From NCBI GenBank assembly GCA_030595125.1, contig JAUVDV010000021.1, forward strand, positions 5,338 to 69,337: a stretch of 64,000 bases of DNA. The letters run 5' to 3'. A model generated the notes under the pieces. The model searched no databases. It was not told where the DNA came from and saw only the letters and a list, made by a program, of their open reading frames with translations. This document shows positions 1 through 64,000 of this stretch, one piece after another. Every line of letters starts with the position of its first letter. Within the stretch, counting starts at the first letter, position 1. Source of the stretch: Deltaproteobacteria bacterium. Lineage in GTDB: Bacteria > Myxococcota_A > Polyangia > JAAYKL01. The position numbers and the translations under genes are program-made.

Positions 1-878
1 TCATCTGTGCCCTTCAGGGCTGTGAGATAGGTTTTGAGGCTGTTGGTGATCGGGCTGTCGCCCTGTGCCGCGTGTATCTCATCGAGGAGGTCCAGCGGCA
101 TCGGAGAGGCGCTGGAGGTCCAGCTTCTGATGACCCACTCGAGTCGGTCGGGCTGTTTCAGCTCCCGCGCCAGCGTTGTGTTGAACCCGCTGATCTCCAG
201 CAGGAGCGCCACGTCCAGGGTGCCCGCCGAGATCTTGAAGTCGAAGTCCTGGATCTTGCCGTCGAGCAAGCTGGCGGCATGCTGGAATTTTTTGGCGGCC
301 AGCGCCTTCTCGATGACCTCGACCACCAGGCTGGATGTCCATCCGGAGGACGCGCCGCCCAGCTCAATGGGAATTGTTGTGTCGTCTTGGGATTTGAGAA
401 CTGCCCCGCATCCGGAGCAGTGAACATCGCCGGATCTTGAGGGTGTCCGGCATTTCCTGCACATGTGACCCGTGCCGATATCGGTGTTGCAATGCGGGCA
501 TTTTGGAGTGCCGGCCGCGATGGGGATTCGACAGGCGGGACAGTTGATCATGGCGCCGGTGGGTCTCATGGGGCGTGACGGAAAACGGCTCTCCTCGAGA
601 AAGACCATCTCGTGACTGCCCACCCGCACCCGGTCCTTGTGTTTGAGCGGCGCGGCGTCGAAGAGAGGCTCGTTGTTTACGAGGGTGCCGTTTCTCGAGC
701 CCAGGTCCTCGATGGTCGCCTCCCTGTCGGCGATGTGTATCTTGATGTGTTGCCTGGAAACCAGTGGGTCTTCCAGTGTCAGGTTGCACGACGGTGAGCG
801 ACCGATCAAGAACATCCCCGGAGCGAGGTCGATCTCCTGAAAAATGAACTTCAGTCGGTACTTCTTCTTCTTTTCCAA
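1..878 (-). CDS. FHA-domain protein with two Cys4 zinc-ribbon motifs (3'-partial, continues beyond window start)
   Basis: Manual minus-strand translation gives YRLKFIFQEIDLAPGMFLIGRSPSCNLTLEDPLVSRQHIKIHIADREATIEDLGSRNGTLVNNEPL (canonical FHA) then CPACRIPIAAGTPKCPHC and CRKCRTPSRSGDVHCSGCG. Probable TTG start at 878-876 (only in-frame start before the FHA core). No stop before position 1. Confidence 0.6.
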   Translation of the reverse strand, partial: MEKKKKYRLKFIFQEIDLAPGMFLIGRSPSCNLTLEDPLVSRQHIKIHIADREATIEDLGSRNGTLVNNEPLFDAAPLKHKDRVRVGSHEMVFLEESRFPSRPMRPTGAMINCPACRIPIAAGTPKCPHCNTDIGTGHMCRKCRTPSRSGDVHCSGCGAVLKSQDDTTIPIELGGASSGWTSSLVVEVIEKALAAKKFQHAASLLDGKIQDFDFKISAGTLDVALLLEISGFNTTLARELKQPDRLEWVIRSWTSSASPMPLDLLDEIHAAQGDSPITNSLKTYLTALKGTD

Positions 879-1007
879 TGCCCACCTGAAAAATATGGAT
901 GCATCGCTATTCTACATAGATGGTTACTGCTCGGATAGGGGGAATGGTTCACGAAGGGCGTTTTTTGTTTTGGCAGGAATCCTGCCGTTTCGTCTTTGAT
1001 GCCGCGC

Positions 1008-1150
1008 CCTGATGAGGGCGCGGTCAGGATGAGCTTGGGTCCAGTGAAGCCAGTGAAGCCACCGCCCAAGCCCGCAGGGCTTGCGAAAGCGCATCGTGGC
1101 CGCGGGTTTTATACCCGCGGGAGAAGGGCGCGGTGAACAGGCATGTCAGC
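1008..1150. repeat. REP-like multi-hairpin intergenic repeat, copy A
   Basis: Three palindromic modules (gcgccctgatgagggcgc; aagcccgcagggctt; ccgcgggttttatacccgcgg) also present at 4600-4760 and 47689-47795. Confidence 0.55.
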
Positions 1151-1171
1151 AGGGCTTGATCTAGGGGGAAT

Positions 1172-2377
1172 CTAGAAAAGGTCGTCGATGTCGTCCTTGG
1201 AGCCCTTATCTTCTTTCTTGGGCGCGGGCTCATCTTTATCTTTCTCTTTTTCTTCGCTTCCCTTCTTTTTCTTGTACTTGCCGGTGACCGAATGAGTTGA
1301 GTCGACCTTGGTTGCGCCCGGCCCCGTCTGCGCCTCACCGGTGTAGCCGTCGATCACCGAGGACTGGTGGTCGGTGAGTCCTTCCCCACCACCGGAGGTC
1401 ACCGAGTCGACCATGCTCGAGATGTCATCCGCAACCGCACCCGTGTCGCGGCCCTTGTTTGCTCGGAGATCGCCCAGGTACGTGGCCGTAATCGCTGCGG
1501 AGAAGCGGAGTCCGTAGGCGCCGAAGAAGGCTGAACGATCAATGCCGTCTGCATAGGTATCCTCGTCGCGCCATGCGACCTTGTCCAGGTCGCCCTTGCT
1601 GTCGAAGGATTCCTGGCCCTCGACCCCGAAGCGTCCCTCCAGGGAGCCGAGGAAATCCATGAAGCTGATGTCGGTCTGGAACGAGTCCTTTCGAAAAGCG
1701 CGCAGGCGCTTCCAGAAGCGACCGTCGATGAAGAAAAGGTACTCCACGTACTTTCCGGCATCCCAGACCAGCATGGATTCGTCGTTGTTATGCGTGAACT
1801 CATCGGAGATCATGTGTGACTCAAAGCCTGTGCGCTGACCCTTGAACTCCACGAAGCTCCTGGTCATCCTGGAGAGTTCCCGGATCATTTTGGTGCGGAT
1901 GGCGTCCTCTGCCAGCGCGTCTCCGGCAGCTGCGGACAGTTCTTCCGAGTAGGTATCCCTTACCCTGAACTCGAAGATGGATACCACCTTCCGGACGGTC
2001 ATGCCCCACATGAGGCCCTCCATCTGATCCGCGATTCCGTCCGTGTAGGGGATCGCCGGCGCGCTGCCGCCCTTTTTCCCCTTTTTCCCCTTCTTTTTCT
2101 TCTTTCCCTTTTTCTTGGCTTGCTTCACCGGTGGGGCCTCACCGTACTGGGAACCCGGGATTATCAGCGCCTCGTCGTCCTCCGTGAGGGCGGAGGTCAA
2201 GCTGCTTCCGCCGCCACCACCGCCGCCGATATTGGGTGCGTCGAACGGTTTGGAGTCCTTCTTGGCGTCGTCTCCCGTTGAGATCTCGACTTTCGCCTTG
2301 CCGCCTCCGCAGCCCACGGAGATGAACAGCGTGGCGATAATGACGATAAATACCTTTAACCCAGTTCTTTCGATCAT
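1172..2377 (-). CDS. hypothetical lipoprotein with Lys-rich tracts
   Basis: 401-aa ORF. Signal peptide plus lipobox (LFISVGC). Gly run and KKKGKKKKKGKKGKK tract. No recognisable catalytic motif. Confidence 0.55.
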   Translation of the reverse strand: MIERTGLKVFIVIIATLFISVGCGGGKAKVEISTGDDAKKDSKPFDAPNIGGGGGGGSSLTSALTEDDEALIIPGSQYGEAPPVKQAKKKGKKKKKGKKGKKGGSAPAIPYTDGIADQMEGLMWGMTVRKVVSIFEFRVRDTYSEELSAAAGDALAEDAIRTKMIRELSRMTRSFVEFKGQRTGFESHMISDEFTHNNDESMLVWDAGKYVEYLFFIDGRFWKRLRAFRKDSFQTDISFMDFLGSLEGRFGVEGQESFDSKGDLDKVAWRDEDTYADGIDRSAFFGAYGLRFSAAITATYLGDLRANKGRDTGAVADDISSMVDSVTSGGGEGLTDHQSSVIDGYTGEAQTGPGATKVDSTHSVTGKYKKKKGSEEKEKDKDEPAPKKEDKGSKDDIDDLF

Positions 2378-2477
2378 TACTTCCTCCTCTTTGCCGGAAG
2401 ATATTGCCTACCTATAACCGGAATGCATTTTGCGCATCTTACCATCTGTCGAGGCGACGCCAAGTGATCTTTGCGCT

Positions 2478-3695
2478 CTAGTTTGACAATGCCGCTCGTT
2501 TCCTGTCGGCCTTTACCGTGGGGAGAAGGACGCGCGCCATCTTAACCGATTGGGATTCGTCCGCGTAAAAGGTGTCCCAGGCATACTGGTACATCTTCTG
2601 GAGCTTGTCCGGCGACATCTTCGCGGGCTGAACGATCACCTCGCCGGCCGTGTAGCGTTTCCAGTCCTTGTGCAGTATCCGTCCCTGGGATTCGTAGTCG
2701 TCGAACGCCTTGGTATGGGGGAAGGGTGTTATCACCGTGAACTCGGCCAGGTCCATTTCGATTTCGAGGAGGAAGTCGACGAGTCGCTTTATGTAATCCT
2801 CATCGTGATCGTCCAGGCCCAGGAGGATTGTCCCCTCCACGAATATGCCGTGATCCTTGAGCCGTCGAATACGCTTTTTGATGAAATCTGAGGTATCGAA
2901 GACTGCCTGGTACACCCACCATTGACCCGCTTTTACGGCGGCCTCGAGCACATCGTCGTCGTCCTCCACCGGGTGCGAGATGATGTGTCGATCGAGGGGA
3001 GCCAGGGCCTCGAAGAGTTCGAGTTCCCACTTCTTGTCCTGGGCCAGGGAATTGTCGACGAAGAAGAGCTTGGAGTTGGGTATGGATTTGACCTCCTCGA
3101 CCACCTTGTCGATCGGGCGGGGGCGAAAGGACCGTCCGCCCAGATACCTGACGCAGCACGGGTAGCAGTTGAACTTGCAACCCCTCGATGCGTGAATCAG
3201 ATCGGGCATCTGCAGGCCGCGGTAGGCGTACTTCTCGCGATCGAGAATAGAGCGGCGCGCCGTCCCGACGGTCTCGATCGGGGCGGGATCGTTGAGGTAG
3301 TTGTAGACCTTGCGGAGTTTTCCGGCCTCCAGGTCGGCCAGGACTTTCTCTGTACGGCCCTCCGCCTCTCCGAGGAAAACCGAGTCCGCGTGTTCTGCGG
3401 TCTCCTCGGGGTGGAGCGCGGTTGAGATGCCTCCGAAAATCACCGGGATGCCTCGCCCTCGAAACTCGTCCGCGATCTCCCATCCTCGGGGCGCCTGGCA
3501 GGTGAGCATCATGGAGATGAACACCACGTCCACGTCCTGAGTGAAATCAATTTTTTCCACGTTCTCGTCGGTGAAGAGCAGCTCGTGCTCGTCGGGAATC
3601 GTGGCGGCAAAAACCACGGGACCGTGCGGGGGGAGGTGGAACTCTCGCTGATTGGGCAGCTTGGGCCATCTGGGGTATATCAGTCGAATCTTCAT
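2478..3695 (-). CDS. B12-binding-domain radical SAM protein
   Basis: N-terminal cobalamin-binding-like region (VVFISMMLTCQAP...GIPVIFGG) followed by a radical-SAM CxxxCxxC-type cluster (CKFNCYPCC). Start taken at MKIRLIYP. Confidence 0.7.
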   Translation of the reverse strand: MKIRLIYPRWPKLPNQREFHLPPHGPVVFAATIPDEHELLFTDENVEKIDFTQDVDVVFISMMLTCQAPRGWEIADEFRGRGIPVIFGGISTALHPEETAEHADSVFLGEAEGRTEKVLADLEAGKLRKVYNYLNDPAPIETVGTARRSILDREKYAYRGLQMPDLIHASRGCKFNCYPCCVRYLGGRSFRPRPIDKVVEEVKSIPNSKLFFVDNSLAQDKKWELELFEALAPLDRHIISHPVEDDDDVLEAAVKAGQWWVYQAVFDTSDFIKKRIRRLKDHGIFVEGTILLGLDDHDEDYIKRLVDFLLEIEMDLAEFTVITPFPHTKAFDDYESQGRILHKDWKRYTAGEVIVQPAKMSPDKLQKMYQYAWDTFYADESQSVKMARVLLPTVKADRKRAALSN

Positions 3696-3836
3696 GCACG
3701 ACTTATAGATCGACGCTTCGGTCCGGGCAATGGAGTCAGTGCGCATTTTTCACCGGAGTCCGTCATGTTTTTTTACTTATTGAACAGTGCATAATCCACA
3801 ATGCAGGTGTAGTATTTTGGCGAAGGAGGACAATAT

Positions 3837-4536
3837 GATTGGAAAAGAATTATTGTGGGGTGCGCTGTTATGCGCGGGTCTGATCGCGGCTGTGCCGTAT
3901 TTCACGGCCTGTGATGGCGGCGATGGTAGAGATAGTTCGGGTGATTCGGACGCCGACGCCGACAGTGGAACTGACACGGATACGGAATCGGATACGGAAT
4001 CGGATACGACACCCGTGTGCCCCGACTACGATTGGGGCCCGGCAAGCGGATTGACCCTCAACGAGAATATTGGGAACTGGACCTTCAACGGATACTTCGA
4101 TGAGAACGCCAACTGGGTGGTCGATCCGGAGGAGGAGGTGGAGAAAACCTTCACGATGGAGGAGATCGCCTGCTATTCTGGCGCCCAGTCGCTGGTCATA
4201 CTGCTGGATGACTTGTCGTGACCATATTGCCCTGATTGGTTCAATCAGTTTGCCCAGGTTTACGCAGAGCTATTCGCCGAAGACAACGGGGTTGTCCTCT
4301 TCGCCGTGACCTCCGGGATCGGCGCCAATTCCCCGGCCATGAACCTTGTAGCCGAGCAGGCGCGCAAGCATTTCCCGGGCGCCTATTTCACAAACACCAG
4401 GCTCCTGACCCTGACCGGCTCGGGCGCAGTTCCTTTCGGCGCCGTCATCGATCTGGAGACTCTCGAGGCCATCGAGATAGGGCCCACCAGCCCGTATAGT
4501 ATTCTCCAGGCGGTCAAGGCGGCCAACGCCAATTAG
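3837..4536 (+). CDS. TlpA/redoxin-like thiol:disulfide oxidoreductase lipoprotein, probable selenoprotein (in-frame UGA at 4219-4221)
   Basis: ORFs 3787..4221 and 4306..4536 are in the same frame, separated by a single TGA. Read-through gives ...SLVILLDDLS-U-PYCPDWFNQFAQVYAELFAEDNGVVLFAV..., matching the redoxin pattern (vvLdFWASWCGPCr..P.l..ly..y...gv.vlgv) with U replacing the first Cys of CxxC. N-terminus is a lipoprotein signal (LLCAGLIAAVPYFTAC) plus a TD-repeat linker. Confidence 0.55.
4229..4253 (+). promoter_or_regulatory. bSECIS-like hairpin downstream of UGA
   Basis: 10 nt after TGA: 6-bp perfect stem ctgatt/aatcag (4232-4237 / 4243-4248) with apical loop GGUUC, plus a 2-bp lower stem. 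Loop G lies ~20 nt from the UGA, within the bacterial SECIS spacing range. Confidence 0.45.
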
Positions 4537-4599
4537 ATAGCTAATCCTCTATCCGCTACACTTTACCTCCAGTAAATCTTTCGACCGACCTCGCACCGC

Positions 4600-4760
4600 G
4601 CCGTGAACGACGCGGCAACGATGCGGCTGCGCCGCAAGGCCGTGCGGCCTCGCGCCCGAAGTAGCCCGCAGGGCTTGCCGATGGATATGGAAGCCCGATT
4701 CAGATCGGCAGGCATCGTTGCCGCGGTGTTTACACCGCGGGCGGAGGCGGGCAGAATGAG
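4600..4760. repeat. REP-like multi-hairpin intergenic repeat, copy B (between convergent genes)
   Basis: Shares the cccgcagggcttgc and ccgcggtgtttacaccgcgg modules with copies at 1008-1150 and 47689-47795. Spurious ORFs overlap it. Confidence 0.5.
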
Positions 4761-4790
4761 TCGTGGATGGACGAGACGCTATTTTGACCC

Positions 4791-5555
4791 CTACAGGCCG
4801 AAGCACTCCCAGTCCGAGCCCATGGATGGGGTTGTCTGGCACTCGTTGTCCGAGTTGCAACCGGTGTACAGGCACTCGTTTGAAACGCAGTTGTAATTGT
4901 CCGCGTCATAGGCAGCGCCGCCGCCGCCACCGCAGTCCGCCGGTGTAGTGCAGGGGGCAGCGCAGTACGCGTAACCCGATCCGCCGGGATCCTGGCAGGT
5001 GTAGCCCGAAACCAGCTGATCGCATTCCGAGTTGTTGTTGCACCCTGTGTAGACGCACCCGTTTGAGTTGCAGTCGTAATTGTCCGCGTCGTAGGCCGCC
5101 GAGCCCAGATCGCAGTCGGCCGAGGTGCTGCAGGGTGGCAGGCAGCCGGGGATTCCCCATCCGGAATCAACGCAGACGTAGTTCATGCTGACAAAGACCA
5201 GATCGCATTCGGCGCTGGAGTTGCATCCGGTGTATTCGCAGAAACCGTCGGAGTTGCAGTTGTAGTTGTCGGCATCGGTTATTGCGTTGGAGGTTGCGGG
5301 GACGCAGTTTGCGGCCGTCAAGCAGGTTTGTGCACAGTAGGGGTTATCGGTGTCGGAGTCGGTGTCCGAGTCTGTGTCCGAGTCTGTGTCCGAGTCCGTG
5401 TCCGAGTCTGTGTCCGAGTCACTGTCGGAATCGCTATCGGAATCGCTATCGGAATCGGAACTGCTGTCTCCGGCGCCGTCGGTCTGACAGCCGAAGAAGA
5501 TCAGAGCCGTGGTCATGGAGAATGCGAGGATTCCCAAGATTGTTATCGTCTTCAT
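4791..5555 (-). CDS. secreted lipoprotein with (S/T-D)n linker and four Cys-rich repeats
   Basis: Signal/lipobox MKTITILGILAFSMTTALIFFGC, then SDSDSD...TDSDTD, then four copies of ~AADC..AYDADNY(N/D)C.SNGC.YTGCN..SEC. Start at MKTIT (5555) avoids overlap with the upstream hydrolase. Confidence 0.6.
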   Translation of the reverse strand: MKTITILGILAFSMTTALIFFGCQTDGAGDSSSDSDSDSDSDSDSDSDTDSDTDSDTDSDTDSDTDSDTDNPYCAQTCLTAANCVPATSNAITDADNYNCNSDGFCEYTGCNSSAECDLVFVSMNYVCVDSGWGIPGCLPPCSTSADCDLGSAAYDADNYDCNSNGCVYTGCNNNSECDQLVSGYTCQDPGGSGYAYCAAPCTTPADCGGGGGAAYDADNYNCVSNECLYTGCNSDNECQTTPSMGSDWECFGL

Positions 5556-5560
5556 TTCGA

Positions 5561-6388
5561 TCACTTCCCTTTCATTTCGTCCAAAAACTTCCATATGATG
5601 CGCGACGCCTCGTCTGGATTCTCTTCGACGGGGGAATGGCCGCAATTATTTATGACATGGAGTTCTCCGCCGGGGATGAGGCTTTCCAATTGCCTGCCCA
5701 CCTCCAGCGGGACCAGCGCGTCTTTCTCGCCCCAGAGGATGAGGGTGGGGCAGCTCACTTTTTCGACAATCTCGCCCACCGGTGACGGATTGGCCGTGGC
5801 CCGCAGAGCCTCGAGGGCGGACGCTCTCTTGTCGGCGAAGGTGTCGAACAGTCGGAGTACCTTGCCCCGGTCCATCCGGGAGGAATCAAAGAAAACGTCG
5901 TTCTCAAAATAGTCGACGAACATCTTGCGACCGTACATCCGAAACAATAGCTCGCCCAGAATCGGCTTGAGGGGCAGGCGTCCCTTGAGCGGGACCGGGT
6001 ACGGAAGACTGATAGCATCCACGAGCACCAGGCGCTTCACCCTGTCGGGGTATGTGGCAGCGAGTGTTATTGAGATACCCCCGCCCATGGAGTGTCCCAG
6101 GAGATCGAACCTGTCCAGGCCGAGGGAATCGGCCGTTCCGATCACCGAACGCGCGTACCCGTCCCAGGTGGGTTTGAACGTGCTGCTCGCGGTGGAGTCT
6201 CCGCAGTTCGGCAGGTCGGGGGCGATGGCGCGAATACCTTTGGGTATGCGTTCGCGCAGCTCATTGAAGGTCTCGCCGGACGCGAACAGGCCGTGGATCA
6301 TCAGGAGAGGGTTGCCCTCGCCGGATTCCGACAGGCCGATTTCTCCGTGTGGGGTGGAGATTGTCTTTTTGCTTGCCATGATGCTCAT
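5561..6388 (-). CDS. alpha/beta-fold hydrolase
   Basis: Nucleophile-elbow motif GHSMGG, catalytic His near the C-terminus (CGHSPVEENPDE). Length typical for the family. Confidence 0.75.
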   Translation of the reverse strand: MSIMASKKTISTPHGEIGLSESGEGNPLLMIHGLFASGETFNELRERIPKGIRAIAPDLPNCGDSTASSTFKPTWDGYARSVIGTADSLGLDRFDLLGHSMGGGISITLAATYPDRVKRLVLVDAISLPYPVPLKGRLPLKPILGELLFRMYGRKMFVDYFENDVFFDSSRMDRGKVLRLFDTFADKRASALEALRATANPSPVGEIVEKVSCPTLILWGEKDALVPLEVGRQLESLIPGGELHVINNCGHSPVEENPDEASRIIWKFLDEMKGK

Positions 6389-6416
6389 TGTATCGCGGTT
6401 GTTGTCTTGTGATGGT

Positions 6417-6902
6417 ATGAAACAAATCATGAGATCGGAAGCATTTAATATAGAGAGCGAGGATCAGACGCGGGAGTTCGGCGAGCGCCTCGCGGCCCTG
6501 CTCGAGCGCGGGGATGTGGTGGGGCTTCGAGGCGATCTCGGAGCGGGCAAGACTTTTCTCGTCGGAGTGGTCGCGCGGGCGGTCGGTGTGCCGGACGACG
6601 TACCGGTCAACAGTCCCACCTTCACGCTGATAAACGAGTACTACGGCGGCCGGTTCCCGCTGTTCCACATGGACCTGTACCGACTCGGGAGTCCATCGGA
6701 GCTGTACGATCTCGGTTTGTGGGAATACTACGATGGGGATGGGGTGTGCATGGTGGAGTGGTGCGATCGTTTTTCGGATCTGTGGCCGGACCAGGCGCTT
6801 GTTCTGACCATCGAACTCGGTGAGGGGGAGAATCGAACGATCCTGGCGACCGGAGAGGGGCGCGGCGCCCGGCTGGCGGAGCAGCTGGGAAAGGCCGGCT
6901 AA
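6417..6902 (+). CDS. tsaE: tRNA threonylcarbamoyladenosine biosynthesis protein TsaE
   Basis: Walker A GDLGAGKT, plus SPTFTL and FHMDLYRL motifs diagnostic of TsaE/YjeE. The long upstream extension of the ORF is antisense to the hydrolase gene. Confidence 0.75.
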   Translation: MKQIMRSEAFNIESEDQTREFGERLAALLERGDVVGLRGDLGAGKTFLVGVVARAVGVPDDVPVNSPTFTLINEYYGGRFPLFHMDLYRLGSPSELYDLGLWEYYDGDGVCMVEWCDRFSDLWPDQALVLTIELGEGENRTILATGEGRGARLAEQLGKAG

Positions 6903-6910
6903 CGTGAACC

Positions 6911-7819
6911 CTAGAGCTTGAAATCGAGATCCTTTAGAAATTCAGCCAGATTCTTCGGCAGTGGTGACTCCGGGTGCAGATCGCGGTTTCGGTCGTTTGG
7001 ATGTCGCATGACGATGGACGTTGCGTGGAGGAACATCCGCCCCGGTTCATTCACCGTTGCGTTGCCGTAGAGCGGATCGTCGACGATGGGAAAGCCCGAA
7101 ATGGCCAGATGAGCGCGGATCTGGTGCCGCAAGCCACGATGGATCGTCGCCTCCACCAGAAGAAATTCGCCGTGCTCCTCGACCGGGCGAACAAGGGTTG
7201 TGGCGGGAGTGCCGGACGGATCGCGGCGGACTTTTCTTCCTCCCCGATCGGTCGGTCCAAGAGGAAAATCGATGACCGGGGGCAGCCGGTCGCCCGTCGG
7301 TTTCACGAGGGCGGCGTAACGCTTCTCGATCTGATCGTTTCGTTGCATTTCCAGCAGGCGCTCGAAGGTCTGAGCATTTCTGGCGGCCACGAGGATCCCG
7401 GAGGTCTCTGTGTCCAGGCGATGGATCAGGCCGCTGTCGCCGGAACTCCTGCCGATGGTAGCGCATTCGGGAAAACGGGACGCGATGGCTCCGGCCAGTG
7501 TTCCCGGTTCGTTAGGGGAAAGGGGCACGGTCGGAACGCCCGGGGGTTTGACAACCGCCGCAAGGTCCGCGTCCACGTAAACTGTTTCGAAATCCAGCTG
7601 CGGATCGGGCAGGGCGGTCCAATTCTTTGGGGCCGGATCCGTGTGGATTTCCACCAGGTCGTCTTCTTTTACCAGGTCGCTCTTGCGCGCGTATCCGCCG
7701 TTCAACGTCACGCTGCCCGAGATGATGAGCCTCTGGGCGCGTCTTCGCGAGAGATCGGAGACGTTGGCCGACAGCCACACATCCAGACGCGTGGGTGAGT
7801 TCTGTCTTTCTGCGGTCAT
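6911..7819 (-). CDS. RluA-family 23S rRNA pseudouridine synthase (RluD-like)
   Basis: S4-like N-terminal domain (RLDVWLS...), catalytic HRLD motif, conserved GRMFLHATSI region. Confidence 0.8.
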   Translation of the reverse strand: MTAERQNSPTRLDVWLSANVSDLSRRRAQRLIISGSVTLNGGYARKSDLVKEDDLVEIHTDPAPKNWTALPDPQLDFETVYVDADLAAVVKPPGVPTVPLSPNEPGTLAGAIASRFPECATIGRSSGDSGLIHRLDTETSGILVAARNAQTFERLLEMQRNDQIEKRYAALVKPTGDRLPPVIDFPLGPTDRGGRKVRRDPSGTPATTLVRPVEEHGEFLLVEATIHRGLRHQIRAHLAISGFPIVDDPLYGNATVNEPGRMFLHATSIVMRHPNDRNRDLHPESPLPKNLAEFLKDLDFKL

Positions 7820-8006
7820 GGCCAGGTGGAAAGGAGGCATCGTTTGGGGAGAGTGAACTTGTGGAGGGGCATAGTCAATGAAGACCTTGTCGTACCAGAT
7901 GCGGAGTATGGTTTACAAAAAACCAATCACGTTGTTTCGAGCTTGGTGATAAAATGTCGTTAGAGAGGATGCAGCTTGTTCGGGTTTGGTTTTTTGGTGG
8001 GAAAAA

Positions 8007-9971
8007 ATGAAGAAGAAAACCCTGTTAATTTTGCTGTTCGTTTGTTCGATGGGCGTTGGGGCCGTTGCTTGCTCGAAGAGTCACGGCAACGACGATCCGG
8101 ACGGCGGAGACGCATCGACGGATACTGACACGGGCACGGATACTGACACGGATACGGGGGAGGAGTGGTGTCCGAAACTGGAGACTTCCTGCGAGGCGCC
8201 GGAAGAACTGGAGGTCTGTGATGTCGTCAAGCTGGGCGCGCCTAGGTTGATCTTCCCGCTGTCGGGCAGGCACATCAGGGATCGACGACCGCAGATTATC
8301 TGGGAGGAGGCTGACGGCGCAACGCAATACCGGCTGGAGATCGCCCGGGACCGCCAGTTTACAGATGTTGTTTATCGCTCTGCCGATAACGAGCCGTACC
8401 CAGGATACGACGACCGGCTGCATCACATCGTGAGCTGCGACCTCGACTGCGGTGTTCACTTCTTTCGCGTCAAGTCTGTGACCTCGCCCGAGTGCGAGTC
8501 GGGAGCGTCATCGTACACGTGGGAGATGTTTGTAGGCATGGCCCCCGGCGACCTCGACCGCGACGGCGTGCCGGACATTATGTACTGGAAGATCATCGAA
8601 CCCGGAGGGGAGATGCAGCCGTACCTTGTTCAGGGCTGGGCATTCTTCGACCTGGACGAGAAAGGCGGGCAGGTTGCTGAAGCGGAGAAGGTCGTGGAGT
8701 TCGAGGTTGAGGGCAGCACAATCGTGCTCAAGGGTTCTACATATCAAGGAGATGTAAACGGAGATGCCTCTACAGATGTTAGCGTGGAAATTATTTTCCT
8801 GGATGCGGCGTATGAATTTGAAACCGCAATAATTGAAACGTATGTGTTTAGCCAATTGCGTTCGGGAGTTTTACAAGGAAAGAATGATGCTATTGGATTG
8901 TTTCAAGGAAGTGTAGGACAACTTTACAATACTTTGTACTCAAACAGATATTCGGACGTCAACGGTGACGGCTATTCAGACATAGCGATTTCATTTTACG
9001 AAGATTATGGAGACACTGGATTCACAGACAAATTGTTGATTTTCTATGGGACTACTGAGACCGTTTCGGTTTTGGACTTGTCAACCGCCGACGTAGTCAT
9101 TCCGTGCCCCATAGGATGCGACTCGGATACAAACTTTGGCAGGCCGGCTAGCCAGGTAGACATCAACGGCGACGGTTTTGCAGACTTGTTCTCAGCATTG
9201 GTGGAATATTCATCCGGTATTTTCGACGCGGGATTATCACACAGCGCGATTATCTTCGGCGATGAGAATTTGCAATCGCAAGTAGATGTGATGACAGAGG
9301 GAGCCATTATTTCATCCCCTCAGTATTCGATCATCTCTGGCGTTTGGGATCTTGGGGATTCTGTATTTCTCGGAAGTGGAGCCGTCAATCCAATGGGTGA
9401 CATTGATTTTGACGGCTATCCTGAGTTGGGCGGGTACCTGCTCGATGCATATGACACAACACAATCTCCACTTGTGGAGACCGGCGGGTGGGTGGTTTTC
9501 GATGACTTTTTCGGATCAGGCCAGCATATGTTACCGGACGTGATGGATACTATTATCGTGGCAGATTTTGACACATACATTGACTATTCAAACACAGAAA
9601 CTATTAGTTTTAATCATCCTTCTGGAGATGTCGATGGGGATGGCATTGATGATTTCATTTTGCTAACAGGACAGGCAAACTCGGGTTCTCCCACTTATCC
9701 GGGACGATATTTCTATCTGTATGGTGAAGAAGACTGGGATGATTTCATCCCTTTGTCTACCATTTCTGCAAATGAGGTTATTATCCCAATCGATGCTTTT
9801 TGCTTGGTAACAACCGACATTGATGGTGACGGAATAGCAGAGTCTATTGGGGCGAGTACATCAGGGAATCACACTGTACAGCTTTCCGCATCTGGGGAAA
9901 CAGTTGAACTTAACTGGGACTGGTCGGATGCCGTCGATTTCTACGGGCCGGTAATTCCAGAAATTTACTAA
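8007..9971 (+). CDS. secreted lipoprotein with TD-repeat linker, FN3-like region and FG-GAP/VCBS-type Asp-rich repeats
   Basis: MKKKTLLILLFVCSMGVGAVAC lipobox; DASTDTDTGTDTDTDTGEE linker; repeated DVNGDGYSDIAI / DINGDGFADLF / DVDGDGIDDFIL / DIDGDGIAESIG calcium-binding-like loops. Confidence 0.7.
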   Translation: MKKKTLLILLFVCSMGVGAVACSKSHGNDDPDGGDASTDTDTGTDTDTDTGEEWCPKLETSCEAPEELEVCDVVKLGAPRLIFPLSGRHIRDRRPQIIWEEADGATQYRLEIARDRQFTDVVYRSADNEPYPGYDDRLHHIVSCDLDCGVHFFRVKSVTSPECESGASSYTWEMFVGMAPGDLDRDGVPDIMYWKIIEPGGEMQPYLVQGWAFFDLDEKGGQVAEAEKVVEFEVEGSTIVLKGSTYQGDVNGDASTDVSVEIIFLDAAYEFETAIIETYVFSQLRSGVLQGKNDAIGLFQGSVGQLYNTLYSNRYSDVNGDGYSDIAISFYEDYGDTGFTDKLLIFYGTTETVSVLDLSTADVVIPCPIGCDSDTNFGRPASQVDINGDGFADLFSALVEYSSGIFDAGLSHSAIIFGDENLQSQVDVMTEGAIISSPQYSIISGVWDLGDSVFLGSGAVNPMGDIDFDGYPELGGYLLDAYDTTQSPLVETGGWVVFDDFFGSGQHMLPDVMDTIIVADFDTYIDYSNTETISFNHPSGDVDGDGIDDFILLTGQANSGSPTYPGRYFYLYGEEDWDDFIPLSTISANEVIIPIDAFCLVTTDIDGDGIAESIGASTSGNHTVQLSASGETVELNWDWSDAVDFYGPVIPEIY

Positions 9972-10062
9972 GATCCTGAAAGAAGAAGGGCGGATGGGGT
10001 CAGTGCAAGACTCTGGTTCCTGGACCGGTTCCTGGATGAAAACGCCTGCGTTGTGATGCCGG

Positions 10063-10195
10063 GTGGACGAGTGGACTGTGGACGGAGTGGACTGTGATGG
10101 ACGGAGTGGACTGTGGACGAAGTGGACTGTTATTTGAGTGATTCGGTCTTGCTTTGAGTGTCCACACCGTCCACACCGTCCATGTTGTCCACTTG
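10063..10195. repeat. tandem 16-bp repeats followed by their inverted complement (long imperfect hairpin)
   Basis: 4x GGACGGAGTGGACTGT-like units (10063-10132), then 4x GTCCACACC-like units (10152-10190). Confidence 0.6.
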
Positions 10196-10419
10196 AGTAG
10201 GATCGAATGTCCTCGCAGTGCCGCGTCCGATCGCCGGTCCATGACATGAATTCCCATGGTCGAGCGTGGTGTATCCCCAGCGCCACAACACAAACCGGCT
10301 CGCGATTGGAAAAATACGCAAAAGAAATCATTGAGTTATTGTTTGCCTCGATGATGGTATGCTTTTTGTAGCAATGGCAGGCATCCGTGCATCTGCGCAA
10401 AGCCTCGGAGGATTTGTCC

Positions 10420-11739
10420 ATGAGGAATATTGATAATACTCGTTACTGGTGTCTTGTTGCGGCAATATCCGTGTTCTTTGTTGTATGGACCGGATGCGGT
10501 CCCAGCAAAGACGAACGCGAGCTGGAGGCGATAAAGCTCCACAGCGCGCCGGTGACCGAGGTGGTGTTCTCTCCGGACGGAATGATCCTGGCCAGCGCGA
10601 GCGAAGACGACACGGTGCGGTTGCTGGATGTGACCGACCTGCATACCAACTTCGATCCGGGATCAACCTCGACGTTCATCCCTCACGAGCTGCCCTCCAG
10701 CCCCTTTATCGGACACGGCGCCGGCTTTCACTCGCTGGACTTTTCCCCGCTTGGAGATCAGATCGCCGCCGGATGCACCGACTTCGCTTTGGGGGAGATC
10801 GTGAAGGTGTGGGATGTCGAGACTGCGGAGCGGCTGGCCGTCCTGACAGGTCATACCGGCCCGGTGCTCTCGCTTGACTACGATCCACTGGCGCAGGTTC
10901 TCGCCGTCGGCGGTGGACGCTTGCTGGAAGCGGGCGAGGTCACCGTGGGGGATTGGTCGGGAACTGCGAGTCCGGTCGAGCTCGGCGATGCCCGGGGACC
11001 GGTCACCGATGTGGCCTTTTCGCCGGACGGATCGTTGCTCGCGACGGCCTGGGGAGACGGCGTGGTGCGCGTGTGGAACGTATCGGACTGGACCCCGGCG
11101 TACGATCTTGCCGTGGATGATCATATCCCTTATTCCGTTGCATTCTCACCCGACGGCGCCCGTCTGGTCTCGGCCGGGGACGATTCCGGACCGGGGTTCA
11201 ACGGCCACGGCGGCGTCATTCGCATATGGGACGCCATCGACGGAGAGTTGCTGTCATCGATGGATCTCGGCACTACACCCATCCATGCCATCTCCTACTC
11301 ACCGGAAGGATCGCTCATCGCCGCAGGTGGAGATGCCCAGAAGATCATTGTCGTGGACGCCTGGAACTCGGAGGTGCAGTTCACTCTGCGGGGGCATACC
11401 GCGCCGGTCAACAGCCTGGATTTTTCATCCAACGGTCAGCTGCTGGCCAGCGGTGCCGACGACAACTTCATCAGGTTCTGGTACATGGGCGACATGATCG
11501 GGGAGACCTGCGATGACGGCATCGACAACGACGGCGACGGCTGGACCGACGCCGACGATCCTAATTGTACACCTGGCGACAGGGAGACCGGTTTCGGGGA
11601 CAGCGAGTGCAACGACAATATTGACAACGATGACGACGGGCTCACCGATTCGGCCGATCCCGACTGCGTGGACGGCTTTGACGACAACGAGAGCGGCGAC
11701 TCCGCAGACGCGGGTCCTGACAGCGGAGACGGTGGATAG
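10420..11739 (+). CDS. WD40-repeat lipoprotein with C-terminal Cys/Asp-rich metal-binding-like repeats
   Basis: Multiple WD40 units (SPDG...LASAS.DDTVRLWD-type); lipobox VVWTGC; C-terminal CDDGIDNDGDGWTDADDPNC and ECNDNIDNDDDGLTDSADPDC motifs. Confidence 0.75.
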   Translation: MRNIDNTRYWCLVAAISVFFVVWTGCGPSKDERELEAIKLHSAPVTEVVFSPDGMILASASEDDTVRLLDVTDLHTNFDPGSTSTFIPHELPSSPFIGHGAGFHSLDFSPLGDQIAAGCTDFALGEIVKVWDVETAERLAVLTGHTGPVLSLDYDPLAQVLAVGGGRLLEAGEVTVGDWSGTASPVELGDARGPVTDVAFSPDGSLLATAWGDGVVRVWNVSDWTPAYDLAVDDHIPYSVAFSPDGARLVSAGDDSGPGFNGHGGVIRIWDAIDGELLSSMDLGTTPIHAISYSPEGSLIAAGGDAQKIIVVDAWNSEVQFTLRGHTAPVNSLDFSSNGQLLASGADDNFIRFWYMGDMIGETCDDGIDNDGDGWTDADDPNCTPGDRETGFGDSECNDNIDNDDDGLTDSADPDCVDGFDDNESGDSADAGPDSGDGG

Positions 11740-11753
11740 AAAGGAGTGAGAGT

Positions 11754-12092
11754 GTGAAGAATTACTATAGAGCGTCTTTTTTGATGATGATGATCGTGTT
11801 GCTTTTCGCAGTGTCTGCCTGCCACGAGGAGGAGGAGGAGAGCATCTGCGATCTGTACTGCTCCGCTTCGGAGGATTGCAGCTACGTGAGCGGCCAGATG
11901 TTCAGCTGGAGTGAGTGCCAGGACCAGTGTAACGAGGCCATGGAGCGCCATGAATCGATAGGCTGCGGGGACAGGATGGCGGACTTGTACTACTGCCTGA
12001 TCGATCTTCCGTGCCCGAGCTGGAACGATTACGGGGCAAGATGCGCCGCAGAGATCGATTACCTGGACCTCTGCGTGGGTGGGACTTCTTGA
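11754..12092 (+). CDS. small Cys-rich lipoprotein
   Basis: Signal/lipobox LLFAVSAC; 12 Cys in 112 aa. Confidence 0.45.
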   Translation: MKNYYRASFLMMMIVLLFAVSACHEEEEESICDLYCSASEDCSYVSGQMFSWSECQDQCNEAMERHESIGCGDRMADLYYCLIDLPCPSWNDYGARCAAEIDYLDLCVGGTS

Positions 12093-13246
12093 CAACGCTC
12101 GCGGCCCTGTTCCGCGCATTCCTCATCGGCCTGGCGGGCATGCTGTTCTTGGCGATCCTCTGGGTTGCGTTCTGGTCCTTTTACAACCCGTTCGTGGACG
12201 TTCCAGCTCCGTTGAAGAAATCCTTTCAATCGGTTCGTGGAGACGAGACGGGGAGGGTGCTCTTTCTGGGTGACTTTGCGCCCACGGATCGCGCGCTCCC
12301 GTATCTCGAGAAGCACGGATACGGATATCCCTACTCCAAAACACTCGCGCTCCTTGCGTCCCACGACGCCGTGCTGGCAAATCTGGAAGCGCCGATCACG
12401 ACCGCGCGGAGGCCCTGGCCGCTCCCCAAAAAATATACCTACAAGATCCATCCGGACGCGGTCCCCGCAATGCAGAGCGCCGGGATCGACGTGGTGACCC
12501 TGGCCAACAACCACTCCCACGACTACGGGCGACGCGGGCTTCACGACACCCTTCGCAACCTGGCCGGGGGAGGCATCGCTCACATCGGCGCGGGCATGTC
12601 GGAAGCGGCGGCGCGGCGGGGAATTGTCATCGAGACTTCCGGCGGGCGACTTGGGGTACTTTCCTACATGCAGGACCAGTTGCAGTGGCGAGTGTGGACA
12701 GGCGCCTTCGCCATGGACGCTCCGTTTCGAAACTGGTCCGGATCCGCCCGACTCGACTATTCCGATCTACTCGAGGATATCGAAAGATTGCGTTCCGCGT
12801 CCGACGTGGTCGCCGTGGTCGTGCACTGGGGCTCGAACTACAAACCGGTGAACGATCGCCAGCGTGCCATCGGGCGGGCCTGTATCGACTTCGGCGCCGA
12901 TGTGGTGATCGGGCACCACCCTCATCAGTATCAACCCGTGGCAATGCACAGGGGACGGCCCATCGTCTACAGCGTCGGCAACTACGCATTCGGAACTATC
13001 GGCAACTCCAAAATGCGGTTCGGCATGGCTGCGGCGCTCCACCTGCGGGATGGTCGGGTCAGGGGAATCGAGTTTACCCCCTTGCTCACACAGAATCGGA
13101 TTGTGAAATATCGCGTTCGCGCGGCCAGAGGTAAATACCTCAGGTCCTTTATGCATGATTTTATTGAAGAATCAGGGGCGGAAGGGGCGACCGTAGAAGA
13201 GCGAAACGAGGTCGCCTGGCTGGAACTCGAGCGACAATTAGAATAA
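12041..13246 (+). CDS. CapA/PGA_cap-family metallophosphatase-like protein
   Basis: N-terminal TM segment then a CapA-like region (VVTLANNHSHDYG, GHHPHQYQP, VYSVGNYAFG). Start uncertain: ATG at 12041 overlaps the upstream gene, TTG at 12089 is an alternative. Confidence 0.65.
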   Translation: MRRRDRLPGPLRGWDFLTTLAALFRAFLIGLAGMLFLAILWVAFWSFYNPFVDVPAPLKKSFQSVRGDETGRVLFLGDFAPTDRALPYLEKHGYGYPYSKTLALLASHDAVLANLEAPITTARRPWPLPKKYTYKIHPDAVPAMQSAGIDVVTLANNHSHDYGRRGLHDTLRNLAGGGIAHIGAGMSEAAARRGIVIETSGGRLGVLSYMQDQLQWRVWTGAFAMDAPFRNWSGSARLDYSDLLEDIERLRSASDVVAVVVHWGSNYKPVNDRQRAIGRACIDFGADVVIGHHPHQYQPVAMHRGRPIVYSVGNYAFGTIGNSKMRFGMAAALHLRDGRVRGIEFTPLLTQNRIVKYRVRAARGKYLRSFMHDFIEESGAEGATVEERNEVAWLELERQLE

Positions 13247-13334
13247 AAAAACGACTTTCGTAGTATTTCCTTGAAAAGGAGTAAAACGAAAGTTGGCGAA
13301 AGCAAATGATTGTGGTAGGTTCCCACCCCGCTAC

Positions 13335-13365
13335 GTTGACTTGGACACGTCAATAAAGACAGTAG
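13335..13365 (+). promoter_or_regulatory. putative promoter/operator palindrome upstream of ACP operon
   Basis: TTGACttggacacGTCAA inverted repeat with a TTGACT -35-like hexamer, in an AT-rich leader ~25 bp upstream of the ACP start. Confidence 0.25.
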
Positions 13366-13387
13366 ACCGTTATAGGACAAGAGCGAG

Positions 13388-13624
13388 ATGAAAAACCGAA
13401 TTGCAGAAATCATCATCAACGAGCTTAAGCTCAAGGACGTCACCGCCGACACATTCGATCCCAACCTGGACCTCATCGAGGACCTGGGGATAGACAGCAT
13501 GGAACTGACCACTATTGTGGTTGTCTTGCAGGATGAGTTCAGCATCAAAATAGATGAGGACGATTTCGGACAACTGACCACTCTGGCCAAGATTACCGAG
13601 TACATCGGGAGCAAGAAGGGCTAG
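13388..13624 (+). CDS. acyl carrier protein
   Basis: 78 aa with phosphopantetheine-attachment motif LGIDSMEL. Confidence 0.8.
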   Translation: MKNRIAEIIINELKLKDVTADTFDPNLDLIEDLGIDSMELTTIVVVLQDEFSIKIDEDDFGQLTTLAKITEYIGSKKG

Positions 13625-13630
13625 CCGATC

Positions 13631-14641
13631 GTGGGCGTTACCTTCAAGCAGATCCTTTCCGATCCTGTAATAGACGAGCGCTGGAATAGGGTAAAAAAGT
13701 ACTTTTTCCTGCGCGAGTCCACTTACGACATGACCTGTCGTTGCAACCTCAAGTGCGAGGGTTGCTATTACTACATCGGCGACAAACAGTACGCTAAGGA
13801 CGAGATGGACACGGGCAAGTGGCGCGCGCTTCTCACTGCGGAGAAAGAGCGGGGAATCACATTCGTCGTCCTCGCCGGCGCGGAGCCGTCTCTCGTGCCC
13901 GAGCTTTGCAAGGTCTGCTACGATGTCATTCCCCTGGGCGCCATCGCCAGCAACGGGTTGAAGCCATTTCCCAAGGATATCGGATATCGGATTCACATCT
14001 CCGTATGGGGCGACGACGAGGAGTCCAAAAAGTTTCGTGGACGGGCCTGCCTCGACCAGCAACTAAAGAGCTACGGTGGTGACGAGCGGGCGGTCTTCGT
14101 CTACACGTTTACAAAGCGAAATATCGACCAGGTCGACTCGGTGGTGGAGCGAATTGCGGCGTGTGGTGGAAAGATTCACTTCAACATGTTCTCGCCGACG
14201 GGCGGCTACACGGGTGAGCTCACCATGGACGCAGACGCTTTTCACCGCACCCGCGACAAGATGCTGGAGATGCTGGATCGGTATCCGGAGACGGTCCTCT
14301 ATTCCGGTTACAACGCCGAGGTTCACACGGATCCGGAGCGCTCGCTGCACGCCCGGTTCAAGTGCCCGTACCCGCGCTGCAACCCCGACACCAGGCTGGG
14401 GCTCGGTCGCAGCTTTCGCCAGTACCGATCGGACCTGACCTGGGATCGTTCCGTGGCCTGTTGTGTGCCGGATACCGATTGCCACGACTGTCGTCACTAC
14501 GCGGCCGGATCGGCCATCGTGACGGCCCGAATGGCGCAACACGTGAGCAGCGAACTAGAATTCAAAAAGTGGCTGGACTATGTGGACACCTACCTGGCCG
14601 TGTGGGTACAGGGCTATGAAAAAGGGACCAATCTGTGCTGA
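13631..14641 (+). CDS. radical SAM protein (paralog 1), C-terminal Cys-rich auxiliary region
   Basis: CNLKCEGCYY (CxxxCxxC); GAEPSL motif; C-terminal CPYPRC...CCVPDTDCHDC cysteines. GTG start 7 nt after the ACP stop. Confidence 0.75.
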   Translation: MGVTFKQILSDPVIDERWNRVKKYFFLRESTYDMTCRCNLKCEGCYYYIGDKQYAKDEMDTGKWRALLTAEKERGITFVVLAGAEPSLVPELCKVCYDVIPLGAIASNGLKPFPKDIGYRIHISVWGDDEESKKFRGRACLDQQLKSYGGDERAVFVYTFTKRNIDQVDSVVERIAACGGKIHFNMFSPTGGYTGELTMDADAFHRTRDKMLEMLDRYPETVLYSGYNAEVHTDPERSLHARFKCPYPRCNPDTRLGLGRSFRQYRSDLTWDRSVACCVPDTDCHDCRHYAAGSAIVTARMAQHVSSELEFKKWLDYVDTYLAVWVQGYEKGTNLC

Positions 14642-15645
14642 CCATAAACAATCTCATCCAGGACGAGGACACGCGTCGCAAGTACCATGATATAAAGACC
14701 ATGGTCGGATCCAGCGGAATGCGCAGTTCCATCTACGACGTCAACAATATCTGCAATCTGCGCTGCAAGGGTTGCTTCTATTTTTCCAGCGACCAGCACA
14801 AACTGGACGACCAGAAAGATCTCGATGTGCTTCAGGCATTCATCGAAAGAGAGAAGGCGCGAGGCGTCAACTACGCCATCCTCATCGGAGGCGAGCCGTC
14901 CCTGACCCTGGATCGCCTCGACGTCTGGTACGCAAATGTAAAATGCTCATCCGCTACCAACGGCATCAAGAAGATCGAACGGGATCGCTATCCTGATATG
15001 CGCGTGGGGATTTCCCTGTGGGGCGACGAGGAAGACGAGATCAGGTTGCGCGGCAAGAACACTTTCCTCATATCCCGGCAAAACTATCGCAACGACCCGA
15101 ACGTCTATTACCTGTACACCGTCACGGCGCAGACCATCGGCCAGATGGAAACCGTAACCAAGAAGATCGAGGAAGCGGGGCTGCGGGTTCACTACCAGCT
15201 GTTTTCCAACGATCAAGGTGAGGAAGGGATGGACTGGACCGAGGATCTTTACAAGGAGGTCCGTGACAACATGGACGCGATGCTCGACAAGTATCCGCAC
15301 GTTGTCATCTCGTCCAAATACTATCACGAGGTTCTCACCACCCAGACAATGTTAGGTCGGCGTTTCGGATGGATGGAGTGCCCGTCAGTTTCTGATGCCG
15401 TGGACAATCGCGATCCTCGACCCAAGAGGCTCGCCGGTTTCAACTCCTACGGATCGGACTACAAAACTGTCCACCGTTGCTGCACCTCTGTCACCCGCGA
15501 CTGCGCCACCTGTCACGACGGCGCCGCCACCATGTCGTGGGTAATGGTCAACAAGCGCGAGCACATGACCGACCCGGTGGACTTCGCCAACTGGGTGGAC
15601 GTCACCCACATGTTTGCAAAGCTCTACGAGTATATTCCCTGGTAG
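14635..15645 (+). CDS. radical SAM protein (paralog 2)
   Basis: CNLRCKGCFY; GGEPSL; C-terminal HRCCTSVTRDCATCHDGAA; clearly paralogous to the upstream gene. GTG start overlaps the upstream stop (GTGCTGA). Confidence 0.75.
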   Translation: MLTINNLIQDEDTRRKYHDIKTMVGSSGMRSSIYDVNNICNLRCKGCFYFSSDQHKLDDQKDLDVLQAFIEREKARGVNYAILIGGEPSLTLDRLDVWYANVKCSSATNGIKKIERDRYPDMRVGISLWGDEEDEIRLRGKNTFLISRQNYRNDPNVYYLYTVTAQTIGQMETVTKKIEEAGLRVHYQLFSNDQGEEGMDWTEDLYKEVRDNMDAMLDKYPHVVISSKYYHEVLTTQTMLGRRFGWMECPSVSDAVDNRDPRPKRLAGFNSYGSDYKTVHRCCTSVTRDCATCHDGAATMSWVMVNKREHMTDPVDFANWVDVTHMFAKLYEYIPW

Positions 15646-15668
15646 TTATCGGCGGCCGCCATCATCTG
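15594..15668 (+). repeat. direct repeat (left copy) = native 3' end of radical SAM gene + 23 bp
   Basis: tgggtggacgtcacccacatgtttgcaaagctctacgagtatattccctggta + ttatcggcggccgccatcatct; near-identical copy at 16437-16511. Confidence 0.7.
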
Positions 15669-16436
15669 AATTGTAAGGTTTACCCACCACCAAACGAGAA
15701 GAGCCCTCAATCTTTATCCCGCCCAAAACCTATAGGTCGCTTGCTTGATTTCTTTGTCGGGCTCACAAGCAGTCCGATGGCCTCGAAAACGACTTTGAAT
15801 TGTTTGTCGTGGTTTTTCATTTTTATATCGATGTCGGCGAGCTTTTTTGCGAGGGCCTTGTTTGTGGACAGGATCTCGCGCAGTCGTACGAAAGTTCGCA
15901 TGATGGCGATATTAACCTGGATGGCTCGTTGGCTGTTCAAGACGCTGGAGAGCATGGCCACGCCCTGCTCTGTGAAGGCGAGGGGATAATAGCGTCTACC
16001 CCCGTGTCCTTTTGAGGTGCCAGATTGGCACCTCAAGAATTCGTCCTTTGTGAGTTGAAACATGAAATCTTCGGGAAATCTGCCGATGTTTCGTCTGACA
16101 GCTCGATTCATGACTTTTGTTTCTACCTCGTAGAGTTGTGCGAGGTCAGAATCCAAAAGGACTTTCTGTCCGCGAACGATGCGGATCAGGCTGCCGACAT
16201 GTTCAATTGGTACTATTTCGCTTTTACTCATTTCACGATTCCTACTGGTTTTTGTGAGCCCGACCAATATGGCCCGGAGACACTTCTATGAAAGTTGAGC
16301 AACATTTATGCCTGCGATGCATCCCGAGTAGAATGCTTCTGTGGAGGGGATATGCAGATCTCAATTGTTGGTCAAAAGCGGCGAAACATACGGCGCCCGC
16401 CGCCACACGCTGCCGGAACCGCCGGGGGATCGAGTG
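15669..16436. mobile_element. 768-bp insertion flanked by ~75-bp direct repeats, carrying an ORF6N-domain gene
   Basis: Bounded by the duplicated 3' end of the radical SAM gene. No integrase or transposase is visible, so this is a possible remnant of an integrative element. Confidence 0.35.
15707..16267 (-). CDS. ORF6N-domain protein (phage antirepressor-like)
   Basis: N-terminal IVPIEHVGSLIRIVRGQKVLLDSDLAQLYEVETKVMNRAVRRNIGRFPEDFMFQLTKDEF matches the ORF6N/KilA-N-like domain fold pattern. Confidence 0.65.
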   Translation of the reverse strand: MVGLTKTSRNREMSKSEIVPIEHVGSLIRIVRGQKVLLDSDLAQLYEVETKVMNRAVRRNIGRFPEDFMFQLTKDEFLRCQSGTSKGHGGRRYYPLAFTEQGVAMLSSVLNSQRAIQVNIAIMRTFVRLREILSTNKALAKKLADIDIKMKNHDKQFKVVFEAIGLLVSPTKKSSKRPIGFGRDKD

Positions 16437-16511
16437 GGTGGACGTCACCCACATGTTTGCAAAGCTCTACGAGTATATTCCCTGGTAATTGACGGCGGTC
16501 GCCATCATCTT
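16437..16511 (+). pseudogene. duplicated 3' fragment of radical SAM gene (right copy of direct repeat)
   Basis: Encodes ...WVDVTHMFAKLYEYIPW*, identical to the C-terminus of the CDS ending at 15645. The upstream part of ORF 16288..16488 is unrelated. Confidence 0.6.
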
Positions 16512-16555
16512 CCCCTTCCCCCTCGCAGGGGAAGGCCGGGATGGGGTTCATCGGC
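16506..16555. terminator. palindromic ~50-bp element (ccccttcccc...ggggaagg) immediately 3' of ABC ATPase gene
   Basis: catcatcttccccttccccctcgcaggggaaggccgggatggggtt: GC-rich hairpin. A second copy lies at 54381-54430. Confidence 0.45.
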
Positions 16556-17294
16556 GTTGGTCCTGCAAGTGACGGCATACCAGCTGTACGAACGGGCTTT
16601 CGTGCTCCGGGTCCAGGTCTCCGGGGTTGCCGGTGAATACAATCCGCCCCCCGTCCATCACGGCGACATTGTCTCCCAGACGTTGGGCCTCCGAGGGGTC
16701 GTGGGTGACGTGAATGACCGTTGACCCATGTTGTTCAAAGAGCGACGCGAAGAGGTCCAGCAAGTCATCACGCAAACCAATATCCAGATTTGACAGAGGC
16801 TCGTCCAGAAGCACGGCGTCTGGTTCGAGCACCAATGCCCTGGCAATGGCAACCCGTTGCTGCTCGCCGCCCGAGAGCCGGGCAGGGTAGCGCCGGGCCA
16901 TGTTCTCGAGATCAACCTCCGCAAGAACGCGGGCGATCCTCTTTTTCTGTTCGTCACGAGCAACGCGTCTGGATTGCAGGCCGAAAGAAAGGTTCTCCTC
17001 GACAGTGAGGTGTGGCCACAGCGCCAGGTCTTGCAAAACCACAGCGAGATTTCTTTCCTCCGGAGGTGTATGGACTCTTCCCTTATCGCTGACCACGTCG
17101 CCCCGCAGCCGTACCAGACCACGGCTCGGAGCTGCGAATCCCATTATAATTCTCAACAGAGTCGACTTGCCCGAACCCGATGGGCCAAGTAACGACAGCA
17201 CTTCGCCCCTGGAGATTTCGAGTGATATGCTATCGAGAATCTGTGTCCGGTTGTAACCAAATGACACGTCTTGCAATGCGATGACGACGCTCAT
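16548..17294 (-). CDS. ABC transporter ATP-binding protein (Fe3+/thiamine-type importer)
   Basis: Walker A GPSGSGKST, signature LSGGEQQRV, Walker B LLDEP, H-loop. Confidence 0.85.
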   Translation of the reverse strand: MSVVIALQDVSFGYNRTQILDSISLEISRGEVLSLLGPSGSGKSTLLRIIMGFAAPSRGLVRLRGDVVSDKGRVHTPPEERNLAVVLQDLALWPHLTVEENLSFGLQSRRVARDEQKKRIARVLAEVDLENMARRYPARLSGGEQQRVAIARALVLEPDAVLLDEPLSNLDIGLRDDLLDLFASLFEQHGSTVIHVTHDPSEAQRLGDNVAVMDGGRIVFTGNPGDLDPEHESPFVQLVCRHLQDQRR

Positions 17295-18874
17295 GTCCGT
17301 CTCCTTGTCCGCAGCAGAAATCCGCCCAACGCCAGCAATACGGCGGTAAGCCCGGCATGTAAGATCGACAGCGCAGCTACAACGTCTTCGGGTCCGTTGG
17401 CCTCCAGAGTGAAGATGCGAATGGGCAGGGTCTCATAGCCTGCGGGATAAAAGACCACAACCGTTTCAAGATCGCGCAGACAAAAGACGGCCGCGATCAA
17501 CCACGCCACGAAGATCCTTCGTGAATGCATGGGTATGATGATCCGTCTCAGACGCCGCAGATAGCTGCCGCCGAATGCGCAAGCGGCGTCCTCGTAATCT
17601 GGTGAACTACTGCTCAACACTGCTGCGATGGTTCGCACGCCGATCACAGAATAGCGGGCAATCATCCCCACCACCATGATCGCCGCCGTGGCGTAGACGA
17701 ATTGTGTGCCAGGGCGGTTCCAGGTCGCCACGAGTCCCACGCCCAGGACAGCAGCAGGGGTAACGAACGCCAGTACCGCAGCGCCGTCGAGAAAGGAGCT
17801 CCCGCGTTTGCGACGCGCCAACCGGTGTCCAATGATTGTTCCGAGCACGGTAATGCCGGTAGCGCCGGCCGAGGCCACGAGGAGGCTGTTGATCAGGCTG
17901 TCACCCATCCATCGGCCCAGCCCTTCGAACCCGCTCAGTCCAGCCCTTGATCCCAGCGCTGCTATCGGAACAAAACCGAGGCCGCATATTATCCATACGG
18001 CAATACTGGCCGGAGCTCTCCACCGGCCAAGGTGGAAAATATTCCCTTGCGCCGAGCGGACGCCCATCGAGGCAAACGAGCGTCGCCCGATGAAGCGGCG
18101 TTCGATGAGGAGCAGGAGCAGCGCTATCCCTAGCAATGGAAGAACCAGCGCGAAGGCCTCTCCGGGCGCATAGTCTATTCCCCCGAGACGTGTGAACACT
18201 GCGGCCGCGTATGTCTTGACACGCAAGAACATTGGCACGCCGATTTCGGAAATGCTGAGTGCAAACACTACCAGAGCCGCAAGGGCGATGACCGGCCACA
18301 TCAGAGGTATGAGGATTCGCGTGATAACCCGCGCCGGGCGTGCGACGGATCGGGCAGCCTCTTCCAGGGATGGATCGATCCCTCGCAGACCAAGCACGGT
18401 CAACCCTGTTACCACCGGAGAAAACGCAAATCCCAGAGTGCCGATGAGTCCCGCCGGGCCAAAAAACAACTGCGAGGTATTTTGCGAACCCATCGCTCCT
18501 TGTTGACCGAACAAATGAAACCAGCCCAGAGCGACGAGGAACGGGGGGATGAAAAGTGGGAAACCATGCACAAGCAGGGCGATGGGGAGTCCCATGACGT
18601 CAGTTTTTCCGAGCAGCACTCCCATGGGAATACCGATGATGAGCGCGACTGCTGTGATCGCCAGTGCCAGACCAATCGTCCTGGCGAGCAGCGTCCACGT
18701 GCGAGAGGTCCCCAGTGTGGAATCGATCAGAGACAGCCAGTCGTCTGAAGCCAGAAACTCAACCATGAGAAGAACAAGAGGCGCAAGGACAAGGGCGAGC
18801 AGACAAACAACCGCAGACGAGGAAATCAACGGCTCTTGCGCCCTTTGCCATCGCGCGCTCAGAGCCCCACCCAC
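17291..18874 (-). CDS. ABC transporter permease (FbpB/ThiP-like, duplicated TMD)
   Basis: 527 aa, ~12 predicted TM helices in two repeated halves. Overlaps the ATPase gene by 4 nt. Confidence 0.8.
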   Translation of the reverse strand: MGGALSARWQRAQEPLISSSAVVCLLALVLAPLVLLMVEFLASDDWLSLIDSTLGTSRTWTLLARTIGLALAITAVALIIGIPMGVLLGKTDVMGLPIALLVHGFPLFIPPFLVALGWFHLFGQQGAMGSQNTSQLFFGPAGLIGTLGFAFSPVVTGLTVLGLRGIDPSLEEAARSVARPARVITRILIPLMWPVIALAALVVFALSISEIGVPMFLRVKTYAAAVFTRLGGIDYAPGEAFALVLPLLGIALLLLLIERRFIGRRSFASMGVRSAQGNIFHLGRWRAPASIAVWIICGLGFVPIAALGSRAGLSGFEGLGRWMGDSLINSLLVASAGATGITVLGTIIGHRLARRKRGSSFLDGAAVLAFVTPAAVLGVGLVATWNRPGTQFVYATAAIMVVGMIARYSVIGVRTIAAVLSSSSPDYEDAACAFGGSYLRRLRRIIIPMHSRRIFVAWLIAAVFCLRDLETVVVFYPAGYETLPIRIFTLEANGPEDVVAALSILHAGLTAVLLALGGFLLRTRRRT

Positions 18875-19902
18875 TCTCGCAACCAGGGCTGTATCCTGTT
18901 CATCGTATTTGCCACTTTTGGATAGTCGACGCTCATTACCCGGATGTCTTGCGCACGCATGACACCGGGCGGTGTGGTGACGCCGCTGCGCAACGGCATA
19001 TGAGCAGCGGATTCTGCCATCTTGTGCTCCACCCGGGCATCGAGCAGGCAGTCGATCAGGAGCCGGCCCGCCTTTGCGTTGGGACCATCCCTGATGAGCA
19101 CTACCGTCGTGGGCATGAACAGGGTCCCCATACCGTCCTGGTCGGGATACACGATCGAAACAGGAACGCCTGATTGCACAGCCTGGTAGGCGTCGTCGGT
19201 GTCGGTCAATCCGAATGCAATCTCGCCTGCGGTTACAAGCCGTTTGACTTCTCCGTTGGAGCTCGCAATGCGCACGTTATTTTCTTTTATTGATTTGAGA
19301 AAGTTGCGCGCCTCATCATCACCCCACTTTGCAAACAGGGATGCCACATGCATGGTCGTCGTGCCGAAAAGCGGGTTGGCGATAGCTGTCTGTCCGCGCC
19401 ATCGGGAGTCGGCCAGATCCCGTATGGACCGGGGCATGGCGTCAGCAGTTACAAGGTTGGTGTTTACCAGCAGAACGCGTGCACGCGCTGCGAAACCGGT
19501 CCAGTTTCCGTCCGGGGATTTGAAGGTTGCGGGAAGCCCCTGAGCCCGGGCCGATGTGTATGGTTCCACCAATTTCTTGTCGATGAGCACAAAGGGGCGC
19601 ACCGGGTCACCGGACCAGAAAACGTCAGCCTGTGGTTGATTGGCCTCGGCGATCAGTCTGTTGAGAACACCGGTACTCTTGGTTTCCTCAGTGTCAAAAA
19701 CCGCTTTCACATGCAGCCCCTCGGTCTCTTCACAGTGACGGAAGATGGGTTCGGAGAACACTTGATCCACTGATGTGTACACAACGACTTGCGCGCCCCT
19801 GCTGTCCTCGCCGCAACGGCAGCCATGCCCGATGACAAGTGCAAGAAATACAAGGAGGAACATGGATGCTCTCGTATTTGGCACCGATTTTTTCATGATC
19901 AT
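18859..19902 (-). CDS. ABC transporter periplasmic substrate-binding protein (FbpA/ThiB-like)
   Basis: Signal peptide; family-1 solute-binding fold features; operon partner of the permease and ATPase. Confidence 0.75.
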   Translation of the reverse strand: MIMKKSVPNTRASMFLLVFLALVIGHGCRCGEDSRGAQVVVYTSVDQVFSEPIFRHCEETEGLHVKAVFDTEETKSTGVLNRLIAEANQPQADVFWSGDPVRPFVLIDKKLVEPYTSARAQGLPATFKSPDGNWTGFAARARVLLVNTNLVTADAMPRSIRDLADSRWRGQTAIANPLFGTTTMHVASLFAKWGDDEARNFLKSIKENNVRIASSNGEVKRLVTAGEIAFGLTDTDDAYQAVQSGVPVSIVYPDQDGMGTLFMPTTVVLIRDGPNAKAGRLLIDCLLDARVEHKMAESAAHMPLRSGVTTPPGVMRAQDIRVMSVDYPKVANTMNRIQPWLREWVGL

Positions 19903-20558
19903 TGCGCCGGAGATGGGGCTTCGCTTACCGAAAGATCATCAAACTGGGTTACTGCGTCTGCCTTTGTCCATAGCCCGATCTTGCCCGCATTGGAGAATGT
20001 AGTGTCGTGAACATCGAGATGTTTTTCGCCGTTGAGATAACACTCGATGTGGTCTTCCCGCATGACAATTTTCAGGACATGCCACGCCTCGTGATCGATG
20101 CGCAATGCAGCGCTTTCCAGTTGTTTTCGTTGGCCATCCACCACCTTGTAGACCCGGAAATTGTCCTCGAGGGGGTTGTAACGCGCGACGTAATAGTTGT
20201 TCACGTCTTGGGCGCGCCAGACAAGCCCACCACCCTGATCGACGCGGCCGGATACGGAGCGCAGCCGGACTGAAATATCAACATCCCGGTAGCTGGAATT
20301 CTCCACCAACGCGACGTTGTAGATATGGTCTTCACTTGCGGCAAGTTGCGCCAGAACATGCGATTTGCTCCGCGCGGATTCATCGGTAGCGATCTGCCAC
20401 TTGCCAATCAAAGAAGTGAACCCGGCCGGCAGTTGTTCTGCAACGTCTTCTTCAAATCCCCATTTGTGGATAGTCGTTTCGTTTTCGCCGCTCCTGTCAC
20501 CACCACATCCACCGCAGACCGACACGGTTGCAAACATTGTCAAAACCAGGACCTTCAT
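19899..20558 (-). CDS. hypothetical lipoprotein (DUF1080/laminin-G-like jelly-roll)
   Basis: MKVLVLTMFATVSVCGGC lipobox. LVWRAQDVNNYYVARYNP...HVLKIVMREDHIECYLNG resembles 3-keto-disaccharide-hydrolase-like domains. Confidence 0.5.
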   Translation of the reverse strand: MKVLVLTMFATVSVCGGCGGDRSGENETTIHKWGFEEDVAEQLPAGFTSLIGKWQIATDESARSKSHVLAQLAASEDHIYNVALVENSSYRDVDISVRLRSVSGRVDQGGGLVWRAQDVNNYYVARYNPLEDNFRVYKVVDGQRKQLESAALRIDHEAWHVLKIVMREDHIECYLNGEKHLDVHDTTFSNAGKIGLWTKADAVTQFDDLSVSEAPSPAQ

Positions 20559-20736
20559 CTTTTTACCCTTCCTTGGCCGAGAATGAAGCAGCCTACCAGT
20601 GATTGTGAAAGGACGCCAAGAGGGTGGATGGAGAGGGTGGATGAAGGATATCTTCCGGATGCTCGACCCGGGTTGCAAATCAGGATAAAAGGCCTATGGA
20701 AACAGCCTGATCGGCTTTGTTATTGGAGTAAATGTT

Positions 20737-22005
20737 TTGAGAGAACGTATGAAGACGGACATCGTTCTTTGCGGCTACGACATGATCACGCCGCTGGGCG
20801 AAGGTCTCGACGATCAGTGGGATGCGTTCGCCGCCGGAAAGTCGGGGATAGACCGGGTGGGTCGATTCGAAGTCTCGGACGACTATCCTGTCAGGGTTTC
20901 CGGCGAGGTGCCAGCGGTCGACTTTTCAAGGTACGATTTCTGGAGCGAGCGCAACGCTGCCAACTGGTTCTCGCCTGTCATTTTTCACTCAATGCTGGTG
21001 GCGCAAAAAGCGCTTTCCCATGCGGGCATGACCATCGACGACGACAACGCCGGGCGCGTGGGCATCACGTTCTCCTCGGCCATCGGCGGTCTGGATGCCA
21101 TGATCAAGGCCGAGTCCAGGCTCCAGGAGGGGCTCACCCCGCACCCGTTCACCAACCCCAACGGATGTCTCAACCTCGTGGGCGGCAAGGTGTCCATCCA
21201 CACCGGCGCCAGGGGGCCGATCTTCAGCCCGGTGGCGGCCTGCGCAACGGGGAGCGCATCGGTGGCGACGGCGGCCATGTTGCTGCAGACCGGCAGGGCG
21301 GACGCGGTGATCGCCGGGGCCTGCGATTTTCCGGTCATCCCTTCGCTCCTGGCTTCCTTCGCGTCCATGAACGGCGCGTTTCAGAGCCGCAAGACAGACG
21401 ATCGCAGTCACGACGAACCCGCCAAAGCATCGCGTCCGTTCTCGGTCGATCGGAAGGGTTTCGTGGTCTCCGAGGGGGCGGCCGCTATCCTTGTCGCCAC
21501 CCGCGGATTCGCCGACTCGAACGGCCTGCCGGTGAGGGCGGTGATAGAGGGCATCGGCATGACGTCAGACGCGAGGCACTACGTTGCGCCGGCACTACCG
21601 ACCATCACCAAGTGTATTGAGGAGGCTATTTCCGACGCGGGTGTCAGGCCTCGGGACATTCAGGCCGTCAACGCCCACGCGGCGTCCACCGGAGTTGGAG
21701 ATGCCACCGAGGTCAAGGCGCTTAAGGCGGTCTTTGGCGATGATTTTCAGCTCCCCGTTTCCGCCAACAAGTCCCAGATCGGACACACAATGGGCGCGTC
21801 GAGCGCCATCGAACTGATCATGACTTCGGAGGGTATCCGAAAATCTGCCCTGCTTCCCACGATCAATCACGAGCCCGATCCAAAGCTGGACATCGACGTT
21901 GTCTCCGAGGGTTCCCGCCCAATGGAACATCACCGAGTGCTCTCCAATTCCTTCGGCTTCGGCGGCTGCAACGTCTGCCTGGTCGTGGGAAAGGGCGACG
22001 TCTGA
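20737..22005 (+). CDS. beta-ketoacyl-ACP synthase II-like (FabF family)
   Basis: Active-site Cys (VAACATGSASV), catalytic His residues (NAHAASTGVGD, IGHTMGASS), C-terminal NSFGFGGCNV. Confidence 0.8.
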   Translation: MRERMKTDIVLCGYDMITPLGEGLDDQWDAFAAGKSGIDRVGRFEVSDDYPVRVSGEVPAVDFSRYDFWSERNAANWFSPVIFHSMLVAQKALSHAGMTIDDDNAGRVGITFSSAIGGLDAMIKAESRLQEGLTPHPFTNPNGCLNLVGGKVSIHTGARGPIFSPVAACATGSASVATAAMLLQTGRADAVIAGACDFPVIPSLLASFASMNGAFQSRKTDDRSHDEPAKASRPFSVDRKGFVVSEGAAAILVATRGFADSNGLPVRAVIEGIGMTSDARHYVAPALPTITKCIEEAISDAGVRPRDIQAVNAHAASTGVGDATEVKALKAVFGDDFQLPVSANKSQIGHTMGASSAIELIMTSEGIRKSALLPTINHEPDPKLDIDVVSEGSRPMEHHRVLSNSFGFGGCNVCLVVGKGDV

Positions 22006-22012
22006 CCGCAAC

Positions 22013-23389
22013 ATGAAAGACAAGAACAACGATCGGCTGGACGAGTTCCTGGAGCGTCCCAAAAGAGCCGTGTGGGTTGTCGCAGCCCCCATGATGGCCG
22101 GTTTCATGGTTCACGCATTCTACGCGATTGTCGACGCCGCGTTCATCGGCCGGTTGGGGCCCGAGGCCCTCGCGGCGGCCACGTACGTCGGGGCGTTCTT
22201 CTTTGCCGCCATAGCGTTCACCAACGGGCTCGCCACCGGGATAACGGCGACGGTCGCGCAGGCCATAGGCAGGAGGGACACGGAGAGAACCCACCGGCTG
22301 GCCTCCAACGGGCTCACCCTGGGGCTGTTGATCGGCGTGTTGTTCGCCGCTTCGGGGCTGCTGTTCGGCCAGGAATTGATCGCGTTGATGGGAGCGACAG
22401 GCAAGAGCGCCGATCTGGCGTGGGACTACCTGACTCCCATCTGCATAGGTATGCCGCTGTTCTTTATCTCCACCGCCGTCCGGGCCGTACTGAATGGAGA
22501 AGGTGACGCCAGGACACCGATGATCATCCTGACCATCGCCACCCTGGTAAACGTGGCCCTGGATCCCATCTTCATTTTTACGCTGGGCTGGGGTATCAGG
22601 GGCGCCGCTTACGCCACCGTGCTCGCCCAGGCCATAGCCCTGTCCTGTTTCGTCTACGTGGTCTTCATTCGCAGGCGTATCAACGCCCGTTTCCGGTTGT
22701 CTCTCATGCCGCCTAAGGCGACGTTCATCAAGGAGATCGCCGCCGTCGGTATTCCCATGACTGCGGGCCACATCATCATGGCGGCGGGGATGGGGCTCAC
22801 CAACAAGGTGGTCTCGAAATTCGGCCAGATTGCGGTCACCGGCTACGGCGCGGGCAGCAAGGTGGACATGCTTGTGGCGCTTCCTGTTCTGGGGCTGGCG
22901 GCCGCATCGGTGACCATCATCGGTATGTTCGCCGGGGCGGGTCGGGCCGACCTTGTGAGATCCACCGCGCTGTACACATTCCGATGGGCCATCACAACGG
23001 CCGTCGTGATGGGCGCTTGCGCCTTCCTCGTCTCCGGGACGCTGATCGGTATATTCACCGATGATCCAACGGCGCTCCAGATAGGCAGGGAATACATCCA
23101 CTTCACGGTGTTCGCCTATCCGTTCATGGCCTTCGGTATGACCTCGGGACGGATCCTCCAGGGGCTCGGCTTTGGAGTGCCCACAATGATCATCACGGCC
23201 CTGCGCGTCATTGTCGTCGGGGTCGGCGGATCGTACATCGCGGTGTACGGGTTCGACGCTCCCATCGAAGCGGTCTGGTTATCCTTCATCTGCGGGGGAT
23301 TCTTCGCCAATGTCCTGGCCCTTTTCTGGGTGCGACTGTACGTGTGGAAGCGCGATCCCTGCGTCCTGGCGGAAAGAGCGAGAATGTAG
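22013..23389 (+). CDS. MATE-family efflux transporter
   Basis: 12-TM protein with two MatE-like halves; starts 8 nt after the KAS stop. Confidence 0.8.
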   Translation: MKDKNNDRLDEFLERPKRAVWVVAAPMMAGFMVHAFYAIVDAAFIGRLGPEALAAATYVGAFFFAAIAFTNGLATGITATVAQAIGRRDTERTHRLASNGLTLGLLIGVLFAASGLLFGQELIALMGATGKSADLAWDYLTPICIGMPLFFISTAVRAVLNGEGDARTPMIILTIATLVNVALDPIFIFTLGWGIRGAAYATVLAQAIALSCFVYVVFIRRRINARFRLSLMPPKATFIKEIAAVGIPMTAGHIIMAAGMGLTNKVVSKFGQIAVTGYGAGSKVDMLVALPVLGLAAASVTIIGMFAGAGRADLVRSTALYTFRWAITTAVVMGACAFLVSGTLIGIFTDDPTALQIGREYIHFTVFAYPFMAFGMTSGRILQGLGFGVPTMIITALRVIVVGVGGSYIAVYGFDAPIEAVWLSFICGGFFANVLALFWVRLYVWKRDPCVLAERARM

Positions 23390-23466
23390 GCAGGACCGAA
23401 TTTTCTTTTTCCGAAATCCCGGCGTGCGATAATGATAGAGTTCAGACGAGAGAAAGAGAGGCCGGG

Positions 23467-23925
23467 ATGTCCAGGGTTCTTGTTGCGTTGCAGCTGTGTG
23501 CGTTGTTGGTTTGCATCTCGTGTGACGACGGCGAAAAAGATCCGGGGCCGTTCGTGGCGCAGGGATGGATCGCGCGGTGCGAGAACCGCTGCGATCAAAT
23601 GGAGAAATGCAATTACGATCAATTTGTTTTTGACCATGGGGATTGGGACAATTGCTACCGGGCTTGCGAATCGAGGTTGACCAGGGATGAGAATGTGCAA
23701 TTCATCGAGCAAACCCCCGATGCCTGTCTACAAGCGCTGTACAGCGATGTGAAATGCGTCTTCGCCCTGAACTGCGAGAACCTGAGCGCGTGGGAGGATA
23801 TGAGTGGCGACAGCTACCCGTGCTCGTCGGATGACAACGCCGCCGACAATGCTTGTGAGGGGATTGTTACCGATGATTTCCTGGAAGATTGTGGGTTTCC
23901 GGTGGAAACCTACACCCCGGAATAG
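23467..23925 (+). CDS. small Cys-rich lipoprotein
   Basis: MSRVLVALQLCALLVCISC lipobox; 14 Cys. Confidence 0.45.
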   Translation: MSRVLVALQLCALLVCISCDDGEKDPGPFVAQGWIARCENRCDQMEKCNYDQFVFDHGDWDNCYRACESRLTRDENVQFIEQTPDACLQALYSDVKCVFALNCENLSAWEDMSGDSYPCSSDDNAADNACEGIVTDDFLEDCGFPVETYTPE

Positions 23926-23941
23926 GGGGCTTTTGTAGGGC

Positions 23942-25048
23942 ATGAAAACAAATGAGGGAATGATGGGGATTAAATCTGAACGCTGTCTTTCAATGTTGAC
24001 CATTTCAATACTGGCAATCGTGGCGTCCTGCGGGGCGAGCGCGCCGACCGATCTCGAGACAGGGCCCACCGGACTCACATGCGAAGAAACACAAGACACG
24101 GTGGAACTAATGATGGCGGGGTGGTCAGCCGCTCACATGTCGATGTTGCAATCCGCCGCCGACAAGAGTGTGCTGGTGGTCAGATACGACGGTTGCGAGC
24201 TGGAGCTGCTGCCGGACTGTCACCTGGAGGGCGGCTACCAGGACAGGGAGACCGCTCGCTCCAACCAGAAAATTATAATCAGAAATGTCGAGGAACTCCA
24301 TGAGGAGCTTCCCCTGAACGCTTCGAGCCTGGAGGACGAGGTTGTCGATGACGCGAGCCTGGTGCTGTCATTTGTGACAGTCGGGACTCGCAGCGCAAGG
24401 ATCAGCCCCAGCAGCAAGGGAATGATCGTGGGCAACTGCGAGAGGGCAACCCATTTCGTCCGCTCCATCGTGGTGGGCGCCTACGAGCTTGGTTCAATCA
24501 GCAGCGGCGGCGACCTGGAGAAGTGTCGAGACGGCGAGGTCGACATGGACGAGATGGACTGCCAGGGGGTGGTGCAGGTGTTGTTGACTCCTCTCTTTGA
24601 AATGTCGTCGGAACGAGACGACCTGTATGGGAACGTCTCGGATACAATGAAGATGGAGGCGGCGGTGAATGCGTTCCAGTCCATGATGAAGCTCAATCTG
24701 GAAAGCGATAAGGATAGAGGTAGTGCGCAGACTGATCTGGGGGCAAAGATCCTCCGGTTGCCGGACGGTGGTTCGGATGGATGGGATGGTCTGGTCAAGA
24801 GAATACTGGTGGAGGAGTTCGACAGGGACAACTCGGGTTCGATAGACACGACAAAAGAGGTGTCGTCCATATCTTGTGACGTGTTCATCTCCCTCGATCG
24901 CTCTATCCGGGCCGGCCGGGGAGAGTCCGCTTCGCTGCGGACCACGTACGGTTTCCCCCAGCGCTTCCGCTGGGTCGGCGGCGTCCTGGGATTTGACGAA
25001 AAAGCGCGAGTCGTTGCGGACGCGCGCCTGGAGAACTGCGGATTGTAA
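23942..25048 (+). CDS. hypothetical lipoprotein with EF-hand-like loop
   Basis: Lipobox LAIVASC; EFDRDNSGSIDTTKE (DxDxSGxI..E) EF-hand-like calcium loop. Confidence 0.5.
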   Translation: MKTNEGMMGIKSERCLSMLTISILAIVASCGASAPTDLETGPTGLTCEETQDTVELMMAGWSAAHMSMLQSAADKSVLVVRYDGCELELLPDCHLEGGYQDRETARSNQKIIIRNVEELHEELPLNASSLEDEVVDDASLVLSFVTVGTRSARISPSSKGMIVGNCERATHFVRSIVVGAYELGSISSGGDLEKCRDGEVDMDEMDCQGVVQVLLTPLFEMSSERDDLYGNVSDTMKMEAAVNAFQSMMKLNLESDKDRGSAQTDLGAKILRLPDGGSDGWDGLVKRILVEEFDRDNSGSIDTTKEVSSISCDVFISLDRSIRAGRGESASLRTTYGFPQRFRWVGGVLGFDEKARVVADARLENCGL

Positions 25049-25067
25049 ATGGCGCAAGAGGTTTGAG

Positions 25068-25931
25068 ATGAAATGTCTTATTATTCTGGTGTTGACGGCT
25101 GTCATTGCAGGTTTGATACCGGCGTGCGGCGGCGGTGATGGGGGTTACGGCGTTACTGACACAGATACGGACACAGATACAGACTCAGATACCGATACCG
25201 ACGCCGACACTGACACTGACACTGATACAGATACTGACACTGACGCAGATACCGACACTGATACTGATGCTGACGCCGGTATGGATGGAAGCACAGACAC
25301 AGATACAGATACGGATACAGACACAGATACAGATACTGGTACCGACACAGGTACCGATACCGGCACGGATACAGGTACCGACACCGGTACTGACACTGGT
25401 ACGGATACGGACACGGGTTCCGACACGGACACGGGTTCCGACACGGGTACTGATCCATCGGAGGCGTGTCACCCGTCGGCGTACGGGTGGGATCCCGCCT
25501 GGGCGGCGCTGGAAGACCAGGTACTGGTTCTGACCAATATCGAGCGTGCGGCGGGGGCGGATTGCGGGACCGAGGGGGTTTTTCCTGCGGCGGGGCCGGT
25601 CACCATGGAGCCCTATCTGCGGTGCGCGGCCAGGGTTCACAGCCTGGATATGGGCACGACCGACTACTTCAGCCATCTCAGCCCGGGTGGGCCCATCGGC
25701 GACGATCCGTGGGCGCGAGGCGCCAACGCCGGATACACGGGCACAATGGTCGGCGAAAACATCTACGCCGGTTCCTCGACGACCCCCGCGAGCGTTGTGG
25801 CCGGCTGGATGGCCTCGGACGGACACTGCGCCAACATCATGAATGGTACGGCCACCGAGATGGGTGTCGGGTACGCCTACGTGGCCGGTAGCACGTGGGG
25901 GCGGTACTGGACTCAAAATTTTGGATACTGA
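25068..25931 (+). CDS. CAP/SCP/PR-1-like domain lipoprotein with long TD/TG-repeat linker
   Basis: MKCLIILVLTAVIAGLIPAC lipobox; ~100 aa (TD)n; C-terminal CAP-domain motifs HCANIMNG, GVGYAY, YWTQNFG. Confidence 0.7.
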   Translation: MKCLIILVLTAVIAGLIPACGGGDGGYGVTDTDTDTDTDSDTDTDADTDTDTDTDTDTDADTDTDTDADAGMDGSTDTDTDTDTDTDTDTGTDTGTDTGTDTGTDTGTDTGTDTDTGSDTDTGSDTGTDPSEACHPSAYGWDPAWAALEDQVLVLTNIERAAGADCGTEGVFPAAGPVTMEPYLRCAARVHSLDMGTTDYFSHLSPGGPIGDDPWARGANAGYTGTMVGENIYAGSSTTPASVVAGWMASDGHCANIMNGTATEMGVGYAYVAGSTWGRYWTQNFGY

Positions 25932-27461
25932 ATGAAAATCACAATGAAAAAAAAGAAATCAGCTCTCTTCCCGTTGACTTGTGCTTTGTTACTCGCGGCC
26001 TTCGCCTGGAACGGGTGTGGCGGTAATGACGACGAGGGGCAAGAGGCGCAGGGCCACTCGGCTTCCATTGCGGACACGGCTGCCGGCGGTGACGCGTCTG
26101 TTTCTGTTAAGCAAAAAGGGACGGTACGCAACGATGCTGATGCGCAACCGAAGAGCGACAAGGTGATCATGGTGGTGGTCGACGCCCTGCGTGCGGACGG
26201 GCTCGGCTGCTACGGGTATTCAAAGGACACATCCCCCACCATCGACAGATTAGCGAAAGAAGGGATCCTGTTCGAGCGAATGCACTCGGCATCTCCGTGG
26301 ACTGCTCCGTCGTTCGGCACTTTCTATACCGGCGTGTCACCGACCGTGCACGGGGCGGGAAGTATGCTCGCCAGGGGATCATCAAAGGGAACGACTCTGT
26401 TCGGCGTGACGGTGGGCGGCATCCGCAAGGACCTTCCAACGTTGCCTAAACTCCTGCCTGCGAAGGTTCGCAAGGGCGCCATTATCAACAACTCGTTCGT
26501 GTCAAAGGAGCTCGGGTTCGCGCGGGGGGTGGATGATTTCAACCACAAGATCGCTCATCTCACCAGGTATCGCACGGCGGACGAGGTGACCGACATAGCG
26601 GTAAAATGGCTGGAGGAGCACAAGGATGGCCCGTTCTTTCTGATGGCTCATTATTTCGATCCGCACATCCAGTACGGTCCTCCGAAGAAGTACCTGGCGC
26701 AGTTCGCGCCGGACAAACCGAGAAGGATTGCGTACCCCTTTGTGGATCACCACCCGGCGCGGGACGGCACGCTGAAGCCCAACGACGCCGAGAAGGCGTA
26801 TATTCGCGGCCTGTACAACGGAGAGGTCAGGTTCACCGACGATCAGATCGGCGTGCTCATCGGGACCATGGAGAAGATGGGGTTGATGGACGATACCTGG
26901 CTCATCATAACTTCTGACCACGGAGAGGAGCACTTCGATCACGGAAGCTTCGAGCATGGCCACCGATACGAGGAGGAGGTGGTTCGCGTTCCGTTCATCG
27001 TGAGGGCTCCGGGCGGCAAGTGGAAGGCGGGCACGCGGATTGCGGACCCGGTCTCACACGTCGATATCCTGCCGACGGTCCTCGATCTCTATTCCGTACC
27101 CTCACTTCCTCACTTCGAGGGCAGCTCCATGCTTCCCCTTGTCGACGGAAAGAAGCGCCCGGATCGCACATCGTACATGGAGTTCAACCTGTTCAAGGGG
27201 CAGCAATGCGCACTGTTCGACGGGCGCTACAAGGTCGTCTGGGATTTTCGCAGAAATCGGGCGTTCATGTACGACCTGAAAGAAGATCCCGGAGAGCTGA
27301 CAAAACTGGGGAAAGAGCACCCCATGTACGAGGGGATGCTGAAGCGCGTAAAGGCCAGGCGGGAAGAACTGACGCGACAGGCCAGGGGCAAGGTGTTCGA
27401 CAAGGGCGAGCTCTCTCAGGAAGCCGCCGATGCCCTGAAATCCCTGGGATATATAAAATAG
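25932..27461 (+). CDS. sulfatase-family (alkaline-phosphatase superfamily) lipoprotein, Thr-nucleophile variant
   Basis: MVVVDALRADGLGCYG...HSASPWTAPSF aligns with the sulfatase signature S-x-P-x-C-x-P-S-R, but has Thr at the fGly position and Phe for Arg. Confidence 0.7.
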   Translation: MKITMKKKKSALFPLTCALLLAAFAWNGCGGNDDEGQEAQGHSASIADTAAGGDASVSVKQKGTVRNDADAQPKSDKVIMVVVDALRADGLGCYGYSKDTSPTIDRLAKEGILFERMHSASPWTAPSFGTFYTGVSPTVHGAGSMLARGSSKGTTLFGVTVGGIRKDLPTLPKLLPAKVRKGAIINNSFVSKELGFARGVDDFNHKIAHLTRYRTADEVTDIAVKWLEEHKDGPFFLMAHYFDPHIQYGPPKKYLAQFAPDKPRRIAYPFVDHHPARDGTLKPNDAEKAYIRGLYNGEVRFTDDQIGVLIGTMEKMGLMDDTWLIITSDHGEEHFDHGSFEHGHRYEEEVVRVPFIVRAPGGKWKAGTRIADPVSHVDILPTVLDLYSVPSLPHFEGSSMLPLVDGKKRPDRTSYMEFNLFKGQQCALFDGRYKVVWDFRRNRAFMYDLKEDPGELTKLGKEHPMYEGMLKRVKARREELTRQARGKVFDKGELSQEAADALKSLGYIK

Positions 27462-27474
27462 GGGAGGCATCACG

Positions 27475-28983
27475 GTGAGCCAGCCGGACGGACGTACAGG
27501 GATCGGGGCAATCGATATAGGAACCACGGGGGTTCGCTTCGTGTTGTACGACGGAGAGGCAAACCCTGTTGCGTCAGCGTATCGCGAGCTGCCGCTGGCA
27601 ACGCCGAAGCCGGGATGGGTCGAGCAGGATCCGGAGGGTTTGTTGGCGGCCACATTTGCTGTGCTAAACGAAGTGCTGGGCCGGGATGATGAACAGGTGA
27701 GCGCTCTCGCCTGCATCGGGGTGACCAATCAACGCGAGACGGTGGTGGCCTGGGACAGGAATACCGGGCGGTCGCTTCACCCCGCAATCGTCTGGCAGGA
27801 TCGGCGCACGGCGAAACGATGCGAGGAGCTTCGTCAACGTGGACAGGAGAGTAAAATCCACGATCGAACCGGCCTGTCTCTCGATCCGTACTTCTCTGCC
27901 ACCAAGATCGAGTGGCTCATGGAGCACGTGCCAGGTTTGCGGAAGAGCGCCGCCGATGGAACCGCTCTGTTCGGCACGGTTGATTCGTGGCTTCTGTGGC
28001 ACCTCACCGGCGAGCACGTTACCGACGACACCAACGCGTCGCGCACGATGCTGTTCAATATCGACAAAACGGACTGGGACGACGAGATCCTTTCGCTGTT
28101 CGGCGTACCGAGATCGGCTCTTCCGAAGGTTCTTCCCAGCTTGTCGGTCTTCGGACGGATAAAGTCCGGGATGGTGGCGGCCGGGGTCCCGATCGCAGGG
28201 GTGCTGGGAGATCAGCAAGGCTCCACGCTCGGCCAGGGTGTTGTCTCACCGGGGCAGGCGCAAGTGACGTGGGGGACCGGCGCGTTTCTGTTGATGAACA
28301 CCGGTGAGCGACGAGCGCGAAGTCAATCAGGTCTCCTGGCGACGATCGCCCGGACGTCTCCGAATGAACCGACGGTCTACGCTCTGGAGGGGTCGATATT
28401 CGTCGCCGGCGCGGCGATACAGTGGCTGCGCGATGGTATGGGCCTGCTGGCCGACGCTGCCGAGTCGCAGGAGATGTCACTCAGTGTCGATTCAACCGAC
28501 GGCGTGGTCTTTGTCCCGGCGCTGACGGGGCTGGGATCTCCGTATTGGGATCCGGACGCGCGCGGTCTCATCATCGGAATCACTCGCGGCACCCGACGTG
28601 AGCACCTGGTTCGTGCTGCGCTGGAGGCCATTGCCTATCAAACCCACGACGTCGTCCGCGCGATGGAAAACGACGCCGGCAGCCCATTGTCAGAGCTGCG
28701 GGTAGGTGGCGGAGCGGCTCGGAACGATTTTCTCTGCCAGTTCCAGAGCGATATTTTGGGAATTCCGGTCATTCGCCCGCGCCACATGGAGACAACCGCG
28801 CAAGGGGTAGCGTTCGCCGCAGGAATAGCCGTCGGCCTGTGGGACGGTGTCGAAGCCGTCGCCGACTTGTGGCAGGAAGATCGCCGGTTCGAACCCACCA
28901 TGCCGCCTGAAGTTGCAAAGACACTACTCAATAACTGGACCCGCGCCGTGGAACGAGCAAAAGGCTGGGGTGGAGGGGAATAG
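27475..28983 (+). CDS. glpK: glycerol kinase
   Basis: FGGY-family N-terminus GAIDIGTTGVRF, WDRNTGRSLHPAIVWQDRRT, C-terminal GGGA...FLCQFQSDILG. Confidence 0.85.
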   Translation: MSQPDGRTGIGAIDIGTTGVRFVLYDGEANPVASAYRELPLATPKPGWVEQDPEGLLAATFAVLNEVLGRDDEQVSALACIGVTNQRETVVAWDRNTGRSLHPAIVWQDRRTAKRCEELRQRGQESKIHDRTGLSLDPYFSATKIEWLMEHVPGLRKSAADGTALFGTVDSWLLWHLTGEHVTDDTNASRTMLFNIDKTDWDDEILSLFGVPRSALPKVLPSLSVFGRIKSGMVAAGVPIAGVLGDQQGSTLGQGVVSPGQAQVTWGTGAFLLMNTGERRARSQSGLLATIARTSPNEPTVYALEGSIFVAGAAIQWLRDGMGLLADAAESQEMSLSVDSTDGVVFVPALTGLGSPYWDPDARGLIIGITRGTRREHLVRAALEAIAYQTHDVVRAMENDAGSPLSELRVGGGAARNDFLCQFQSDILGIPVIRPRHMETTAQGVAFAAGIAVGLWDGVEAVADLWQEDRRFEPTMPPEVAKTLLNNWTRAVERAKGWGGGE

Positions 28984-29016
28984 TGTGGTTGGGGTCATAC
29001 GGACCCCATCCACCAC

Positions 29017-29562
29017 CTACATCAGGCTCTCCCCTTCGGCGCAGTGATACATATCAACATAGATTTCGTATTGCCCCTCGGGACATCTCGCCAGGTACAG
29101 GTCGATGATCCTGCCGCAGCTTCCCCCCGGTCCCATGCTCCCTACCCGTGCATCGCGCGCTTGCTCGACACTCGAGAACGGGTGGAAACCGTCGTCGCAC
29201 GCCAGCTCCGCAATGTACTTGTACGAGTCAGCCGCGCCACAGATCTCCACGGGCACTTCTTTGGAGGACTTCACCATGGAGAACTGGTAAAGGCCGTGCC
29301 CCCAGCGTTGACTCGCCCTTTCGGACGTCCAGGGAATAGTGCCCATTAAACCCAGAGAGTCTGGATCCACCAGGCATGCAAACGGCCGCCCGAGGTCCAC
29401 ATTGCTCGTCGTCACGCCGTCTCTCGGCTGAGCGTCGGTCGCGGGAGGAGTTGTCTGCGAATGGGGAGTGGTCGTCTCTTCCCCTGGCGCGCCGCCGCAT
29501 CCGATGATGATGGTCAGTGTCCCGAGAACCGCCGCCAATTGAATCCGTTTGAAAAAAATCAT
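29017..29562 (-). CDS. hypothetical lipoprotein
   Basis: MIFFKRIQLAAVLGTLTIIIGC lipobox; Cys-containing C-terminal domain. Confidence 0.45.
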   Translation of the reverse strand: MIFFKRIQLAAVLGTLTIIIGCGGAPGEETTTPHSQTTPPATDAQPRDGVTTSNVDLGRPFACLVDPDSLGLMGTIPWTSERASQRWGHGLYQFSMVKSSKEVPVEICGAADSYKYIAELACDDGFHPFSSVEQARDARVGSMGPGGSCGRIIDLYLARCPEGQYEIYVDMYHCAEGESLM

Positions 29563-29584
29563 CTTCTCTGTCCCCTCTTTTTTT

Positions 29585-30538
29585 TCAAGGCCCATCCGGC
29601 CAGTCTCTGGCGCAGCGGAAGCCGGACATTATCATCCTCCACCCACCGGGATGATGAACCCTGTTGGATGCTCGCAATCCCCATGGAAAGTAATTGAAAG
29701 CGCCACCCCTCAGCACGTACTCGCAGTCGGTGGGGATGGGGTTGGAGCCGGTGAAGCCCTGCAGCCCTTCTTTTCGGAGCATGTCCTGGGTGCGTTTGAT
29801 CTCACTACAATCGGCGGGGATTCCCCTGTCGGCGGTCGGTCGCATGTATGCGTGCGGATCGTAGTGATCCGATGTCCACTCCCAGACGTTTCCCGCCAGA
29901 TCCAGATGACCGTACGGGCCGGCGCCCTTCGGTTTACTGCCCACGTTCGCAGTGACGTTTTGCAGGTGTACCGCGTGTCGTCCGGTGGGCTCCTCGTTTC
30001 CCCATGCGTACATGCGGTTGTCCGATCCTCGGGCGGCCCGCTCGAACTCCGCCTCGCGCGGCAGGCGCTTTTCCTTCCACTTGCAATAGGTGGCGGCGTC
30101 TTGTTGGGATACCGAGGATACGGGGCGCTTCGGTGTTCTGAACTCCGATTCCTGTGCGAATTTGGTTTTGGAGTTGTCGACCCTTTTGGGTTTTCGGCAG
30201 ACGCCGGCGTCCACGCACTCCATGTACGCTTTGTTGGTAACTTCGGTCTTGTCCAGGAGGAATGGGGCGACGGTGACCTGGTGCTCGGTGCGTTCGTCTC
30301 TGATGGCGCGTTTGTGGTTGAGGCCCATTGTGAATGTTCCGCCGGGGACGCCGAGCATTCCCTCGGGTGTACTATCGCCCGCCCGCTCGACAGACGCTCC
30401 CTCCAGGCTTTTCGGAACTCTCATACCGACGCGGCCTACTATTCCCTTTTTTTGTGATACGGGCTTGCCCGCCGGTTCGACGTTTTTCTTTTCCTCGGGA
30501 GGTGGCGAACTGCAGGAGACCAGAAGAAAGACACACAT
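29585..30538 (-). CDS. FGE-sulfatase (SUMF1/EgtB/PvdO-like) domain lipoprotein
   Basis: MCVFLLVSCSS lipobox; GTFTMG...VTVAPFLLDKTEVTNKAY...HLDLAGNVWEWTSD...RGGAF motifs of the formylglycine-generating-enzyme fold. The Arg-rich 5' extension of ORF 29585..31384 is out-of-frame overlap with the next gene. Confidence 0.75.
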   Translation of the reverse strand: MCVFLLVSCSSPPPEEKKNVEPAGKPVSQKKGIVGRVGMRVPKSLEGASVERAGDSTPEGMLGVPGGTFTMGLNHKRAIRDERTEHQVTVAPFLLDKTEVTNKAYMECVDAGVCRKPKRVDNSKTKFAQESEFRTPKRPVSSVSQQDAATYCKWKEKRLPREAEFERAARGSDNRMYAWGNEEPTGRHAVHLQNVTANVGSKPKGAGPYGHLDLAGNVWEWTSDHYDPHAYMRPTADRGIPADCSEIKRTQDMLRKEGLQGFTGSNPIPTDCEYVLRGGAFNYFPWGLRASNRVHHPGGWRMIMSGFRCARDWPDGP

Positions 30539-30567
30539 TGCGAATGACAGTCTGGTGAGATGAAAAA

Positions 30568-31743
30568 TCACTTCAGCGCTTCGGTGCCGGCCTTTGAGAA
30601 ATCGCGTCCCCAGCAGATGCGATCGTGGGCCTCTTTTGGAAGCGAAGTCTTGCCGTCGACGGCGAGGGAGGCAACCTCCTGCCCGACCCCGGGGCCGAGC
30701 ATGAACCCCTGACCGCACATCCCGACCGCCAGGGTGAGCCCCTCGATTTGTGGCACGTTGTCGATGATGGGAACCCCGTCCGGGGTCATTGGATAGCACC
30801 CCCGCCAGACGCGCCTGACGAGCAGGTGCCGCATCCTGGGGATCAGGGATATCATACGGGCGGCGAGGATCGGCAAGAACTCCGAGAGGGATTCCCGGTT
30901 GTTGCCGATGAAGAGATCCTTTGGGGTGTAGCAGAAGATGATCTGTCCCTCGTCGTTCTGGCCGAAGTAGAAGTTGACTGTCTTTCCATCCGGACCCGGC
31001 CGCATGTCGACCACCAGGGGTTCGAGAAAACGTTCCACGGGCGCGGTGATCCCCGCCTCGTGGGAGTCGGGTTGAACGGGGATGTCGATACCCAGAAACT
31101 CGCCGTCCTGCCGGGCGTCGGAGCCGGTTGCCACGATAACCATAGGCGCTTCGTAGCTCCCCTTGTCGGTCCTGACGCCGCGAATCTTTTTCCCGTCGAT
31201 GTTGTAGCCGATCACCTTCTCGTTGAACCGGAACTTTGCGTCCAGTTCCATGGCCGCGCGCTGGAACGCCACCGGAACCTTGAGCGGTGAGAGCTGGCCG
31301 TCGTTGGGAGAGTAGGTTCCGCCTCGCAGACCCTTGCGCTCGATCCCCGGGACCAGTTCTGCCATACCGTCCGCGTCCACCCATTTAATTTCCAGGTTGT
31401 ATTTGTGTTGAATGGGGAACAGCCCGCGAAGGGTTTTTTCGAGGGGTTCGTCGTAGACGGGGAATGCGTAGCCGCCGGTCTTCCAGCCCACGTCGCTTCC
31501 GTGGGTCTCCTTCCATGTGGACATCTGGGCGAGACTTCGACTGCAAAGGACTATCTTGGCCGGGTCGGAGTGGGTCGCGCGTATTCCGCCGATGGCTGTT
31601 TTGTTGTCCCCCTGGCCGACGGCGGGACGACGATCCAGGACCAGGACCTTCAGGCCGCGCAGCGCCAGGTTGTATGCGCTCGGGACGCCGACGCTGCCGC
31701 CGCCCACCACGATCGCGTCGTAGGTTTTAGTCGGCATCGCCAT
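30568..31743 (-). CDS. FAD-dependent oxidoreductase, DAO family (OoxB/HcnC/sarcosine-oxidase-beta/proline-DH-beta-like)
   Basis: N-terminal dinucleotide fold YDAIVVGGGSVG; DAO-type architecture; C-terminal GxGxxG...G motif. Start overlaps the upstream gene stop by 17 nt. Confidence 0.75.
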   Translation of the reverse strand: MAMPTKTYDAIVVGGGSVGVPSAYNLALRGLKVLVLDRRPAVGQGDNKTAIGGIRATHSDPAKIVLCSRSLAQMSTWKETHGSDVGWKTGGYAFPVYDEPLEKTLRGLFPIQHKYNLEIKWVDADGMAELVPGIERKGLRGGTYSPNDGQLSPLKVPVAFQRAAMELDAKFRFNEKVIGYNIDGKKIRGVRTDKGSYEAPMVIVATGSDARQDGEFLGIDIPVQPDSHEAGITAPVERFLEPLVVDMRPGPDGKTVNFYFGQNDEGQIIFCYTPKDLFIGNNRESLSEFLPILAARMISLIPRMRHLLVRRVWRGCYPMTPDGVPIIDNVPQIEGLTLAVGMCGQGFMLGPGVGQEVASLAVDGKTSLPKEAHDRICWGRDFSKAGTEALK

Positions 31744-33796
31744 CTTCCTTGTGTGCAAAAGCTCCCAGCGGGATTTCAGCCACCAGGGGTCGGTTGGTTC
31801 CCGGAGTGATTTCGTCGAGGACCACGCCTTCCTCCCTGAAGATGCGGTAGACCAGCTCCGTGCACGTCTTCCCGCCGCAGCCGCCCATGCTCGGTCTGGC
31901 AAGGGCCTTGAGCTGGTTGATGTCCTTCACTCCGGCCCGGATCTCCTTGACGATTTCGCTCTTCTTCACGCGTTCGCAGCGGCAGACTATGGGGTCGTCG
32001 TCGTCGTCCGGGAGCAGCGGATCCACCGGGACGGAGGGCCCACGGATTGTGAAGCCGGCCACTTTGAGGCGCTCCTCGAACGGCACCTCTACCATCAACA
32101 GGCGTCGGCGATCTTGATCGGGACGCTCCCGAACGGCCAACACCTTGCCCTCGCCGATGATGTTGCCGTCGAAATCGACCGTCTTGACGTCGCCGCCAAG
32201 TGGGATCATGTCGTCGCTGTACTCGAAGGGAAGCATCAGCAAGGCTGTTTTCTTTTGTGGATCGTAGTCCTCGCAGACGAGGTTGATCGCCAGCCCCGGG
32301 CACAGGGTCACGCAGTTGCCGCAGCCGAGGCAGCCATCTGTGTAGCGCGGGAGCCCCATGATGCCCTCCATCTCGATGAGGTTTTCGGGGCATGCCTCCG
32401 TGCACGGGTTGCACGGAATCTCCTGGACGCATCGGATGACCGGGTAGACTCGTTCCCCGCCTTTCGGGATCTCCCAGGCTTCGACCTCTCCGGGCTTGCT
32501 GCGCAGCACCTCGGCCAGAGGTTCCCAGTGCTCGGGGATGTCCAGGGGAACCCCCAGATCTCTGGCTATCTTGCGGCCGATTATTCTGCCCGAGAAGATG
32601 GCGGCGGAGGCCTCGGCGACTTCTTCAGAATCTCCCGCGGCGTACACATTGAGGCCATACTCACGTGCCTTGATGAGGATCTCGTCCACCGACGCCAGCC
32701 CCACGGCGATGAGCAGGGTGTCGGCCTCGAAGGTCTTCTCGGTGCCGGCGATGGGTTGGAACCTCTCGTCCACCTGCGCGATGGTGACTTTTTCCAGATG
32801 CGTTTCGCCCCAGGCCTTGACCACCGTGTGGCTGGTCCAGATGGGGACGCCGAATCTCTTGAGCTTGTCCGCGTGAACCTTGTACCCACCGCACTCGGGA
32901 AGACCCTCCACCAGGCCCACCACGTCTATTCCGGCCTGGAGCGCGTGGTAGCCGCCGATGAGCCCCACGTTTCCGCCGCCGAGGATGAACAGCTTTTTGG
33001 ATGCTCCGATCAGGTCGCGATTGACAAGGGTCTGGAACGCGCCGGCGCCGTATATCCCGGGGAGGTCCGCTCCGGGGAATGCCAGTGATTTTTCTCTGGC
33101 GCCCATGGCGATGAGGACGTTTTTCGGGGTGACGAGCTTGTACCCGCCGGGAGTGGAGACCCCGACCTTGCCGTCCCAGAATATTCCCACGGCGGTGGTG
33201 TCGGTCCAGATCTGGATGTCGGGTAGATCGTCCAGCGCGTCGGTCAGAAGGTGACCGATATCAATTCCACGGGTGCCCGCCCAGCAGTCGGCCACGGATC
33301 CGAAGAAACCGTGGGTCTGGAGGGTGAGTTTGCCGCCGAGTTCCGGCTTGTCGTCCACTATCAGAACGTCGATTCCCACTTTGCCCAGCTCCACGGCTGC
33401 GCTCAGGCCCGCAGGTCCGCCGCCGATGATGAGAACATCGACCTCCACGTCCGGGGGGCGATGAAGGGACTTCACCTGATCGTCTGCGGGAAGGGGAGGG
33501 TTCCCCTGCGCGCTTGCGACCTCCATGCCGGGCTTAACCGCGACCATGCACGACTTGACGGCCCGGCCGTCGGCCAGGACCGTGCACTGGGAGCATTGTC
33601 CGTTGGCGCAGAAGATGCCCTGCGGCCCCCCGTCGCGATGGTGGCGCCCGAAAATAGAAATTCCCGAGGCGAACAGCGCCGACGCGATCATCTCGCCGGG
33701 GCGGGCTTTCAAGGATTGCCCGTCGAAGGTGAAATCGACGGTTCCGTCTGGCAACGGCTCCAGAATCGGATGGGATTGGATGCGTCGCTGGGTCAT
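31727..33796 (-). CDS. multidomain FAD/NAD(P)-binding iron-sulfur oxidoreductase (SoxA/OoxA/HcnB-like): [2Fe-2S] + two Rossmann folds + 2x[4Fe-4S] + BFD-like [2Fe-2S]
   Basis: N-terminal Fer2_4-like GIFCANGQCSQC; DVLIIGGGPAGLSAA and LFILGGGNVGLIGG; ferredoxin insert CNPCTEACP...CLGCGNCVTLCP; C-terminal CRCE...CGGKTC. Confidence 0.75.
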   Translation of the reverse strand: MTQRRIQSHPILEPLPDGTVDFTFDGQSLKARPGEMIASALFASGISIFGRHHRDGGPQGIFCANGQCSQCTVLADGRAVKSCMVAVKPGMEVASAQGNPPLPADDQVKSLHRPPDVEVDVLIIGGGPAGLSAAVELGKVGIDVLIVDDKPELGGKLTLQTHGFFGSVADCWAGTRGIDIGHLLTDALDDLPDIQIWTDTTAVGIFWDGKVGVSTPGGYKLVTPKNVLIAMGAREKSLAFPGADLPGIYGAGAFQTLVNRDLIGASKKLFILGGGNVGLIGGYHALQAGIDVVGLVEGLPECGGYKVHADKLKRFGVPIWTSHTVVKAWGETHLEKVTIAQVDERFQPIAGTEKTFEADTLLIAVGLASVDEILIKAREYGLNVYAAGDSEEVAEASAAIFSGRIIGRKIARDLGVPLDIPEHWEPLAEVLRSKPGEVEAWEIPKGGERVYPVIRCVQEIPCNPCTEACPENLIEMEGIMGLPRYTDGCLGCGNCVTLCPGLAINLVCEDYDPQKKTALLMLPFEYSDDMIPLGGDVKTVDFDGNIIGEGKVLAVRERPDQDRRRLLMVEVPFEERLKVAGFTIRGPSVPVDPLLPDDDDDPIVCRCERVKKSEIVKEIRAGVKDINQLKALARPSMGGCGGKTCTELVYRIFREEGVVLDEITPGTNRPLVAEIPLGAFAHKEDGDAD

Positions 33797-35502
33797 CGGT
33801 CCGCCTGCCTTTCCGCATCAGAGGCAGCCGCCGGGTCGGAGGCCAGAACGGGTTGCACGTGAGAGTTTCTCCAGGAGCCTTTGCGCAACAGGAGGAGGTA
33901 CTGGATCAACTCCGAGAGATCGCCCGTCTCGACAATATCGATGTCGTTGTCCTGAGCAGTTGTCAGGCGCTCGCGAAGGATCGCGATCTCTTTTGGGGGA
34001 AGCGCGAGTTGCAGATTGATCTGGGGCATCGGCCCGATGTGAACGCCCCTTGATTTGCTTGCCTCCAGATCTTTGCCGAGTATCGCCGGGAGTCGCGCAG
34101 GCTCAAGCAGGTGCCCCAACAGGATATCGAGATACGGAATGGCGCCTGCGTCGACGGAGCCTTTCGCCGATTTTGCTGCCGGGATCTCGTGGCTGTCGAG
34201 CCAGGCTTTTCCGTCGATGCTCAGCTCGTCGCGTTCGCATAGCCATCGGGTGACGGCCAGGGCGTCGTCCATTCCGTCCAGGGCATGATCGATCGGGAGA
34301 GTGGTTTTCAGGGGTGTTGGATCCGTGGCTTTTAAAAAATCCGCGATGGCGATGGTCGGCCCCTGCAGTCCGGGCAATGGCTCCACGAATTGCACACGTC
34401 CCTCGCCGAGGCCCACAAGACGGGCCAGGCGCTCCATCTGCTTGACTGTGTAACGCGCGTGTTTTTCCGATCCGTCCAGTTTGCATGTGGACTCGTGTCT
34501 CCCCATGACCAGTACCCCGTCATGACCTCTGGCGAGGGCGCCGATGAGCATTGCCGGGGTCACGCCCCCCACGCAGGGAAGCTCCATCACGTGTGCTCCG
34601 TCGGGGATAGTGGGCGAGGTCGGGATTTTGAGGGCAGACCTGCCGCACGCGATAACAAGGATACCCCCTGAGTTTTTGGGAAGATCCCTTGATGCGCGCG
34701 GTTGGGCTATTGCGCCGGTCGGGCACGCGGCCACGCAGACACCGCAGCCCCGGCACGCCTCCCGATCGATCGTGGAGACCGGCATTGCTCCTTTTTGCAG
34801 GACCACACGGGGAACTCGAAAGGGGCACGCCTCTTCGCAGGCGCCGCAACCCCGGCATTTTTCTGTCTCCACGCCGCAGACCGCGACGGGGAACTCCCGC
34901 TCCCAGATCTCGTAGACGCCGCCCTCGCGCCGATCCTTTATGTGCCCGGTGGGACACACGGAGGCACAGGATCCGCACCCGACGCAATCCTCGGGGGGCT
35001 TGTTGTCGAAGGTTCCGACCACCTTGTCGGAGCCCCGGTTAAGGGTTGAGATCGCGCTGGTGGCGTAGGTTTCGCAGACCCGGGTGCACATCCCGCACAG
35101 GATGCAGGTTTCGTCGCCCTCGGTGAAACGGGACTCGACGACGCCGAGCTTGAGCGCGAGCTTGCGAATCTCGGGGACGTTCGGGCAGCGGGCGAGCAGG
35201 GCCTCCATGGTCATGCGGCGGTATTGCACGACCTCCTGTGAGGCGGTGCGAAAGACCATCCCCTCGTTCACCGGGTAGTTGCACGCCGTGACAAATTTAC
35301 TCCATCCGTCGCGAACGTGCTCCACGATGCAAAGCCTGCAGGCGCCCGCCGGTTCGAGGGCGTCGTGATGGCAGAGGGTGGGGATGGAGATTCCCATGCG
35401 AGACGCCACGCTCAACAGGGAGGCGCGGTACGGAGCGGATATTTTGTGACCGTCGATGGTTATGGAAACAAGCTTTGTGGATTTATTGTCCATCGTGTTC
35501 AT
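33793..35502 (-). CDS. NuoG/HndD-like [2Fe-2S]/[4Fe-4S] protein fused to an MvhD/FlpD-like domain
   Basis: N-terminal ISIPTLCHHDALEPAGACRLCIV (NuoG-type 2Fe-2S); several CxxCxxCxxxCP clusters; ILVIACGRSAL...ELPCVGGVTPAMLIGALARGHDGVLVMGRHESTC matches the MvhD fold pattern. ATG at 35502 overlaps the nuoF-like TGA (ATGA). Confidence 0.7.
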   Translation of the reverse strand: MNTMDNKSTKLVSITIDGHKISAPYRASLLSVASRMGISIPTLCHHDALEPAGACRLCIVEHVRDGWSKFVTACNYPVNEGMVFRTASQEVVQYRRMTMEALLARCPNVPEIRKLALKLGVVESRFTEGDETCILCGMCTRVCETYATSAISTLNRGSDKVVGTFDNKPPEDCVGCGSCASVCPTGHIKDRREGGVYEIWEREFPVAVCGVETEKCRGCGACEEACPFRVPRVVLQKGAMPVSTIDREACRGCGVCVAACPTGAIAQPRASRDLPKNSGGILVIACGRSALKIPTSPTIPDGAHVMELPCVGGVTPAMLIGALARGHDGVLVMGRHESTCKLDGSEKHARYTVKQMERLARLVGLGEGRVQFVEPLPGLQGPTIAIADFLKATDPTPLKTTLPIDHALDGMDDALAVTRWLCERDELSIDGKAWLDSHEIPAAKSAKGSVDAGAIPYLDILLGHLLEPARLPAILGKDLEASKSRGVHIGPMPQINLQLALPPKEIAILRERLTTAQDNDIDIVETGDLSELIQYLLLLRKGSWRNSHVQPVLASDPAAASDAERQADR

Positions 35503-37355
35503 TTTCTGCTGATCGCGTCCCTGGTACAGGCGGACAGGCATGCTCCGCATTTGATACAGCCTGTCGTGTCGATAGTGTGAGTCTGTTTCTTGTCGCCCGC
35601 GATCACGTCTTTTGGGCAGACCTTGACGCAGGCGTGACAGCCGTCGCACAGCTCGGGATCGATGGAGTAGGTTATGAGCTCCACGCAGATGCCGCCCGGG
35701 CAACGGCGCTCCACGATGTGCGCCTCGTACTCGTCCCGAAAGTGGAGAATTGTGCTCAGAACCGGATTCGCGGCGGATCCGCCGAGGGCGCAAAGGGATG
35801 AGGTGGACATCCACTCTCCCAGCTCCTCGAGGATCTCGATGTCCTTCATTTCACCCTTGCCTTGAGTGATGCGGTCGAGTGTATCGAGAGCTGTTTTCAA
35901 CCCTTCCCTGCAGGGCACGCACTTGCCGCAGGACTCCTCCTTGAGAAAGTGGATGAAGTACCTGGCCACGTCCACCATGCAGGTGTCCTCGTCCATGACG
36001 ATCATGCCGCCGGAGCCCATCATGGAGCCGACCTCGGTCAGCTTCTGAAAATCCACCTGGAGATCGAGCATGCTCTGGGGGATACAGCCGCCGGAGGGCC
36101 CGCCGGTTTGCACCGCCTTGAACTTCTTGCCTTTCGGGATTCCGCCGCCGATCTCGTAGACGATGTCGCGCACGGAGATGCCCATTGGCACCTCCACGAG
36201 GCCCGTGTTGTTAATCTTTCCCACCAGCGAGAAGATCTTTGTGCCCTTGCTCTGTTCCGTTCCCACCGAGGCGAACTTGTCCGCTCCGTTCTCGATGATC
36301 TCCGGGACGTTTGCCCAGGTTTCGACGTTGTTGAGCGTGGTGGGAAAATCGAACAGGCCGTGCTCCACCGTGTGAACATACTTTGCCCTCGGTTCGCCGG
36401 AACGACCTTCGAGGGAAGCCATCAGGGCGGTGGACTCGCCGCAGACAAAAGCTCCGCCGCCCCGACTGATCCTGATATCGAACGAGAAGTCCGATCCGAG
36501 AATATCATCGCCGAGGAGCCCCGCGTGGCGCGCTTCATCGAGGGCGTCGATCAGTCGCTCAACTGCCAGGGGGTATTCGTGGCGCACGTATACGATGCCC
36601 TCTTTCGAGCCGACAGCGCGCGCGCCGATGAGCATTCCCTCGATGACCGCGTGGGGGTTGCCCTCGAGGAGACTCCGGTCCATGAAGGCGCCGGGATCCC
36701 CCTCGTCGGCGTTGCAGATCACGAACTTGCGCTCGCCGAGCGCATCGAGGCACGACCGCCATTTCCGGCCTGTGAGGAACCCGCCTCCACCGCGTCCCCG
36801 GAGCCCCGATCGGGTAACCTCCTCGATAATCTCGTCGGGTTTCATCTTGAACAGGGCCTTCTCGATGGCCGCATATCCGCCAATCGAGAGGTAATCGGTG
36901 ATGTCCGTCGGATCAATGTACCCGTTGTGAGCGAAGACCAGACGATGCTGCCTGGCGTAAAATGGGATGTCTTGCTCGTGGGCGATTCGATCGCCGCTCA
37001 CAGGTTCCTTGTACAAAAGTTCATCGATGATCTCGCCTGCGGCCACGGTTCGTTCGATGATCTTCTTGACGTTGCGGATCTTGACCTTTGGGTAGAACAC
37101 ATTGCTCGGCCTTACCACCACGATGGGGCCCTGCTCGCAAAAACCATGGCAGCCTGTCACCACAAGCTTGAACTCCGAAGCGAGGCCCTGGGCTTTTAGC
37201 TCCTCGCGCACCTTGTCGGCGACCTCCTTGCATCCTGCGGCCTGGCAACCGGTTCCGCCGCAGACGGTCACACTCTTGCGCATGGATGGATGGGTGACGG
37301 ACACTTTTTCCCTGATCTCCACGAGGGCTTTCGCGGTGGGGATCCTCTCGATCAT
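35499..37355 (-). CDS. NuoF-like NADH-binding FMN/[4Fe-4S] flavoprotein with N-terminal thioredoxin-like [2Fe-2S] and C-terminal 2x[4Fe-4S] domains (HndC/HydB-type)
   Basis: GRGGGGF NADH/FMN motifs, SLCALG-type cluster, N-terminal CGGTGCQAAGC, C-terminal CDGCHACVKVCP...CIKCGACLSAC. Confidence 0.85.
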   Translation of the reverse strand: MIERIPTAKALVEIREKVSVTHPSMRKSVTVCGGTGCQAAGCKEVADKVREELKAQGLASEFKLVVTGCHGFCEQGPIVVVRPSNVFYPKVKIRNVKKIIERTVAAGEIIDELLYKEPVSGDRIAHEQDIPFYARQHRLVFAHNGYIDPTDITDYLSIGGYAAIEKALFKMKPDEIIEEVTRSGLRGRGGGGFLTGRKWRSCLDALGERKFVICNADEGDPGAFMDRSLLEGNPHAVIEGMLIGARAVGSKEGIVYVRHEYPLAVERLIDALDEARHAGLLGDDILGSDFSFDIRISRGGGAFVCGESTALMASLEGRSGEPRAKYVHTVEHGLFDFPTTLNNVETWANVPEIIENGADKFASVGTEQSKGTKIFSLVGKINNTGLVEVPMGISVRDIVYEIGGGIPKGKKFKAVQTGGPSGGCIPQSMLDLQVDFQKLTEVGSMMGSGGMIVMDEDTCMVDVARYFIHFLKEESCGKCVPCREGLKTALDTLDRITQGKGEMKDIEILEELGEWMSTSSLCALGGSAANPVLSTILHFRDEYEAHIVERRCPGGICVELITYSIDPELCDGCHACVKVCPKDVIAGDKKQTHTIDTTGCIKCGACLSACTRDAISRK

Positions 37356-37903
37356 GACTGCCCCTCGTCTTTTGCGGACTGCTCGAGCTTATCCAGCAGC
37401 TTTTTCATCTTGTTGACGTTCATGTGACCGTGATGAATGTCGTTGACCTCCACCACCGGACCGATGGCGCAGGCTCCCACGCAGCCGACGCTCTGGAAGG
37501 TGAACTCACCGTCCACCGTGGTGTCCCCGGGTTCTATGTCCAGCTCGCGTTTGACAGTTTCGAGGATGAGCGGAGCCTGACGAACATGGCAGGCGGTTCC
37601 CATGCAAACGCGAACCAGATTGCGTCCGCGGGGCACGAGGCTCAACACGTTGTAGAAGGTGGCCACCGAGTAGACCTGTGCGGCGGGGATCTGAAGCCGG
37701 GCGGAGACCTCTTTCAGCGCGTCCGTCGGCAGGTAACCGAACTCGGTCTGTACGTCCTGGAGAATCATGACCAGGCTGGTTCGGTCGACAGGGTATCTCG
37801 AGAAAATCCGTTCGAGCATCTGGTATTCCTTGCTCTTTGAATGCCAGCCGTATGTAGGGTCGTATATCAGATCGGACGCACGCTTGTCGTGATCATTTGA
37901 CAC
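37352..37903 (-). CDS. NuoE-like (24-kDa, HndA-type) thioredoxin-like [2Fe-2S] ferredoxin
   Basis: CMGTACH...CVGACAIGPVVEV four-Cys motif; ATGA overlap with the nuoF-like start. Confidence 0.8.
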   Translation of the reverse strand: MSNDHDKRASDLIYDPTYGWHSKSKEYQMLERIFSRYPVDRTSLVMILQDVQTEFGYLPTDALKEVSARLQIPAAQVYSVATFYNVLSLVPRGRNLVRVCMGTACHVRQAPLILETVKRELDIEPGDTTVDGEFTFQSVGCVGACAIGPVVEVNDIHHGHMNVNKMKKLLDKLEQSAKDEGQS

Positions 37904-38057
37904 AGGGGAAAAACATATCTGCTCGGTGATAATTGTATAAAACTTTGTGACTCTGTATCATTATTTACGCGTCCAATAGACAACTAATGTCCAGTGCTCA
38001 ATTTGTGTTGGGAAATGGGTCGAGTCGCTTCCCGAATGGGAGCTCAAGGAGAAAATC

Positions 38058-40478
38058 ATGTATCTGCGTGTTTTTATTCCGGTATTTCTGGGGATTATCG
38101 TCGGATGGATGGGGTGTTCGGACGGTGGTGGAGGGTTCGATTTCGACCTGGATGGCGGCGGTGATACAGACACCGACGGAGATACCGACGGAGATACCGA
38201 CGGCGACACCGACGGCGACACCGACGGTGATACCGACACGGACACCGACACGGACACCGACACGGACACGGATACCGACACGGATACCGACACAGATACC
38301 GACACGGATACCGGCACAGATACCGGCACGGACACGGGCACCAGCACCGGATTCGACCCCACGGCTGATACAGACGGAGACGGAATCTCGGATGTGGACG
38401 AGGGGATAGCGGTGTTGCTCGACACAGACTCCGACGGAACTCCGGACTACCTGGACACGGACTCGGACGGTGACGGCATCCTGGACGTCGACGAGGCGGG
38501 CGACGGAGATGTGAGCACGGCGCCACTCGACAGCGATTCGGACGGCACGCCTGATTTCCAGGACACGGACTCGGACGGTGATGGCATCCTGGATTCCGTC
38601 GAGGGCAGCGGCGATAGCGATTCGGACGGAACTCCGGATTACCTGGACCTGGACTCGGACGGTGACGGCATCCTGGATTCGGTGGAGACCGATGGCGACG
38701 CTGACAGTGACGGCACGCCGAACTACCTGGACGACGATTCGGACGGAGACGGTATTCCGGATTCGGTGGAGACCGACGCCGATGCGGATTCGGACGGTAC
38801 GGCCAATTACCTGGATCTGGATTCGGATGGCGACGGTCTGTGGGACATTGTTGAGGCGGGTTCGAATCCGCTCATCCCGCAGGATACGGACGGCGACGGC
38901 ACGGCCAATTACCTGGACACGGATTCGGACGGAGACGGGTTGTCGGACAGCCTGGAGGTGATGTACGGCCTGAATCATCTGTCGATAGACACGGACGGAG
39001 ATACCATCTCCGACACGTACGATGGTTTCATGGACACTGACAGCGACGGCACAATCGACGGCCTGGACATGGACACTGACGGCGACGGGATCCCCGATTC
39101 GGTCGAGGCGGGGGACTCGATCCTCTCGACCCCGCCGGTTGATTCGGATGGTGACGGCCTGCCGGACTTCCAGGATCTGGACTCGGACGGGGATCTCCTG
39201 CCTGACGCGGCCGAGCTTGCTGCGGGCACGGATCCCACCGACCCCGACACGGACGGCGACGGCGCCAGCGATTTTGTGGAGGTGGCCGCCGGGACGGATC
39301 CCCTGGACGACGCCGACAATCCTGCCGCCAGCGGGGACTTCGTGTTCATAATGCCATACAACGGCACCGCAACCCCGGCGTACGACACGCTGGACTTCTC
39401 CTCAGATTTGCAAAAAGCGGATCTCTACTTCCTGGTGGATGTGTCCGGCTCCATGGTCAGCATCCTTGACAACATCAAGACCAACATGGCCACGGTCATC
39501 ACCGATGCCACCGCGACGATTCCGGACCTGCAGACCGGAATTGGATCCTTCCTTTACGCTGAATGCGCGAGCTACAAGGTCTACGATCATCGGCTGGACA
39601 TTCAGGCGAGCCCGGCAGTGGCGGCGTCAACCTTCCCCTCGTATAGCACGACCTACGAGTCATGCGGTGGATGCTGCTCCGAGCCACCCCGTTCCGCAAT
39701 GTACTGCGCGGCGACCGGGTTCGGCACCAGTGAGGCCGCTTCGGCGGGAGTTTCAGTTCCATCTGGAATTCCCAACGAAGTGAGTTGCGCCAACGAGCCG
39801 GGAGCGTGCGGGACAGGATACCTTGGCTATCCATGCTTCCGTCCCGGCGCGCGTCCCATCATTGCGGTTGTGACTGACGAGGGCTTCACCCAGTACACCG
39901 GAACCACCCAGGCGGCCACTATCGCCGCCCTCAATGCCATTGGAGCCAAGACCCTGGGGCTCTACGGCGTGGGTTCCTGGGGATATGCCGGGCGCGACGC
40001 CATGGAGATCTTCATGCTGGCTCAGGGGTCGGTGGACTCCTTCGGCAACCCACTGGTTTTTGATGCAACGTCTTCAGCTTCTTCGGTCATTGTAAACGCC
40101 ATCGAGGCGCTCGCCGAGGTCCCGATGGATCTCTGGGCTTACGGGACCGACAATTACGACGGGATAGATAGCTACGGTCTGAACGACACGGTGGACACGG
40201 TCTCCGAGTTCATCGACTACCTGGAGACCACCGATACCGGTGTTATCTGCACTACCTGGCCCACGTACGATGATGACGGCGACAGTCACGATGACACGCA
40301 CCTGCAGGTGGATCCGGGCAACAGGGTCTGCTGGGACATCCACGTCAAGGACAACGTGACGGTTCCCGCAACCACGTACCCGCAGATCTTTACCGCAACC
40401 ATCCATGTGTGGGGAGACGGCGTCACCGAGGTGGACACGCGCACGGTCTTCTTCCTGGTGCCCCCGACTATCGGGTAG
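38058..40478 (+). CDS. secreted lipoprotein: (TD/GD)n linker, ~20 thrombospondin-type-3 calcium-binding repeats, C-terminal vWA-like domain
   Basis: VGWMGCSDGG lipobox; DTDSDGDGILDSVE-type TSP3 repeats; vWA MIDAS start YFLVDVSGSM. Confidence 0.7.
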   Translation: MYLRVFIPVFLGIIVGWMGCSDGGGGFDFDLDGGGDTDTDGDTDGDTDGDTDGDTDGDTDTDTDTDTDTDTDTDTDTDTDTDTDTGTDTGTDTGTSTGFDPTADTDGDGISDVDEGIAVLLDTDSDGTPDYLDTDSDGDGILDVDEAGDGDVSTAPLDSDSDGTPDFQDTDSDGDGILDSVEGSGDSDSDGTPDYLDLDSDGDGILDSVETDGDADSDGTPNYLDDDSDGDGIPDSVETDADADSDGTANYLDLDSDGDGLWDIVEAGSNPLIPQDTDGDGTANYLDTDSDGDGLSDSLEVMYGLNHLSIDTDGDTISDTYDGFMDTDSDGTIDGLDMDTDGDGIPDSVEAGDSILSTPPVDSDGDGLPDFQDLDSDGDLLPDAAELAAGTDPTDPDTDGDGASDFVEVAAGTDPLDDADNPAASGDFVFIMPYNGTATPAYDTLDFSSDLQKADLYFLVDVSGSMVSILDNIKTNMATVITDATATIPDLQTGIGSFLYAECASYKVYDHRLDIQASPAVAASTFPSYSTTYESCGGCCSEPPRSAMYCAATGFGTSEAASAGVSVPSGIPNEVSCANEPGACGTGYLGYPCFRPGARPIIAVVTDEGFTQYTGTTQAATIAALNAIGAKTLGLYGVGSWGYAGRDAMEIFMLAQGSVDSFGNPLVFDATSSASSVIVNAIEALAEVPMDLWAYGTDNYDGIDSYGLNDTVDTVSEFIDYLETTDTGVICTTWPTYDDDGDSHDDTHLQVDPGNRVCWDIHVKDNVTVPATTYPQIFTATIHVWGDGVTEVDTRTVFFLVPPTIG

Positions 40479-40691
40479 AGGATCCCGCACGCTTCAGTCG
40501 ATAGATGCCCCAGATAACGAGGATTCCCCCCGGAATAGCCAGGAACACTCCGTTATTGGTTCCGATGAGCGCGAGCTTCCCGGACAGGCCGCCCACGATG
40601 AACACCAGGCCGATGATGATGTTGAGGATGCCGCCGATCTTCATGTTCTCAAGCTATAGGATTTTGGACGGGGCTACAATATGAGGCGGTT

Positions 40692-42341
40692 CTATTCCAG
40701 GTACCCCAGCGCCCGCAGGGCCTCCACCTCGTCTTCGTTGAGTTTTGCCCTGATGGGAGAGGGGGCGTCTTTCGCCGTTCTGGAGGCGCGTTCGGTTTTA
40801 ATTATTCTGCTGAGCATGGTCTCGACGACGGCGAATCTGTTGGGACTTTTTCCCTTCGCGAAGGTGTGACTGATCAGGTTTTTGGCCTCCAGGGGGTCCT
40901 TTTTTATGTTGTACAGCTCTTTCTTTTTTGTGCGCTCATCTCGAATGAGCTTGAAGTCGCCGTGCCGCACGGAGACGCGATTGGACTTGGCCTGGGGGCG
41001 GTAGGTCTCCGACACCGCCGGGCGCATGCCGATGTCCCCCAACGGCCACAGATTTTTGCCCCGGATGTCGGGGGGCGACCCAAAACCGAAAAAGTGGCCT
41101 ATGGTCGGAAGTAGATCGATGTGCCTCACGGGTTCCGAGATCCGCCTGCCGGCATTTGTTTTATTCGGGAGGGCAATGATCAAGGGAACGTGGACGAGGC
41201 TTTCGTAGAGACGCTGGACGTGCTCGAAAACACCGTTGCGTTCGCCGAGTTCCTCTCCGTGATCCGATGTGAGCACGACCATGGTGTTGTTCCACAGGCC
41301 CAGAGTGGTCATACGCTCGAAAAGCGCGCCGATCTGCTCGTCCACGTAGGCGGTTTCTTCCGCGTAGCCCTGTCGTTTTTGCTCCACGGAAAGCATGAAG
41401 TGACTCTTGACGCGGATGGTGTGGGTTGCGGGTTTTTGCCCGTTGGTAACTATAATGGCAGCGCTTGAACGGGCCTCGAGAATCCTGCCGTCACCAGGTT
41501 TCTTTGCCTCGCGTCCCCATTCGTCGCTGAATTTTAGCGAGAGGCTCTTTGGGAACTTCCAGCGGGACAAGTGTATCCTGTGATCTCCCTTCGACGTGAA
41601 CACCACCGTGTTTTCGCCGGGGCGAAGAGCGAGCTCGATGTGGTGGTATCTGCCGTCGATGAGAATCGGTTTGATCGGATTTTCGTTGAGGGTGATCTCC
41701 GCGTTCTGGTACCAGCTCGGCGGAACGTACGGGCCATGGGGATCGGAGTAGTGAGCGAGGAGGAAGAACGGCCTGGATGAATTGTCGTCGAGCCACGGGA
41801 GCATCTCCGCGTTCATCTCACCGGCGGTCTTCCACCAGTAATGGGGAAACTCCTCGTGTATCGTGTCGAAACCCTGGAGAACCTTGTACTTGCTCTTCAA
41901 TGCTTCGAGGCTGATGAACGCGGTGGTTGCGCAGGAGCGACCTTTGAGGATCTCCGCCAGGGTATCGTATTTCTGTCGCAGTACGTCGGCGTTGTTGTGC
42001 ACCCCGTGTTGCGACGGCAGCATTGATGTGAACATGGATGCGTGGCTCGGTCCCGTGATGGGTGCGTGGGCGTACGCCTGTTCGAACAGAACACCCCGCT
42101 TCGCGAGGGCCTCCATGTTGGGGGTCGCGGTGGGTCCGCCGTGAAGCGCGATCTGGTCCGCGCGCAGGGTGTCGACGACAATGAGGAGGAGGTTTGCGGG
42201 GCCGTTCTTGGGAGGAAGGTGGTTTTCACCGCCACCGCATGACGCAAGGGCCGAAGCGGTCAGCATTACCATGGCCGTAAGCAGCTTTGCACCGACATGT
42301 GTGCGAGCGGGACAAGAGCGTTCGTTCCGGGTAGTCATCAT
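40692..42341 (-). CDS. sulfatase-family (AP superfamily) lipoprotein, Thr-nucleophile variant
   Basis: LLLIVVDTLRADQ...HAPITGPSHASMFTS: Thr at the fGly position and His for Arg; lipobox LASC. Confidence 0.7.
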   Translation of the reverse strand: MMTTRNERSCPARTHVGAKLLTAMVMLTASALASCGGGENHLPPKNGPANLLLIVVDTLRADQIALHGGPTATPNMEALAKRGVLFEQAYAHAPITGPSHASMFTSMLPSQHGVHNNADVLRQKYDTLAEILKGRSCATTAFISLEALKSKYKVLQGFDTIHEEFPHYWWKTAGEMNAEMLPWLDDNSSRPFFLLAHYSDPHGPYVPPSWYQNAEITLNENPIKPILIDGRYHHIELALRPGENTVVFTSKGDHRIHLSRWKFPKSLSLKFSDEWGREAKKPGDGRILEARSSAAIIVTNGQKPATHTIRVKSHFMLSVEQKRQGYAEETAYVDEQIGALFERMTTLGLWNNTMVVLTSDHGEELGERNGVFEHVQRLYESLVHVPLIIALPNKTNAGRRISEPVRHIDLLPTIGHFFGFGSPPDIRGKNLWPLGDIGMRPAVSETYRPQAKSNRVSVRHGDFKLIRDERTKKKELYNIKKDPLEAKNLISHTFAKGKSPNRFAVVETMLSRIIKTERASRTAKDAPSPIRAKLNEDEVEALRALGYLE

Positions 42342-42402
42342 TGAAGTAGGTGTATCTTACCGCCGCTTCGGATTCCACTTCTTTGGAGGGGCCGGCGTTT
42401 TA

Positions 42403-43479
42403 CTAGATCTCGGTGAAGGTGACGCTGAGGGCATTCACGGTGTTTGCCGCGGCCTCGCTTACCACCAGGTAGGCGTAGGAATCCGAGCTGCTAGTTCCGA
42501 GGATCTGCAGCAATTCGGGATTCTCGGCCGATTGTACGCAGGAATTGGCATTGCAGGAATCGACCTCTCGCAGGGTCACGTTGGAGGAAGTGGTCTCGGC
42601 CACACCGACTGATAATCCGGCCGGAATGCGCACCAAGAACCAGATGTCCTCGCCGCCGCCGCCATCGCCGCAGTTGGTCCCTCCCGAGAACGTTCCCGTG
42701 AAGTCGGTCCAGAGACCGCTCCATGTGAGTGGATACGTGCCCACGTAGATGATCTGCTCACATCCCTCGGACAGACAATACATGTAGTTGCTTGACGAGA
42801 CGTATCCGCAGGTGCCGCTGCAACTGAGAACTGACAGCGAACTCGTGGTGCTGTTGCACCAGATCGTCTGGCTCAGATCCTGGGTGCAGCAGCCGTAGTA
42901 CCAGGGGTTGGGAGAGATGGGCGAGAACGCCCAGGCCGCAGCGTCGCAGGCGGATGGGGGCGGTTCGGGACAGCACACGACCTCGGTCTCCACCAATGCA
43001 GTCATTTCACACTGTGACAGCGTCGTATCCGTATCTGTATCTGTATCGGTGTCCGTGCCTGTGTCCGTGCCTGTGTCCGTGTCGGTGTCTGTGTCGGTGC
43101 CTGTGTCGGTGCCTGTATCGGTTCCGGTGTCTGTTCCGGTGTCCGTGCCGGTATCTGTGCCTGTATCCGTGCCGGTGTCCGTGCCGGTATCCGTGCCGGT
43201 GTCTGTTCCGGTATCCGTGCCGGTGTCCGTGCCGGTATCCGTGCCGGTATTTGTGCCCGTGTCGGTATCGGTGTCCGTGTCGGTATCTGTATCGGTGTCC
43301 GCGTCGGTATCCGTATCGGTGTCCGTATCGGTGTCCGCGTCGGTGTCCGTGTCGCCGTCCGTATCGGTGTCTGTGTCGGTTGCTCCTGCATCCATTTTGA
43401 ACGACGGGAGCTCCCCACTACATCCGATCACCAGGAGCCAGACAAAGAAGATGGTGAAAATACGAAAAAAAGCTTTCAT
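42403..43479 (-). CDS. lipoprotein with ~130-aa (TD/TG)n linker and Cys-rich C-terminal domain
   Basis: FFVWLLVIGCSG lipobox; long TDTDTD/TGTDTG run; CCPEPPPSAC...YYGCC. Confidence 0.55.
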   Translation of the reverse strand: MKAFFRIFTIFFVWLLVIGCSGELPSFKMDAGATDTDTDTDGDTDTDADTDTDTDTDTDADTDTDTDTDTDTDTGTNTGTDTGTDTGTDTGTDTGTDTGTDTGTDTGTDTGTDTGTDTGTDTGTDTGTDTDTDTDTGTDTGTDTDTDTDTDTTLSQCEMTALVETEVVCCPEPPPSACDAAAWAFSPISPNPWYYGCCTQDLSQTIWCNSTTSSLSVLSCSGTCGYVSSSNYMYCLSEGCEQIIYVGTYPLTWSGLWTDFTGTFSGGTNCGDGGGGEDIWFLVRIPAGLSVGVAETTSSNVTLREVDSCNANSCVQSAENPELLQILGTSSSDSYAYLVVSEAAANTVNALSVTFTEI

Positions 43480-43637
43480 TGCACTCCTCCTGGCGCCGGC
43501 CTCACGCGAGGCTTATAGAAATTCCATTTCAATGATAACACAATATTTCAACGCCGTATCCACATAGCGAGCTGGAAATGGCAGGCCTCTCATGATATCC
43601 ATCGAGCAACAGCCCTACAAAACAGAAGAAGCGGTAA

Positions 43638-45026
43638 ATGGAAAAACGGGAACACGATTTGCTGGTAATCGGTGCGGGGCCTGGTGGTTATGTCGCCGCC
43701 ATTCGCGCCGCTCAACTCGGAATGGATGTGGCCTGCACGGAGAAATACGAGCGCCTCGGGGGAACGTGCCTCAATGTGGGGTGCATACCGTCAAAGGCGC
43801 TCCTCGAATCCAGTGAGCGGTATCAAGAAGCGACCGCGGGCATGGATGCTCACGGGGTGGTGATCGAGGGAGTTCGCCTCGATCTGGCCGCGATGATGAA
43901 GCGGAAGGAAACGATCATCGCCAACTTGACCAAGGGCGTGGCGTTCCTGTTCAAGAAAAACAAGGTGAGTCGCTATATCGGCAGGGCGCGACTGACCGCC
44001 GATCGCGCCGTGATCGTCGATGGAGAAACCCCCGTGGAGATCCGCGCCAGGAACATCATTATCGCGTCCGGAAGCATGGCGTCGACAATACCCGGGGTGG
44101 ATCTCGACGACGATCTCATCGGCACGAGCACCGAGGCGCTGTCCTATTCGAGCGTTCCCAAGCGGTTGGTGGTAATCGGTGCGGGAGTCATTGGGCTGGA
44201 GTTGGGTTCCGTATGGAATCGCCTCGGTTCGAATGTGACCGTAGTGGAGTACATGGATCGCGTGCTGCCCGAGATGGATGCGGAGATCTCCAGACACGCC
44301 CACCGATTGCTCAAGAGGCAGAAGATCAATTTCCTTCTGGGCGCGCGGGTCACCGGGGCAAAAACGAGTGGGGACGAATGTGTGGTGGATATCGAGGGTG
44401 CGGAGCCCCTGCGCGCCGACCGGGTACTGGTTGCGACGGGACGGTCGCCTCGCACGGAAGGTCTCGGGTTGGACGAGGCCGGAGTGAAGCTGACCGACAA
44501 TGGCCGTATAAAGGTGGACGGTGATTTCGCAACGAGCGTGCCGGGTGTTTTTGCGATAGGTGATGTCATCGGGGGAGCGATGCTGGCCCACAAGGCGTCC
44601 GTCGAGGGCGTCGCGTGCGTGGAGCTGCTTGCGGGAAGAAAAGGACATCTGGACTACGGTGTGATCCCTTCGGTGGTGTACACGCGGCCGGAGATCGCGT
44701 CGGTGGGAAGCACCGAGGGACGCCTGGAGGAGGAGAGGATCCCGTTCAAGAAGGGGGTTTTCTCGTTCAAGGGGAATGGCCGGGCCATGGCCCACGGCTT
44801 GAATGATGGTCTGGTAAAGGTGCTCGCTCACGGTGAAACCGGCGCGCTGCTGGGCGTACATGTTATCGGTCCATGGGCCGGAGAGTTGATCACCCAGGCT
44901 GCTGTGGCCATGTGCGGGGGAATGACGGCAGCGCAGCTGGCGGGTATCTGCACCGCTCACCCGACCCTGTCGGAGGCGATTAAAGAAGCCGCGCTTGACG
45001 TGGACGGCGAGGCTATTCACGCGTAG
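43638..45026 (+). CDS. lpdA: dihydrolipoyl dehydrogenase
   Basis: VIGAGPGGYVAAIRAAQLG, redox-active GGTCLNVGCIPSK, second Rossmann VIGAGVIGLE, C-terminal HAHPTLSE. Confidence 0.85.
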   Translation: MEKREHDLLVIGAGPGGYVAAIRAAQLGMDVACTEKYERLGGTCLNVGCIPSKALLESSERYQEATAGMDAHGVVIEGVRLDLAAMMKRKETIIANLTKGVAFLFKKNKVSRYIGRARLTADRAVIVDGETPVEIRARNIIIASGSMASTIPGVDLDDDLIGTSTEALSYSSVPKRLVVIGAGVIGLELGSVWNRLGSNVTVVEYMDRVLPEMDAEISRHAHRLLKRQKINFLLGARVTGAKTSGDECVVDIEGAEPLRADRVLVATGRSPRTEGLGLDEAGVKLTDNGRIKVDGDFATSVPGVFAIGDVIGGAMLAHKASVEGVACVELLAGRKGHLDYGVIPSVVYTRPEIASVGSTEGRLEEERIPFKKGVFSFKGNGRAMAHGLNDGLVKVLAHGETGALLGVHVIGPWAGELITQAAVAMCGGMTAAQLAGICTAHPTLSEAIKEAALDVDGEAIHA

Positions 45027-45056
45027 ACTGCCGGGGCGAAACAAAAGGAGTGAACG

Positions 45057-45251
45057 ATGAGCAATCTTGCAAAGGTTTCGATTGTGATGCTGGTGGGAGC
45101 CCTCTTTGCGATTTTTTTCGGGTGTATGTCGAGTGGAACCCGCGATGACATAGAGTGGGAGGATGCGGCCGTCGACAGCGGATCCGATATCGATACTGAT
45201 ACTGATACTGATACGGACACGGATGCCGATGCGGGACCGGATGCCGGGTGA
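45057..45251 (+). CDS. small lipoprotein with TD repeat (possibly N-terminal module of the adjacent same-frame ORF)
   Basis: Lipobox FFGC then DIDTDTDTDTDTDAD; ends at TGA, in frame with ORF 45264..45632. Confidence 0.3.
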   Translation: MSNLAKVSIVMLVGALFAIFFGCMSSGTRDDIEWEDAAVDSGSDIDTDTDTDTDTDADAGPDAG

Positions 45252-45263
45252 TATGGGGGCTAC

Positions 45264-45632
45264 GTGAACGATTTCCAGCCTATCGTACCCGGTATTGTGG
45301 AAAGCCCAGGAGACAGTTCAGCATCAGCGCAGCCCCCGTACAATCCCTGGAAGCGCCCGCGCCCCTACGTGGTGTTCGGTCTCGGAATGGGCGCCGCCTC
45401 TATGCTTTTTCTGTGCATATTGCCCCACGCAGTGATTGCGGGCTGGTTCGCGCTGGCGTTGGGGATCCCGGCCGTGCTGGTTGCAAAAGAGGAAATTCGG
45501 CGACATCCGGAGGCGCAGAGTGTGCCGTTCATTGTCTGGGGAAAGCGCACGGGCAAGGCGGGTATCATCATCGGGCCGGCGACCGCACTGATATGGATAC
45601 TGATCATCGCGGTGGCGGGCATTAATTTCTGA
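45264..45632 (+). CDS. small membrane protein (DUF4190-like)
   Basis: Two or three TM helices; no catalytic motif. Confidence 0.45.
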   Translation: MNDFQPIVPGIVESPGDSSASAQPPYNPWKRPRPYVVFGLGMGAASMLFLCILPHAVIAGWFALALGIPAVLVAKEEIRRHPEAQSVPFIVWGKRTGKAGIIIGPATALIWILIIAVAGINF

Positions 45633-45643
45633 GAGGTTTTTTT

Positions 45644-46198
45644 ATGGATGTATTCGAAGCCATGGCGGATCGCCGCAGCGTTCGTAAGTTTACATCGGCG
45701 CAGGTGGACCAGGCAGATCTGGACAGGATCCTGGAGGCGGGGCGGATGTCCGCTTCATGGGCCAATACCCAGTGCTGGGAGATCGTCCTGGTGCGAGATT
45801 CAAAGATGAAAGAGAAACTCGCCGACACTCTGTCGGAGCACAACCCGGCGAGGAAAGCGGTGGTCCAGGCCCCTGTCGTGATCGTGGCTTGCGGCAAAAA
45901 AGGAAAGTCCGGATGCAAGAAGGGCGAGCACACAACCGTGCTGGGTGACTGGCTCATGTTCGACGTGGCCTTGTTCCTGAGCAATGTGACTCACGCGGCC
46001 CACGCTCTTCGGTACGGCACAGTTCACGTTGGTTTATTCGATCAAGATGAGGTGGCTCGATTGCTGAGCGTCCCGGACTATGTGCAGGTTGTAGAGATCG
46101 TTCCCCTGGGCAGGCCACAAGATCCTTCAAAGAATGCGCCGCCTCGAAAAGACATCCGTGAGTTTTGCCGCGAGGAGAATTTCCAGGGAAGCTCATAA
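45644..46198 (+). CDS. nitroreductase-family protein
   Basis: RRSVRKF and SASWANTQCWE motifs typical of the NfsB/Frp fold. Confidence 0.8.
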   Translation: MDVFEAMADRRSVRKFTSAQVDQADLDRILEAGRMSASWANTQCWEIVLVRDSKMKEKLADTLSEHNPARKAVVQAPVVIVACGKKGKSGCKKGEHTTVLGDWLMFDVALFLSNVTHAAHALRYGTVHVGLFDQDEVARLLSVPDYVQVVEIVPLGRPQDPSKNAPPRKDIREFCREENFQGSS

Positions 46199-46203
46199 GC
46201 GCC

Positions 46204-47673
46204 ATGATGAAACTACGCAGACTGGCCCCGGCATTTATTGCACTCTCTTTGGCGGTGTTTGCCTTCGCGACCCCCGCATCGCGAGCGCAGAATCTACCGG
46301 CGGGTTCGCGAAACACGGATGCGCTGCGACAGACCCTGTCCAGGATCGCGCAGAGAGTTCCGGGAAACGGTGTGGTTGGCGTGGCGGTGATGGATGTAAC
46401 GACCGGCGCGGAGATCTTTGCCAGGAACGGCGACGAGTTGCTCAACCCGGCGTCCAATGCCAAGATCGTCACCGCGGCGTGTGCGCTGAAGATCCTCGGT
46501 CCCGAGTATCGGTTTGAAACGAGCCTTCACGGAAAGAGAGACGGGGCAGCTATTCGCGGGGCGATTTACATCAAGGGCCACGCGGATCCCACCCTGTCCA
46601 CCCTGGATCTGCGCAAGATGGTCGACGTCTTGCGGGAGATGGGAGTCCGGCGGGTTGAGGGCGGTGTGGTGGTGGACGACACTTACTTCGACGGTGAGAA
46701 TCTACCGTACGCGTTTGACCAGCAGCCCAGGGAGGACAACAAATTCCGGTCTCCGGTGGGCGCGGTCTCGCTGAACCATAACGCATTGAGTGTTGTCATT
46801 CGTCCCGGTCCGACCGGAATGGTCAAGGCGCGGGTCAAGCTGGATCCGCCCGGGTACGCCGTTCTGACCAACGACACAATCACGGTGGGGCAGGGTGCGC
46901 ACAATCCCAAGATATCGGCGATTTCTTTCGAGGGGCGCACCCGGGTGCGCGTGTGGGGTTCGGTTCCCCTGGGCGCCAGGCCGGTAACCTATTTTCGGAG
47001 AATCGACAATCCGTCCCTGTTTACCGGGCATGGATTGAGGAATGTGCTCGAGAAGGCGGGGATCTCGGTAGGCGGCGACGTTCGCGTGGGACCTCTTCCC
47101 CCGGGGACGCCTCGGCTTGCATCAAATTTGTCGGAACCCCTGTCCTCGATCCTGTTGGAGACGGGCAAGATGTCCAACAACTTCGTCACCGAGATGGTGC
47201 TCAAGACCATCGGCGCGCAGACCGGGGAGATGCCCGCCACCTGGGACGCCGCCACGTCGGCGGTCGAAAAGGTGCTCGAGGAGTGGGGTCTTCCCGCCGG
47301 CAGCTACACCTACCGAAACGGCTCGGGACTATTCGACGCAAATCTGTTTTCCGCGCGGCAATTCGTCAAGGTGTTGAGGAGTGTTTATCTGGACAGCGGG
47401 GTGAGGCCGGAGTTCTTGTCGCAGCTCGCCACCGGCGGTGTGGACGGGACCATCAAGTCCCGGTATCGCAAGGAGTCAGTCAAGCGACGTGTGCGGGCAA
47501 AGACGGGAACCCTCTCTGATGTCGCGGCCCTGTCGGGTTATGTGATGGATCACCAGGGGCGCAACCCCATCGCCTTCTCCATTCTGGTCAACAAGGCTCC
47601 TGGGTACGTCTCGGCATCGCGTGGCTACCAGGAAGATATCGTCACCGCGATTGCAGAATATCTGAATCCTTGA
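46204..47673 (+). CDS. dacB: D-alanyl-D-alanine carboxypeptidase/endopeptidase (PBP4, peptidase S13)
   Basis: Signal peptide; active-site PASNAK(I/L) motif (S-x-x-K); SGLFD/SNN-like and KTG motifs. Confidence 0.8.
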   Translation: MMKLRRLAPAFIALSLAVFAFATPASRAQNLPAGSRNTDALRQTLSRIAQRVPGNGVVGVAVMDVTTGAEIFARNGDELLNPASNAKIVTAACALKILGPEYRFETSLHGKRDGAAIRGAIYIKGHADPTLSTLDLRKMVDVLREMGVRRVEGGVVVDDTYFDGENLPYAFDQQPREDNKFRSPVGAVSLNHNALSVVIRPGPTGMVKARVKLDPPGYAVLTNDTITVGQGAHNPKISAISFEGRTRVRVWGSVPLGARPVTYFRRIDNPSLFTGHGLRNVLEKAGISVGGDVRVGPLPPGTPRLASNLSEPLSSILLETGKMSNNFVTEMVLKTIGAQTGEMPATWDAATSAVEKVLEEWGLPAGSYTYRNGSGLFDANLFSARQFVKVLRSVYLDSGVRPEFLSQLATGGVDGTIKSRYRKESVKRRVRAKTGTLSDVAALSGYVMDHQGRNPIAFSILVNKAPGYVSASRGYQEDIVTAIAEYLNP

Positions 47674-47688
47674 GGCAACTCCGGTCTT

Positions 47689-47795
47689 TATGCCGCGCCC
47701 TGAATAGGGCGCGGTCAGGATGACTGAAGCCCGGTGGGCTTGCGCGGAGCGCATCCTGACCGCAGCATTCATGCTGCGGGAGAAGGGCTTGGTAC
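47689..47795. repeat. REP-like multi-hairpin intergenic repeat, copy C (between convergent dacB and dipeptidase genes)
   Basis: gccgcgccctgaatagggcgcggtcaggatga...aagcccggtgggctt...ccgcagcattcatgctgcgg gagaagggc; third hairpin shows compensatory changes relative to copy A. Confidence 0.55.
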
Positions 47796-47807
47796 GCTTC
47801 CTCCGTC

Positions 47808-49457
47808 TCAGTGATCGTCTTCCGGTTCGCCCGGTAGCTTTATTGACTTGTAGAATCCGCCGCGCTCCTTGACGATACGTTTTCGCCAGTGCTCGGGATA
47901 CGGGGGATGAGTGGCCTTGCCGTTCGCGTCTTTAACGTTTCCGTCGAGGTACTTGTAAAGGAGAAATTCTCCGAGCTTCCTCCACTTCGACAAGGTCTTC
48001 TCGGATTGTTTTCTGGAGTACCTGGTGAGGTAGTTTCGCGCCGCGTCGGGCGCGTTTTTGAACATGCCGACGGCGGTTCTGTCCACGCGGGGTATATCGG
48101 ATAAGAAACCGCCCTCCAGTTCGCGCTGCACTTTTTGGATGTCAACGATCATGTCGCTGTATCGCAAGTACGCGAAGTTGGAGACGAAGTTGAACACCCA
48201 GAACGCCGAGTCCCAGGTGAAGTGATGGAAATCACCGTTGCCCACGGCGAAGGGTTTGGGGGCCTCCTTGATGCCGCAGTACATGGGGACGTAGACTGTG
48301 CTGTAAGTGTCATCCACGCTGAACCACAGGATCCCGCCGATGGGATCCGGAAGCCACGATCGCGCCTGGGCGATAAAGGAGAACCCGGTTTGCTGGGTGG
48401 ATGTGGCCCGCTCGTTGAAGTACTCCTCACCTTCGTGCTCCCAGAAGAGCGGTCGCCATCGGTAAGGAAGGCTGTACGGTCCCGCGCCGACGCCCTTTGT
48501 GAGATCCAGATCCGTTCCCTCGAAATGATCCCTCATCAGCTCCATCACATCCCTGGCGGACAATTTCTTGTCGGGAGTGATCCATAGCGGCAGCGGCCTG
48601 GCGCCCTTCTTTCCCTTGACGTAGTTGGAGGAGAAGTTCTTTGACGGCGCGATCCTCTTGAAAAACGCCCACACCCTTGCTTCGCAGATTCGCAGTTTCC
48701 TGAAGGTCATGGGCGAGTAGGCGTCCATGAAGCTGAAGTCCTTGTCTACTCCGTCAAACCAGCCCATGTCCCGGGCGAAGGAGATCACGTCTCGCGCGTA
48801 CAGGGTGTTCTTGTTGTTGAGCGGGAACTTCCCGATGCGCGCCTGGTTGGCGTGGGCGCTCACGTATCCGTCCGGAATCCTGCGGGCGACCCACACGGCT
48901 CCCCTGTCCTTTTCGCCCTTGCCGATCATGTCCATTATCCAGACCTCGTCGGGGTCCGAGATGGAGAACGACTCCCCCGAGCTGGCGTAGCCGTACTTCT
49001 CCACGAGGCCTGTCATGATCTTGATCGCCTCGCGGGCGGTTTTGGCCCGCTGCAGGGTGATGTACATGAGGCTCCCGTAGTCGACGATCGCGTCCGGGTG
49101 GATGTGCTCCTTGAGCTCCTTGCGCCCGCCCCAGGTGGTTTCCCCAATAGCGACCTGGTGCTCGTTGATGTTGCCCACCACCGAGTAGGTTTGCGGGATC
49201 TGGTCGATCACCCCCAGAAACTTGCCCGTGTCCCACTCGTAAACCTCGAGCTTTTCGCCCGGAAGGTGCAGGGCGGCGGGGGTGTAATAGAGTTCTCCGT
49301 ACATCGAGTGGGAGTCCGCGGCGTAGGAGATCATCGTGGATCCGTCGGTGGAGGCCTTTTTTGAAATGAGGAAGTTGGTGCACGCCCGGGCGTCGTTCGT
49401 CCAGAGGGTGGCCAGGAGGAGAACGCCAATAATTGTGGATATGGTGATGTTCTTCAT
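47808..49457 (-). CDS. peptidase C69-family dipeptidase
   Basis: Signal peptide ending ARA immediately followed by nucleophile Cys (CTNFL); conserved C69 blocks. Confidence 0.8.
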   Translation of the reverse strand: MKNITISTIIGVLLLATLWTNDARACTNFLISKKASTDGSTMISYAADSHSMYGELYYTPAALHLPGEKLEVYEWDTGKFLGVIDQIPQTYSVVGNINEHQVAIGETTWGGRKELKEHIHPDAIVDYGSLMYITLQRAKTAREAIKIMTGLVEKYGYASSGESFSISDPDEVWIMDMIGKGEKDRGAVWVARRIPDGYVSAHANQARIGKFPLNNKNTLYARDVISFARDMGWFDGVDKDFSFMDAYSPMTFRKLRICEARVWAFFKRIAPSKNFSSNYVKGKKGARPLPLWITPDKKLSARDVMELMRDHFEGTDLDLTKGVGAGPYSLPYRWRPLFWEHEGEEYFNERATSTQQTGFSFIAQARSWLPDPIGGILWFSVDDTYSTVYVPMYCGIKEAPKPFAVGNGDFHHFTWDSAFWVFNFVSNFAYLRYSDMIVDIQKVQRELEGGFLSDIPRVDRTAVGMFKNAPDAARNYLTRYSRKQSEKTLSKWRKLGEFLLYKYLDGNVKDANGKATHPPYPEHWRKRIVKERGGFYKSIKLPGEPEDDH

Positions 49458-49569
49458 GGGGCAGACCTTAACTTGGGGGAAGGATGCTTTTCAAGGCCTG
49501 GTAAGCACAAAGGCGCTTGAATACTGCCTGCTCCCCGGCGTCCAAATTATTGAACGCACAAGGCGGGAA

Positions 49570-50271
49570 ATGAAAGGGATTGCCATGAAAACCGGTCGAA
49601 TGGAGGTCTTTGCCAGGGGGTTGAAACGAGCGGGGACGCTGGGAACTTTCGGGGTCTTTTTCGCGTTGCTTTGTGGTGCCCTGCTTGTAAGCGGTCAGGT
49701 TTCCGCCAATGGTCACGCGATCATCGGTAGAGATGCGGTTCTCGATGACCTCGACGACGCGCTTGCGATCATAGGCCAGCTGGAGTTTCAGTCGCAGGCT
49801 TGTCACGGTGGCTCTTGCGTGCGCATGAACAAGAATATTTCAAAGCTCGAGCGCAAACTTCGAAGACTCAAAAAGCACATTCGCCGTGCCCCGTCTCGTC
49901 GACACAATGCCAATGTCGATCTTCGCCACGACGTTTTTCCATATGGCCAGCCTGCCGCCGGGCCGGTGCATCGTGTTATCGACAGGGCCTCGTTTTCTGC
50001 CCTCCTCGCAGTCATGCGTGACGAAAGTTTTGCCGACGACAAGCTGCGTGTTGTCAGGCAAGCGGCCCGCGACTCCTACTTTATGGTGGACCACGTTCTT
50101 CGCATTCTCGACCTCTTCTCTTTTGGAGATGACAAGCTCAAGGCGCTGAAGATGTTGGCGCCACGCATCTACAACCCCGCGCAGAGTTTTCGTGTTTACG
50201 AGGCTTTTGATTTCGACAGCGACCGCGACAGGGCCGCCGAGATTCTCGGGCGCAACGCCCATCGACATTAG
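49570..50271 (+). CDS. DUF4476-domain protein (secreted)
   Basis: C-terminal FADDKLRVVRQAARDSYFMVDHVLRILDLFSFGDDKLKALKMLAPRIYNP pattern; N-terminal signal/TM segment. Confidence 0.55.
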   Translation: MKGIAMKTGRMEVFARGLKRAGTLGTFGVFFALLCGALLVSGQVSANGHAIIGRDAVLDDLDDALAIIGQLEFQSQACHGGSCVRMNKNISKLERKLRRLKKHIRRAPSRRHNANVDLRHDVFPYGQPAAGPVHRVIDRASFSALLAVMRDESFADDKLRVVRQAARDSYFMVDHVLRILDLFSFGDDKLKALKMLAPRIYNPAQSFRVYEAFDFDSDRDRAAEILGRNAHRH

Positions 50272-50280
50272 CGCGTTGCT

Positions 50281-50505
50281 CGAAAAATGGGGTCACGAAA
50301 AATGGGGTCACGAAAACGAAAAATGGGGTCAAAACCCTCCACTTGACATATAGGTTTTGAGAACCTACCCATCTAACCGATTGGTCATTCTTAAGTGTCT
50401 GTGTTCATACACTAAACAAACGTTTAGCTCGGATTCTTGGAAATTTTGACCATGAAGATCTACGGTTAATGCCACTTTATATGTCAAGTGGAGGGTTTTG
50501 ACCCC
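50281..50505. repeat. AT-rich island with three ~15-bp direct repeats (gaaaaatggggtca) and 28-bp perfect terminal inverted repeats
   Basis: IR arms 50333-50360 (ggggtcaaaaccctccacttgacatata) and 50478-50505 (exact reverse complement), enclosing 117 bp at ~35% GC in a ~62% GC background. Confidence 0.6.
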
Positions 50506-50522
50506 CCCCTGGCGAATAGCTC

Positions 50523-51737
50523 CTACGGACAATTAGCCGGAACCGGCGTGCATGTGTCGTTGCGGTTGTCGTGGATATTTATCGTATTGGGCACGTAATC
50601 GAGCTGGTCCAGCAGGTCGCACGTTTCGCAGTCGAAAAGGTTATCGTTGTGCCGGATCCAGATCTCCTTACCCACCGAGGTGATCCCGCCAAGACCATCC
50701 AGGTTGGTAATGGCGGGGCTGCTTGAAATTTCCAACGCCCAACCCACCGAGGTGATCTCGCTCAGGCCGTCAATGTCGGTCAGGGCGTAGTTGTCATCCA
50801 TCCGCAAGCTCCCGGCCACCGAGGTGATCCCGCTCAGCCCGTCAATGTTTTCGAGAACTTCGTTGAAATAGAATTCCAGGCGCCCGACCACCGAGCCGGT
50901 AATGCCGCTCAGCCCGTCAATGTTTGTGAGGGCAAAATTATACCAAATACTCATGTCTCCATCCAGCGAGCCTGTGATGTTGCTCAGGCCGTCAAGGTTG
51001 GTGAGGGCGTAGTTGCATTCAATCCACAAGCCCCCGCCTACCGAGGTGATCCCGCTCAGGCCGTCGAGGTTTGCAAGGACCGGGTTGCCGCCGTCCGGAC
51101 TCATTTCGCCGCTGCTGCCGGAAAAACAGAATCCAATTGTCAAGTTCCCACCCACTGAGGTGATGCCGCTCAGGCCGTCCAGGTTTGTGAGGGCGTCGTT
51201 GCCATCGATGCTCAGGCCCCCTCCAATCGAGCCGGTGATCCCGCTCAGGCCGTCCAGATTGGTGAGGAATCTGTTGTCGCCGATGCTCAGGCCCCCGCCC
51301 ACCGAGGTGATGCCACTCAGACCGTCCAGGCTTGTGAGGGCGTTGTTCCTTGAGATATACAAGCCGCCCACCGAGGTGATGCCACTCAGATCGTCAAGGT
51401 TTGTAAGGCCTGGGTTGCCGCCGCTATAATAACCATCAATTACCAGGCCCCCGCCCACCGAGGTGAGGCAAATCAACTCGCTCAATTCGGTGCACGAAGG
51501 GCACTCGATTGTAAGGTTTCCCGAGATCGATGTGTATCCCGCGAGGGTTGCGACATCAGAATAATTGATTATCTCAAAATCGCCGCTGTACTCTCCCAGG
51601 TTGCACTCGATCGGGCCGGTATCGGTATCGGAGTCGGAGTCAGTGTCGGTCGTCCCACTGTCTCCGATGGACGAAACGTGCGAACAGCCGGCGAAAACCA
51701 GCGCCAGGATCAACAAGAGATATTTGATATCGATCAT
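50523..51737 (-). CDS. secreted lipoprotein with ~12 leucine-rich-like 22-aa repeats (LTNLDGLSGITSVGGxLxIxxN)
   Basis: LALVFAGC lipobox; TDTDSDSDTDTG linker; periodic L..L..L.GL..I..V.G.L.I repeats (receptor-L/LRR_5-like). Confidence 0.65.
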   Translation of the reverse strand: MIDIKYLLLILALVFAGCSHVSSIGDSGTTDTDSDSDTDTGPIECNLGEYSGDFEIINYSDVATLAGYTSISGNLTIECPSCTELSELICLTSVGGGLVIDGYYSGGNPGLTNLDDLSGITSVGGLYISRNNALTSLDGLSGITSVGGGLSIGDNRFLTNLDGLSGITGSIGGGLSIDGNDALTNLDGLSGITSVGGNLTIGFCFSGSSGEMSPDGGNPVLANLDGLSGITSVGGGLWIECNYALTNLDGLSNITGSLDGDMSIWYNFALTNIDGLSGITGSVVGRLEFYFNEVLENIDGLSGITSVAGSLRMDDNYALTDIDGLSEITSVGWALEISSSPAITNLDGLGGITSVGKEIWIRHNDNLFDCETCDLLDQLDYVPNTINIHDNRNDTCTPVPANCP

Positions 51738-52060
51738 CACGGCCCGCCTCCATCTGTCGGGATGATCATATCATTTTTGGGACACAAAAAACTGATTACA
51801 CGCCGATGACGGCAAGTCCCATGGCTCGTGCGGCGCTTGCGAGCATCTTGTCGTGGGTGGCCATGGTCAGCTTGATGCCTCTAATATCGCGATAGGCGAG
51901 CGCAGTTGAAAGATGGATGGCATCCAGAGTGCCCAGGGGCGTGGGAAAAGACGACGAGGCTCTGGAGAAGAATCGAGATAGACCTTCATCGATCAGAACG
52001 TTCTTTCATGAGCGCCTGCAGGCTGCGAGGGGAGGACATCGTTCTGGTCGGAATGCGGTA

Positions 52061-54715
52061 TCAACCTGGCCACCACAGGTCAATAACGGTCTCGATCAGG
52101 CCGGGATCTTTCGAAGGCCGGTCGCCGACGGTATCGCATCCGCAGCCGTCATCGCCGCTGCCGGGGGGACTCTCGATGACGGAGATGTGCGCCAACGCTT
52201 CGGCGAAGAGGCCCGTGTCATCCCGAACCCTGGCCTTCAGGATATACTCGCCGATCTCTTCGAAGGTCACCTCTCTGTTGGAGGCGGCGGTGTAGTCGTC
52301 ATCCCAGGTGCCGTCGTAGTCGTCATCCCACTTGATCTGGAGCTGGCTCTCATCGCTGTCTTCGTCCTGGACCACAACTTCAATTACCATTGGCTTTCCT
52401 GCAAAGGCTTCCCCCGGGACCAGGCTGACGGTGGGCGCCACGCCGTCATTTGATACGCCCAGCGCGCCGGCGGCGTTCAGTCTCCCCCAGCCGTAGGCAT
52501 AGTTGGGAACATCGCCCACCATGTCGTCCACGTGCGCGCCGTCCCTGATGGCCTGCGTTGCGTCGTCGCCTACGATTCCGATCTGTGCCAGCATCGCCGT
52601 GACGCCGGTTACGTGGGGACCGGCGCCGGACGTTCCACCGAACGGAGCTACCGCGCCGTGCGGGACGACGTCACCGCCGGAGGCCTGTCCGTGGGCGGTG
52701 GCTGCCCATGGGTTGTCAGGGGCGGTGATGTCCGGCTTTTGTCGTCCGTCGATGGTCGGCCCCTGGCCGGAGTAGTAACGCACTTCACCGGGATCACCCT
52801 CCGCGTAGAACCACGGTTCTTCCGGTGTGGTGGGGTGTCCGGTATGCGCGCCGATGGCGATGCAGGTCTCCGAGGTCGCGGGCCAGCCGATGGTCCTGTC
52901 ATCTGTGGCGATGCTCTCGTCCCATGCCACGCCTACTCCCCAACTGGAAGTGTTGTCCGACAGATATGCATCGATATTCAGATCGCCAGCGCCCTGTTCG
53001 ACTGCGCTCAGCAACCAATCGCCCAGGGGGATTTCACTGGCAGAGCTATCCGCATACAAGATGACCTCATGAAAACGGGTCCCCTTCACCGTCTCCAGAT
53101 AGCTATGATAATACTGCGCGCCGCCGCTCAGCGGGCCGGTCTCCATGGTCGTTGTCAGGACGATGGGATCGCCGACGGGCGGAGTCAGGGTCAGGAGTGC
53201 GTCACCTATCCCTCGGAGGTTGATCGAGAGGTTGATGTAGTAGAGTCCTTGAAGGTTTGAAACTTCGAAGGCCGCCTGCTGCGAACCTCCCGATGGGAGT
53301 TCCATGCGCGTATGCTTGCGACCGCCGCCGGTGTTTCCGACGGGGCAGGTGTGCGTCACCCCGTCTGATACGGTGGATTCATCGACCATCACGGAGGTGA
53401 TGTCCGTTCCGTCGAGTGGCTCGCCGTACCAGTTGGCCCGCTCGTGCAGAACCACGTCGGCGCCCTCCGAGAGCACCCATGTGAGTCCCGTGCCGCCGTA
53501 TCCGGCGTCCATGTCAACTGCGAGCATGAGATCCACGCCCGGCGCCACGCCGACCCATCGCCGGCCTGCCAGGGGAACATCGCCCGCGATGATGGACATC
53601 ACTCCGGTGGCGTGCCCTGCCGCAGAGAAGACATCCGATTCGTTCAGGAAGTTGGTATCAAACTCCGCCAGATCCACACCCCGTTCGTAGACGCGATCAA
53701 TCGTCTCGTAACCGGAGTAGTTGAAGAAATGGAAAACCTTTGCGATCTTCGAGGTGCCCAGCCGCGCAACCCGCTCGCCCTTGTCGAGGATCCCGTTCGC
53801 GTTGAGATCATCGGGTACGAAGAGCGGTTCTCCCAGTGCAGGGGTTTCGTCGTCAAATCCGTTGGCTGCGCCGTAGTCGCGCTCGCCGTTGGCGTTCTCG
53901 TCAATGTAAAGCCAATCGATGGCGGGTTCAAAGCCGTCCTCCCGCGCATCGACAGGGTAACCGTATTGGAGCATGACCGTCTCCGAGCGCAGCAGCAGGC
54001 CGGTTTCGTTCAGCGCGACGCCGTCGCCGTCAAGGTCGATCGCGTCGATACCGGGGGTAAACGCCTCGTCGCCGTCCACGTCGATCCAATCGAAATACCC
54101 CGCGTCGGCGCGGAAGAACTGGGGGTGAAAGATATCGGCGTTCGTATCTATGTTCGCCACGAGGATTCCTTCTCCGGTGAGCAAGTCCATGGTCGGTTGG
54201 CTTCCCCAGGCGGCCTTCAATCCTATCAAATCCGCGCTGTGATCCATCGGAGCAGGCCCCCGTGCCGGCGCGGACACTATTTGTTGCACGTGGGATAATC
54301 GGGACAGCGCCTGCAGGGCGTCGCGGTCCACTGTCGCCGGGACGAACTGCCTGTAATGTAAAATGCCTTTAAAGCGGTCTCCATCATCTTCCCCTTCCCC
54401 TACCTCAGGGGAAGGCCGGGATGGGGTTAGTTTTCGGAGGTGCGCGCCGGCCGCCTCCAGTGAACAGAGAATTTCACTAGTGGCCGGTGTGTCCAGACGG
54501 ATCACCACCGGTACCAGGTTCGCGTAACGCACACATGCAGCTTCGTCTATGGACGGACCGTGCACCATCCGGGGCACAGCGTGCTCGATTTCGAGCAGAA
54601 CCCTCGAATCCACCTTTGTCTGGATCAGATTCTCGGCGTCGGACTGTGCCCATGCTGTGTTTGCGGCAAGTAGCAAAATGGCTGATAAAGCTAGGTTTTT
54701 GTGCATCGCTGACAA
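52061..54715 (-). CDS. subtilisin-like serine protease (peptidase S8) with I9-like propeptide and inserted TSP3-like Asp loops
   Basis: Signal peptide; Asp region VANIDTN; His region AGHATGVMSIIAG; Ser motif GTSGAGPHVTGVTAML. Confidence 0.8.
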   Translation of the reverse strand: MSAMHKNLALSAILLLAANTAWAQSDAENLIQTKVDSRVLLEIEHAVPRMVHGPSIDEAACVRYANLVPVVIRLDTPATSEILCSLEAAGAHLRKLTPSRPSPEVGEGEDDGDRFKGILHYRQFVPATVDRDALQALSRLSHVQQIVSAPARGPAPMDHSADLIGLKAAWGSQPTMDLLTGEGILVANIDTNADIFHPQFFRADAGYFDWIDVDGDEAFTPGIDAIDLDGDGVALNETGLLLRSETVMLQYGYPVDAREDGFEPAIDWLYIDENANGERDYGAANGFDDETPALGEPLFVPDDLNANGILDKGERVARLGTSKIAKVFHFFNYSGYETIDRVYERGVDLAEFDTNFLNESDVFSAAGHATGVMSIIAGDVPLAGRRWVGVAPGVDLMLAVDMDAGYGGTGLTWVLSEGADVVLHERANWYGEPLDGTDITSVMVDESTVSDGVTHTCPVGNTGGGRKHTRMELPSGGSQQAAFEVSNLQGLYYINLSINLRGIGDALLTLTPPVGDPIVLTTTMETGPLSGGAQYYHSYLETVKGTRFHEVILYADSSASEIPLGDWLLSAVEQGAGDLNIDAYLSDNTSSWGVGVAWDESIATDDRTIGWPATSETCIAIGAHTGHPTTPEEPWFYAEGDPGEVRYYSGQGPTIDGRQKPDITAPDNPWAATAHGQASGGDVVPHGAVAPFGGTSGAGPHVTGVTAMLAQIGIVGDDATQAIRDGAHVDDMVGDVPNYAYGWGRLNAAGALGVSNDGVAPTVSLVPGEAFAGKPMVIEVVVQDEDSDESQLQIKWDDDYDGTWDDDYTAASNREVTFEEIGEYILKARVRDDTGLFAEALAHISVIESPPGSGDDGCGCDTVGDRPSKDPGLIETVIDLWWPG
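54381..54430. repeat. second copy of the ~50-bp ccccttcccc/ggggaagg palindromic element, lying in-frame inside the S8 protease propeptide-linker coding region
   Basis: ccatcatcttccccttcccctacctcaggggaaggccgggatggggtt; translated in the gene frame as SRPSPEVGEGEDDGDRFKG. Confidence 0.55.
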
Positions 54716-54888
54716 CGCGTTCTGCCAATGTGGGGCGAAAATGCCCCAATGTTTGGCTTTAATTCAACATTTGCATAAACCGTTCCACGGGCATTTAGAT
54801 TCTTCGATACACTTGGTTTACCATTAGGGTTTAAAATGCTGGTATCGATGTTGGTGCGAACAATGCAATTTTGGGGAAGGTAGCAATT

Positions 54889-55707
54889 ATGAAAATACTG
54901 TTTTTGCATTTGTGTCTGGTTGTTCTCGTGACCCTGTCTGTTTCCTGCGCTAAAAGCGTGCTTGAGCCTGGATCGGGCAGCTCCGATTCCGATTCGGACA
55001 GCGATTCCGATTCTGACACCGACACCGACACCGACTCTGACTCCGACACGGACACGGATTCGGACACGGACAGCGACACGGACACCGACACCGACTCCGA
55101 TACGGACACGGACACAGACACCGACACGGATACCGACACAGACACCGATACCGATACCGACACGGGTACGGATACCGGCACCGACACCGGTACGGATACC
55201 GGCACCGACACGGGTACGGATACCGGCACGGGAACGCTGGTCTGCATAGATTTCGATGGTTCATCCGCCCCGAGCACATTCTCTTCGACAACCGCTCTGA
55301 GTACGGCTTATTCGGGCCTCGGTGTGACCTTTTCGGGGCCATCCGTCGGAAGTGGCGGGGCCATTTTGAATGAAGCAGGAGGTTTTGGCGTTTCCGGACA
55401 CAGTTCGCCAAACTTCGTGGCTTTCAATTCGGGCGCGCCTCTTTCGGGCGGAGGAATTCCCATTGGGCCCGAGACGATTCAGTTCACTACACCCGCAACT
55501 TCAGTCAGTGTCTGGGTGGCTGCCAGTAGTGGAGGTACAGTTACGATGACGGCATACAATGGTGTCGGCGGCGTTGTGGACACCGATACAGGCTCGCTTT
55601 CATCCAGCGTAACCGAGTACCAGACGGCCGGAGCAGGAATCGACCATGTTGTTCTTCAGACTACTGTTGCAGTCTGGGTTTTTGACGACCTGTGTTTTGT
55701 CAATTAG
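54889..55707 (+). CDS. lipoprotein with ~100-aa (SD/TD/TG)n linker and C-terminal beta-rich domain
   Basis: MKILFLHLCLVVLVTLSVSC lipobox; SDSDSD...TDTDTD...TGTDTG. Confidence 0.55.
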   Translation: MKILFLHLCLVVLVTLSVSCAKSVLEPGSGSSDSDSDSDSDSDTDTDTDSDSDTDTDSDTDSDTDTDTDSDTDTDTDTDTDTDTDTDTDTDTGTDTGTDTGTDTGTDTGTDTGTGTLVCIDFDGSSAPSTFSSTTALSTAYSGLGVTFSGPSVGSGGAILNEAGGFGVSGHSSPNFVAFNSGAPLSGGGIPIGPETIQFTTPATSVSVWVAASSGGTVTMTAYNGVGGVVDTDTGSLSSSVTEYQTAGAGIDHVVLQTTVAVWVFDDLCFVN

Positions 55708-55790
55708 TTGTTCGGTTACTTTAAATAAAAGTAAGGCACGTTTTGGTTGGGGCGAGGGGAAAGTAGCTGTACACTTTCCCGACGGTAAGA

Positions 55791-56345
55791 ATGCTGAGAG
55801 CTGTTACTTTGGAAGCAGACTCAAAAAACGAGGCCCGCAAAGATCCCAATGAAAAGGGGCTCCTGCGTCGCATCGTGTCGAAGCTCCTGGATATCGTCAG
55901 GCAGAAGGATCCTCCACACAAGATTGCGCTGGGCCTGGCCCTTGGCATCTTTGTGGGGTTCCTTCCGATCATGGGGATCCAGATGGTGGTTGTGTCCCTC
56001 ATCGCGATCCCGCTCCGGGCCAACCTCAAGGGCGCCCTGGTGGGCGTATGGATGAGTAACCCTCTCACGTTCATTCCTCTGTACTACGGCAACTACCTCT
56101 TTGGTCGAATATTCGTTTCAACCCAGGCGGTGGGGTGGAAGGAGTTCGCCGGGACTATCACCCACGCCTCCGACTGGAGCTGGACGACCATCCGATCGAG
56201 TCTTGCAAATCTGGTGGACATGGGCTCCGATATTCTATTGCCCTTGTGGGTGGGCTCCGCCATCCTGGCCGTGCTCTTCAGCATTCCCGTTTACTTTTTT
56301 ACATACCGTTTTGTAGTCACGTATCGCGCACGCAGGGCGATTTAG
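55791..56345 (+). CDS. DUF2062-domain membrane protein
   Basis: ALGLALGIFVGFLPIMGIQMVVVSLIAIPLRANLKGALVGVWMSNPLTFIPLYYGNY pattern characteristic of DUF2062. Confidence 0.55.
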   Translation: MLRAVTLEADSKNEARKDPNEKGLLRRIVSKLLDIVRQKDPPHKIALGLALGIFVGFLPIMGIQMVVVSLIAIPLRANLKGALVGVWMSNPLTFIPLYYGNYLFGRIFVSTQAVGWKEFAGTITHASDWSWTTIRSSLANLVDMGSDILLPLWVGSAILAVLFSIPVYFFTYRFVVTYRARRAI

Positions 56346-56366
56346 AACGAGGAGGGATACCAAGAC

Positions 56367-56924
56367 ATGCTGCCCACGAAAAAGGAAATCACCATCGACG
56401 CGGACAAGTGCACCGGCTGTCACGGTTGCGAGATGGCATGCTCCATCAAGCATTTTCTGGTGTGCGGAACGCACTACTCCCGGATTCGCATCCAGGAGTT
56501 TCGCGAGGTCAACACTTTCGTCCCAATCAAGTGTCAGGCATGTGAGGACGCGGCGTGTATGGAGGTCTGTCCGATGACAGCGCGCGTTCGACAGGAGAAC
56601 GGCGCCGTGGTGACCGATCCGCTCAAGTGCATCAGTTGTCACGTGTGTATCCAGGCCTGCCCGTTCGGAGCGGTGGTCGTGAATCCCACCGACGGCAAGA
56701 CCATGAGCTGCGATCTCTGTGACGACGACCCCATGGGACCCTGGTGTGTCAAGGCGTGCACCATGCAGAAGGCGTTGCGGTTCGTGGACGCAAGGGACGC
56801 GGCCCGGGGCAGAGCCAGGGAATGGGCTTCAAAGTTGAAGGTCGAGTTCCAGCCGCCGGGATCCGCGCAGGAGGAGACGGAGTTCGAGTTTAGTTTCTGC
56901 ACGGATGGGGGGAAGGAGCAATGA
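56367..56924 (+). CDS. 4Fe-4S dicluster ferredoxin (AOR electron-transfer partner)
   Basis: CTGCHGCEMAC, CQACEDAACMEVCP, CISCHVCIQACP, CDLCDD...C motifs; stop overlaps the AOR start (ATGA). Confidence 0.75.
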   Translation: MLPTKKEITIDADKCTGCHGCEMACSIKHFLVCGTHYSRIRIQEFREVNTFVPIKCQACEDAACMEVCPMTARVRQENGAVVTDPLKCISCHVCIQACPFGAVVVNPTDGKTMSCDLCDDDPMGPWCVKACTMQKALRFVDARDAARGRAREWASKLKVEFQPPGSAQEETEFEFSFCTDGGKEQ

Positions 56925-58975
56925 TGCACGGATTTATGGGACGCAGACTCAGGCTGGATATGACCAGGCTAACATACGAGATCGAAGATCTCCCCTCCGA
57001 CTATTACCAAAAATGGATCGGTGGGCGCGGCATGAACTCGGAGGTTGTGTACAACGAGACGTGGCAGGGCATGGATCCGTACGATCCGGCCAACCCGCTG
57101 TGCTTTGTGTGCGGTGCCCTCGGAGGAACCTTCGCGCCGTTGTCGGGCAGGGTAACGGTGAGTACGCGCTCGCCCATGACATGCTCCGTCATGGGGACCG
57201 ATATTCACGGGCACGGCGACACCAACATGGGCGGTTCGTTCGGGCCAATGATGAAGTACGCCGGCTACGATCAGATCATCGTCAAGGGGCGGGCGGACAG
57301 GCCCACATGGGTAGTCGTCAACGACGACAAGGTCGAGTTCCGCAGCGCTCACGGTCTGTGGGGAATGGAGGTCAAGAAGGCCACCCTCAAGATCATGAAA
57401 GAGCTGGACGATCCGGACGTCCGCGTCTCCATTATCGGCCCCGCCGGGGAGAAGATGGTGCGATTCGCGTGCGTCATGAACTCCTTCAGCGCTTCCGGCG
57501 GAAGGACCGGGATGGGTGCGGTGATGGGGTCCAAGAATCTCAAGGCCATCGCGGTCAAGGGTTCGAAACCGGTGACCATCGCGCAGCCCGATGAGTTTAT
57601 CAAGGCGGCCTGGGCGTTGCGCGAGAAAGTTCACGTGTCGCCGTCGGCCATCCGCAGGCGTTACGAGGGGACCATGGACCTGTTCGACGCGGGCAACGAC
57701 ATCGGTATCAGCGCCCACAAGAATTGCTCCACGGGCTACATGAAGGACATCGAGAAGATATTCGGCGGGGTCCAGTGGGCCGATGAGTTCCTGTTTCGGC
57801 GCAAGGCGTGCTGGTCGTGCCCGGTGGCGTGCGGCAGGTACACCTACATAAAGGAAGGCAAGTGGGCGGGCTTCCATTGTGGTGGCCCCGAGATGGAGAG
57901 CGTATGCGCTTTCGGACCGAGAATCGACTCCACGGACGTGGCGGGGGTAAACGTGCTGTGCGGTCAGGCAAACGAGCTGGGCATGGACAGCATCTCTGCG
58001 GGCGCGGCTCTCTCGTGGACCATGGAGGCGTTTGAGAAGGGCTACATCACAGAGAAGGATACGGGTGGAATCAGGCTGGAGTGGGGGGACATCGAGACCT
58101 CCATGAAGGTGCTCGATATGATAGCCCGCAGGGAGGGTTACGGCGATCTACTGGCCGAGGGCAACATTCGCGTGGCCGAGAAGCTCGGCGTGGGCATGGA
58201 TATCGTGCCCCACTGTCGCGGTCTCGAGCATATCAGCGTCGATCCGAGGATCGCGCTGGGGTTCAGCCTGGGATACGCCATGTCCACCCGCGGATCGGAC
58301 CACCTCAAGAACTACTCCTGCCTGGAGTTTCCCGGTTGTGCCCAGAGCCGCGCGTACCAGATCGATGAGATCTTCGACGCCGACGGGGCAAAGAAGTTCT
58401 GGGACAACTTCCCTTCCCAGATGTACGAGATCGACACCAAGCCCGAGTTGTGCACCTGGTCCGAAAAGAACAAGTGCGTGTCCGATCTCGTGGGATGCTG
58501 CTGCCAGGCCATCGGATCGTGGGGAGGCGCCGGAGATTGGAAGGAGGCGTACACCCCCATGTTCCGTTACGCCACGGGTCTCGATCTGAGCGACGAGGAG
58601 ATCTTCCTGGGCGCGGAACGGGTGATCAACATCGAGCGCGCTCACTGGTGCAGGGACGGAAGCGCCCGGCAGGACGACACCCATATCGACCGCTATTTCG
58701 ACGAGGGCGTGGCGGATGGTCCGTACAAGGGGATGAAGCTCGATCGCGATGAATGGGCGTGGGCACAAACCGAGTACTACAAGTTCCACGGATGGGACAG
58801 GGACGGGTTCATCAGTCCTCAGAAGGCCACAGAACTCGGCATCGAGAACATCATTCCCGACATGGAGGTCGGCAAGAAGATCTACAACGCCTGGCTGGAC
58901 GAACACGGCCTTCGGCCCAAACCCAAACCCAAACCCAAGGCCAAACCCAAAGCCAAAAAACGTACCCGCAAGTAG
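56921..58975 (+). CDS. aldehyde:ferredoxin oxidoreductase (tungsten/molybdopterin AOR family) with Lys/Pro-rich C-terminal tail
   Basis: AOR N-terminal domain (YYQKWIGGRGMNSEVVY...GALGGTF), pterin-binding E..H and C-ligand regions, ending RPKPKPKPKAKPKAKKRTRK. Confidence 0.85.
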   Translation: MMHGFMGRRLRLDMTRLTYEIEDLPSDYYQKWIGGRGMNSEVVYNETWQGMDPYDPANPLCFVCGALGGTFAPLSGRVTVSTRSPMTCSVMGTDIHGHGDTNMGGSFGPMMKYAGYDQIIVKGRADRPTWVVVNDDKVEFRSAHGLWGMEVKKATLKIMKELDDPDVRVSIIGPAGEKMVRFACVMNSFSASGGRTGMGAVMGSKNLKAIAVKGSKPVTIAQPDEFIKAAWALREKVHVSPSAIRRRYEGTMDLFDAGNDIGISAHKNCSTGYMKDIEKIFGGVQWADEFLFRRKACWSCPVACGRYTYIKEGKWAGFHCGGPEMESVCAFGPRIDSTDVAGVNVLCGQANELGMDSISAGAALSWTMEAFEKGYITEKDTGGIRLEWGDIETSMKVLDMIARREGYGDLLAEGNIRVAEKLGVGMDIVPHCRGLEHISVDPRIALGFSLGYAMSTRGSDHLKNYSCLEFPGCAQSRAYQIDEIFDADGAKKFWDNFPSQMYEIDTKPELCTWSEKNKCVSDLVGCCCQAIGSWGGAGDWKEAYTPMFRYATGLDLSDEEIFLGAERVINIERAHWCRDGSARQDDTHIDRYFDEGVADGPYKGMKLDRDEWAWAQTEYYKFHGWDRDGFISPQKATELGIENIIPDMEVGKKIYNAWLDEHGLRPKPKPKPKAKPKAKKRTRK

Positions 58976-59094
58976 GGGCGATGCCGGCAAACATATTCCC
59001 AATTCGTGCCCCCCTGAATGTGTTAATATCGTCAAATACAAAAACAAAGATGGTGGCGACAGGAATTCGCCGCGCTTCATGGGGAGGAAATCTC

Positions 59095-62000
59095 ATGTCT
59101 TCGATTTTCCGAAACACGATGGTCCGGTTGTCCGTGCTCGGGTTGGTGTTGGCGATGGTGGGATGCGCGGACGAAGAGGATGACGGCTCCACTGGCGGCG
59201 GTGCCGTCGGGGGCAGCGCGGTAGTCGACGACCAGGCGCTCGCGGATGCGCCGGACGTGTCGGCGCCGTTCGACATCTCGGCGGTGATCCGCCAGGTGCA
59301 CTTCGCGTTTCGACCCGACGGCGACGGGTTCAAGGGTGGGCACGACACCTACTCGGTACGAGTGGATCGGAAGGGCGCGATCACGGTGACACCGTACATC
59401 GCACAGGAGAACATCGTCGCGGGTGCCCCGGCCACCTTCGAGACCGTGTCCGTGGAACGGCGCCAGGGTCGGCTCGACTTCGTCGCCGCCTCGCCGACGG
59501 GTCGACAGGACGGCGGGCTGGAGATGCCACGCGGCCCGGCGCGGGAGATGCTCAAGAACTCCGAAGAAGGCGTCGAACAGAGCTGGAGCTTCGAGAGCGA
59601 GCCGGCAGGGGACGGCGATCTGACGATACGGGTTCGCGTCACCGGCATGGATTACTCCGACCGAACCGAGCACGGACTTCATTTTCAGGACAGCGGGACC
59701 GGTCTGGGATTCAGGTACGGCAACGCGACCTGGATCGATGCCGAGGGAAACGAAACCCGTGTGATACCGGGGTATCGAAACGGTGAGGTCGTGATGTCGG
59801 TGCCGGCGGAGGTGCTCGCTGTCTCGAGCTATCCGGCAGTGCTGGATCCCGTGATCGGTCCAGAGTTCGGGATGGACCAACCGGTTTATACTCCTACGTA
59901 CTACGATCAAGACTTTCCCAAAATCGGGTCGGACGGGAGCGATTATTTCGTCGTTTGGCGGGACAACCGTGCCAACGACAGGTCGATTATAGGGACGCGA
60001 GTTACTCCGGCGGGAGTGGTTCTCGATCCGTACGGAATCGATATATCGCTGAGCACCCAAGGCCAGAATTCCCCTGCCGTCGCCTTCGGCGGAACTCACT
60101 ACCTGGTGGTCTGGAGGGATTCGCGCAATCCGAGTTATGACATCTACGGCGCCCGGGTCGATACCAACGGTGTCGTGCTCGACGAGGAAGGTATTCCGAT
60201 CTCGACGGCGCCGGGCCATCAGGACTTACCTCGTATCGCCTACGACGGCTCCAGGTTCCTGGTGGTCTGGGAAGACCAGCGAGACTACGCGACTACCCAG
60301 GATGACATCTACGGCGCCCGGGTCGATAATGCCGGTGTCGTGCTGGACACCGGCGGGATCGCCATATCGACGGACACAGACTATCAGCGGTCCCCGGCAG
60401 TCTCGTGCGGCGGGACCAGCTGCCTGGTCGTCTGGAATGACAACCGCGCCGACTCCAATTCGAGCTGGGATATCTATGGGGCCAGGGTGACCACCACTGG
60501 AACCGTCCTCGACCCCGCAGCCTTCTCCATCTGCGAGCATGTGCACGACCAAGACAGCCCAACCGTTGCGTTCGACGGGACCAACTACCTGGTGGTGTGG
60601 AGGAGAAACAGCACCGTGTATGGGGCCAGGGTGGCCCCGGACGCCAGCGTGTTGGATAGCGATGGTTTCGTCATCTCGACGCTGTCGACCGGCTATTATC
60701 CAGCCGTCGCGTTCTCAGGAGTTGTCTATCTGGTGGTCTGGGTTTGGGGCGGTGATATTCGCGGAGTCCGGGTCAGCACCGGCGGCAGCGTGCTCGACGC
60801 GGCAGATATCGTCATCTCTGCGGCGCCCAGCACCGAGCTATATCCGGAGGTCGCGTCGGCCGGAGGCGGTTTCCTGGTGGTCTGGCAAGACGACGACGGC
60901 TTCTGGCCCACCGGGCTCGACATTTTTGGAGCGCGGGTCGGCGCCGACGGCGCCGTCCTCGATCCGACGCCGATCGAGATCGCACAGGGTGCCAACGACC
61001 AGGAGAGCCATGCGGTGGCCTACGGCAGCGACATGTATCTGGTCGTCTGGAGGGACAACCGTAACTACCCGGTCACCGACGACGATATCTACGGCGTTCG
61101 CGTCGACAGCTCCGGGACCGTGCTCGATCCCACGGGAATCGCGATCTCGACTGCGGCCGACGAGCAGGACAGTCCTGCGGTGGCCTTCGACGGGGTAAAC
61201 TTCCTGGTCGTCTGGGACGACAATCGGGTCGGATACCAGGTCAAGATATACGGGACCCTGGTCGGCACTGACGGGGTCGTCGACGAGGTGGACGGCTTCT
61301 ACATTGCACACTACAGCAGCGTCTTTGATGCCGACTGTTTCAACCCTGACGTGGCGTTCGACGGAAACGTTTACCTGGCTGTCTGGCAGGTAGAGAGTGC
61401 TCTAGTGTATGGCAGGACGATCAGCACCGAAGGCGCGCTTCTCGGAGAGCATTTCCCTATCAGCGATAGCAGCGGCGACGACCAGTGCAATCCCAGGGTC
61501 GCGGCCAACGGCGCGCAGTTCCTGGTCGTCTGGGATGACGAGCGCAACTTCTCGACCAACGGCTGGGACATATACGGCGCCAGGGTGAGTTCGATCGGCG
61601 GCGTCCTCGACACCGTCCCGATTCAGATCTCGGACGTCATGAGCGATCAACTGTCACCATCGATCGCCGCCGACGGAACCAACTACATGGTCGTCTGGGA
61701 CGACAAGCGCTTCTCGGCCAACCCCGACATCTACGCCGGCAGGCTCGACACCAGCGGCAACGTTCTGGACGGTATCGGGGTCGCCATCGCGGCCACCGTC
61801 GGATCACAGACGTCGCCCACCGTCGCATTCGACGGGACGGATTTTGTCATCGCCTGGCAGGACGGACGCAACTACAATACCACCGGGTACGATATCTGGG
61901 GGGCCCGAGTCGATTCGTCGCTGACGGTCCTCGATCCGGCGGGGATCGAGCTCTCGGCGGAGAACTTCATGGAGTACCATCCCGAGCTCGCCTCCAACGG

Positions 62001-63993
62001 GGCGGGCACCTCGCTGCTCACATACAAACGCCATCTGGCGGACCTATTCAACCAACGCGTCAGGGCCAGGTTCTTCGACAACCAGAGCAACCTTCCCAAC
62101 GGCGATTCGTGCTCGGGCGACGGGATGTGCCTCAACGCCCACTGCGTCGACGGGGTCTGCTGCGACATCGAGTGCGGGGGCAACGATTTCACCGACTGCC
62201 AGGCGTGTTCGATCGCGACTGGAGCGGCGGTCGACGGCGTCTGCGCCACCCTGGCGATCACGCACGAATGCCGTCCCTCCACCGGAGACTGCGATGTAGC
62301 AGACTATTGCGACGGGACGAACACGGACTGCCCGGCCGATGCGATCCTGGAAAGCGGAGAGAGTTGCGACGATAGCGACGATTGCACCCACACCGACGGC
62401 TGCCAGTCCGGGGGCGTCTGCCAGGGGACGGCGTACACCTGCACCTCCGAGGATTGCCTGGCGCGCGCCTGCGATGGTGTCGGTGGCTGCAACGATACGC
62501 CGCTACCCGATACCACTATTTGCGGCACCGCGGCCTGCACGGCGGATTACTGCGTCGGTTTGACGTGGCATGATTATGGCGCCACCTGCGACCTGTACTG
62601 CGACGGGTTCGGAGCATGCGAATCCACCTGCACCTGCACGCCTGCAGACACGGTCTGTGACGTGGGATCGAGCAACGAGTGTTGCGCTGCCCAGTGCGAC
62701 GACGTGGCCGGCTGCTCGACAACGGCCGGGGCATGCGCCGACACCTGCGGCACCACGCTGCTCGCGGTCGGACGCACCTGCGCGGGGTGCGGCGCCAATA
62801 ACGCCGACGGCACGTGCGGCGGCGGCACGGCGTACGACTGCAACGGTACCGTTCACTCTCTGTGTCAGGAGATCTCGTGCGGCGGCACGACCTACTACTG
62901 CACCGAGGTGGGGAGCGTCTGGCAGTGGCGCACGGCAACAGCGTGCGACGACGGCGACGATTGCACGTTCACCGATATCTGCAGCGCAAGCGCCTGTAGC
63001 GGCACCGCGTACACCTGCACCTCCGAGGACTGCCTGACGCGGACCTGCGATGGCGTCGGCGGCTGCAACGTGACGCCGCTACCCGATACCACCATCTGCG
63101 GCACTGCGGCCTGTACGGCGGATTACTGCGTCGGTTTGACGTGGCACGACTATGGCGCCACCTGCGACCTGTACTGCGATGGGTTCGGCACATGCGAATC
63201 CACCTGTACCTGCACACCGGCAGACACGATCTGCGACGTGGGATCGAGCAACGAATGTTGCACGGCCCAGTGCGACGACGTGGCCGGTTGTTCGACAGCG
63301 GCCGGGGCCTGCGCTGACACCTGCGACCCCGCGCAGCTCTCGGTCGGAAGCACCTGCGCGGGGTGCGGCGCCAACAACGCCGACGGCACCTGCGGCAGCG
63401 GCGCGGTGCTGGAGTGCAGCGGAACAACCCACACCGAGTGCGAGTCGGCATCGTGTGACTCCACGACCTACTACTGCACCAACCTTGTATCCACCTGGGA
63501 GTGGCGCGATGCGCCGGACTGTGACGATGGCGATCCGTTTACCTACGACGACGTCTGCGGCGACGGAGGTGTCTGCGCGGGTGAGGTGGACGCCGGGACG
63601 GACACAGACACGGACACGGACACAGACACGGATACAGACACCGATACAGATACGGACACTGACACCGACACAGACACCGATTCCGACACAGATACCGATT
63701 CCGATACGGACACCGATTCCGATACAGATTCCGACGGCTGCACCAATGGCGCCACCCGGTGCGCCGAGGACATCGTCCAGCATTGTGAGAACGGAACCTG
63801 GAACGACTGGAGCGACTGCGTCGTCCAGGGGATGACCTGTGTCATGATCGATGGTGTGGCCCAGTGTGTAGGCGACGACGGCAGCGGCAAGGACTCGGAC
63901 TCCTGCGGATGCCGTGCGATCGGTGGTGGTTCTTGGGAAGGCAAGAGCTTCAACCTGATTACCTTACTGCTGCTGGTGTTGTTAGGAAACTGA
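59095..63993 (+). CDS. giant (1632-aa) secreted lipoprotein: >=13 copies of a ~47-aa DIYGARVD...VLD...PAVAFDG.NYLVVW repeat, two tandem ~195-aa Cys-rich modules, TD linker, MYXO-CTERM-like tail
   Basis: MSSIFRNTMVRLSVLGLVLAMVGC lipobox with SD ggagg upstream; periodic repeat; Cys-rich CDDxDDCT.TD.C...TAYTCTSEDC modules; C-terminal ...CGCRAIGGGSWEGKSFNLITLLLLVLLGN. Confidence 0.7.
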   Translation: MSSIFRNTMVRLSVLGLVLAMVGCADEEDDGSTGGGAVGGSAVVDDQALADAPDVSAPFDISAVIRQVHFAFRPDGDGFKGGHDTYSVRVDRKGAITVTPYIAQENIVAGAPATFETVSVERRQGRLDFVAASPTGRQDGGLEMPRGPAREMLKNSEEGVEQSWSFESEPAGDGDLTIRVRVTGMDYSDRTEHGLHFQDSGTGLGFRYGNATWIDAEGNETRVIPGYRNGEVVMSVPAEVLAVSSYPAVLDPVIGPEFGMDQPVYTPTYYDQDFPKIGSDGSDYFVVWRDNRANDRSIIGTRVTPAGVVLDPYGIDISLSTQGQNSPAVAFGGTHYLVVWRDSRNPSYDIYGARVDTNGVVLDEEGIPISTAPGHQDLPRIAYDGSRFLVVWEDQRDYATTQDDIYGARVDNAGVVLDTGGIAISTDTDYQRSPAVSCGGTSCLVVWNDNRADSNSSWDIYGARVTTTGTVLDPAAFSICEHVHDQDSPTVAFDGTNYLVVWRRNSTVYGARVAPDASVLDSDGFVISTLSTGYYPAVAFSGVVYLVVWVWGGDIRGVRVSTGGSVLDAADIVISAAPSTELYPEVASAGGGFLVVWQDDDGFWPTGLDIFGARVGADGAVLDPTPIEIAQGANDQESHAVAYGSDMYLVVWRDNRNYPVTDDDIYGVRVDSSGTVLDPTGIAISTAADEQDSPAVAFDGVNFLVVWDDNRVGYQVKIYGTLVGTDGVVDEVDGFYIAHYSSVFDADCFNPDVAFDGNVYLAVWQVESALVYGRTISTEGALLGEHFPISDSSGDDQCNPRVAANGAQFLVVWDDERNFSTNGWDIYGARVSSIGGVLDTVPIQISDVMSDQLSPSIAADGTNYMVVWDDKRFSANPDIYAGRLDTSGNVLDGIGVAIAATVGSQTSPTVAFDGTDFVIAWQDGRNYNTTGYDIWGARVDSSLTVLDPAGIELSAENFMEYHPELASNGAGTSLLTYKRHLADLFNQRVRARFFDNQSNLPNGDSCSGDGMCLNAHCVDGVCCDIECGGNDFTDCQACSIATGAAVDGVCATLAITHECRPSTGDCDVADYCDGTNTDCPADAILESGESCDDSDDCTHTDGCQSGGVCQGTAYTCTSEDCLARACDGVGGCNDTPLPDTTICGTAACTADYCVGLTWHDYGATCDLYCDGFGACESTCTCTPADTVCDVGSSNECCAAQCDDVAGCSTTAGACADTCGTTLLAVGRTCAGCGANNADGTCGGGTAYDCNGTVHSLCQEISCGGTTYYCTEVGSVWQWRTATACDDGDDCTFTDICSASACSGTAYTCTSEDCLTRTCDGVGGCNVTPLPDTTICGTAACTADYCVGLTWHDYGATCDLYCDGFGTCESTCTCTPADTICDVGSSNECCTAQCDDVAGCSTAAGACADTCDPAQLSVGSTCAGCGANNADGTCGSGAVLECSGTTHTECESASCDSTTYYCTNLVSTWEWRDAPDCDDGDPFTYDDVCGDGGVCAGEVDAGTDTDTDTDTDTDTDTDTDTDTDTDTDTDSDTDTDSDTDTDSDTDSDGCTNGATRCAEDIVQHCENGTWNDWSDCVVQGMTCVMIDGVAQCVGDDGSGKDSDSCGCRAIGGGSWEGKSFNLITLLLLVLLGN

Positions 63994-64000
63994 CAAGGCC

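What the first reader, a model, noticed from the sequence alone, without database searches (positions are those of the whole stretch)
13335..15645. ACP + two paralogous radical-SAM enzymes in a tightly coupled operon, near a FabF-like KAS, a MATE exporter and a B12-binding radical SAM: cryptic acyl-ACP/lipid tailoring pathway
acp (13388..13624) is followed after 6 nt by a radical SAM (GTG start), which overlaps a second paralogous radical SAM by 7 nt (GTGCTGA). Both are ~336 aa with CxxxCxxC and a C-terminal Cys cluster, suggesting an auxiliary Fe-S cluster. Within 6 kb lie a FabF-type KAS and a MATE exporter, and a B12-binding radical SAM sits at 2478..3695. ACP-linked radical-SAM pairs are typical of unusual lipid chemistry (C-C coupling, cyclisation, methylation of acyl chains, e.g. 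ladderane or membrane-spanning/ether-lipid proposals) or of ACP-tethered natural products. The specific enzymes are not identifiable from motif alone. A TTGAC...GTCAA palindrome overlaps a -35-like box upstream.
Basis: partly seen in the sequence, partly recalled or inferred. Interest (0 to 1): 0.7.

Follow-up and report, generated by a model that had tools for sequence, protein, structure and literature searches.

The report
Carrier protein with two radical-SAM enzymes
This is a real and widely conserved bacterial gene module of unknown product: a dedicated acyl carrier protein, two sister radical-SAM enzymes and a chain-extending enzyme. It most likely makes a modified fatty acid without oxygen, and it is not the ladderane machinery of anammox bacteria.

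Summary
A and B are paralogues (30% identity, E 2e-48). Both have CX3CX2C plus five invariant C-terminal cysteines.

Neither enzyme reaches any curated family. The AlphaFold model (pLDDT 94.6) places A among SPASM/Twitch radical-SAM enzymes, with no close characterised relative.

ACP-A-B-KS is collinear in nearly all of 87 related loci from Myxococcota, Desulfobacterota, Spirochaetota and SAR324. In a relative with 90% nucleotide identity the operon is acp-A-B-KS-MATE. The window carries a 5.1 kb insertion between B and the KS.

In Desulfobacterota and Spirochaetota the module sits inside a large lipid cluster that resembles aryl-polyene and "ladderane-type" clusters. The window also keeps that cluster's 420-aa B12 radical-SAM enzyme (62% identity).

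A direct test against published Kuste3342 and Kuste3343 sequences shows A and B are not the anammox enzymes. Tes, HpnH and housekeeping AcpP membership also fail.

Most likely this is an oxygen-independent radical modification of a growing acyl-ACP, which the dedicated FabF-like KS then extends. The exact chemistry is unknown.

The parts
13293..13321 (+). Conserved promoter-like element: TTGGCG, 17-nt spacer, TGn-TAGGTT (an extended -10)
   Evidence: The pattern TTGGCR-N12-TGTGRTAG lies 75-111 nt upstream of the ACP start in 12 of 13 Myxococcota-clade sequences and occurs once in the 64 kb window. The generic consensus scan did not call it. Its function is inferred.
13336..13353 (+).
   Evidence: It is present as described. 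In L008 and L015 it reads ATGACTTGAACACGTCAT, a change on both arms that keeps the symmetry. It is absent in more distant relatives. Its role is unknown.
13388..13624 (+). Dedicated acyl carrier protein ('ACP2' of the large cluster)
   Evidence: PF00550 E 1.7e-11. It is below every AcpP cut-off. It is 58% identical to the ACP directly upstream of rSAM-A in L001. An ACP precedes A in 81 of 84 loci.
13631..14641 (+). Radical-SAM enzyme A, SPASM/Twitch-type fold, uncharacterised family
14635..15645 (+). Radical-SAM enzyme B, paralogue of A, start overlapping A's stop by 7 nt
   Evidence: 30% identity to A, E 2e-48. 57% identity to the gene after rSAM-A in L001. It follows A in 76 of 78 loci with room, plus L008 where the two overlap.
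15646..20757 (.). Lineage-specific 5.1 kb insertion that splits the operon; not part of the pathway
   Evidence: It is absent from L008, which matches the window on both sides at 89-91% nucleotide identity. It holds an ORF6N-domain gene (15707..16267, -) flanked by a 76-nt direct repeat of the 3' end of rSAM-B (15592-15667 and 16435-16510). It also holds an ABC transporter (16548..19902, -) and a lectin-like gene (19899..20678, -).
20737..22005 (+). FabF-like beta-ketoacyl-ACP synthase ('KS1'); the probable start is ATG 20749
   Evidence: 49% identity to the KS directly after rSAM-B in L001, against 40% to the second KS there. Best solved relatives are FabF (235 bits). It is below the FabF equivalog cut-off (338 against 494). 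The Cys-His-His motifs ACATG, NAHAAST and IGHTMG were read by eye from those alignments. It follows B after 16 nt in L008.
22013..23389 (+). MATE efflux transporter, 7 nt after the KS stop
   Evidence: TIGR00797 245 bits against a cut-off of 147. PF01554 E 4.5e-54. It follows the KS in L006-L009 only, so the link is limited to the close subclade.
2478..3695 (-). B12-binding radical-SAM enzyme ('B12rSAM420'), probable third radical enzyme of the pathway
   Evidence: 62% identity over 397 aa to L001:1287-2549. That gene lies within 10 kb of the ACP-A-B module in 21 loci and is divergently adjacent to it, with one small gene between, in L075. It is not TIGR04072 (47.8 bits against a cut-off of 360). 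It was not found near the module in the other Myxococcota-clade loci, so the link is inferred.

Best explanation
The three genes are the front of an ancestral operon, acp - rSAM-A - rSAM-B - KS (followed by MATE in this subclade). It encodes a self-contained side branch of type II fatty-acid synthesis.

Proposed working:
1. An acyl intermediate is carried on the dedicated ACP.
2. Each of the two paralogous SPASM/Twitch-type radical-SAM enzymes cleaves SAM at its CX3CX2C cluster. The resulting 5'-deoxyadenosyl radical abstracts a hydrogen from an unactivated carbon of the tethered chain.
3. The auxiliary Fe-S cluster, held by the five conserved C-terminal cysteines, takes the second electron. 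The net result is an oxygen-independent two-electron modification. Desaturation is the most likely outcome and ring-closing C-C bond formation the next.
4. The two paralogues act at two positions or two successive steps.
5. The dedicated FabF-like KS extends the modified chain, or builds the substrate. This follows the logic of FabA/FabB, where a special KS handles an unusual intermediate.
6. Housekeeping FabD, FabG, FabZ and FabI supply the remaining steps.
7. The B12 radical-SAM enzyme 9.6 kb upstream probably adds a further modification.
8. The product leaves through the MATE here, and through MMPL/LolA-like proteins in the large clusters.

Shown: gene anatomy, paralogy, fold class, conserved cysteines, the conserved ACP-A-B-KS linkage, and non-identity with every characterised family tested.

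Inferred: that the substrate is ACP-bound, the role of the KS, and above all the chemistry and the product.
For: - The ACP is real and not housekeeping.
- A and B are intact radical-SAM enzymes: CX3CX2C, a GxEP/GGEP motif, five invariant C-terminal cysteines and a confident model with a SPASM/Twitch-type fold.
- ACP-A-B-KS is collinear in 76/78, 81/84 and 60/62 loci across Myxococcota, Desulfobacterota, Spirochaetota and SAR324.
- The minimal form, ACP-A-B-KS alone, recurs in L008-L016 with unrelated flanks.
- In the large clusters the module is surrounded by FAS/PKS parts: a FabZ-like dehydratase, a second KS, a 4HBT thioesterase, PS-DH fused to a PPTase, PlsY and MMPL.
- The KS is FabF-like with intact active-site motifs.
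- The carriers named in the loci belong to groups that are mostly anaerobes, which fits oxygen-independent chemistry (oxygen tolerance itself was not tested).
- A more distant relative (45% identity) is again paired with an ACP gene.
- Radical-SAM desaturation of inert lipid carbons now has a precedent in the archaeal enzyme Ted (bioRxiv 10.1101/2025.10.20.683597).
- Desulfotalea psychrophila, whose family relatives carry the module, makes C31:8 and C31:9 hydrocarbons without a known PUFA synthase (PMC2649909).
Against: - No biochemical or lipid data exist for any member.
- The chemistry cannot be read from the fold. SPASM/Twitch enzymes also make C-S and C-C cross-links, decarboxylate and epimerise.
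- No thioesterase, acyltransferase or PPTase lies in the minimal operon, so release of the product is unexplained.
- The MATE and B12 links rest on a few loci.
- About 60% identity across phyla could also fit a cofactor-type function or recent horizontal spread.
- Whether D. psychrophila itself carries A and B was not checked.
Confidence: 0.55

Rival explanations
1. It is part of the anammox-type ladderane pathway, or its precursor pathway. A and B would then be the counterparts of the radical-SAM pair Kuste3342/Kuste3343 (DP1853/DP1855).
For: In Desulfobacterota and Spirochaetota the module lies in clusters that hold a TIGR04072 'lipid biosynthesis B12-binding/radical SAM protein' (419 bits against a cut-off of 360). 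The literature notes that antiSMASH calls 'ladderane' clusters in non-anammox phyla including Desulfobacterota and Myxococcota (PMC9902471). Rattray et al. reported synteny between Kuenenia and Desulfotalea (PMC2649909).
Against: A direct test used the protein sequences in the supplement of PMC4790861.
- Kuste3343 is 45-47% identical to a different SPASM radical-SAM gene in the Desulfocapsaceae loci and has no tblastn hit in the window.
- Kuste3342 is 33-38% identical to the TIGR04072 gene and only 27% over 165 aa to the window's B12 enzyme.
- By BLASTP, Kuste3343 matches A and B only over the ~57-59 residues of the radical-SAM core motif.
- The window lacks every other gene of the anammox-shared part of the cluster.
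Confidence: 0.03
2. A and B couple two acyl tails end to end, as Tes, GDGT-MAS and Mss do, to make membrane-spanning diacids.
Against: Tes scores 16.8 and 17.4 bits against a cut-off of 450. From established knowledge and the review PMC13459092, Tes and Mss act on finished lipids and need no ACP or KS. The tight ACP and KS linkage argues for action during chain growth.
Confidence: 0.07
3. A and B insert sulfur into a carrier-bound acyl chain. The logic would follow LipA, the LipS1/LipS2 pair or BioB, giving a cofactor-like thiolated acid, with the auxiliary clusters as sulfur donors.
For: Two paralogous radical-SAM enzymes, each with an extra cysteine cluster, act next to a carrier protein, which parallels LipS1/LipS2. 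Conservation across phyla is very high (~60%). The neighbours in this lineage are housekeeping genes (TsaE, RluD).
Confidence: 0.08
4. A and B add the 5'-deoxyadenosyl radical to a double bond of an enoyl-ACP, as HpnH or MqnE do, or they are peptide (RiPP) maturases that merely sit next to fatty-acid genes.
For: A gives a weak collinear N-terminal hit to HpnH (18.8 bits). Its nearest solved folds are RiPP maturases (SkfB, SuiB, CteB).
Against: The HpnH cut-off is 225 bits. No precursor peptide or RiPP recognition element is seen. The small upstream gene is a bona fide PP-binding ACP, and the conserved partner is a KS.
Confidence: 0.05

Closest known systems
Radical-SAM genes of the Kuenenia stuttgartiensis kuste3335-3352 cluster and its Desulfotalea counterpart (Kuste3342/3343, DP1853/DP1855; Rattray 2009, Javidpour 2016)
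   Same: These are radical-SAM enzymes embedded in an extended type II FAS cluster with extra ACPs and FabF paralogues, and their function is unknown. In Desulfobacterota the A/B module lies within a few kb of the Kuste3342-like (TIGR04072) and Kuste3343-like genes.
   Different: They are different proteins. Kuste3342 is a B12-binding radical-SAM enzyme and Kuste3343 a classical SPASM protein. Neither is orthologous to A or B. The window's lineage has A and B without any of the anammox-shared genes.
SPASM/Twitch radical-SAM enzymes with solved structures (SkfB, anSME, BlsE, BtrN, MoaA)
   Different: Identity is only 11-20%. The SPASM Pfam model is not hit. The cysteine pattern is C-x31-CC-x5-C-x2-C rather than the seven-cysteine SPASM motif. 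The partner is an ACP, not a peptide, sugar or nucleotide.
Lipid-modifying radical-SAM enzymes (Tes/GDGT-MAS, Mss, GrsA/GrsB, HpnH, Jaw5, Ted)
   Same: All use radical chemistry on inert lipid carbons without oxygen. Paralogue pairs that act at different positions are known (GrsA/GrsB). Ted is a precedent for desaturation.
   Different: Those enzymes act on finished isoprenoid lipids, or in the case of Jaw5 with a type I PKS. None is coupled to a free-standing ACP and a FabF-like KS. The Tes and HpnH models are far below cut-off. The 2026 review names only ladderanes and the Jaw5 product as ketoacyl lipids proposed to be radical-SAM modified.
FabA/FabB (and FabX) anaerobic unsaturated fatty-acid synthesis
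   Same: The pathway logic is shared: a modifying enzyme acts on a growing acyl-ACP, and a dedicated KS accepts the unusual intermediate.
   Different: The modifying enzymes here are radical-SAM proteins, not hot-dog dehydratase/isomerases or flavoenzymes, and the ACP is dedicated. This is an analogy only and nothing was tested.
Aryl-polyene (APE) type II PKS-like clusters
   Same: The large clusters that hold the module also carry ApeP-like and ApeI-like dehydratases, a KS-CLF, a ketoreductase, LolA-like and MMPL proteins.
   Different: APE clusters have no radical-SAM enzymes. The window has none of the APE-like genes.

Membership tests
Radical SAM superfamily | CX3CX2C motif binding a [4Fe-4S] cluster, within a partial TIM barrel that binds SAM | tested here: met
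SPASM/Twitch subgroup of radical SAM | C-terminal cysteine-rich domain holding one (Twitch) or two (SPASM) auxiliary Fe-S clusters | tested here: inconclusive
   Five invariant C-terminal cysteines, and the best folds are SkfB, anSME and BlsE. However, PF13186 is not hit, the seven-cysteine SPASM motif is absent, and cluster binding cannot be tested with these tools.
Anammox 'ladderane-cluster' radical-SAM enzymes (Kuste3342, Kuste3343) | Orthology to the published Kuenenia proteins | tested here: not met
   The sequences came from the supplement of PMC4790861. Kuste3343 has no tblastn hit in the window. Kuste3342 gives only 27% over 165 aa to the B12 enzyme. BLASTP against A and B matches only the core motif.
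TIGR04072 lipid biosynthesis B12-binding/radical SAM protein | Score at or above the curated cut-off of 360 bits | tested here: not met
   The window's B12 enzyme (2478..3695) scores 47.8 bits. The true member in L001 scores 419 bits.
Tetraether synthase Tes (NF045702) | Score at or above the curated cut-off of 450 bits | tested here: not met
   A scores 16.8 bits and B 17.4 bits, over the N-terminal core only.
Adenosyl-hopene transferase HpnH (TIGR03470) | Score at or above the curated cut-off of 225 bits | tested here: not met
   A scores 18.8 bits. B is not listed among its best 25 families.
Housekeeping acyl carrier protein AcpP (TIGR00517 and the PRK00982 models) | Score at or above the equivalog cut-offs (66-106 bits) | tested here: not met
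   The best score is 46.6 bits against 71, and TIGR00517 gives 38 against 70.45. The PP-binding domain and DSM serine motif are present. Whether a separate AcpP exists in this genome cannot be seen from 64 kb.
Beta-ketoacyl-ACP synthase II FabF (TIGR03150) | Equivalog cut-off of 493.75 bits, and a Cys-His-His triad | tested here: inconclusive
   It scores 337.8 bits, below the cut-off. The best solved relatives are FabF. The triad motifs are present by eye in the alignments, with HAAST in place of the usual HGTST. It is a FabF-like paralogue, not the housekeeping enzyme.
MATE efflux transporters (TIGR00797) | Score at or above the cut-off of 147.4 bits | tested here: met
   245.4 bits. PF01554 E 4.5e-54.
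Conserved ACP-rSAM-A-rSAM-B-KS module (defined here) | Collinear order of orthologues of all four genes | tested here: met
   All four orthologues are present in the window. The order is kept, but the KS is displaced by a 5.1 kb insertion that is absent from L008.

The most novel reading that the evidence does not exclude
A and B would be the first radical-SAM enzymes found to work directly on acyl-ACP inside type II fatty-acid synthesis. On this reading they form a widespread oxygen-independent route to unsaturated or ring-bearing fatty acids in bacteria of mostly anaerobic groups (at least 586 matching stretches in species-representative genomes). The four-gene operon of this lineage would be the minimal natural form of that route.
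Probability: 0.3. Interest if true: 0.85.

Novelty: new variant of a known kind. Interest (0 to 1): 0.6.

Why it matters
Radical-SAM chemistry on lipids is so far established almost only for isoprenoid lipids. [quoted passage not shown]

This module ties two uncharacterised radical-SAM enzymes to a dedicated ACP and a KS. It recurs in several hundred genomes of sulfate reducers, syntrophs, cable bacteria, spirochaetes and uncultured Myxococcota.

It also clears up a confusion. 'Ladderane-type' clusters reported outside anammox bacteria hold at least two separable parts, and this part is not shared with the published Kuenenia enzymes.

The Myxococcota form is only four genes (five with the exporter). 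That makes an old open question, what these clusters make, directly testable by anaerobic heterologous expression. Earlier attempts with the 18-gene Kuenenia cluster failed.

Any product could also serve as a lipid biomarker for anoxic sediments.

Tried and rejected
- **Curated families.** Pfam and NCBIfam scans of A and B gave no family-level hit. No solved structure is closer than SkfB.
- **Ladderane orthology.** I first assumed A and B were the Kuste3342/3343 (DP1853/DP1855) pair described by Rattray. The sequences recovered from a paper supplement showed otherwise.
- **Naming distant relatives.** Cluster-member look-up of ten representatives gave only 'hypothetical' or 'radical SAM' labels and no anammox organism.
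- **AlphaFold-database fold search.** The library was not available.
- **Riboswitch or other RNA in the leader.** There is no Rfam hit anywhere in the window.
The scan does not call it and it is not conserved beyond the closest relatives.
- **PGA_cap gene upstream, and the TPR/periplasmic-binding gene downstream of the KS in L011-L016.** Each is conserved only within a subclade, so I treated them as synteny rather than pathway members.
- **Other large-cluster genes in the window.** A tblastn search for KS-CLF, FabZ-like, 4HBT, PS-DH/PPTase, PlsY, LolA, KR, ApeP and MMPL found none.
- **Literature.** Searches for a characterised ACP-linked radical-SAM pair in these phyla found nothing.
Full report
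**Observation.**
- The ACP gene (13388..13624) has a PP-binding domain (PF00550, E 1.7e-11) and a GIDSM serine motif.
- rSAM-A starts at GTG 13631, six nucleotides after the ACP stop codon.
- rSAM-B starts at GTG 14635 inside GTGCTGA, overlapping the stop of A by seven nucleotides.
- Both enzymes are 336 aa. They are paralogues with 30% identity over their whole length, E 2e-48.
- Both carry CX3CX2C near residue 40. Five C-terminal cysteines (C245, C277, C278, C284, C287 in A) are invariant in an alignment of 71 family members plus B.
- The FabF-like KS (20737..22005), the MATE (22013..23389) and the B12-binding radical-SAM enzyme (2478..3695, minus strand) are also real.

**What the two enzymes are.** Neither reaches a family-level model in Pfam or NCBIfam. 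Only the N-terminal radical-SAM core matches, against many unrelated families at 15-34 bits where cut-offs are 180-650.
- An AlphaFold model of A built on 72 sequences is confident (mean pLDDT 94.6, pTM 0.92).
- A sequence profile finds only SkfB in the PDB, at E 1.5e-10 over the core.
- I therefore read A and B as active radical-SAM enzymes with one probable auxiliary Fe-S cluster, belonging to a family that has not been characterised.
- The family is compact. Among 1.84 billion representative proteins, 543 match at E <= 0.001 and 80 at E <= 1e-30. True A orthologues stay 60-64% identical across phyla.

**Conserved context.** Protein and genome searches brought in 87 loci that carry an A orthologue.
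- A tblastn survey with the genes of one complete cluster (L001) and with the window's own genes shows one recurring collinear unit, ACP - A - B - KS.
- B follows A in 76 of 78 loci with room. One apparent exception is L008, where B overlaps A; the other is a short contig. The ACP precedes A in 81 of 84, and a KS follows B in 60 of 62.
- Carriers are Desulfobacterota (Desulfobulbales including Candidatus Electrothrix, Desulfosarcina, Syntrophaceae/Smithella), Spirochaetota, uncultured Myxococcota and SAR324.
- At least 586 stretches in species-representative genomes encode a relative.

**The large cluster.** In Desulfobacterota and Spirochaetota the unit sits inside a cluster of about 20 kb.
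- Upstream and divergent: an ApeP-like dehydratase, a ketoreductase, a LolA-like protein, a 228-aa protein and a 420-aa B12 radical-SAM enzyme.
- Then: a first ACP, a KS-CLF fusion, a TIGR04072 B12 radical-SAM enzyme (419 bits against a cut-off of 360) or a methyltransferase, and a FabZ-like dehydratase.
- Then ACP2 - A - B - KS1.
- Downstream: KS2, a 4HBT thioesterase, PS-DH fused to a PPTase, sometimes PlsY, a glycosyltransferase and an MMPL protein.

**What the window keeps.** The window holds orthologues of five of these genes and nothing else:

| Gene in the window | Identity to the L001 counterpart |
|---|---|
| 420-aa B12 radical-SAM enzyme | 62% |
| ACP2 | 58% |
| rSAM-A | ~62% |
| rSAM-B | 57% |
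| KS1 | 49% (40% to KS2) |

- In the window's own clade (L005-L016, 72-96% identity to A) only ACP-A-B-KS recurs, and the flanking genes change.
- The closest relative L008 (a 'Deltaproteobacteria bacterium' MAG; 96% protein identity for A) matches the window at 89-91% nucleotide identity on both sides. There the KS starts 16 nt after the stop of B, and the MATE follows the KS.
- The window therefore carries a 5.1 kb insertion (15646..20757) that splits an ancestral acp-A-B-KS-MATE operon.
- The insertion contains an ORF6N-domain gene flanked by a 76-nt direct repeat of the 3' end of rSAM-B, an ABC transporter and a lectin-like gene.
- The MATE follows the KS only in the close subclade (L006-L009).

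**Regulatory signals.**
- The motif TTGGCR-N12-TGTGRTAG lies 75-111 nt upstream of the ACP start in 12 of 13 sequences of the clade. It occurs once in the 64 kb window, at 13293..13318. It reads as a -35 box with an extended -10.
In L008 and L015 it changes on both arms (ATGAC...GTCAT) and keeps its symmetry. It is not found in more distant relatives.
- No Rfam family matches anywhere in the window.

**Comparison with known systems.** The obvious candidate was the radical-SAM pair Kuste3342/Kuste3343 of the Kuenenia 'ladderane' cluster, reported as shared with Desulfotalea (PMC2649909).
- The supplement of PMC4790861 prints both protein sequences, so the link could be tested directly.
- Kuste3343 is 45-47% identical to a different, classical SPASM radical-SAM gene that lies just upstream of the FabZ-like gene in the Desulfocapsaceae loci. 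It has no hit in the window.
- Kuste3342 is 33-38% identical to the TIGR04072 B12 enzyme. It matches the window's B12 enzyme only at 27% over 165 aa.
- BLASTP of Kuste3343 against A and B aligns only the ~57-59 residues of the core motif.
- So A and B are not the anammox enzymes. The 'ladderane-type' clusters of non-anammox bacteria, noted for example in PMC9902471, consist of at least two separable parts. The window has the part that is not shared with the published Kuenenia proteins.
- Tes (17 bits against 450), HpnH (19 against 225) and TIGR04072 (48 against 360) memberships fail. The ACP fails all AcpP cut-offs. The KS is FabF-like but below the FabF equivalog cut-off.
- The 2026 review of lipid-modifying radical-SAM enzymes lists no enzyme of this kind. 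[quoted passage not shown]
- Five literature searches found no characterisation of this pair.

**Mechanism.** The shown facts are a dedicated ACP, two intact paralogous radical-SAM enzymes with a probable auxiliary cluster, and a dedicated FabF-like KS, all inherited as one unit and able to stand alone.
- The simplest reading is a side branch of type II fatty-acid synthesis. A chain on the dedicated ACP is attacked at unactivated carbons by the 5'-deoxyadenosyl radical, and the auxiliary cluster accepts the second electron.
- The KS then extends the modified intermediate. A dedicated KS is hard to explain if only finished chains were modified.
- I rank desaturation first. The carriers belong to mostly anaerobic groups. 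A radical-SAM lipid desaturase has just been shown in archaea (Ted). D. psychrophila, whose family relatives carry the module, makes C31:8 and C31:9 hydrocarbons without a known PUFA synthase.
- Ring-closing C-C bond formation comes second.
- Tail coupling, sulfur insertion, adenosylation and peptide maturation are weaker rivals, for the reasons given under each.
- The substrate, the sites of attack, the product and its fate (membrane lipid or exported small molecule) are all inferred. Whether the B12 enzyme 9.6 kb upstream takes part is plausible but unproven. It is cluster-associated in 21 loci and adjacent in L075, but it is not near the module in the other Myxococcota-clade loci.

**Verdict.** The ladderane and Tes analogies and the promoter reading are not supported. 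This is an uncharacterised, widespread variant of radical-SAM lipid tailoring. Its minimal four-gene form in this lineage makes it unusually easy to test.

Noticed in passing
window 15592-15667 and 16435-16510, with the gene at 15707..16267 (-): A 76-nt direct repeat (95% identical), made of the last 54 nt of rSAM-B plus 22 nt downstream, flanks an ORF6N-domain gene (PF10543, E 4.6e-33). It looks like a small integrated element, or its remnant, that used the 3' end of rSAM-B as its attachment site and restored the gene end.
   Followed up: partly
window 15646-20757: This 5.1 kb segment is absent from the relative L008, which shares ~90% nucleotide identity. It holds the ORF6N gene, an ABC transporter (ATPase 16548..17294, permease 17291..18874, binding protein 18859..19902, all on the minus strand) and a 3-keto-disaccharide-hydrolase/lectin-like gene (19899..20678, -). 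Other relatives (L005-L007) carry different inserts at the same spot, so the B-KS junction seems prone to insertion.
   Followed up: partly
window 4791..5645 (-), 7986..9971 (+), 24876..25931 (+): Predicted secreted or lipoproteins carry long Ser-Asp or Thr-Asp low-complexity linkers just after the signal peptide, one of them in an FG-GAP repeat protein. 4791..5645 also matches DUF7478.
   Followed up: no
L088-L090, 10001-11255: A 45%-identical relative of rSAM-A (P0123) is followed by an overlapping ACP gene inside a glycan-type cluster with glycosyltransferases, sulfotransferases, WcbI and an epimerase. The radical-SAM/ACP pairing therefore recurs outside fatty-acid clusters.
   Followed up: partly
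L091 2222-3331; L092 4982-6106: Relatives about 33% identical to A have no ACP nearby. One lies next to a sulfotransferase and GT2 genes, the other next to a large TPR protein in an alphaproteobacterial MAG. The wider superfamily is therefore mixed in function.
   Followed up: no
L021 6504-9037 (also L022, L052, L069): Desulfocapsaceae loci carry a 496-aa B12 radical-SAM enzyme and a Kuste3343-like SPASM radical-SAM enzyme (45-47% identity) directly upstream of FabZ-like/ACP2/A/B. That makes four radical-SAM genes in a row. Further upstream lie a FakA-DegV fusion, a GT2 and two acyltransferases.
   Followed up: partly
L011 11854-13800; L012, L014, L016 equivalents: A 620-650 aa protein with TPR repeats and a periplasmic-binding domain (LppC/LpoA-like) directly follows the KS in several Myxococcota-clade loci. 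It is absent from the window.
   Followed up: no
window 12011..13246 (+): A PGA_cap/CapA-family protein (PF09587, E 1e-67) with an N-terminal membrane segment lies directly upstream of the ACP promoter. It is kept there in the close subclade only (L005-L009, L015).
   Followed up: partly
window 20737..22005 and the KS1 orthologues: KS1 orthologues share HAAST in place of the usual FabF HGTST around the first catalytic histidine. This is a possible signature of altered substrate handling.
   Followed up: no

What the first reader, a model, noticed from the sequence alone, without database searches (positions are those of the whole stretch)
15594..16511. ~75-bp direct duplication of the radical-SAM gene 3' end flanking a 768-bp insert that carries an ORF6N (antirepressor-like) gene
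Sequence 15594-15668 (last 52 nt of the radical SAM CDS plus 23 nt) recurs at 16437-16511, with 3 mismatches in the non-coding part. Between the copies lies a minus-strand ORF6N-domain gene typical of phage/ICE cargo. The right copy continues into the locus' native terminator palindrome. This is the signature of site-specific integration into a gene's 3' end, with the element supplying a replacement 3' end (as in tRNA/tmRNA-targeting islands), but here into a protein-coding gene. The integrase has since been lost, or the insert is a minimal satellite.
Basis: seen in the sequence. Interest (0 to 1): 0.6.

Follow-up and report, generated by a model that had tools for sequence, protein, structure and literature searches.

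The report
Defence-gene cassette inserted with long target duplication
A single foreign gene (an ORF6N-domain candidate anti-phage gene) has been inserted just after a radical-SAM gene, and 76 bases of the target were duplicated so the host gene stayed intact; this integrase-free insertion mode is rarely noticed but recurs for this gene family across many bacterial phyla.

Summary
The repeat is real. Window 15592-15667 recurs at 16435-16510 (72/76 identical; the first 53 nt are exact and are the rSAM gene's last 17 codons plus TA).

The two copies bracket a 767-nt, lower-GC insert. It carries one intact minus-strand gene (15707-16231), an ORF6N domain protein that matches PADLOC candidate defence family PDC-S05 over its full length.

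The five closest orthologous loci are empty sites: the rSAM stop is followed 16-17 nt later by the ketoacyl-synthase (KAS) gene. A 722-nt block (gene plus about 200 nt upstream) recurs at 92% identity in an unrelated context on another metagenome contig. The cassette is therefore mobile.

No integrase, transposase, terminal inverted repeats or conserved ends are present. Among 138 related ORF6N loci, 18 (13%) show the same bracketing direct repeats of 30-215 nt. Each repeat is locus-specific (hsdM/hsdS junction, release factor, glutamate synthase, tRNA-Lys 3' end). Shifted control windows gave 4 of 253 (1.6%).

This fits "insertion with long target duplication", described for restriction-modification genes, better than att-site integration.

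The "native terminator palindrome" is not native. It is a dispersed REP-like element at the edge of a separate 4.2-kb ABC-transporter insertion.

The parts
14635..15645 (+). Radical-SAM gene (336 aa), the host target gene. It is intact, and its last 51 coding nt plus stop lie inside repeat copy R1.
   Evidence: ORF. Pfam Radical_SAM/Fer4_12. Orthologues at 73-95% identity, most of them the same 336-aa length.
15592..15667 (+). R1, the left copy of the 76-nt direct repeat. It holds the functional 3' end of the rSAM gene plus 22 nt downstream of the stop.
15668..15706 (-). 39-nt tail between the ORF6N stop codon and R1. It is part of the insert but is not shared with the L003 or L004 copies of the cassette.
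   Evidence: Homology to L003 ends at 15711 and to L004 at 15716.
15707..16231 (-). ORF6N-domain gene (174 aa), PADLOC PDC-S05 candidate anti-phage gene. Predicted as an N-terminal alpha/beta DNA-binding domain followed by a long C-terminal helix.
   Evidence: Pfam PF10543 E=4.6e-33. PADLOC PDLC04856 E=8e-55, protein residues 1-168 on profile positions 1-174 of 177. PHROG anti-repressor E=3.5e-27. AlphaFold model pLDDT 74.5, helix 101-156. Third-codon-position excess of differences against L003, 9/11/23.
16232..16434 (-). 203-nt upstream (promoter/leader) part of the cassette. It is 91% identical to L003 and ends exactly at the edge of R2.
   Evidence: No Rfam match. No unusual RNA fold, z=0.17.
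16435..16510 (+). R2, the right copy of the repeat: an orphan pseudo-3'-end of rSAM with no rSAM sequence upstream of it.
16497..16547 (+). 51-nt dispersed palindromic (REP-like) element, hairpin 16514-16521/16528-16535. Its first 14 nt are the last 14 nt of R2. It ends 1 nt before the stop codon of the convergent ABC ATPase gene.
   Evidence: 98% identical to L001 3056-3105 at a non-orthologous site. Second window copy at 54376-54427.
16548..20757 (-). Separate 4.2-kb insertion relative to orthologous loci: ABC ATPase 16548-17294, permease 17291-18874, PhnS-like binding protein 18859-19902, and a 259-aa lectin/3-keto-disaccharide-hydrolase-like gene 19899-20678. It is not part of the cassette but forms its right-hand context.
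   Evidence: Absent between rSAM and KAS in L001, L002, L085, L086 and L088. Pfam/NCBIfam annotation.
20737..22005 (+). Ketoacyl-ACP synthase gene, the ancestral immediate neighbour of rSAM. Its first ~8 codons have been replaced (MKTDIVLCG against MTRPASSGDIVLCG in L001).
54376..54427 (+). Second copy of the REP-like palindromic element.

Best explanation
What it is. The 767-nt insert is a one-gene mobile cassette: its own upstream region plus an ORF6N/PDC-S05 candidate defence gene. [quoted passage not shown] That stretch comprises the last 53 nt of rSAM, about 9 nt of spacer, and the first 14 nt of an adjacent REP-like element. Because of the duplication, the rSAM reading frame was not broken.

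How it most likely happened (inferred). No dedicated recombinase is involved. The duplication is a by-product of host recombination or repair. One route is capture of the incoming DNA at a break with long staggered ends that are then filled in. The other is single-crossover (Campbell-type) entry of a circularised fragment that carried a short stretch of target homology.

After insertion (inferred). The two 53-nt identical segments are a substrate for RecA-mediated precise loss, amplification, or release of a cassette-plus-repeat circle that can re-enter homologous sites in relatives.

What is shown. The repeat, the foreign cassette, the empty sites, the absence of mobility genes, and the recurrence of the architecture in the gene family are shown.

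What is inferred. The molecular route of duplication, the order of events (the cassette arriving after the REP-like element and ABC segment), and the defence function of the gene are inferred.
For: Repeat and gene.

Empty sites: in the five closest orthologous loci the rSAM stop is followed 16-17 nt later by KAS. L088 shares the identical 53-mer.

Cassette mobility: a 722-nt block at 92% identity lies in L003 next to a ferredoxin gene, with one boundary exactly at the R2 edge and the other at the stop codon. GC is 0.50 against 0.56-0.60 in the flanks, in both hosts.

No recombinase: the only non-syntenic segment contains ORF6N, ABC genes and a lectin-like gene.

Recurrence in the family: 18 of 138 ORF6N loci have direct repeats of at least 30 nt bracketing a 546-1341-nt single-gene insert, against 4 of 253 shifted control windows (Fisher p=5.7e-6, odds ratio 9.3).

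Repeats are local target sequence: the hsdM 3' end/hsdS start (L038 94 nt, L130 38 nt), a release-factor 3' end (L015 215 nt, downstream copy decayed with stops), a glutamate-synthase 3' end (L005 46 nt), a tRNA-Lys 3' end (L108 32 nt), and terminators or promoters (L092, L166, L062). No motif is shared at the junctions.

Order of events: the last 14 nt of the repeat belong to a dispersed element with three known copies, so the duplication post-dates that element's arrival.

Precedent: long and variable target duplications (46-423 bp) flank restriction-modification genes with no other mobility genes, including a single mcrA gene (PMC2853133, read; that paper cites Nobusato et al. 2000, Gene 259:99).
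Against: No relative is available that has the ABC segment and REP-like element but lacks the cassette. Only 53 of the 76 repeated nt are therefore confirmed as single-copy at an empty site.

All four mismatches lie in the last 23 nt and none in the first 53. That is unexpected for simple decay of an orphan copy. It hints that the two copies may be mosaics of two alleles (import from a relative by homologous recombination), or that gene conversion has acted.

Against real neighbouring ORFs of 130-260 aa, the enrichment of flanking repeats is only modest: 6 of 123 controls against 18 of 138, p=0.03. This is partly because some neighbours look like similar cassettes.

87% of family loci show no detectable repeat.

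The window comes from a metagenome-assembled contig and no reads were available.
Confidence: 0.65

Rival explanations
1. Site-specific integration by a tyrosine or serine integrase. The 76-mers would be attL and attR, the element would have supplied a replacement 3' end for rSAM, and the integrase has been lost or acts in trans (a minimal satellite).
For: The topology is exactly that of 3'-end-targeting islands. One family member, L108, is flanked by a duplicated tRNA-Lys 3' end, a classical integrase target. The mismatches are confined to one end of the repeat, as expected if the crossover lay within the identical 53 nt.
Against: There is no recombinase gene in the insert or in the non-syntenic 5.1 kb. 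The insert is only 767 nt. Related cassettes sit in unrelated targets, with repeats of 20-215 nt that share no core and no conserved end motif. The nearly identical cassette in L003 carries no rSAM-like sequence at its ends. The repeat includes 14 nt of a host dispersed element, which a promiscuous element would not carry.
Confidence: 0.1
2. Homologous import. The duplication was not made in this chromosome. A circle or fragment (cassette plus one repeat) from a closely related strain that already had the structure entered by RecA-dependent single crossover within the 53-nt identity. R1's tail is then donor sequence and R2's tail is recipient sequence.
For: There are 0 mismatches in the first 53 nt and 4 in the last 23 nt. 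R2's tail is identical to the REP-like element consensus (GGTCGCC...), while R1's has GGCCGCC. Direct repeats of this length support such cycles, as proposed for restriction-modification genes in PMC2853133.
Against: 53 nt is short for efficient RecA crossover. An original duplication event at this same target is still required in the donor lineage, so this describes spread and not origin. No second allele has been observed.
Confidence: 0.15
3. ORF6N and the ABC-transporter genes are remnants of one larger island (5.1 kb or more) that landed between rSAM and KAS. The repeat would be a by-product of later internal rearrangement or deletion.
For: Both pieces are missing together from all five close orthologous loci.
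Against: The repeat brackets only the ORF6N cassette. L003 shares only the 722-nt module. GC is 0.50 for the cassette and 0.57 for the ABC segment. R2 is not contiguous with KAS, so a single duplicative event cannot give this order.
Confidence: 0.07
4. Assembly artefact, or a chance local duplication unrelated to the insert.
For: The source is a metagenome-assembled contig. A chromosome with an empty site plus a free circle sharing a 53-mer would give the same assembly graph for k of 53 or less.
Against: The copies differ at 4 positions, and each has a unique junction on both sides. The final k of common assemblers is 55 or more, which spans the 53-nt identity (general knowledge). The same architecture, at 86-98% repeat identity, occurs in many independent assemblies.
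Confidence: 0.03

Closest known systems
Insertion with long target duplication of restriction-modification genes (Nobusato et al. 2000, Gene 259:99; Furuta et al. 2010, NAR, PMC2853133)
   Same: A small insert without integrase or transposase. It is flanked by direct repeats much longer than transposon target duplications and of variable length and sequence. The repeat is single-copy at the empty site of a relative and often overlaps the 3' end of the neighbouring gene. A single-gene case (mcrA) is on record.
   Different: The cargo is not a restriction or modification gene. The protein has no recognisable nuclease domain, so the published idea that the cargo's own double-strand cutting drives the event does not transfer directly. 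Here only 53 of the 76 nt could be checked against an empty site.
Integrase-borne islands and prophages that target the 3' end of tRNA, tmRNA or protein genes
   Same: Direct repeats contain the 3' end of the target gene; the gene stays intact and an orphan copy lies on the far side of the insert.
   Different: No integrase is present, the insert is 767 nt, no conserved att core is shared among related cassettes, and the targets are unrelated.
PADLOC PDC-S05, a 'phage defence candidate' found by guilt-by-embedding in type I RM, BREX and DISARM loci (bioRxiv 10.1101/2024.01.29.577857). One PDC-S05 representative reduced plating of T7 and T5 about 1000-fold (bioRxiv 10.1101/2024.09.26.614923).
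   Same: Full-length match to the PDC-S05 profile PDLC04856. 13 of 160 family loci have an hsdM-like gene in the fetched flanks, and two are embedded between hsdM and hsdS with a duplicated junction.
   Different: The tested representative is described as having a RhuM domain, which the window protein lacks in Pfam. Here the gene sits in a lipid/ACP biosynthesis cluster and not in a defence locus. Neither paper's main text mentions flanking duplications (one search found none of those terms in the first paper).
Insertion-duplication by single crossover of a circular molecule (Campbell-type), and homology-facilitated illegitimate recombination during transformation (general knowledge)
   Same: Both give a heterologous insert flanked by two copies of a short homologous segment without any element-encoded enzyme, and they predict mosaic repeat copies.
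   Different: These are known mainly from laboratory constructs and transformation experiments. Their natural role for this gene family has not been shown.
Integron gene cassettes
   Same: A single promoter-proximal gene unit that appears in many contexts. L010 even shows serial units separated by copies of one repeat.
   Different: No attC-like imperfect palindrome lies at the 3' end (the cassette ends 7-39 nt after the stop codon). There is no integron integrase, and the repeats are target-derived.

Membership tests
Insertion with long target duplication (Nobusato/Furuta) | Insert flanked by direct repeats longer than 30 bp | tested here: met
   76 nt, 72/76 identical.
Insertion with long target duplication (Nobusato/Furuta) | The repeat sequence occurs once at an empty site in a related genome | tested here: inconclusive
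   The 53-nt rSAM part is single-copy at the empty sites of L088 (identical), L001, L002, L085 and L086. The last 23 nt are specific to this lineage (spacer plus REP-like element), and no relative with that arrangement was found.
Insertion with long target duplication (Nobusato/Furuta) | No integrase, transposase or prophage genes in the insert; insert shorter than 20 kb | tested here: met
   767 nt carrying one ORF6N gene. The flanks are syntenic with L001 apart from the ABC segment.
Insertion with long target duplication (Nobusato/Furuta) | Cargo is a restriction-modification gene (a criterion of the published screens) | tested here: not met
   The cargo is ORF6N/PDC-S05. This is a criterion of the screen and not of the mechanism.
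Integrase-mediated att-site integration | Recombinase gene in or next to the element | tested here: not met
   None in 15646-20757. The rest of the 64-kb window was not scanned protein by protein.
Integrase-mediated att-site integration | Related elements share a conserved att core or target | tested here: not met
   Repeats in at least 18 family loci are unrelated in sequence, length and target.
IS element / transposon | Terminal inverted repeats, short fixed target duplication, transposase | tested here: not met
   The only inverted repeat (16 nt, 15753-68/16252-67) lies inside the cassette and is weaker in L003. No transposase. The duplication is 76 nt.
Diversity-generating retroelement (template/variable repeat at a gene's 3' end) | Reverse transcriptase nearby; mismatches confined to template adenines | tested here: not met
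   No reverse transcriptase gene in the insert. The mismatches are G/A, A/G, T/A and C/T.
PADLOC PDC-S05 | Full-length match to a PDC-S05 profile | tested here: met
   PDLC04856 E=8.1e-55, protein residues 1-168 on profile positions 1-174 of 177; PDLC04869 E=6.4e-56.
PADLOC PDC-S05 | Confers protection against phage | not testable with these tools
   Only a report for another representative with a RhuM domain (bioRxiv 10.1101/2024.09.26.614923).
Pfam ORF6N (KilA-N-related DNA-binding domain) | Domain match above the gathering threshold | tested here: met
   113.8 bits against a cut-off of 27.8, residues 28-109.

The most novel reading that the evidence does not exclude
ORF6N/PDC-S05 genes may be autonomous one-gene mobile elements. 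[quoted passage not shown] That would be a mechanism by which defence genes become "embedded" inside operons such as hsdM-hsdS without breaking them, using a mobility mode that needs no terminal repeats and no classical recombinase.
Probability: 0.1. Interest if true: 0.85.

Novelty: new member of a known kind. Interest (0 to 1): 0.5.

Why it matters
Insertion with long target duplication was described in 2000-2010 for restriction-modification genes, and its mechanism was still unresolved in the 2010 study read here. This window shows a clean, recent example (53 nt still identical) for a different cargo, a widespread single-gene candidate defence family.

The survey suggests that the architecture recurs in about one locus in eight of that family, across Acidobacteriota, Proteobacteria, Desulfobacterota-like MAGs, Omnitrophota and others.

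It also offers a concrete, testable explanation for how small defence genes come to sit inside type I restriction operons and next to housekeeping genes without inactivating them: the gene ends are duplicated. Finally, it supplies many natural junctions for working out the mechanism.

Tried and rejected
- Exact-sequence look-ups of the window's ORF6N and rSAM proteins, and of P0001, found no contig, so the source genome could not be read beyond the window.
- The window's genome is not among the GTDB representatives, so other copies in the same genome could not be sought. Within the window there is no second copy of the insert or of an ORF6N gene.
- Rfam found nothing in 15400-16800, and the promoter/terminator consensus scan found nothing.
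- The cassette's 203-nt upstream region folds no better than shuffles, z=0.17.
- A PDB sequence search gave no meaningful hit. Foldseek against PDB gave only weak winged-helix/MerR-like resemblances (E>0.2) and no nuclease or recombinase fold.
- A six-frame protein-level search for decayed duplications was too noisy, because paralogous neighbours score in the controls (41 of 253); it was not used.
- L053's 65-nt perfect \"flanking repeat\" turned out to be the shared C-terminus of two tandem ORF6N paralogues and was discarded.
- The 16-nt inverted repeat inside the cassette was considered as transposon ends and rejected: it is internal and not conserved by compensation in L003.
- A DGR template/variable repeat, an integron attC and a dif-type site were considered and rejected (see the membership test).
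- The idea that the 23 nt after the stop are simply the native rSAM-KAS spacer was dropped once the last 14 nt proved to be part of a dispersed element.
- Literature searches for ORF6N, PDC-S05 and RhuM with hsd genes found no description of flanking duplications for this family.
Full report
1. THE OBSERVATION

The repeat exists. The repeat finder gives 15592-15667 and 16435-16510, 76 nt, 72/76 identical. The exact 53-nt core occurs exactly twice in the window and in none of 100 shuffles.

The core is the last 17 codons of the radical-SAM ORF 14635-15645 plus the TA of its stop codon. All four mismatches lie in the following 23 nt: TAG/TAA, A/G, T/A and C/T.

Upstream of the right copy (R2) there is no rSAM-like sequence, so R2 is an orphan 3' end.

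Between the copies lie 767 nt carrying one intact minus-strand gene, 15707-16231 (174 aa):
- Pfam ORF6N, E=4.6e-33.
- PADLOC PDC-S05, E=8e-55 over the full length.
- PHROG "anti-repressor", E=3.5e-27.
- No NCBIfam model.

An AlphaFold model (pLDDT 74.5) shows a small alpha/beta domain followed by one long helix, residues 101-156. Foldseek against PDB finds only weak winged-helix/MerR-like resemblances and no nuclease or recombinase fold.

2. EMPTY SITES

The rSAM protein has close relatives at 73-95% identity, in MAGs labelled Myxococcota or Deltaproteobacteria where named. I fetched six orthologous loci.

In L088 (95% aa identity; its last 53 nt are identical to the window), L001 and L002 (93%), L086 (85%) and L085 (83%), the rSAM stop is followed 16-17 nt later by the start of a ketoacyl-ACP synthase gene. 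L087 (80%) has one unrelated gene between them.

BLAST of the window against L001 shows synteny on both sides: window 10234-15645 matches L001 1499-7011, and window 20758-25801 matches L001 7052-13011. The only non-syntenic stretch is 15646-20757.

That stretch holds:
- the ORF6N insert and R2;
- a hairpin;
- three ABC-transporter genes;
- a 259-aa lectin-like gene.

It holds no recombinase.

The KAS gene has lost its ancestral first ~8 codons and uses a new start.

3. THE INSERT IS A DISCRETE MOBILE CASSETTE

The ORF6N protein has near relatives. The contig of P0003 (L003, another metagenome) shares a 722-nt block at 92% identity with window 16432 to 15711 on the minus strand. This block is the CDS plus about 200 nt upstream.

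One boundary falls 2 nt from the R2 edge and the other at the stop codon. L003's flanks are unrelated: a convergent ferredoxin gene lies 9 nt downstream, and nothing in them matches the window.

Other features of the shared block:
- The upstream 203 nt are as conserved as the CDS (91% against 92%).
- CDS differences are enriched at third codon positions, 9/11/23.
- In both hosts the module has about 50% GC against 56-60% in the flanks.

More distant relatives (L210-L212, 76-79% nt identity) share only the CDS.

4. THE "NATIVE TERMINATOR PALINDROME" IS NOT NATIVE

Window 16497-16547 reads GGTCGCCATCATCTTCCCCTTCCCCCTCGCAGGGGAAGGCCGGGATGGGGT. It is 98% identical to L001 3056-3105. In L001 that sequence lies in an extra ~96 nt between a WD40 gene and the next ORF, a site that is empty in the window.

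A further copy is at window 54376-54427. It is therefore a dispersed REP-like element.

All three copies begin GGTC[G/T]CCATCATCT. These are the last 14 nt of R2, and R1 has them with one mismatch. The duplicated target therefore already contained the edge of this element, which means the ORF6N insertion came after the element (and probably the ABC segment) had arrived next to rSAM. This ordering is an inference.

The ancestral KAS 5' end reads CGGCCCGCATCATCC. It resembles the element's CGCCATCATC, which suggests the ABC segment was joined there through short homology. This too is an inference.

5. IS THE FLANKING DUPLICATION A PROPERTY OF THE FAMILY?

The search for related loci returned 80 loci from species-representative genomes and 80 from metagenomes. 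These were the best 80 of at least 593 and at least 588 confirmed relatives, and are 49-73% identical to the query. They come from a very wide range of phyla.

For each locus I compared the 700 nt upstream of the ORF6N match with the 700 nt downstream, same strand only.

| Set tested | Loci or windows with a direct repeat of at least 30 nt |
|---|---|
| ORF6N loci with adequate flanks | 18 of 138 (14 with at least 40 nt) |
| Same-size windows shifted by 2-3.4 kb | 4 of 253 |
| Real neighbouring ORFs of 130-260 aa | 6 of 123, all in three loci |
| Distant viral relatives | 0 of 26 |

- Against shifted windows, Fisher p=5.7e-6 and the odds ratio is 9.3.
- Against real neighbouring ORFs the contrast is weaker, p=0.03.
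- One of those neighbouring control hits is an MNT-type nucleotidyltransferase, itself a typical accessory cassette.

The repeats bracket inserts of 546-1341 nt that contain just the ORF6N gene. They are different in every locus:
- the hsdM 3' end overlapping the hsdS start (L038, 94 nt; L130, 38 nt);
- the last 215 nt of a release-factor gene, with the downstream copy decayed and carrying stops (L015);
- the last 46 nt of a glutamate synthase gene (L005);
- the last 32 nt of tRNA-Lys (L108);
- terminators or promoters (L092, L166, L062).

These are documented.

The downstream repeat usually starts 7-12 nt after the ORF6N stop (39 nt in the window). The upstream gap is 24-290 nt. No motif is shared at the junctions. 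The orientation relative to the host gene varies: it is convergent in the window and co-directional in L015, L038, L005 and L108.

6. INTERPRETATION

Together, these features match "insertion with long target duplication":
- long, variable, target-derived repeats;
- tiny single-gene inserts;
- no mobility genes and no conserved ends.

This mode was described for restriction-modification genes, with repeats of 46-423 bp, often overlapping a neighbouring gene's 3' end, including a lone mcrA gene. That paper gives no established mechanism and suggests only that double-strand breakage is involved (PMC2853133).

I therefore read the window as one such event. Its most likely route is host recombination or repair and not an att-specific integrase.

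The concentration of all four mismatches in the last 23 nt leaves room for a variant. The cassette plus one repeat may have been imported by homologous single crossover from a related strain that already carried the structure.

The integrase model, a single composite island, and an assembly artefact are each less likely, for the reasons listed under the rival explanations.

7. FUNCTION OF THE CARGO

PDC-S05 is a "phage defence candidate" family defined by guilt-by-embedding in type I RM, BREX and DISARM loci (bioRxiv 10.1101/2024.01.29.577857). One PDC-S05 representative, described as carrying a RhuM domain, lowered plating of T7 and T5 about 1000-fold (bioRxiv 10.1101/2024.09.26.614923).

In my sample 13 of 160 loci have an hsdM-like gene in the fetched flanks. 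The window protein lacks a RhuM hit, so the defence role is an inference by family membership only.

Viral contigs hold few relatives, and those are more distant: 41 relatives, mostly 40-52% identical. "Phage cargo" is therefore not the best description of this subfamily.

8. NOVELTY

The held literature contains nothing on flanking duplications for ORF6N, PDC-S05 or RhuM genes. The phenomenon itself is known.

I rate this as a new member of a known kind and of moderate interest. It gives a recent, clean example and a large natural sample for an insertion mode whose mechanism was unresolved in the 2010 study I read. It also gives a mechanistic lead on how defence genes become embedded in operons without damaging them.

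Noticed in passing
window 16497-16547 and 54376-54427; L001 3056-3105: A dispersed ~51-nt palindromic (REP-like) element, GGTC[G/T]CCATCATCTTCCCCTTCCCC-loop-GGGGAAGGCCGGGATGGGGT. It has two copies in the window and one in a relative at a site that is empty in the window, so it is itself mobile or recombinogenic.
   Followed up: partly
window 16548-20757 and 20737-20757: A 4.2-kb segment has been inserted between rSAM and KAS relative to five orthologous loci. It carries an ABC transporter with a PhnS-like binding protein and a lectin/3-keto-disaccharide-hydrolase-like gene. It removed the ancestral KAS start and first ~8 codons and supplied a new start. The junction shows short homology (CGCCATCATC against CCGCATCATC).
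   Followed up: partly
window 12011-15645 and 20737-23400; L001, L085, L086, L087: A conserved cluster of unknown product: PGA_cap-like protein, acyl carrier protein, two tandem paralogous radical-SAM enzymes, ketoacyl-ACP synthase and a MatE exporter. Orthologues of the second rSAM enzyme extend at 57-60% identity to MAGs labelled Spirochaetota, Thermodesulfobacteriota and Desulfobacteraceae; the cluster itself was seen only in the loci listed here.
   Followed up: no
L010 694-767, 2701-2774, 3571-3644 (Omnitrophota SAG): Three copies of a 74-nt promoter-like repeat separate two units: an ORF6N gene with a Mutator-family transposase fragment, and a small HTH-gene unit. All lie ahead of a DUF3800 gene. 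This looks like serial insertions at one target, each re-duplicating it. A second 43-nt repeat (1501-1543, 3348-3390) occurs once in each unit.
   Followed up: partly
L108 654-729 and 1681-1712: An ORF6N cassette of 951 nt lies between tRNA-Lys(ttt) and a 32-nt duplicate of the tRNA 3' end. This is the classical integrase signature, but no integrase lies between the repeats.
   Followed up: partly
L053 4181-4744 and 5001-5534: Two tandem ORF6N paralogues; the upstream one is 53% identical to the window protein. Their last 65 nt are identical, and an 83-aa ORF lies between them.
   Followed up: partly
L063 8601-8679 / 9442-9520; L074 8707-8748 / 9925-9966; L155 4838-4912 / 5917-5991: Other small genes near ORF6N loci are also bracketed by direct repeats of 42-79 nt. 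They include a 228-aa protein with no Pfam match and an MNT-type nucleotidyltransferase. The insertion mode may therefore be general for small accessory cassettes.
   Followed up: partly
L003 1-93: Upstream of the L003 cassette, a 19-nt sequence (CTCCCACTCCTTTGAAAGG) occurs twice, flanking three tandem copies of CCGATCTAAAGAC. This is unexplained.
   Followed up: no
window 15753-15768 and 16252-16267: A 16-nt inverted repeat (15/16 complementary). One arm lies 21 nt upstream of the ORF6N start and the other lies in its C-terminal coding region. It is weaker in L003. It could be an operator or chance.
   Followed up: partly
window 16288-16488 (+): A 66-aa ORF starts in the cassette's upstream region and reads into R2 in the rSAM frame, ending with the rSAM C-terminal 17 residues. 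The L003 equivalent has a stop after 32 codons (by eye from the sequence), so it is probably not a gene.
   Followed up: partly
L088 (protein P0165): The closest rSAM relative is called with a frameshifted C-terminus after residue 259, although its last 53 nt are identical to the window. This is a likely sequencing error on a 3.5x-coverage contig.
   Followed up: no

What the first reader, a model, noticed from the sequence alone, without database searches (positions are those of the whole stretch)
30568..37903. Five-gene translationally coupled operon joining a NuoE/NuoF flavoprotein module and a NuoG-like-MvhD fusion to an OoxA/OoxB (SoxA/SoxB, HcnBC, PDH-like) dehydrogenase pair: candidate novel electron-bifurcating/confurcating complex
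Minus-strand genes nuoE-like (37352..37903), nuoF-like (35499..37355), NuoG/HndD-like 2Fe-2S + 4Fe-4S protein with an MvhD/FlpD domain (33793..35502), a [2Fe-2S]-FAD/NAD-2x[4Fe-4S]-BFD oxidoreductase (31727..33796) and a DAO-family FAD dehydrogenase (30568..31743) are linked by three ATGA start/stop overlaps and one 17-nt overlap. NuoEF-type NADH modules and MvhD domains are hallmarks of flavin-based electron-bifurcating systems (Hnd/Hyd, Flx-Hdr, Mvh-Hdr). Here the usual hydrogenase or HdrABC partner is replaced by an amino-acid/opine/sarcosine/proline-dehydrogenase-like flavoenzyme pair. The second protein's TrxR-like FAD fold with an inserted 2x[4Fe-4S] ferredoxin resembles the HdrA bifurcating architecture. 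This suggests NAD(H)/ferredoxin-coupled oxidation or reduction of an amine/imine substrate. I do not recognise this arrangement as a described system.
Basis: partly seen in the sequence, partly recalled or inferred. Interest (0 to 1): 0.8.

Follow-up and report, generated by a model that had tools for sequence, protein, structure and literature searches.

The report
Ferredoxin/NADH-coupled proline dehydrogenase complex
This five-gene operon appears to wire an NADH- and ferredoxin-handling electron-bifurcating module (the kind found in bifurcating hydrogenases) to a proline dehydrogenase, which could explain how oxygen-free microbes without a respiratory chain oxidise (or reduce to) proline, and no such enzyme seems to have been described.

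Summary
Five minus-strand genes (37903..30568) overlap by ATGA three times and by 11-17 nt once, and every domain call was confirmed. g1 and g2 form a complete BfuC/BfuB core of the electron-bifurcating Bfu (HydABC-type) family. g3 is a chimera: a WorA-like BfuA, an HdrA2-like ferredoxin plus MvhD domain, and a Cys-less tail. g4 and g5 are the alpha and beta subunits of the L-proline dehydrogenase / opine / D-hydroxyproline / HCN-synthase / sarcosine-oxidase family, and g5 is closest to Pyrococcus L-proline dehydrogenase beta.

The arrangement recurs in Myxococcota, Planctomycetota and Bacillota MAGs (18 of 67 informative loci). g3 and g4 are one ORF in 9 loci and NuoE and NuoF in 16, so this is very likely one complex. 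Relatives of g4-g5 sit beside P5C dehydrogenase, ornithine aminotransferase and ProC, which points to proline/P5C as substrate.

My best reading is a reversible, ferredoxin-coupled proline:NAD+ oxidoreductase. The HdrA analogy for g4 holds only at the Rossmann-fold level. Ten literature searches found no description. Activity, substrate and direction are untested. I rate it a new variant of a known kind, interest 0.7.

The parts
37932..37961 (-). sigma-70-like promoter match (ATGATA-18-TACAAT) upstream of g1, in the divergent intergenic region
   Evidence: This is a consensus match only; the number of matches found is no higher than in shuffled sequence.
37352..37903 (-). g1: BfuC/NuoE-like thioredoxin-like [2Fe-2S] subunit (183 aa; start uncertain)
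   Evidence: Pfam 2Fe-2S_thioredx 1e-46 over residues 31-173. NCBIfam NuoE NF005722 scores 141.2 against a cut-off of 141. The four Cys are visible in the translation: CMGTAC...GCVGAC.
35499..37355 (-). g2: BfuB (NuoF/HydB-like) NAD(H)/FMN subunit with the full set of extra sites (618 aa)
   Evidence: Full-length match to BfuB chains of solved bifurcating enzymes: 7t2r_B 2e-229, 9mqx_B 3e-229, 8a6t_B 6e-226. The B2-site residues (CMVD...H...CP..C) match the alignment in the supplement of PMC9304861.
37050..37292 (-). g2 N-terminal thioredoxin-like [2Fe-2S] domain (B5 site)
   Evidence: Pfam 2Fe-2S_thioredx over residues 22-102. Its Cys align with HydB.
35508..35666 (-). g2 C-terminal 2x[4Fe-4S] ferredoxin domain (B3/B4, the ferredoxin-facing end in solved Bfu enzymes)
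   Evidence: Pfam Fer4, Fer4_9 and Fer4_7 over residues 564-616. The region aligns with solved HydB C-termini.
33793..35502 (-). g3: chimeric adaptor subunit (569 aa) made of a BfuA-like N-terminus, a second dicluster ferredoxin, an MvhD/FlpD domain and a C-terminal domain
   Evidence: The AF2 model has pLDDT 94.6 and pTM 0.92.
34870..35502 (-). g3 residues 1-211: type-2 BfuA (WorA-like) with a [2Fe-2S] and 2x[4Fe-4S], and no His-ligated cluster
34693..34869 (-). g3 residues 212-270: second 2x[4Fe-4S] ferredoxin, similar to the C-terminal ferredoxin of HdrA/HdrA2
   Evidence: NCBIfam HdrA2 NF040770 matches residues 208-268 to model positions 571-626 of 777. 5odc_A residues 571-635 match at 5.5e-15. 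Invariant Cys are 216/219/222/226 and 250/253/256/260.
34378..34665 (-). g3 residues 280-375: MvhD/FlpD domain
   Evidence: Pfam FlpD 2.9e-13, 50.4 bits against a cut-off of 22.3. Profile A4 hits solved MvhD chains: 7bkb_F 2e-14, 9sw2_D 7.5e-14, 5odc_D 1.5e-9. Only three Cys are invariant (C286, C310, C340).
33796..34377 (-). g3 residues 376-569: poorly conserved, Cys-poor C-terminal domain, possibly a relic of an HdrB/D-type CCG domain
   Evidence: hhalign against CCG proteins of related loci gives probability 96.6%, E 7e-10, over 50 columns. Against the C-termini of the GltD-FlpD fusions it gives 96.2% over 138 columns. Structure searches returned only generic Rossmann-like hits, so this assignment is an inference.
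31727..33796 (-). g4: fused gamma-alpha subunit of the L-ProDH/OpnDH/D-HypDH/HcnAB/SoxA family (689 aa), with an N-terminal [2Fe-2S], an FAD site, a second nucleotide site, an inserted 2x[4Fe-4S] and a BFD [2Fe-2S]
   Evidence: The profile hits 2gag_A at 2.5e-27 and 1y56_A at 3.8e-23. Invariant Cys are 63/68/71/83 (C-x4-C-x2-C-x11-C), 456/462/465/469, 489/492/495/499 and 605/607/640/645. Motif definitions come from PMC4575208.
32282..32431 (-). g4 residues 456-505: inserted 2x[4Fe-4S] ferredoxin-like segment
   Evidence: Eight Cys are invariant in 15 diverse homologues. Pfam Fer4_9 and Fer4_7 hits are weak.
30568..31743 (-). g5: beta (catalytic, DAO-family FAD) subunit, 391 aa (389 aa if it starts at 31737)
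   Evidence: Pfam DAO 5.6e-57. The best solved relative is 1y56_B, the P. horikoshii L-proline dehydrogenase beta subunit, at 3.7e-52 over the full length. The next best are SoxB chains at about 1e-19. The R-V-W motif (residues 311-313) aligns with R-T-W of PH1364, the putative FMN-site motif of PMC4575208.

Best explanation
The five genes encode one soluble iron-sulfur flavoprotein complex.

Proposed parts:
- A BfuBC core (g1 and g2) binds NAD(H) at FMN and ferredoxin at the C-terminal dicluster domain of g2.
- g3 is a wire. Its BfuA-type clusters plug into BfuB. Its HdrA2-like ferredoxin and MvhD domain carry electrons on to g4.
- g4 and g5 form a proline dehydrogenase of the archaeal PDH type. 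The beta subunit uses FAD to oxidise L-proline to delta-1-pyrroline-5-carboxylate (P5C). The alpha subunit carries a flavin and four Fe-S clusters.

Proposed overall reaction (reversible):
L-proline + reduced ferredoxin (2 e-) + 2 NAD+ <-> P5C + oxidised ferredoxin + 2 NADH.

Rationale:
- The proline/P5C couple (about -123 mV, own knowledge) is too positive to reduce NAD+ on its own.
- The downhill flow of ferredoxin electrons would pay for the uphill step. This is confurcation, as in lactate dehydrogenase-EtfAB of Acetobacterium woodii.
- In reverse, the complex would be an energy-conserving, ferredoxin-reducing P5C reductase.

Shown here:
- The domain and cofactor-site inventory.
- Membership of g1-g2 in the Bfu core.
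- The unity of the complex, from synteny and gene fusions.
- The link of g4-g5 relatives to P5C-metabolising genes.

Inferred:
- The substrate.
- Ferredoxin coupling.
- The stoichiometry, the direction and the site of bifurcation. The most likely site is the BfuB FMN with NADH as the two-electron partner.
For: 1. One complex.
- The order NuoE-NuoF-g3-g4-g5 recurs in 18 of 67 loci that have at least 3 kb upstream of g4. These come from Myxococcota/Polyangia, Planctomycetota, Bacillota/Syntrophomonadaceae and 'Deltaproteobacteria' MAGs.
- g3 and g4 are a single ORF in 9 loci, and in database proteins P0021, P0023 and P0034. NuoE and NuoF are a single ORF in 16 loci.
- In the window, the genes are linked by start/stop overlaps.

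2. A bifurcating-type NAD(H)/ferredoxin module.
- g2 aligns end to end with solved bifurcating BfuB subunits.
- It has the N-terminal [2Fe-2S], the B2 site and the C-terminal diclusters. Non-bifurcating homologues lack these (criteria from PMC9304861).
- The g3 N-terminus matches WorA of the bifurcating tungsten aldehyde oxidoreductase.

3. Proline/P5C as substrate.
- g5 is far closer to PH1364 (3.7e-52) than to SoxB, ThiO or any other solved relative.
- g4 has the gamma-type [2Fe-2S] domain fused N-terminally, as in archaeal L-ProDH alpha.
- Relatives of g4-g5 lie next to genes that pass NCBIfam equivalog cut-offs. L-glutamate gamma-semialdehyde (P5C) dehydrogenase scores 740-798 against a cut-off of 613.6, and 771 against 648. 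It occurs in 10 loci from five phylum-level lineages: Thermoplasmata, Victivallales, Spirochaetaceae, Bdellovibrionales and Bacillota.
- In Syntrophomonadaceae loci that carry the full Bfu arrangement, ornithine-oxo-acid transaminase (706.6 against 656) and ProC (272.6 against 196.75) are adjacent.

4. MvhD as the constant adaptor.
- Other lineages replace BfuABC with a GltD/NfnB-like NAD(P)H flavoprotein. They keep a ferredoxin-FlpD module directly upstream of g4.

5. Organism context.
- The window encodes an aldehyde:ferredoxin oxidoreductase, radical-SAM enzymes and several peptidases. This fits an anaerobic, ferredoxin-using peptide degrader.
Against: - No biochemical data exist.
- Characterised Bfu enzymes use a third substrate near -400 mV and bifurcate its electrons (PMC9304861, PMC12318220). 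A -123 mV couple does not fit that scheme, so the Bfu core would have to work in a mode not yet demonstrated.
- In this enzyme family, substrate cannot be read from homology alone. A beta-subunit subfamily close to archaeal L-ProDH was inactive on L-proline (PMC4575208).
- The window itself has no P5C dehydrogenase, ProC or proline transporter next to the operon.
- ProC directly downstream of g5 in Syntrophomonadaceae is awkward for either direction.
- 31 of 67 loci have g4-g5 with no NAD(P)H or MvhD module nearby. The pair can therefore work with other partners.
- The MvhD domain keeps only three invariant Cys.
- The locus survey is biased toward the 80 closest relatives out of at least 587 hits, and all of them are MAGs.
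Confidence: 0.55

Rival explanations
1. Same single complex, but a different substrate. g5 would act on another secondary or cyclic amine or imine, such as trans-4-hydroxy-L-proline, D-proline or D-hydroxyproline, pipecolate, sarcosine or an opine, with NAD(H) and ferredoxin as redox partners.
For: - The family contains opine, D-hydroxyproline, HCN-synthase and sarcosine enzymes with the same subunit plan. Its specificities have switched repeatedly, and one L-ProDH-like beta subfamily does not use L-proline (PMC4575208).
- No NCBIfam equivalog model is passed by g4 or g5.
- The window operon has no P5C-pathway neighbour.
Against: - The P5C dehydrogenase, ornithine aminotransferase and ProC neighbours of close relatives (g5 49-66% identical) all point to P5C. 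They do not point to P2C, glyoxylate or formaldehyde products.
- No proline-racemase-family epimerase, DHDPS-like deaminase or folate-dependent genes recurred in the neighbourhood clustering.
- No glycine riboswitch or any other Rfam element lies upstream.
Confidence: 0.2
2. Same complex and substrate, but no energy coupling. Two versions are possible. NADH, alone or together with reduced ferredoxin as a second plain donor, simply reduces P5C (or another acceptor). Or the complex passes proline electrons to an unknown higher-potential acceptor. In both versions the Bfu core acts only as a diaphorase.
For: - Schut et al. themselves propose Bfu modules (Nuo-Bfu, Rub-Bfu, Bam-Bfu) in which NADH and ferredoxin both feed much more positive acceptors.
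- Many g4-g5 pairs work without any Bfu or GltD module.
- The MvhD domain may be degenerate.
Against: - A plain NADH:P5C reductase would duplicate ProC, which is present beside the operon in some relatives.
- Plain proline:NAD+ oxidation is strongly endergonic (own knowledge of the potentials).
- g2 retains all ferredoxin-side features that non-bifurcating NuoF/HoxF/HydB homologues have lost.
Confidence: 0.15
3. Two unrelated enzymes that merely sit side by side: a BfuABC-type module serving some other partner, and an independent g4-g5 dehydrogenase.
For: - g4-g5 often occurs alone (31 of 67 loci).
- BfuA-FlpD-g4-g5 occurs without adjacent NuoEF in 3 loci.
Against: - g3-g4 are covalently fused in 9 loci and in several database proteins.
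- The gene order is conserved across phyla.
- The genes are linked by start/stop overlaps.
- No alternative catalytic partner (hydrogenase, FDH, WOR) lies within the operon or its flanks.
Confidence: 0.03

Closest known systems
BfuABC (HydABC-type) electron-bifurcating enzymes, especially the type-2 member WorABCSL of Acetomicrobium mobile (PDB 9MQX); also NiFe-HydABCSL, FeFe-HydABC and NfnABC
   Same: - g1 and g2 have the complete BfuC/BfuB cofactor-site set and are roughly half identical, by eye, in the alignments to solved BfuB subunits.
- The g3 N-terminus is a WorA-type BfuA without the His-ligated cluster.
[quoted passage not shown]
   Different: - The extra subunits are an amino-acid dehydrogenase pair, not a hydrogenase, FDH, WOR or NADPH module.
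- BfuA is extended by an Hdr-type ferredoxin-MvhD module.
- The presumed third substrate is about 280 mV more positive than those of characterised members. The accepted scheme, in which mid-potential electrons are split to NAD and Fd, therefore cannot apply as written.
- This type is not listed among the types in PMC9304861.
Archaeal dye-linked L-proline dehydrogenase complexes (PDH1 alpha4beta4 of Pyrococcus horikoshii, PDB 1Y56; PDH2 alpha-beta-gamma-delta of Thermococcus profundus)
   Same: - The DAO-type beta subunit is the best solved match to g5 (3.7e-52, full length).
- The alpha subunit has two nucleotide-binding motifs and an N-terminal gamma-like segment.
- The beta subunit carries the Arg-x-Trp motif.
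- The alpha and beta genes are adjacent.
   Different: - g4 carries an intact gamma-type [2Fe-2S], an inserted 2x[4Fe-4S] and a BFD [2Fe-2S] in one chain.
- The archaeal enzymes are known only with artificial dyes and have no defined physiological partner, whereas here the partner is encoded in the operon.
- Identity to PH1363 is low and covers only residues 13-274.
Heterooligomeric flavin opine dehydrogenase (OdhABC / OoxAB / NoxAB), D-hydroxyproline dehydrogenase (LhpBEF), HCN synthase (HcnABC) and heterotetrameric sarcosine oxidase (SoxABDG)
   Same: - The subunit plan is the same: alpha with FAD and a BFD-type [2Fe-2S], beta of the DAO family with FAD, and gamma with a C-x4-C-x2-C-x11-12-C [2Fe-2S].
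- SoxA is the top profile hit for g4 (2.5e-27).
   Different: - Those enzymes are aerobic or membrane- or dye-linked, and none is joined to an NAD(H)/ferredoxin module.
- The gamma subunit is separate in them and fused in g4.
- They lack the 2x[4Fe-4S] insert.
- g5 is much closer to L-ProDH beta than to SoxB.
MvhAGD-HdrABC, HdrA2 (an HdrA-MvhD fusion) and FlxABCD-HdrABC
   Same: - An MvhD domain serves as an electron adaptor onto a two-dinucleotide-binding-domain flavoprotein.
- g3 residues 208-375 resemble the C-terminal ferredoxin plus MvhD of HdrA2.
- Related loci carry an intact CCG (HdrB/D-like) protein between the FlpD protein and g4.
   Different: - There is no HdrA: g4 matches HdrA only in the first Rossmann element.
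- There is no functional CCG domain in the window. The tail has one non-conserved Cys.
- There is no hydrogenase and no heterodisulfide-type substrate is evident.
Lactate dehydrogenase-EtfAB of Acetobacterium woodii and the Bcd/Car-EtfAB complexes (own knowledge)
   Same: The proposed logic matches: reduced ferredoxin drives NAD+ reduction by a substrate too positive to do it alone. The reverse reaction bifurcates NADH to ferredoxin plus a positive acceptor.
   Different: The protein families are unrelated (EtfAB with a bifurcating FAD). There is no sequence similarity, so this is an analogy of mechanism only.

Membership tests
Bfu (BfuABC) electron-bifurcating family | BfuB has FMN/NAD(H) domains and the B1 [4Fe-4S], together with the extra sites absent from non-bifurcating NuoF homologues: an N-terminal thioredoxin-like [2Fe-2S] (B5), the B2 Cys/His site and a C-terminal 2x[4Fe-4S] (B3, B4) | tested here: met
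   Full-length alignments to 7t2r_B, 9mqx_B and 8a6t_B have all Cys motifs conserved. The B2 residues C..H..C..C are present when compared with the supplementary alignment of PMC9304861. The criterion is stated.
Bfu (BfuABC) electron-bifurcating family | BfuC has a single thioredoxin-like [2Fe-2S] (C1) and is encoded next to BfuB | tested here: met
   Pfam 2Fe-2S_thioredx at 1e-46. The four Cys are visible. g1 and g2 share an ATGA overlap. The two genes are fused in 16 related loci.
Bfu (BfuABC) electron-bifurcating family | BfuA has an N-terminal domain with A1 [2Fe-2S] and [4Fe-4S] clusters that feeds the BC core | tested here: met
Bfu (BfuABC) electron-bifurcating family | Tightly coupled three-substrate reaction among NAD(H), ferredoxin and a third substrate | not testable with these tools
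   This needs the purified enzyme.
Bfu (BfuABC) electron-bifurcating family | The third substrate has a mid potential (about -400 mV) and its electrons are split to NAD and Fd | tested here: inconclusive
   The inferred substrate couple, proline/P5C, is about -123 mV (own knowledge). It would not fit this feature. The substrate is only inferred from context.
Heterooligomeric L-ProDH / OpnDH / D-HypDH / HCN synthase / SoxAB flavoenzymes | A DAO-family beta subunit with an N-terminal ADP-binding motif and the Arg-x-Trp (putative FMN) motif | tested here: met
   Pfam DAO at 5.6e-57. The GGGSVG motif is near the N-terminus. R311-V-W313 aligns with R-T-W of PH1364.
Heterooligomeric L-ProDH / OpnDH / D-HypDH / HCN synthase / SoxAB flavoenzymes | An alpha subunit with two ADP-binding motifs and a BFD-type [2Fe-2S] (C-x-C...C-x4-C) | tested here: met
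   GGGPAG and GGGNVG are invariant. C605-x-C607-x32-C640-x4-C645 is invariant. The spacer is longer than the 15-20 residues quoted in PMC4575208. Pfam Fer2_BFD hits at 6e-8.
Heterooligomeric L-ProDH / OpnDH / D-HypDH / HCN synthase / SoxAB flavoenzymes | A gamma-type [2Fe-2S] motif C-x4-C-x2-C-x11-12-C, fused to the alpha N-terminus in the L-ProDH branch | tested here: met
   C63-x4-C68-x2-C71-x11-C83 is invariant at the N-terminus of g4. Pfam Fer2_4 hits at 5e-23.
Heterooligomeric L-ProDH / OpnDH / D-HypDH / HCN synthase / SoxAB flavoenzymes | L-proline as substrate, with P5C as product | not testable with these tools
   Support is indirect. The best solved homologue is 1y56_B. P5C dehydrogenase, ornithine aminotransferase and ProC genes are neighbours in relatives.
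Hdr/Mvh-type flavin-based bifurcating complexes | An MvhD subunit or domain with a [2Fe-2S] cluster | tested here: inconclusive
   Homology is clear: Pfam FlpD scores above its cut-off, and profile hits to solved MvhD chains range from 2e-14 to 1.5e-9. However, only three Cys are invariant, and the fourth canonical position is Gly334 in the window protein.
Hdr/Mvh-type flavin-based bifurcating complexes | HdrA: a bifurcating FAD subunit with its characteristic domains | tested here: not met
   The g4 profile matches HdrA chains only over residues 116-191 (E about 1e-8 to 1e-4). SoxA and PH1363 match over residues 13-396.
Hdr/Mvh-type flavin-based bifurcating complexes | HdrB/D CCG domains carrying non-cubane [4Fe-4S] clusters | tested here: not met
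   No CCG Pfam hit occurs in the window operon. The g3 C-terminus has one non-conserved Cys and only remote profile similarity to CCG proteins of related loci. Intact CCG proteins exist in the GltD-FlpD type relatives.

The most novel reading that the evidence does not exclude
This would be the first Bfu-family enzyme that acts on an amino acid. It would also be the first in which the BfuBC core works with a high-potential third substrate. In that mode NADH, not the third substrate, is the two-electron species at the FMN site. In effect it would be a classical flavin-based bifurcation: NADH -> ferredoxin + P5C, or the reverse, ferredoxin-driven proline oxidation. The electrons would travel through a Bfu-Hdr chimeric adaptor (BfuA-ferredoxin-MvhD). 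It would be the missing proline dehydrogenase of strict anaerobes that lack a quinone-linked PutA. Together with the GltD-MvhD-CCG variants, it would define a widespread family of MvhD-docked proline dehydrogenases in bacteria and archaea.
Probability: 0.4. Interest if true: 0.8.

Novelty: new variant of a known kind. Interest (0 to 1): 0.7.

Why it matters
- Energy metabolism. Proline oxidation is normally tied to a respiratory quinone. How fermenting and syntrophic anaerobes dispose of electrons at about -120 mV from proline is not established. An operon-encoded NAD(H)/ferredoxin partner gives a concrete, testable answer. It also adds an abundant amino-acid reaction to the short list of flavin-based bifurcating systems.
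- Bfu mechanism. The mechanism of the Bfu family is still disputed (PMC11829005, PMC12318220). A member working with a substrate about 280 mV more positive than H2, formate or NADPH would be a sharp test of whether the FMN/B1/C1 site can bifurcate NADH itself.
- Orphan archaeal enzymes. The finding gives a likely physiological context for the 'dye-linked' archaeal proline dehydrogenases, whose natural acceptor is unknown.
- Genome annotation. The g4 family has at least 7,500 protein clusters and occurs in at least 587 species representatives. It is now annotated only as 'FAD-dependent oxidoreductase' or 'sarcosine oxidase alpha', so the metabolism of many uncultured anaerobes could be annotated better.

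Tried and rejected
- HdrA-like nature of g4: rejected. The profile search shows SoxA/PDH-alpha family membership. HdrA similarity is limited to one Rossmann element.
- AF2 model of g4 from a 15-sequence alignment: mean pLDDT 58.6 and pTM 0.39. This is too poor for fold searching, so I did not use it.
- Fold searches with the good g3 model: these confirmed the WorA-like N-terminus. For the C-terminal domains they returned only generic Rossmann-like hits, and HdrB was not in the top 60. The 'CCG relic' idea therefore rests on hhalign alone.
- PDB profile search with the FlpD plus C-terminal region: this confirmed MvhD and found nothing for the tail.
- Riboswitch or other RNA element upstream of the operon, for example a glycine riboswitch that would have pointed to glycine: none found in the window at gathering threshold, and none in 37700-38300 at E <= 1.
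- Promoter and terminator scans: no more sites than in shuffled sequence, and no terminator between g5 and the following FGE-sulfatase gene.
- Supplement of the Bfu family paper: no mention of sarcosine, proline, FAD-dependent or heterodisulfide types.
- Literature: ten full-text searches combining Bfu, NuoF, MvhD, sarcosine oxidase, proline dehydrogenase and confurcation found no description. Subscription-only papers are not covered.
- Organism identity: not resolved. The cluster look-up gave no names. The closest species representatives for g4 are Myxococcota/Polyangia MAGs at 71-75% identity.
- Single-linkage clustering of neighbourhood ORFs merged g3, g4 and g5 into one family, because of shared domains and fusions. 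I replaced it with targeted HMM and tblastn tallies.

Full report
**1. Observation**

The window carries five consecutive minus-strand ORFs at 37903-37352 (g1), 37355-35499 (g2), 35502-33793 (g3), 33796-31727 (g4) and 31743-30568 (g5) (translations).

Reading the junctions directly shows ATGA start/stop overlaps at g1/g2, g2/g3 and g3/g4. At g4/g5 the overlap is 17 nt if g5 uses ATG 31743, or 11 nt if it uses the second ATG at 31737. The second ATG is better placed behind the AAGGAAG ribosome-binding site and is the start chosen by a public gene call.

A sigma-70-like match lies 30-60 nt upstream of g1, in the divergent intergenic region. No terminator-like site separates the genes. Neither scan exceeds shuffled expectation.

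A sixth same-strand gene follows g5 after about 29 nt. It encodes an FGE-sulfatase lipoprotein and is not conserved in related loci.

**2. What the proteins are**

*g1* is a thioredoxin-like [2Fe-2S] protein of the NuoE/HoxE type (Pfam 1e-46; NCBIfam NuoE just at the cut-off).

*g2* is not a plain NuoF.
- It has an N-terminal thioredoxin-like [2Fe-2S] domain, the FMN/NADH domain, SLBB, the NuoF [4Fe-4S] domain and a C-terminal pair of [4Fe-4S] motifs.
- It aligns end to end with the B subunits of solved bifurcating enzymes: A. mobile NiFe-HydABCSL (7t2r_B, 2e-229), WorABCSL (9mqx_B, 3e-229) and T. kivui HydABC (8a6t_B, 6e-226). Non-bifurcating NuoF and FdsB chains score only 1e-113 or worse and cover only residues 127-551.
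- The residues of the B2 site (Cys, His, Cys, Cys) are present.
- According to Schut et al. 2022 (PMC9304861), these extra sites are what separate true bifurcating BfuB from non-bifurcating homologues.

*g3* is a chimera.
- Residues 12-211 match WorA, the short type-2 BfuA of the bifurcating tungsten aldehyde oxidoreductase (2.6e-46). Both proteins lack the His-ligated cluster.
- Residues 203-268 are a second dicluster ferredoxin. It resembles the C-terminal ferredoxin of HdrA/HdrA2.
- Residues about 280-375 are an MvhD/FlpD domain. Pfam scores 50 bits against a cut-off of 22. A profile of this region hits solved MvhD chains at 2e-14 to 1.5e-9.
- Across 101 homologues, all 20 Cys of the [2Fe-2S] and the four [4Fe-4S] sites are invariant. 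The MvhD domain has only three invariant Cys. The fourth canonical position is Gly here and Cys in Planctomycete-type homologues.
- The last ~190 residues are poorly conserved and almost Cys-free. Profile-profile comparison links them to the C-terminal part of CCG (HdrB/D-like) proteins found at the same position in related loci (probability 96-97%). Structure searches did not confirm this, so I treat it as an inference.

*g4* belongs to the alpha-subunit family of heterooligomeric amine dehydrogenases.
- Its profile hits SoxA (2.5e-27, residues 16-396) and PH1363, the alpha subunit of P. horikoshii L-proline dehydrogenase (3.8e-23). HdrA chains match only the first Rossmann element.
- In 15 diverse homologues the following are invariant: a gamma-type C-x4-C-x2-C-x11-C motif at the N-terminus, two dinucleotide-binding motifs, eight Cys of an inserted 2x[4Fe-4S] segment, and a BFD-type C-x-C...C-x4-C motif.
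- These are the motifs Watanabe et al. (PMC4575208) define for the opine / D-hydroxyproline / HCN-synthase / L-proline dehydrogenase family. The N-terminal fusion of the gamma part is the state they describe for archaeal L-ProDH alpha.

*g5* is the DAO-family beta subunit.
- Its best solved relative by a wide margin is PH1364, the proline-oxidising beta subunit of 1Y56 (3.7e-52 over the full length, against about 1e-19 for SoxB).
- It carries the Arg-x-Trp motif proposed to bind the interface FMN.

**3. Is it one system?**

The g4 family is very large. It has 7,547 protein clusters at E <= 1e-20.

I analysed the 80 best loci. All are MAGs, and the sample is biased toward close relatives.
- g5 follows g4 in 71 of 82 loci. 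Most exceptions are contig ends.
- 67 loci have at least 3 kb upstream of g4. They break down as follows:

| Upstream arrangement | Loci |
|---|---|
| BfuBC, then BfuA-FlpD, then g4-g5 (the window arrangement); Myxococcota/Polyangia, Planctomycetota, Bacillota/Syntrophomonadaceae and unclassified 'Deltaproteobacteria' | 18 |
| BfuA-FlpD without adjacent BfuBC | 3 |
| GltD/NfnB-like flavoprotein fused to a dicluster ferredoxin and FlpD, usually followed by a Fer4_8+CCG protein | 12 |
| Both module types together | 3 |
| Neither module type | 31 |

- g3 and g4 form a single ORF in nine loci: all eight Bacillota loci and one Myxococcales locus. They are also fused in database proteins P0021, P0023 and P0034. 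In P0021 and P0034, BLASTP places residues 1 to about 446 on g3 at 54-55% identity, with g4 following.
- NuoE and NuoF form a single ORF in 16 loci.

These fusions, the conserved order across phyla and the start/stop overlaps make 'two unrelated neighbours' very unlikely. The constant element next to g4 is the ferredoxin-MvhD module. The NAD(P)H module is exchangeable.

**4. Substrate**

Homology alone is unsafe in this family. One L-ProDH-like beta subfamily is inactive on proline (PMC4575208). Gene context in relatives is more informative.
- An aldehyde dehydrogenase lies next to g4-g5 in ten loci from five phylum-level lineages: Thermoplasmata, Victivallales, Spirochaetaceae, Bdellovibrionales and Bacillota. 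It passes the NCBIfam equivalog cut-offs for L-glutamate gamma-semialdehyde (P5C) dehydrogenase: 740-798 bits against 613.6, and 771 against 648.
- Gaps between this gene and the g4-g5 unit are 32-90 nt in several loci. In Thermoplasmata the two share a divergent promoter region.
- In Syntrophomonadaceae loci that carry the full Bfu arrangement, ornithine-oxo-acid transaminase (706.6 against 656) lies upstream. ProC (272.6 against 196.75) lies directly downstream.
- All three enzymes make or use P5C.
- Liv-type ABC transporters and peptide transporters also recur.
- The window's own operon has none of these neighbours. Instead the window encodes sulfatases, an FGE enzyme, glycerol kinase, C69/S8/S13 peptidases and an aldehyde:ferredoxin oxidoreductase. 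This fits an anaerobic degrader of sulfated glycans and peptides that uses ferredoxin.
- No riboswitch or other Rfam element is present.

**5. Mechanism proposed**

- Shown: the cofactor-site inventory and the physical linkage.
- Inferred: electrons travel between the g5 FAD (proline/P5C) and the BfuB FMN (NAD+/NADH). The path would run through the g4 flavin and clusters, the g3 MvhD, ferredoxin and BfuA clusters, and B1. The BfuC cluster and the BfuB C-terminal diclusters would provide the low-potential branch to ferredoxin, as in solved Bfu enzymes (PMC11829005; PMC12318220).
- Energetics, from my own knowledge of the potentials: proline/P5C about -123 mV, NAD+/NADH -320 mV, ferredoxin about -450 mV.
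- With these values, the reaction L-proline + Fd(red, 2e-) + 2 NAD+ = P5C + Fd(ox) + 2 NADH is close to equilibrium. It is roughly -13 kJ/mol in the P5C-reducing direction under standard conditions.
- Plain proline:NAD+ oxidation is strongly endergonic, and plain NADH:P5C reduction would duplicate ProC.
- The complex could therefore let anaerobes oxidise proline to glutamate without a quinone, using ferredoxin reduced later by 2-oxoglutarate oxidation. In reverse, it could conserve energy while using P5C as an electron sink. The logic is the same as in lactate dehydrogenase-EtfAB.
- The P5C dehydrogenase neighbours favour the catabolic direction. The ProC neighbour is unexplained.

**6. Points against**

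- Characterised Bfu enzymes split electrons from a roughly -400 mV donor. They are said to need four mid-potential electrons at the FMN/B1/C1 site. A -123 mV partner requires a different mode, with NADH as the bifurcated donor, and that mode has not been shown for any Bfu enzyme.
- Schut et al. do predict Bfu modules attached to high-potential acceptors (Nuo-, Rub- and Bam-Bfu), but as simple co-oxidation of NADH and ferredoxin. That remains a rival reading here.
- Nearly half of the surveyed g4-g5 pairs have no adjacent NAD(P)H or MvhD module.
- The MvhD domain may be degenerate.
- All evidence is computational.

**7. Comparison and novelty**

g1-g3 meet the sequence-level criteria for a type-2 Bfu enzyme. 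g4-g5 meet the motif criteria of the L-ProDH/OpnDH family. Hdr membership fails, because there is no HdrA and no functional CCG domain. The system does borrow an Hdr-type ferredoxin-MvhD adaptor.

Neither the Bfu classification paper and its supplement nor ten full-text searches mention a proline-, sarcosine- or DAO-linked Bfu or MvhD system. Public annotations of the homologues are generic, for example 'FAD-dependent oxidoreductase', 'sarcosine oxidase subunit alpha', '4Fe-4S dicluster domain-containing protein' and 'bidirectional hydrogenase diaphorase subunit'.

The search library omits most subscription papers, so prior description cannot be excluded.

**8. Verdict**

I classify this as a new variant of a known kind: a Bfu-type enzyme with a new catalytic partner, a new adaptor and an atypical potential span. 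Interest is 0.7.

Noticed in passing
L027:6429-9977, L044:6549-9991, L028:2171-5350, L052:6972-9989, L041:7400-10000 (related loci): In other lineages, including Thermoplasmata/Methanobacteriota archaea, Spirochaetaceae and deltaproteobacterial MAGs, the gene upstream of g4-g5 has a different build. It is a GltD/NfnB-like flavoprotein (Fer4_20 + Pyr_redox_2) fused to a dicluster ferredoxin and FlpD. It is usually followed by, or fused to, a Fer4_8+CCG (HdrD/B-like) protein. This is a second, apparently undescribed MvhD-linked version of the same dehydrogenase.
   Followed up: partly
L027, L035, L049 (about 3200-12100 in each): Three loci carry both module types in one string: NuoF, NuoE, a short BfuA, GltD-ferredoxin-FlpD, a CCG protein, g4 and g5. 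This suggests a very large complex with two NAD(P)H-type entry points, reminiscent of Bam-Bfu.
   Followed up: no
L016, L019-L021, L023-L025, L050, L007: g3 and g4 are one continuous ORF of 1264-1410 aa. In 16 loci NuoE and NuoF are also one ORF, so the five-gene operon is a three-gene operon in Bacillota. These fused versions would be convenient for expression.
   Followed up: yes
L005 (g4 at 3409-5463), L036-L037, L056-L068 and others: 31 of 67 loci have g4-g5 with no FlpD or NAD(P)H module within 3-10 kb upstream. One of them is a Myxococcota MAG whose g4 is 75% identical to the window's. The redox partner of these stand-alone pairs is unknown.
   Followed up: no
window 29585-30540 (-), 25932-27461 (+), 40692-42341 (-): An FGE-sulfatase (formylglycine-generating) lipoprotein starts about 29 nt after g5 on the same strand. 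Two sulfatase genes lie nearby. This is probably a separate sulfated-glycan utilisation trait, and the arrangement is not conserved with the operon elsewhere.
   Followed up: partly
window 56921-58975 (+): An aldehyde:ferredoxin oxidoreductase (AFOR_N + AFOR_C, 3e-93 / 7e-68). It shows that the organism uses ferredoxin-linked tungsten/molybdopterin enzymes and is likely an anaerobe.
   Followed up: no
window 58753-63993 (+): A 1746-aa ORF with no Pfam hit at E <= 1e-5. Its listed start overlaps the end of the AFOR gene, so the true start is probably later. Its function is unknown.
   Followed up: no
window 37819-37903 (-): g1 has a 28-residue N-terminal extension before the first Met (MLERIF...) and the NuoE domain begins at residue 31. 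The annotated GTG start may therefore be too far upstream.
   Followed up: no
window 38058-40478 (+), 7986-9971 (+), 10387-11739 (+): Large secreted or repeat proteins (TSP3 repeat, FG-GAP and WD40 beta-propeller) flank the region. The TSP3 protein is transcribed divergently from the operon.
   Followed up: no
window 47808-49457 (-), 52061-54715 (-), 46165-47673 (+): A C69 dipeptidase, an S8 subtilase and an S13 D-Ala-D-Ala carboxypeptidase lie within 20 kb. This fits a peptide-degrading lifestyle that would supply proline.
   Followed up: no
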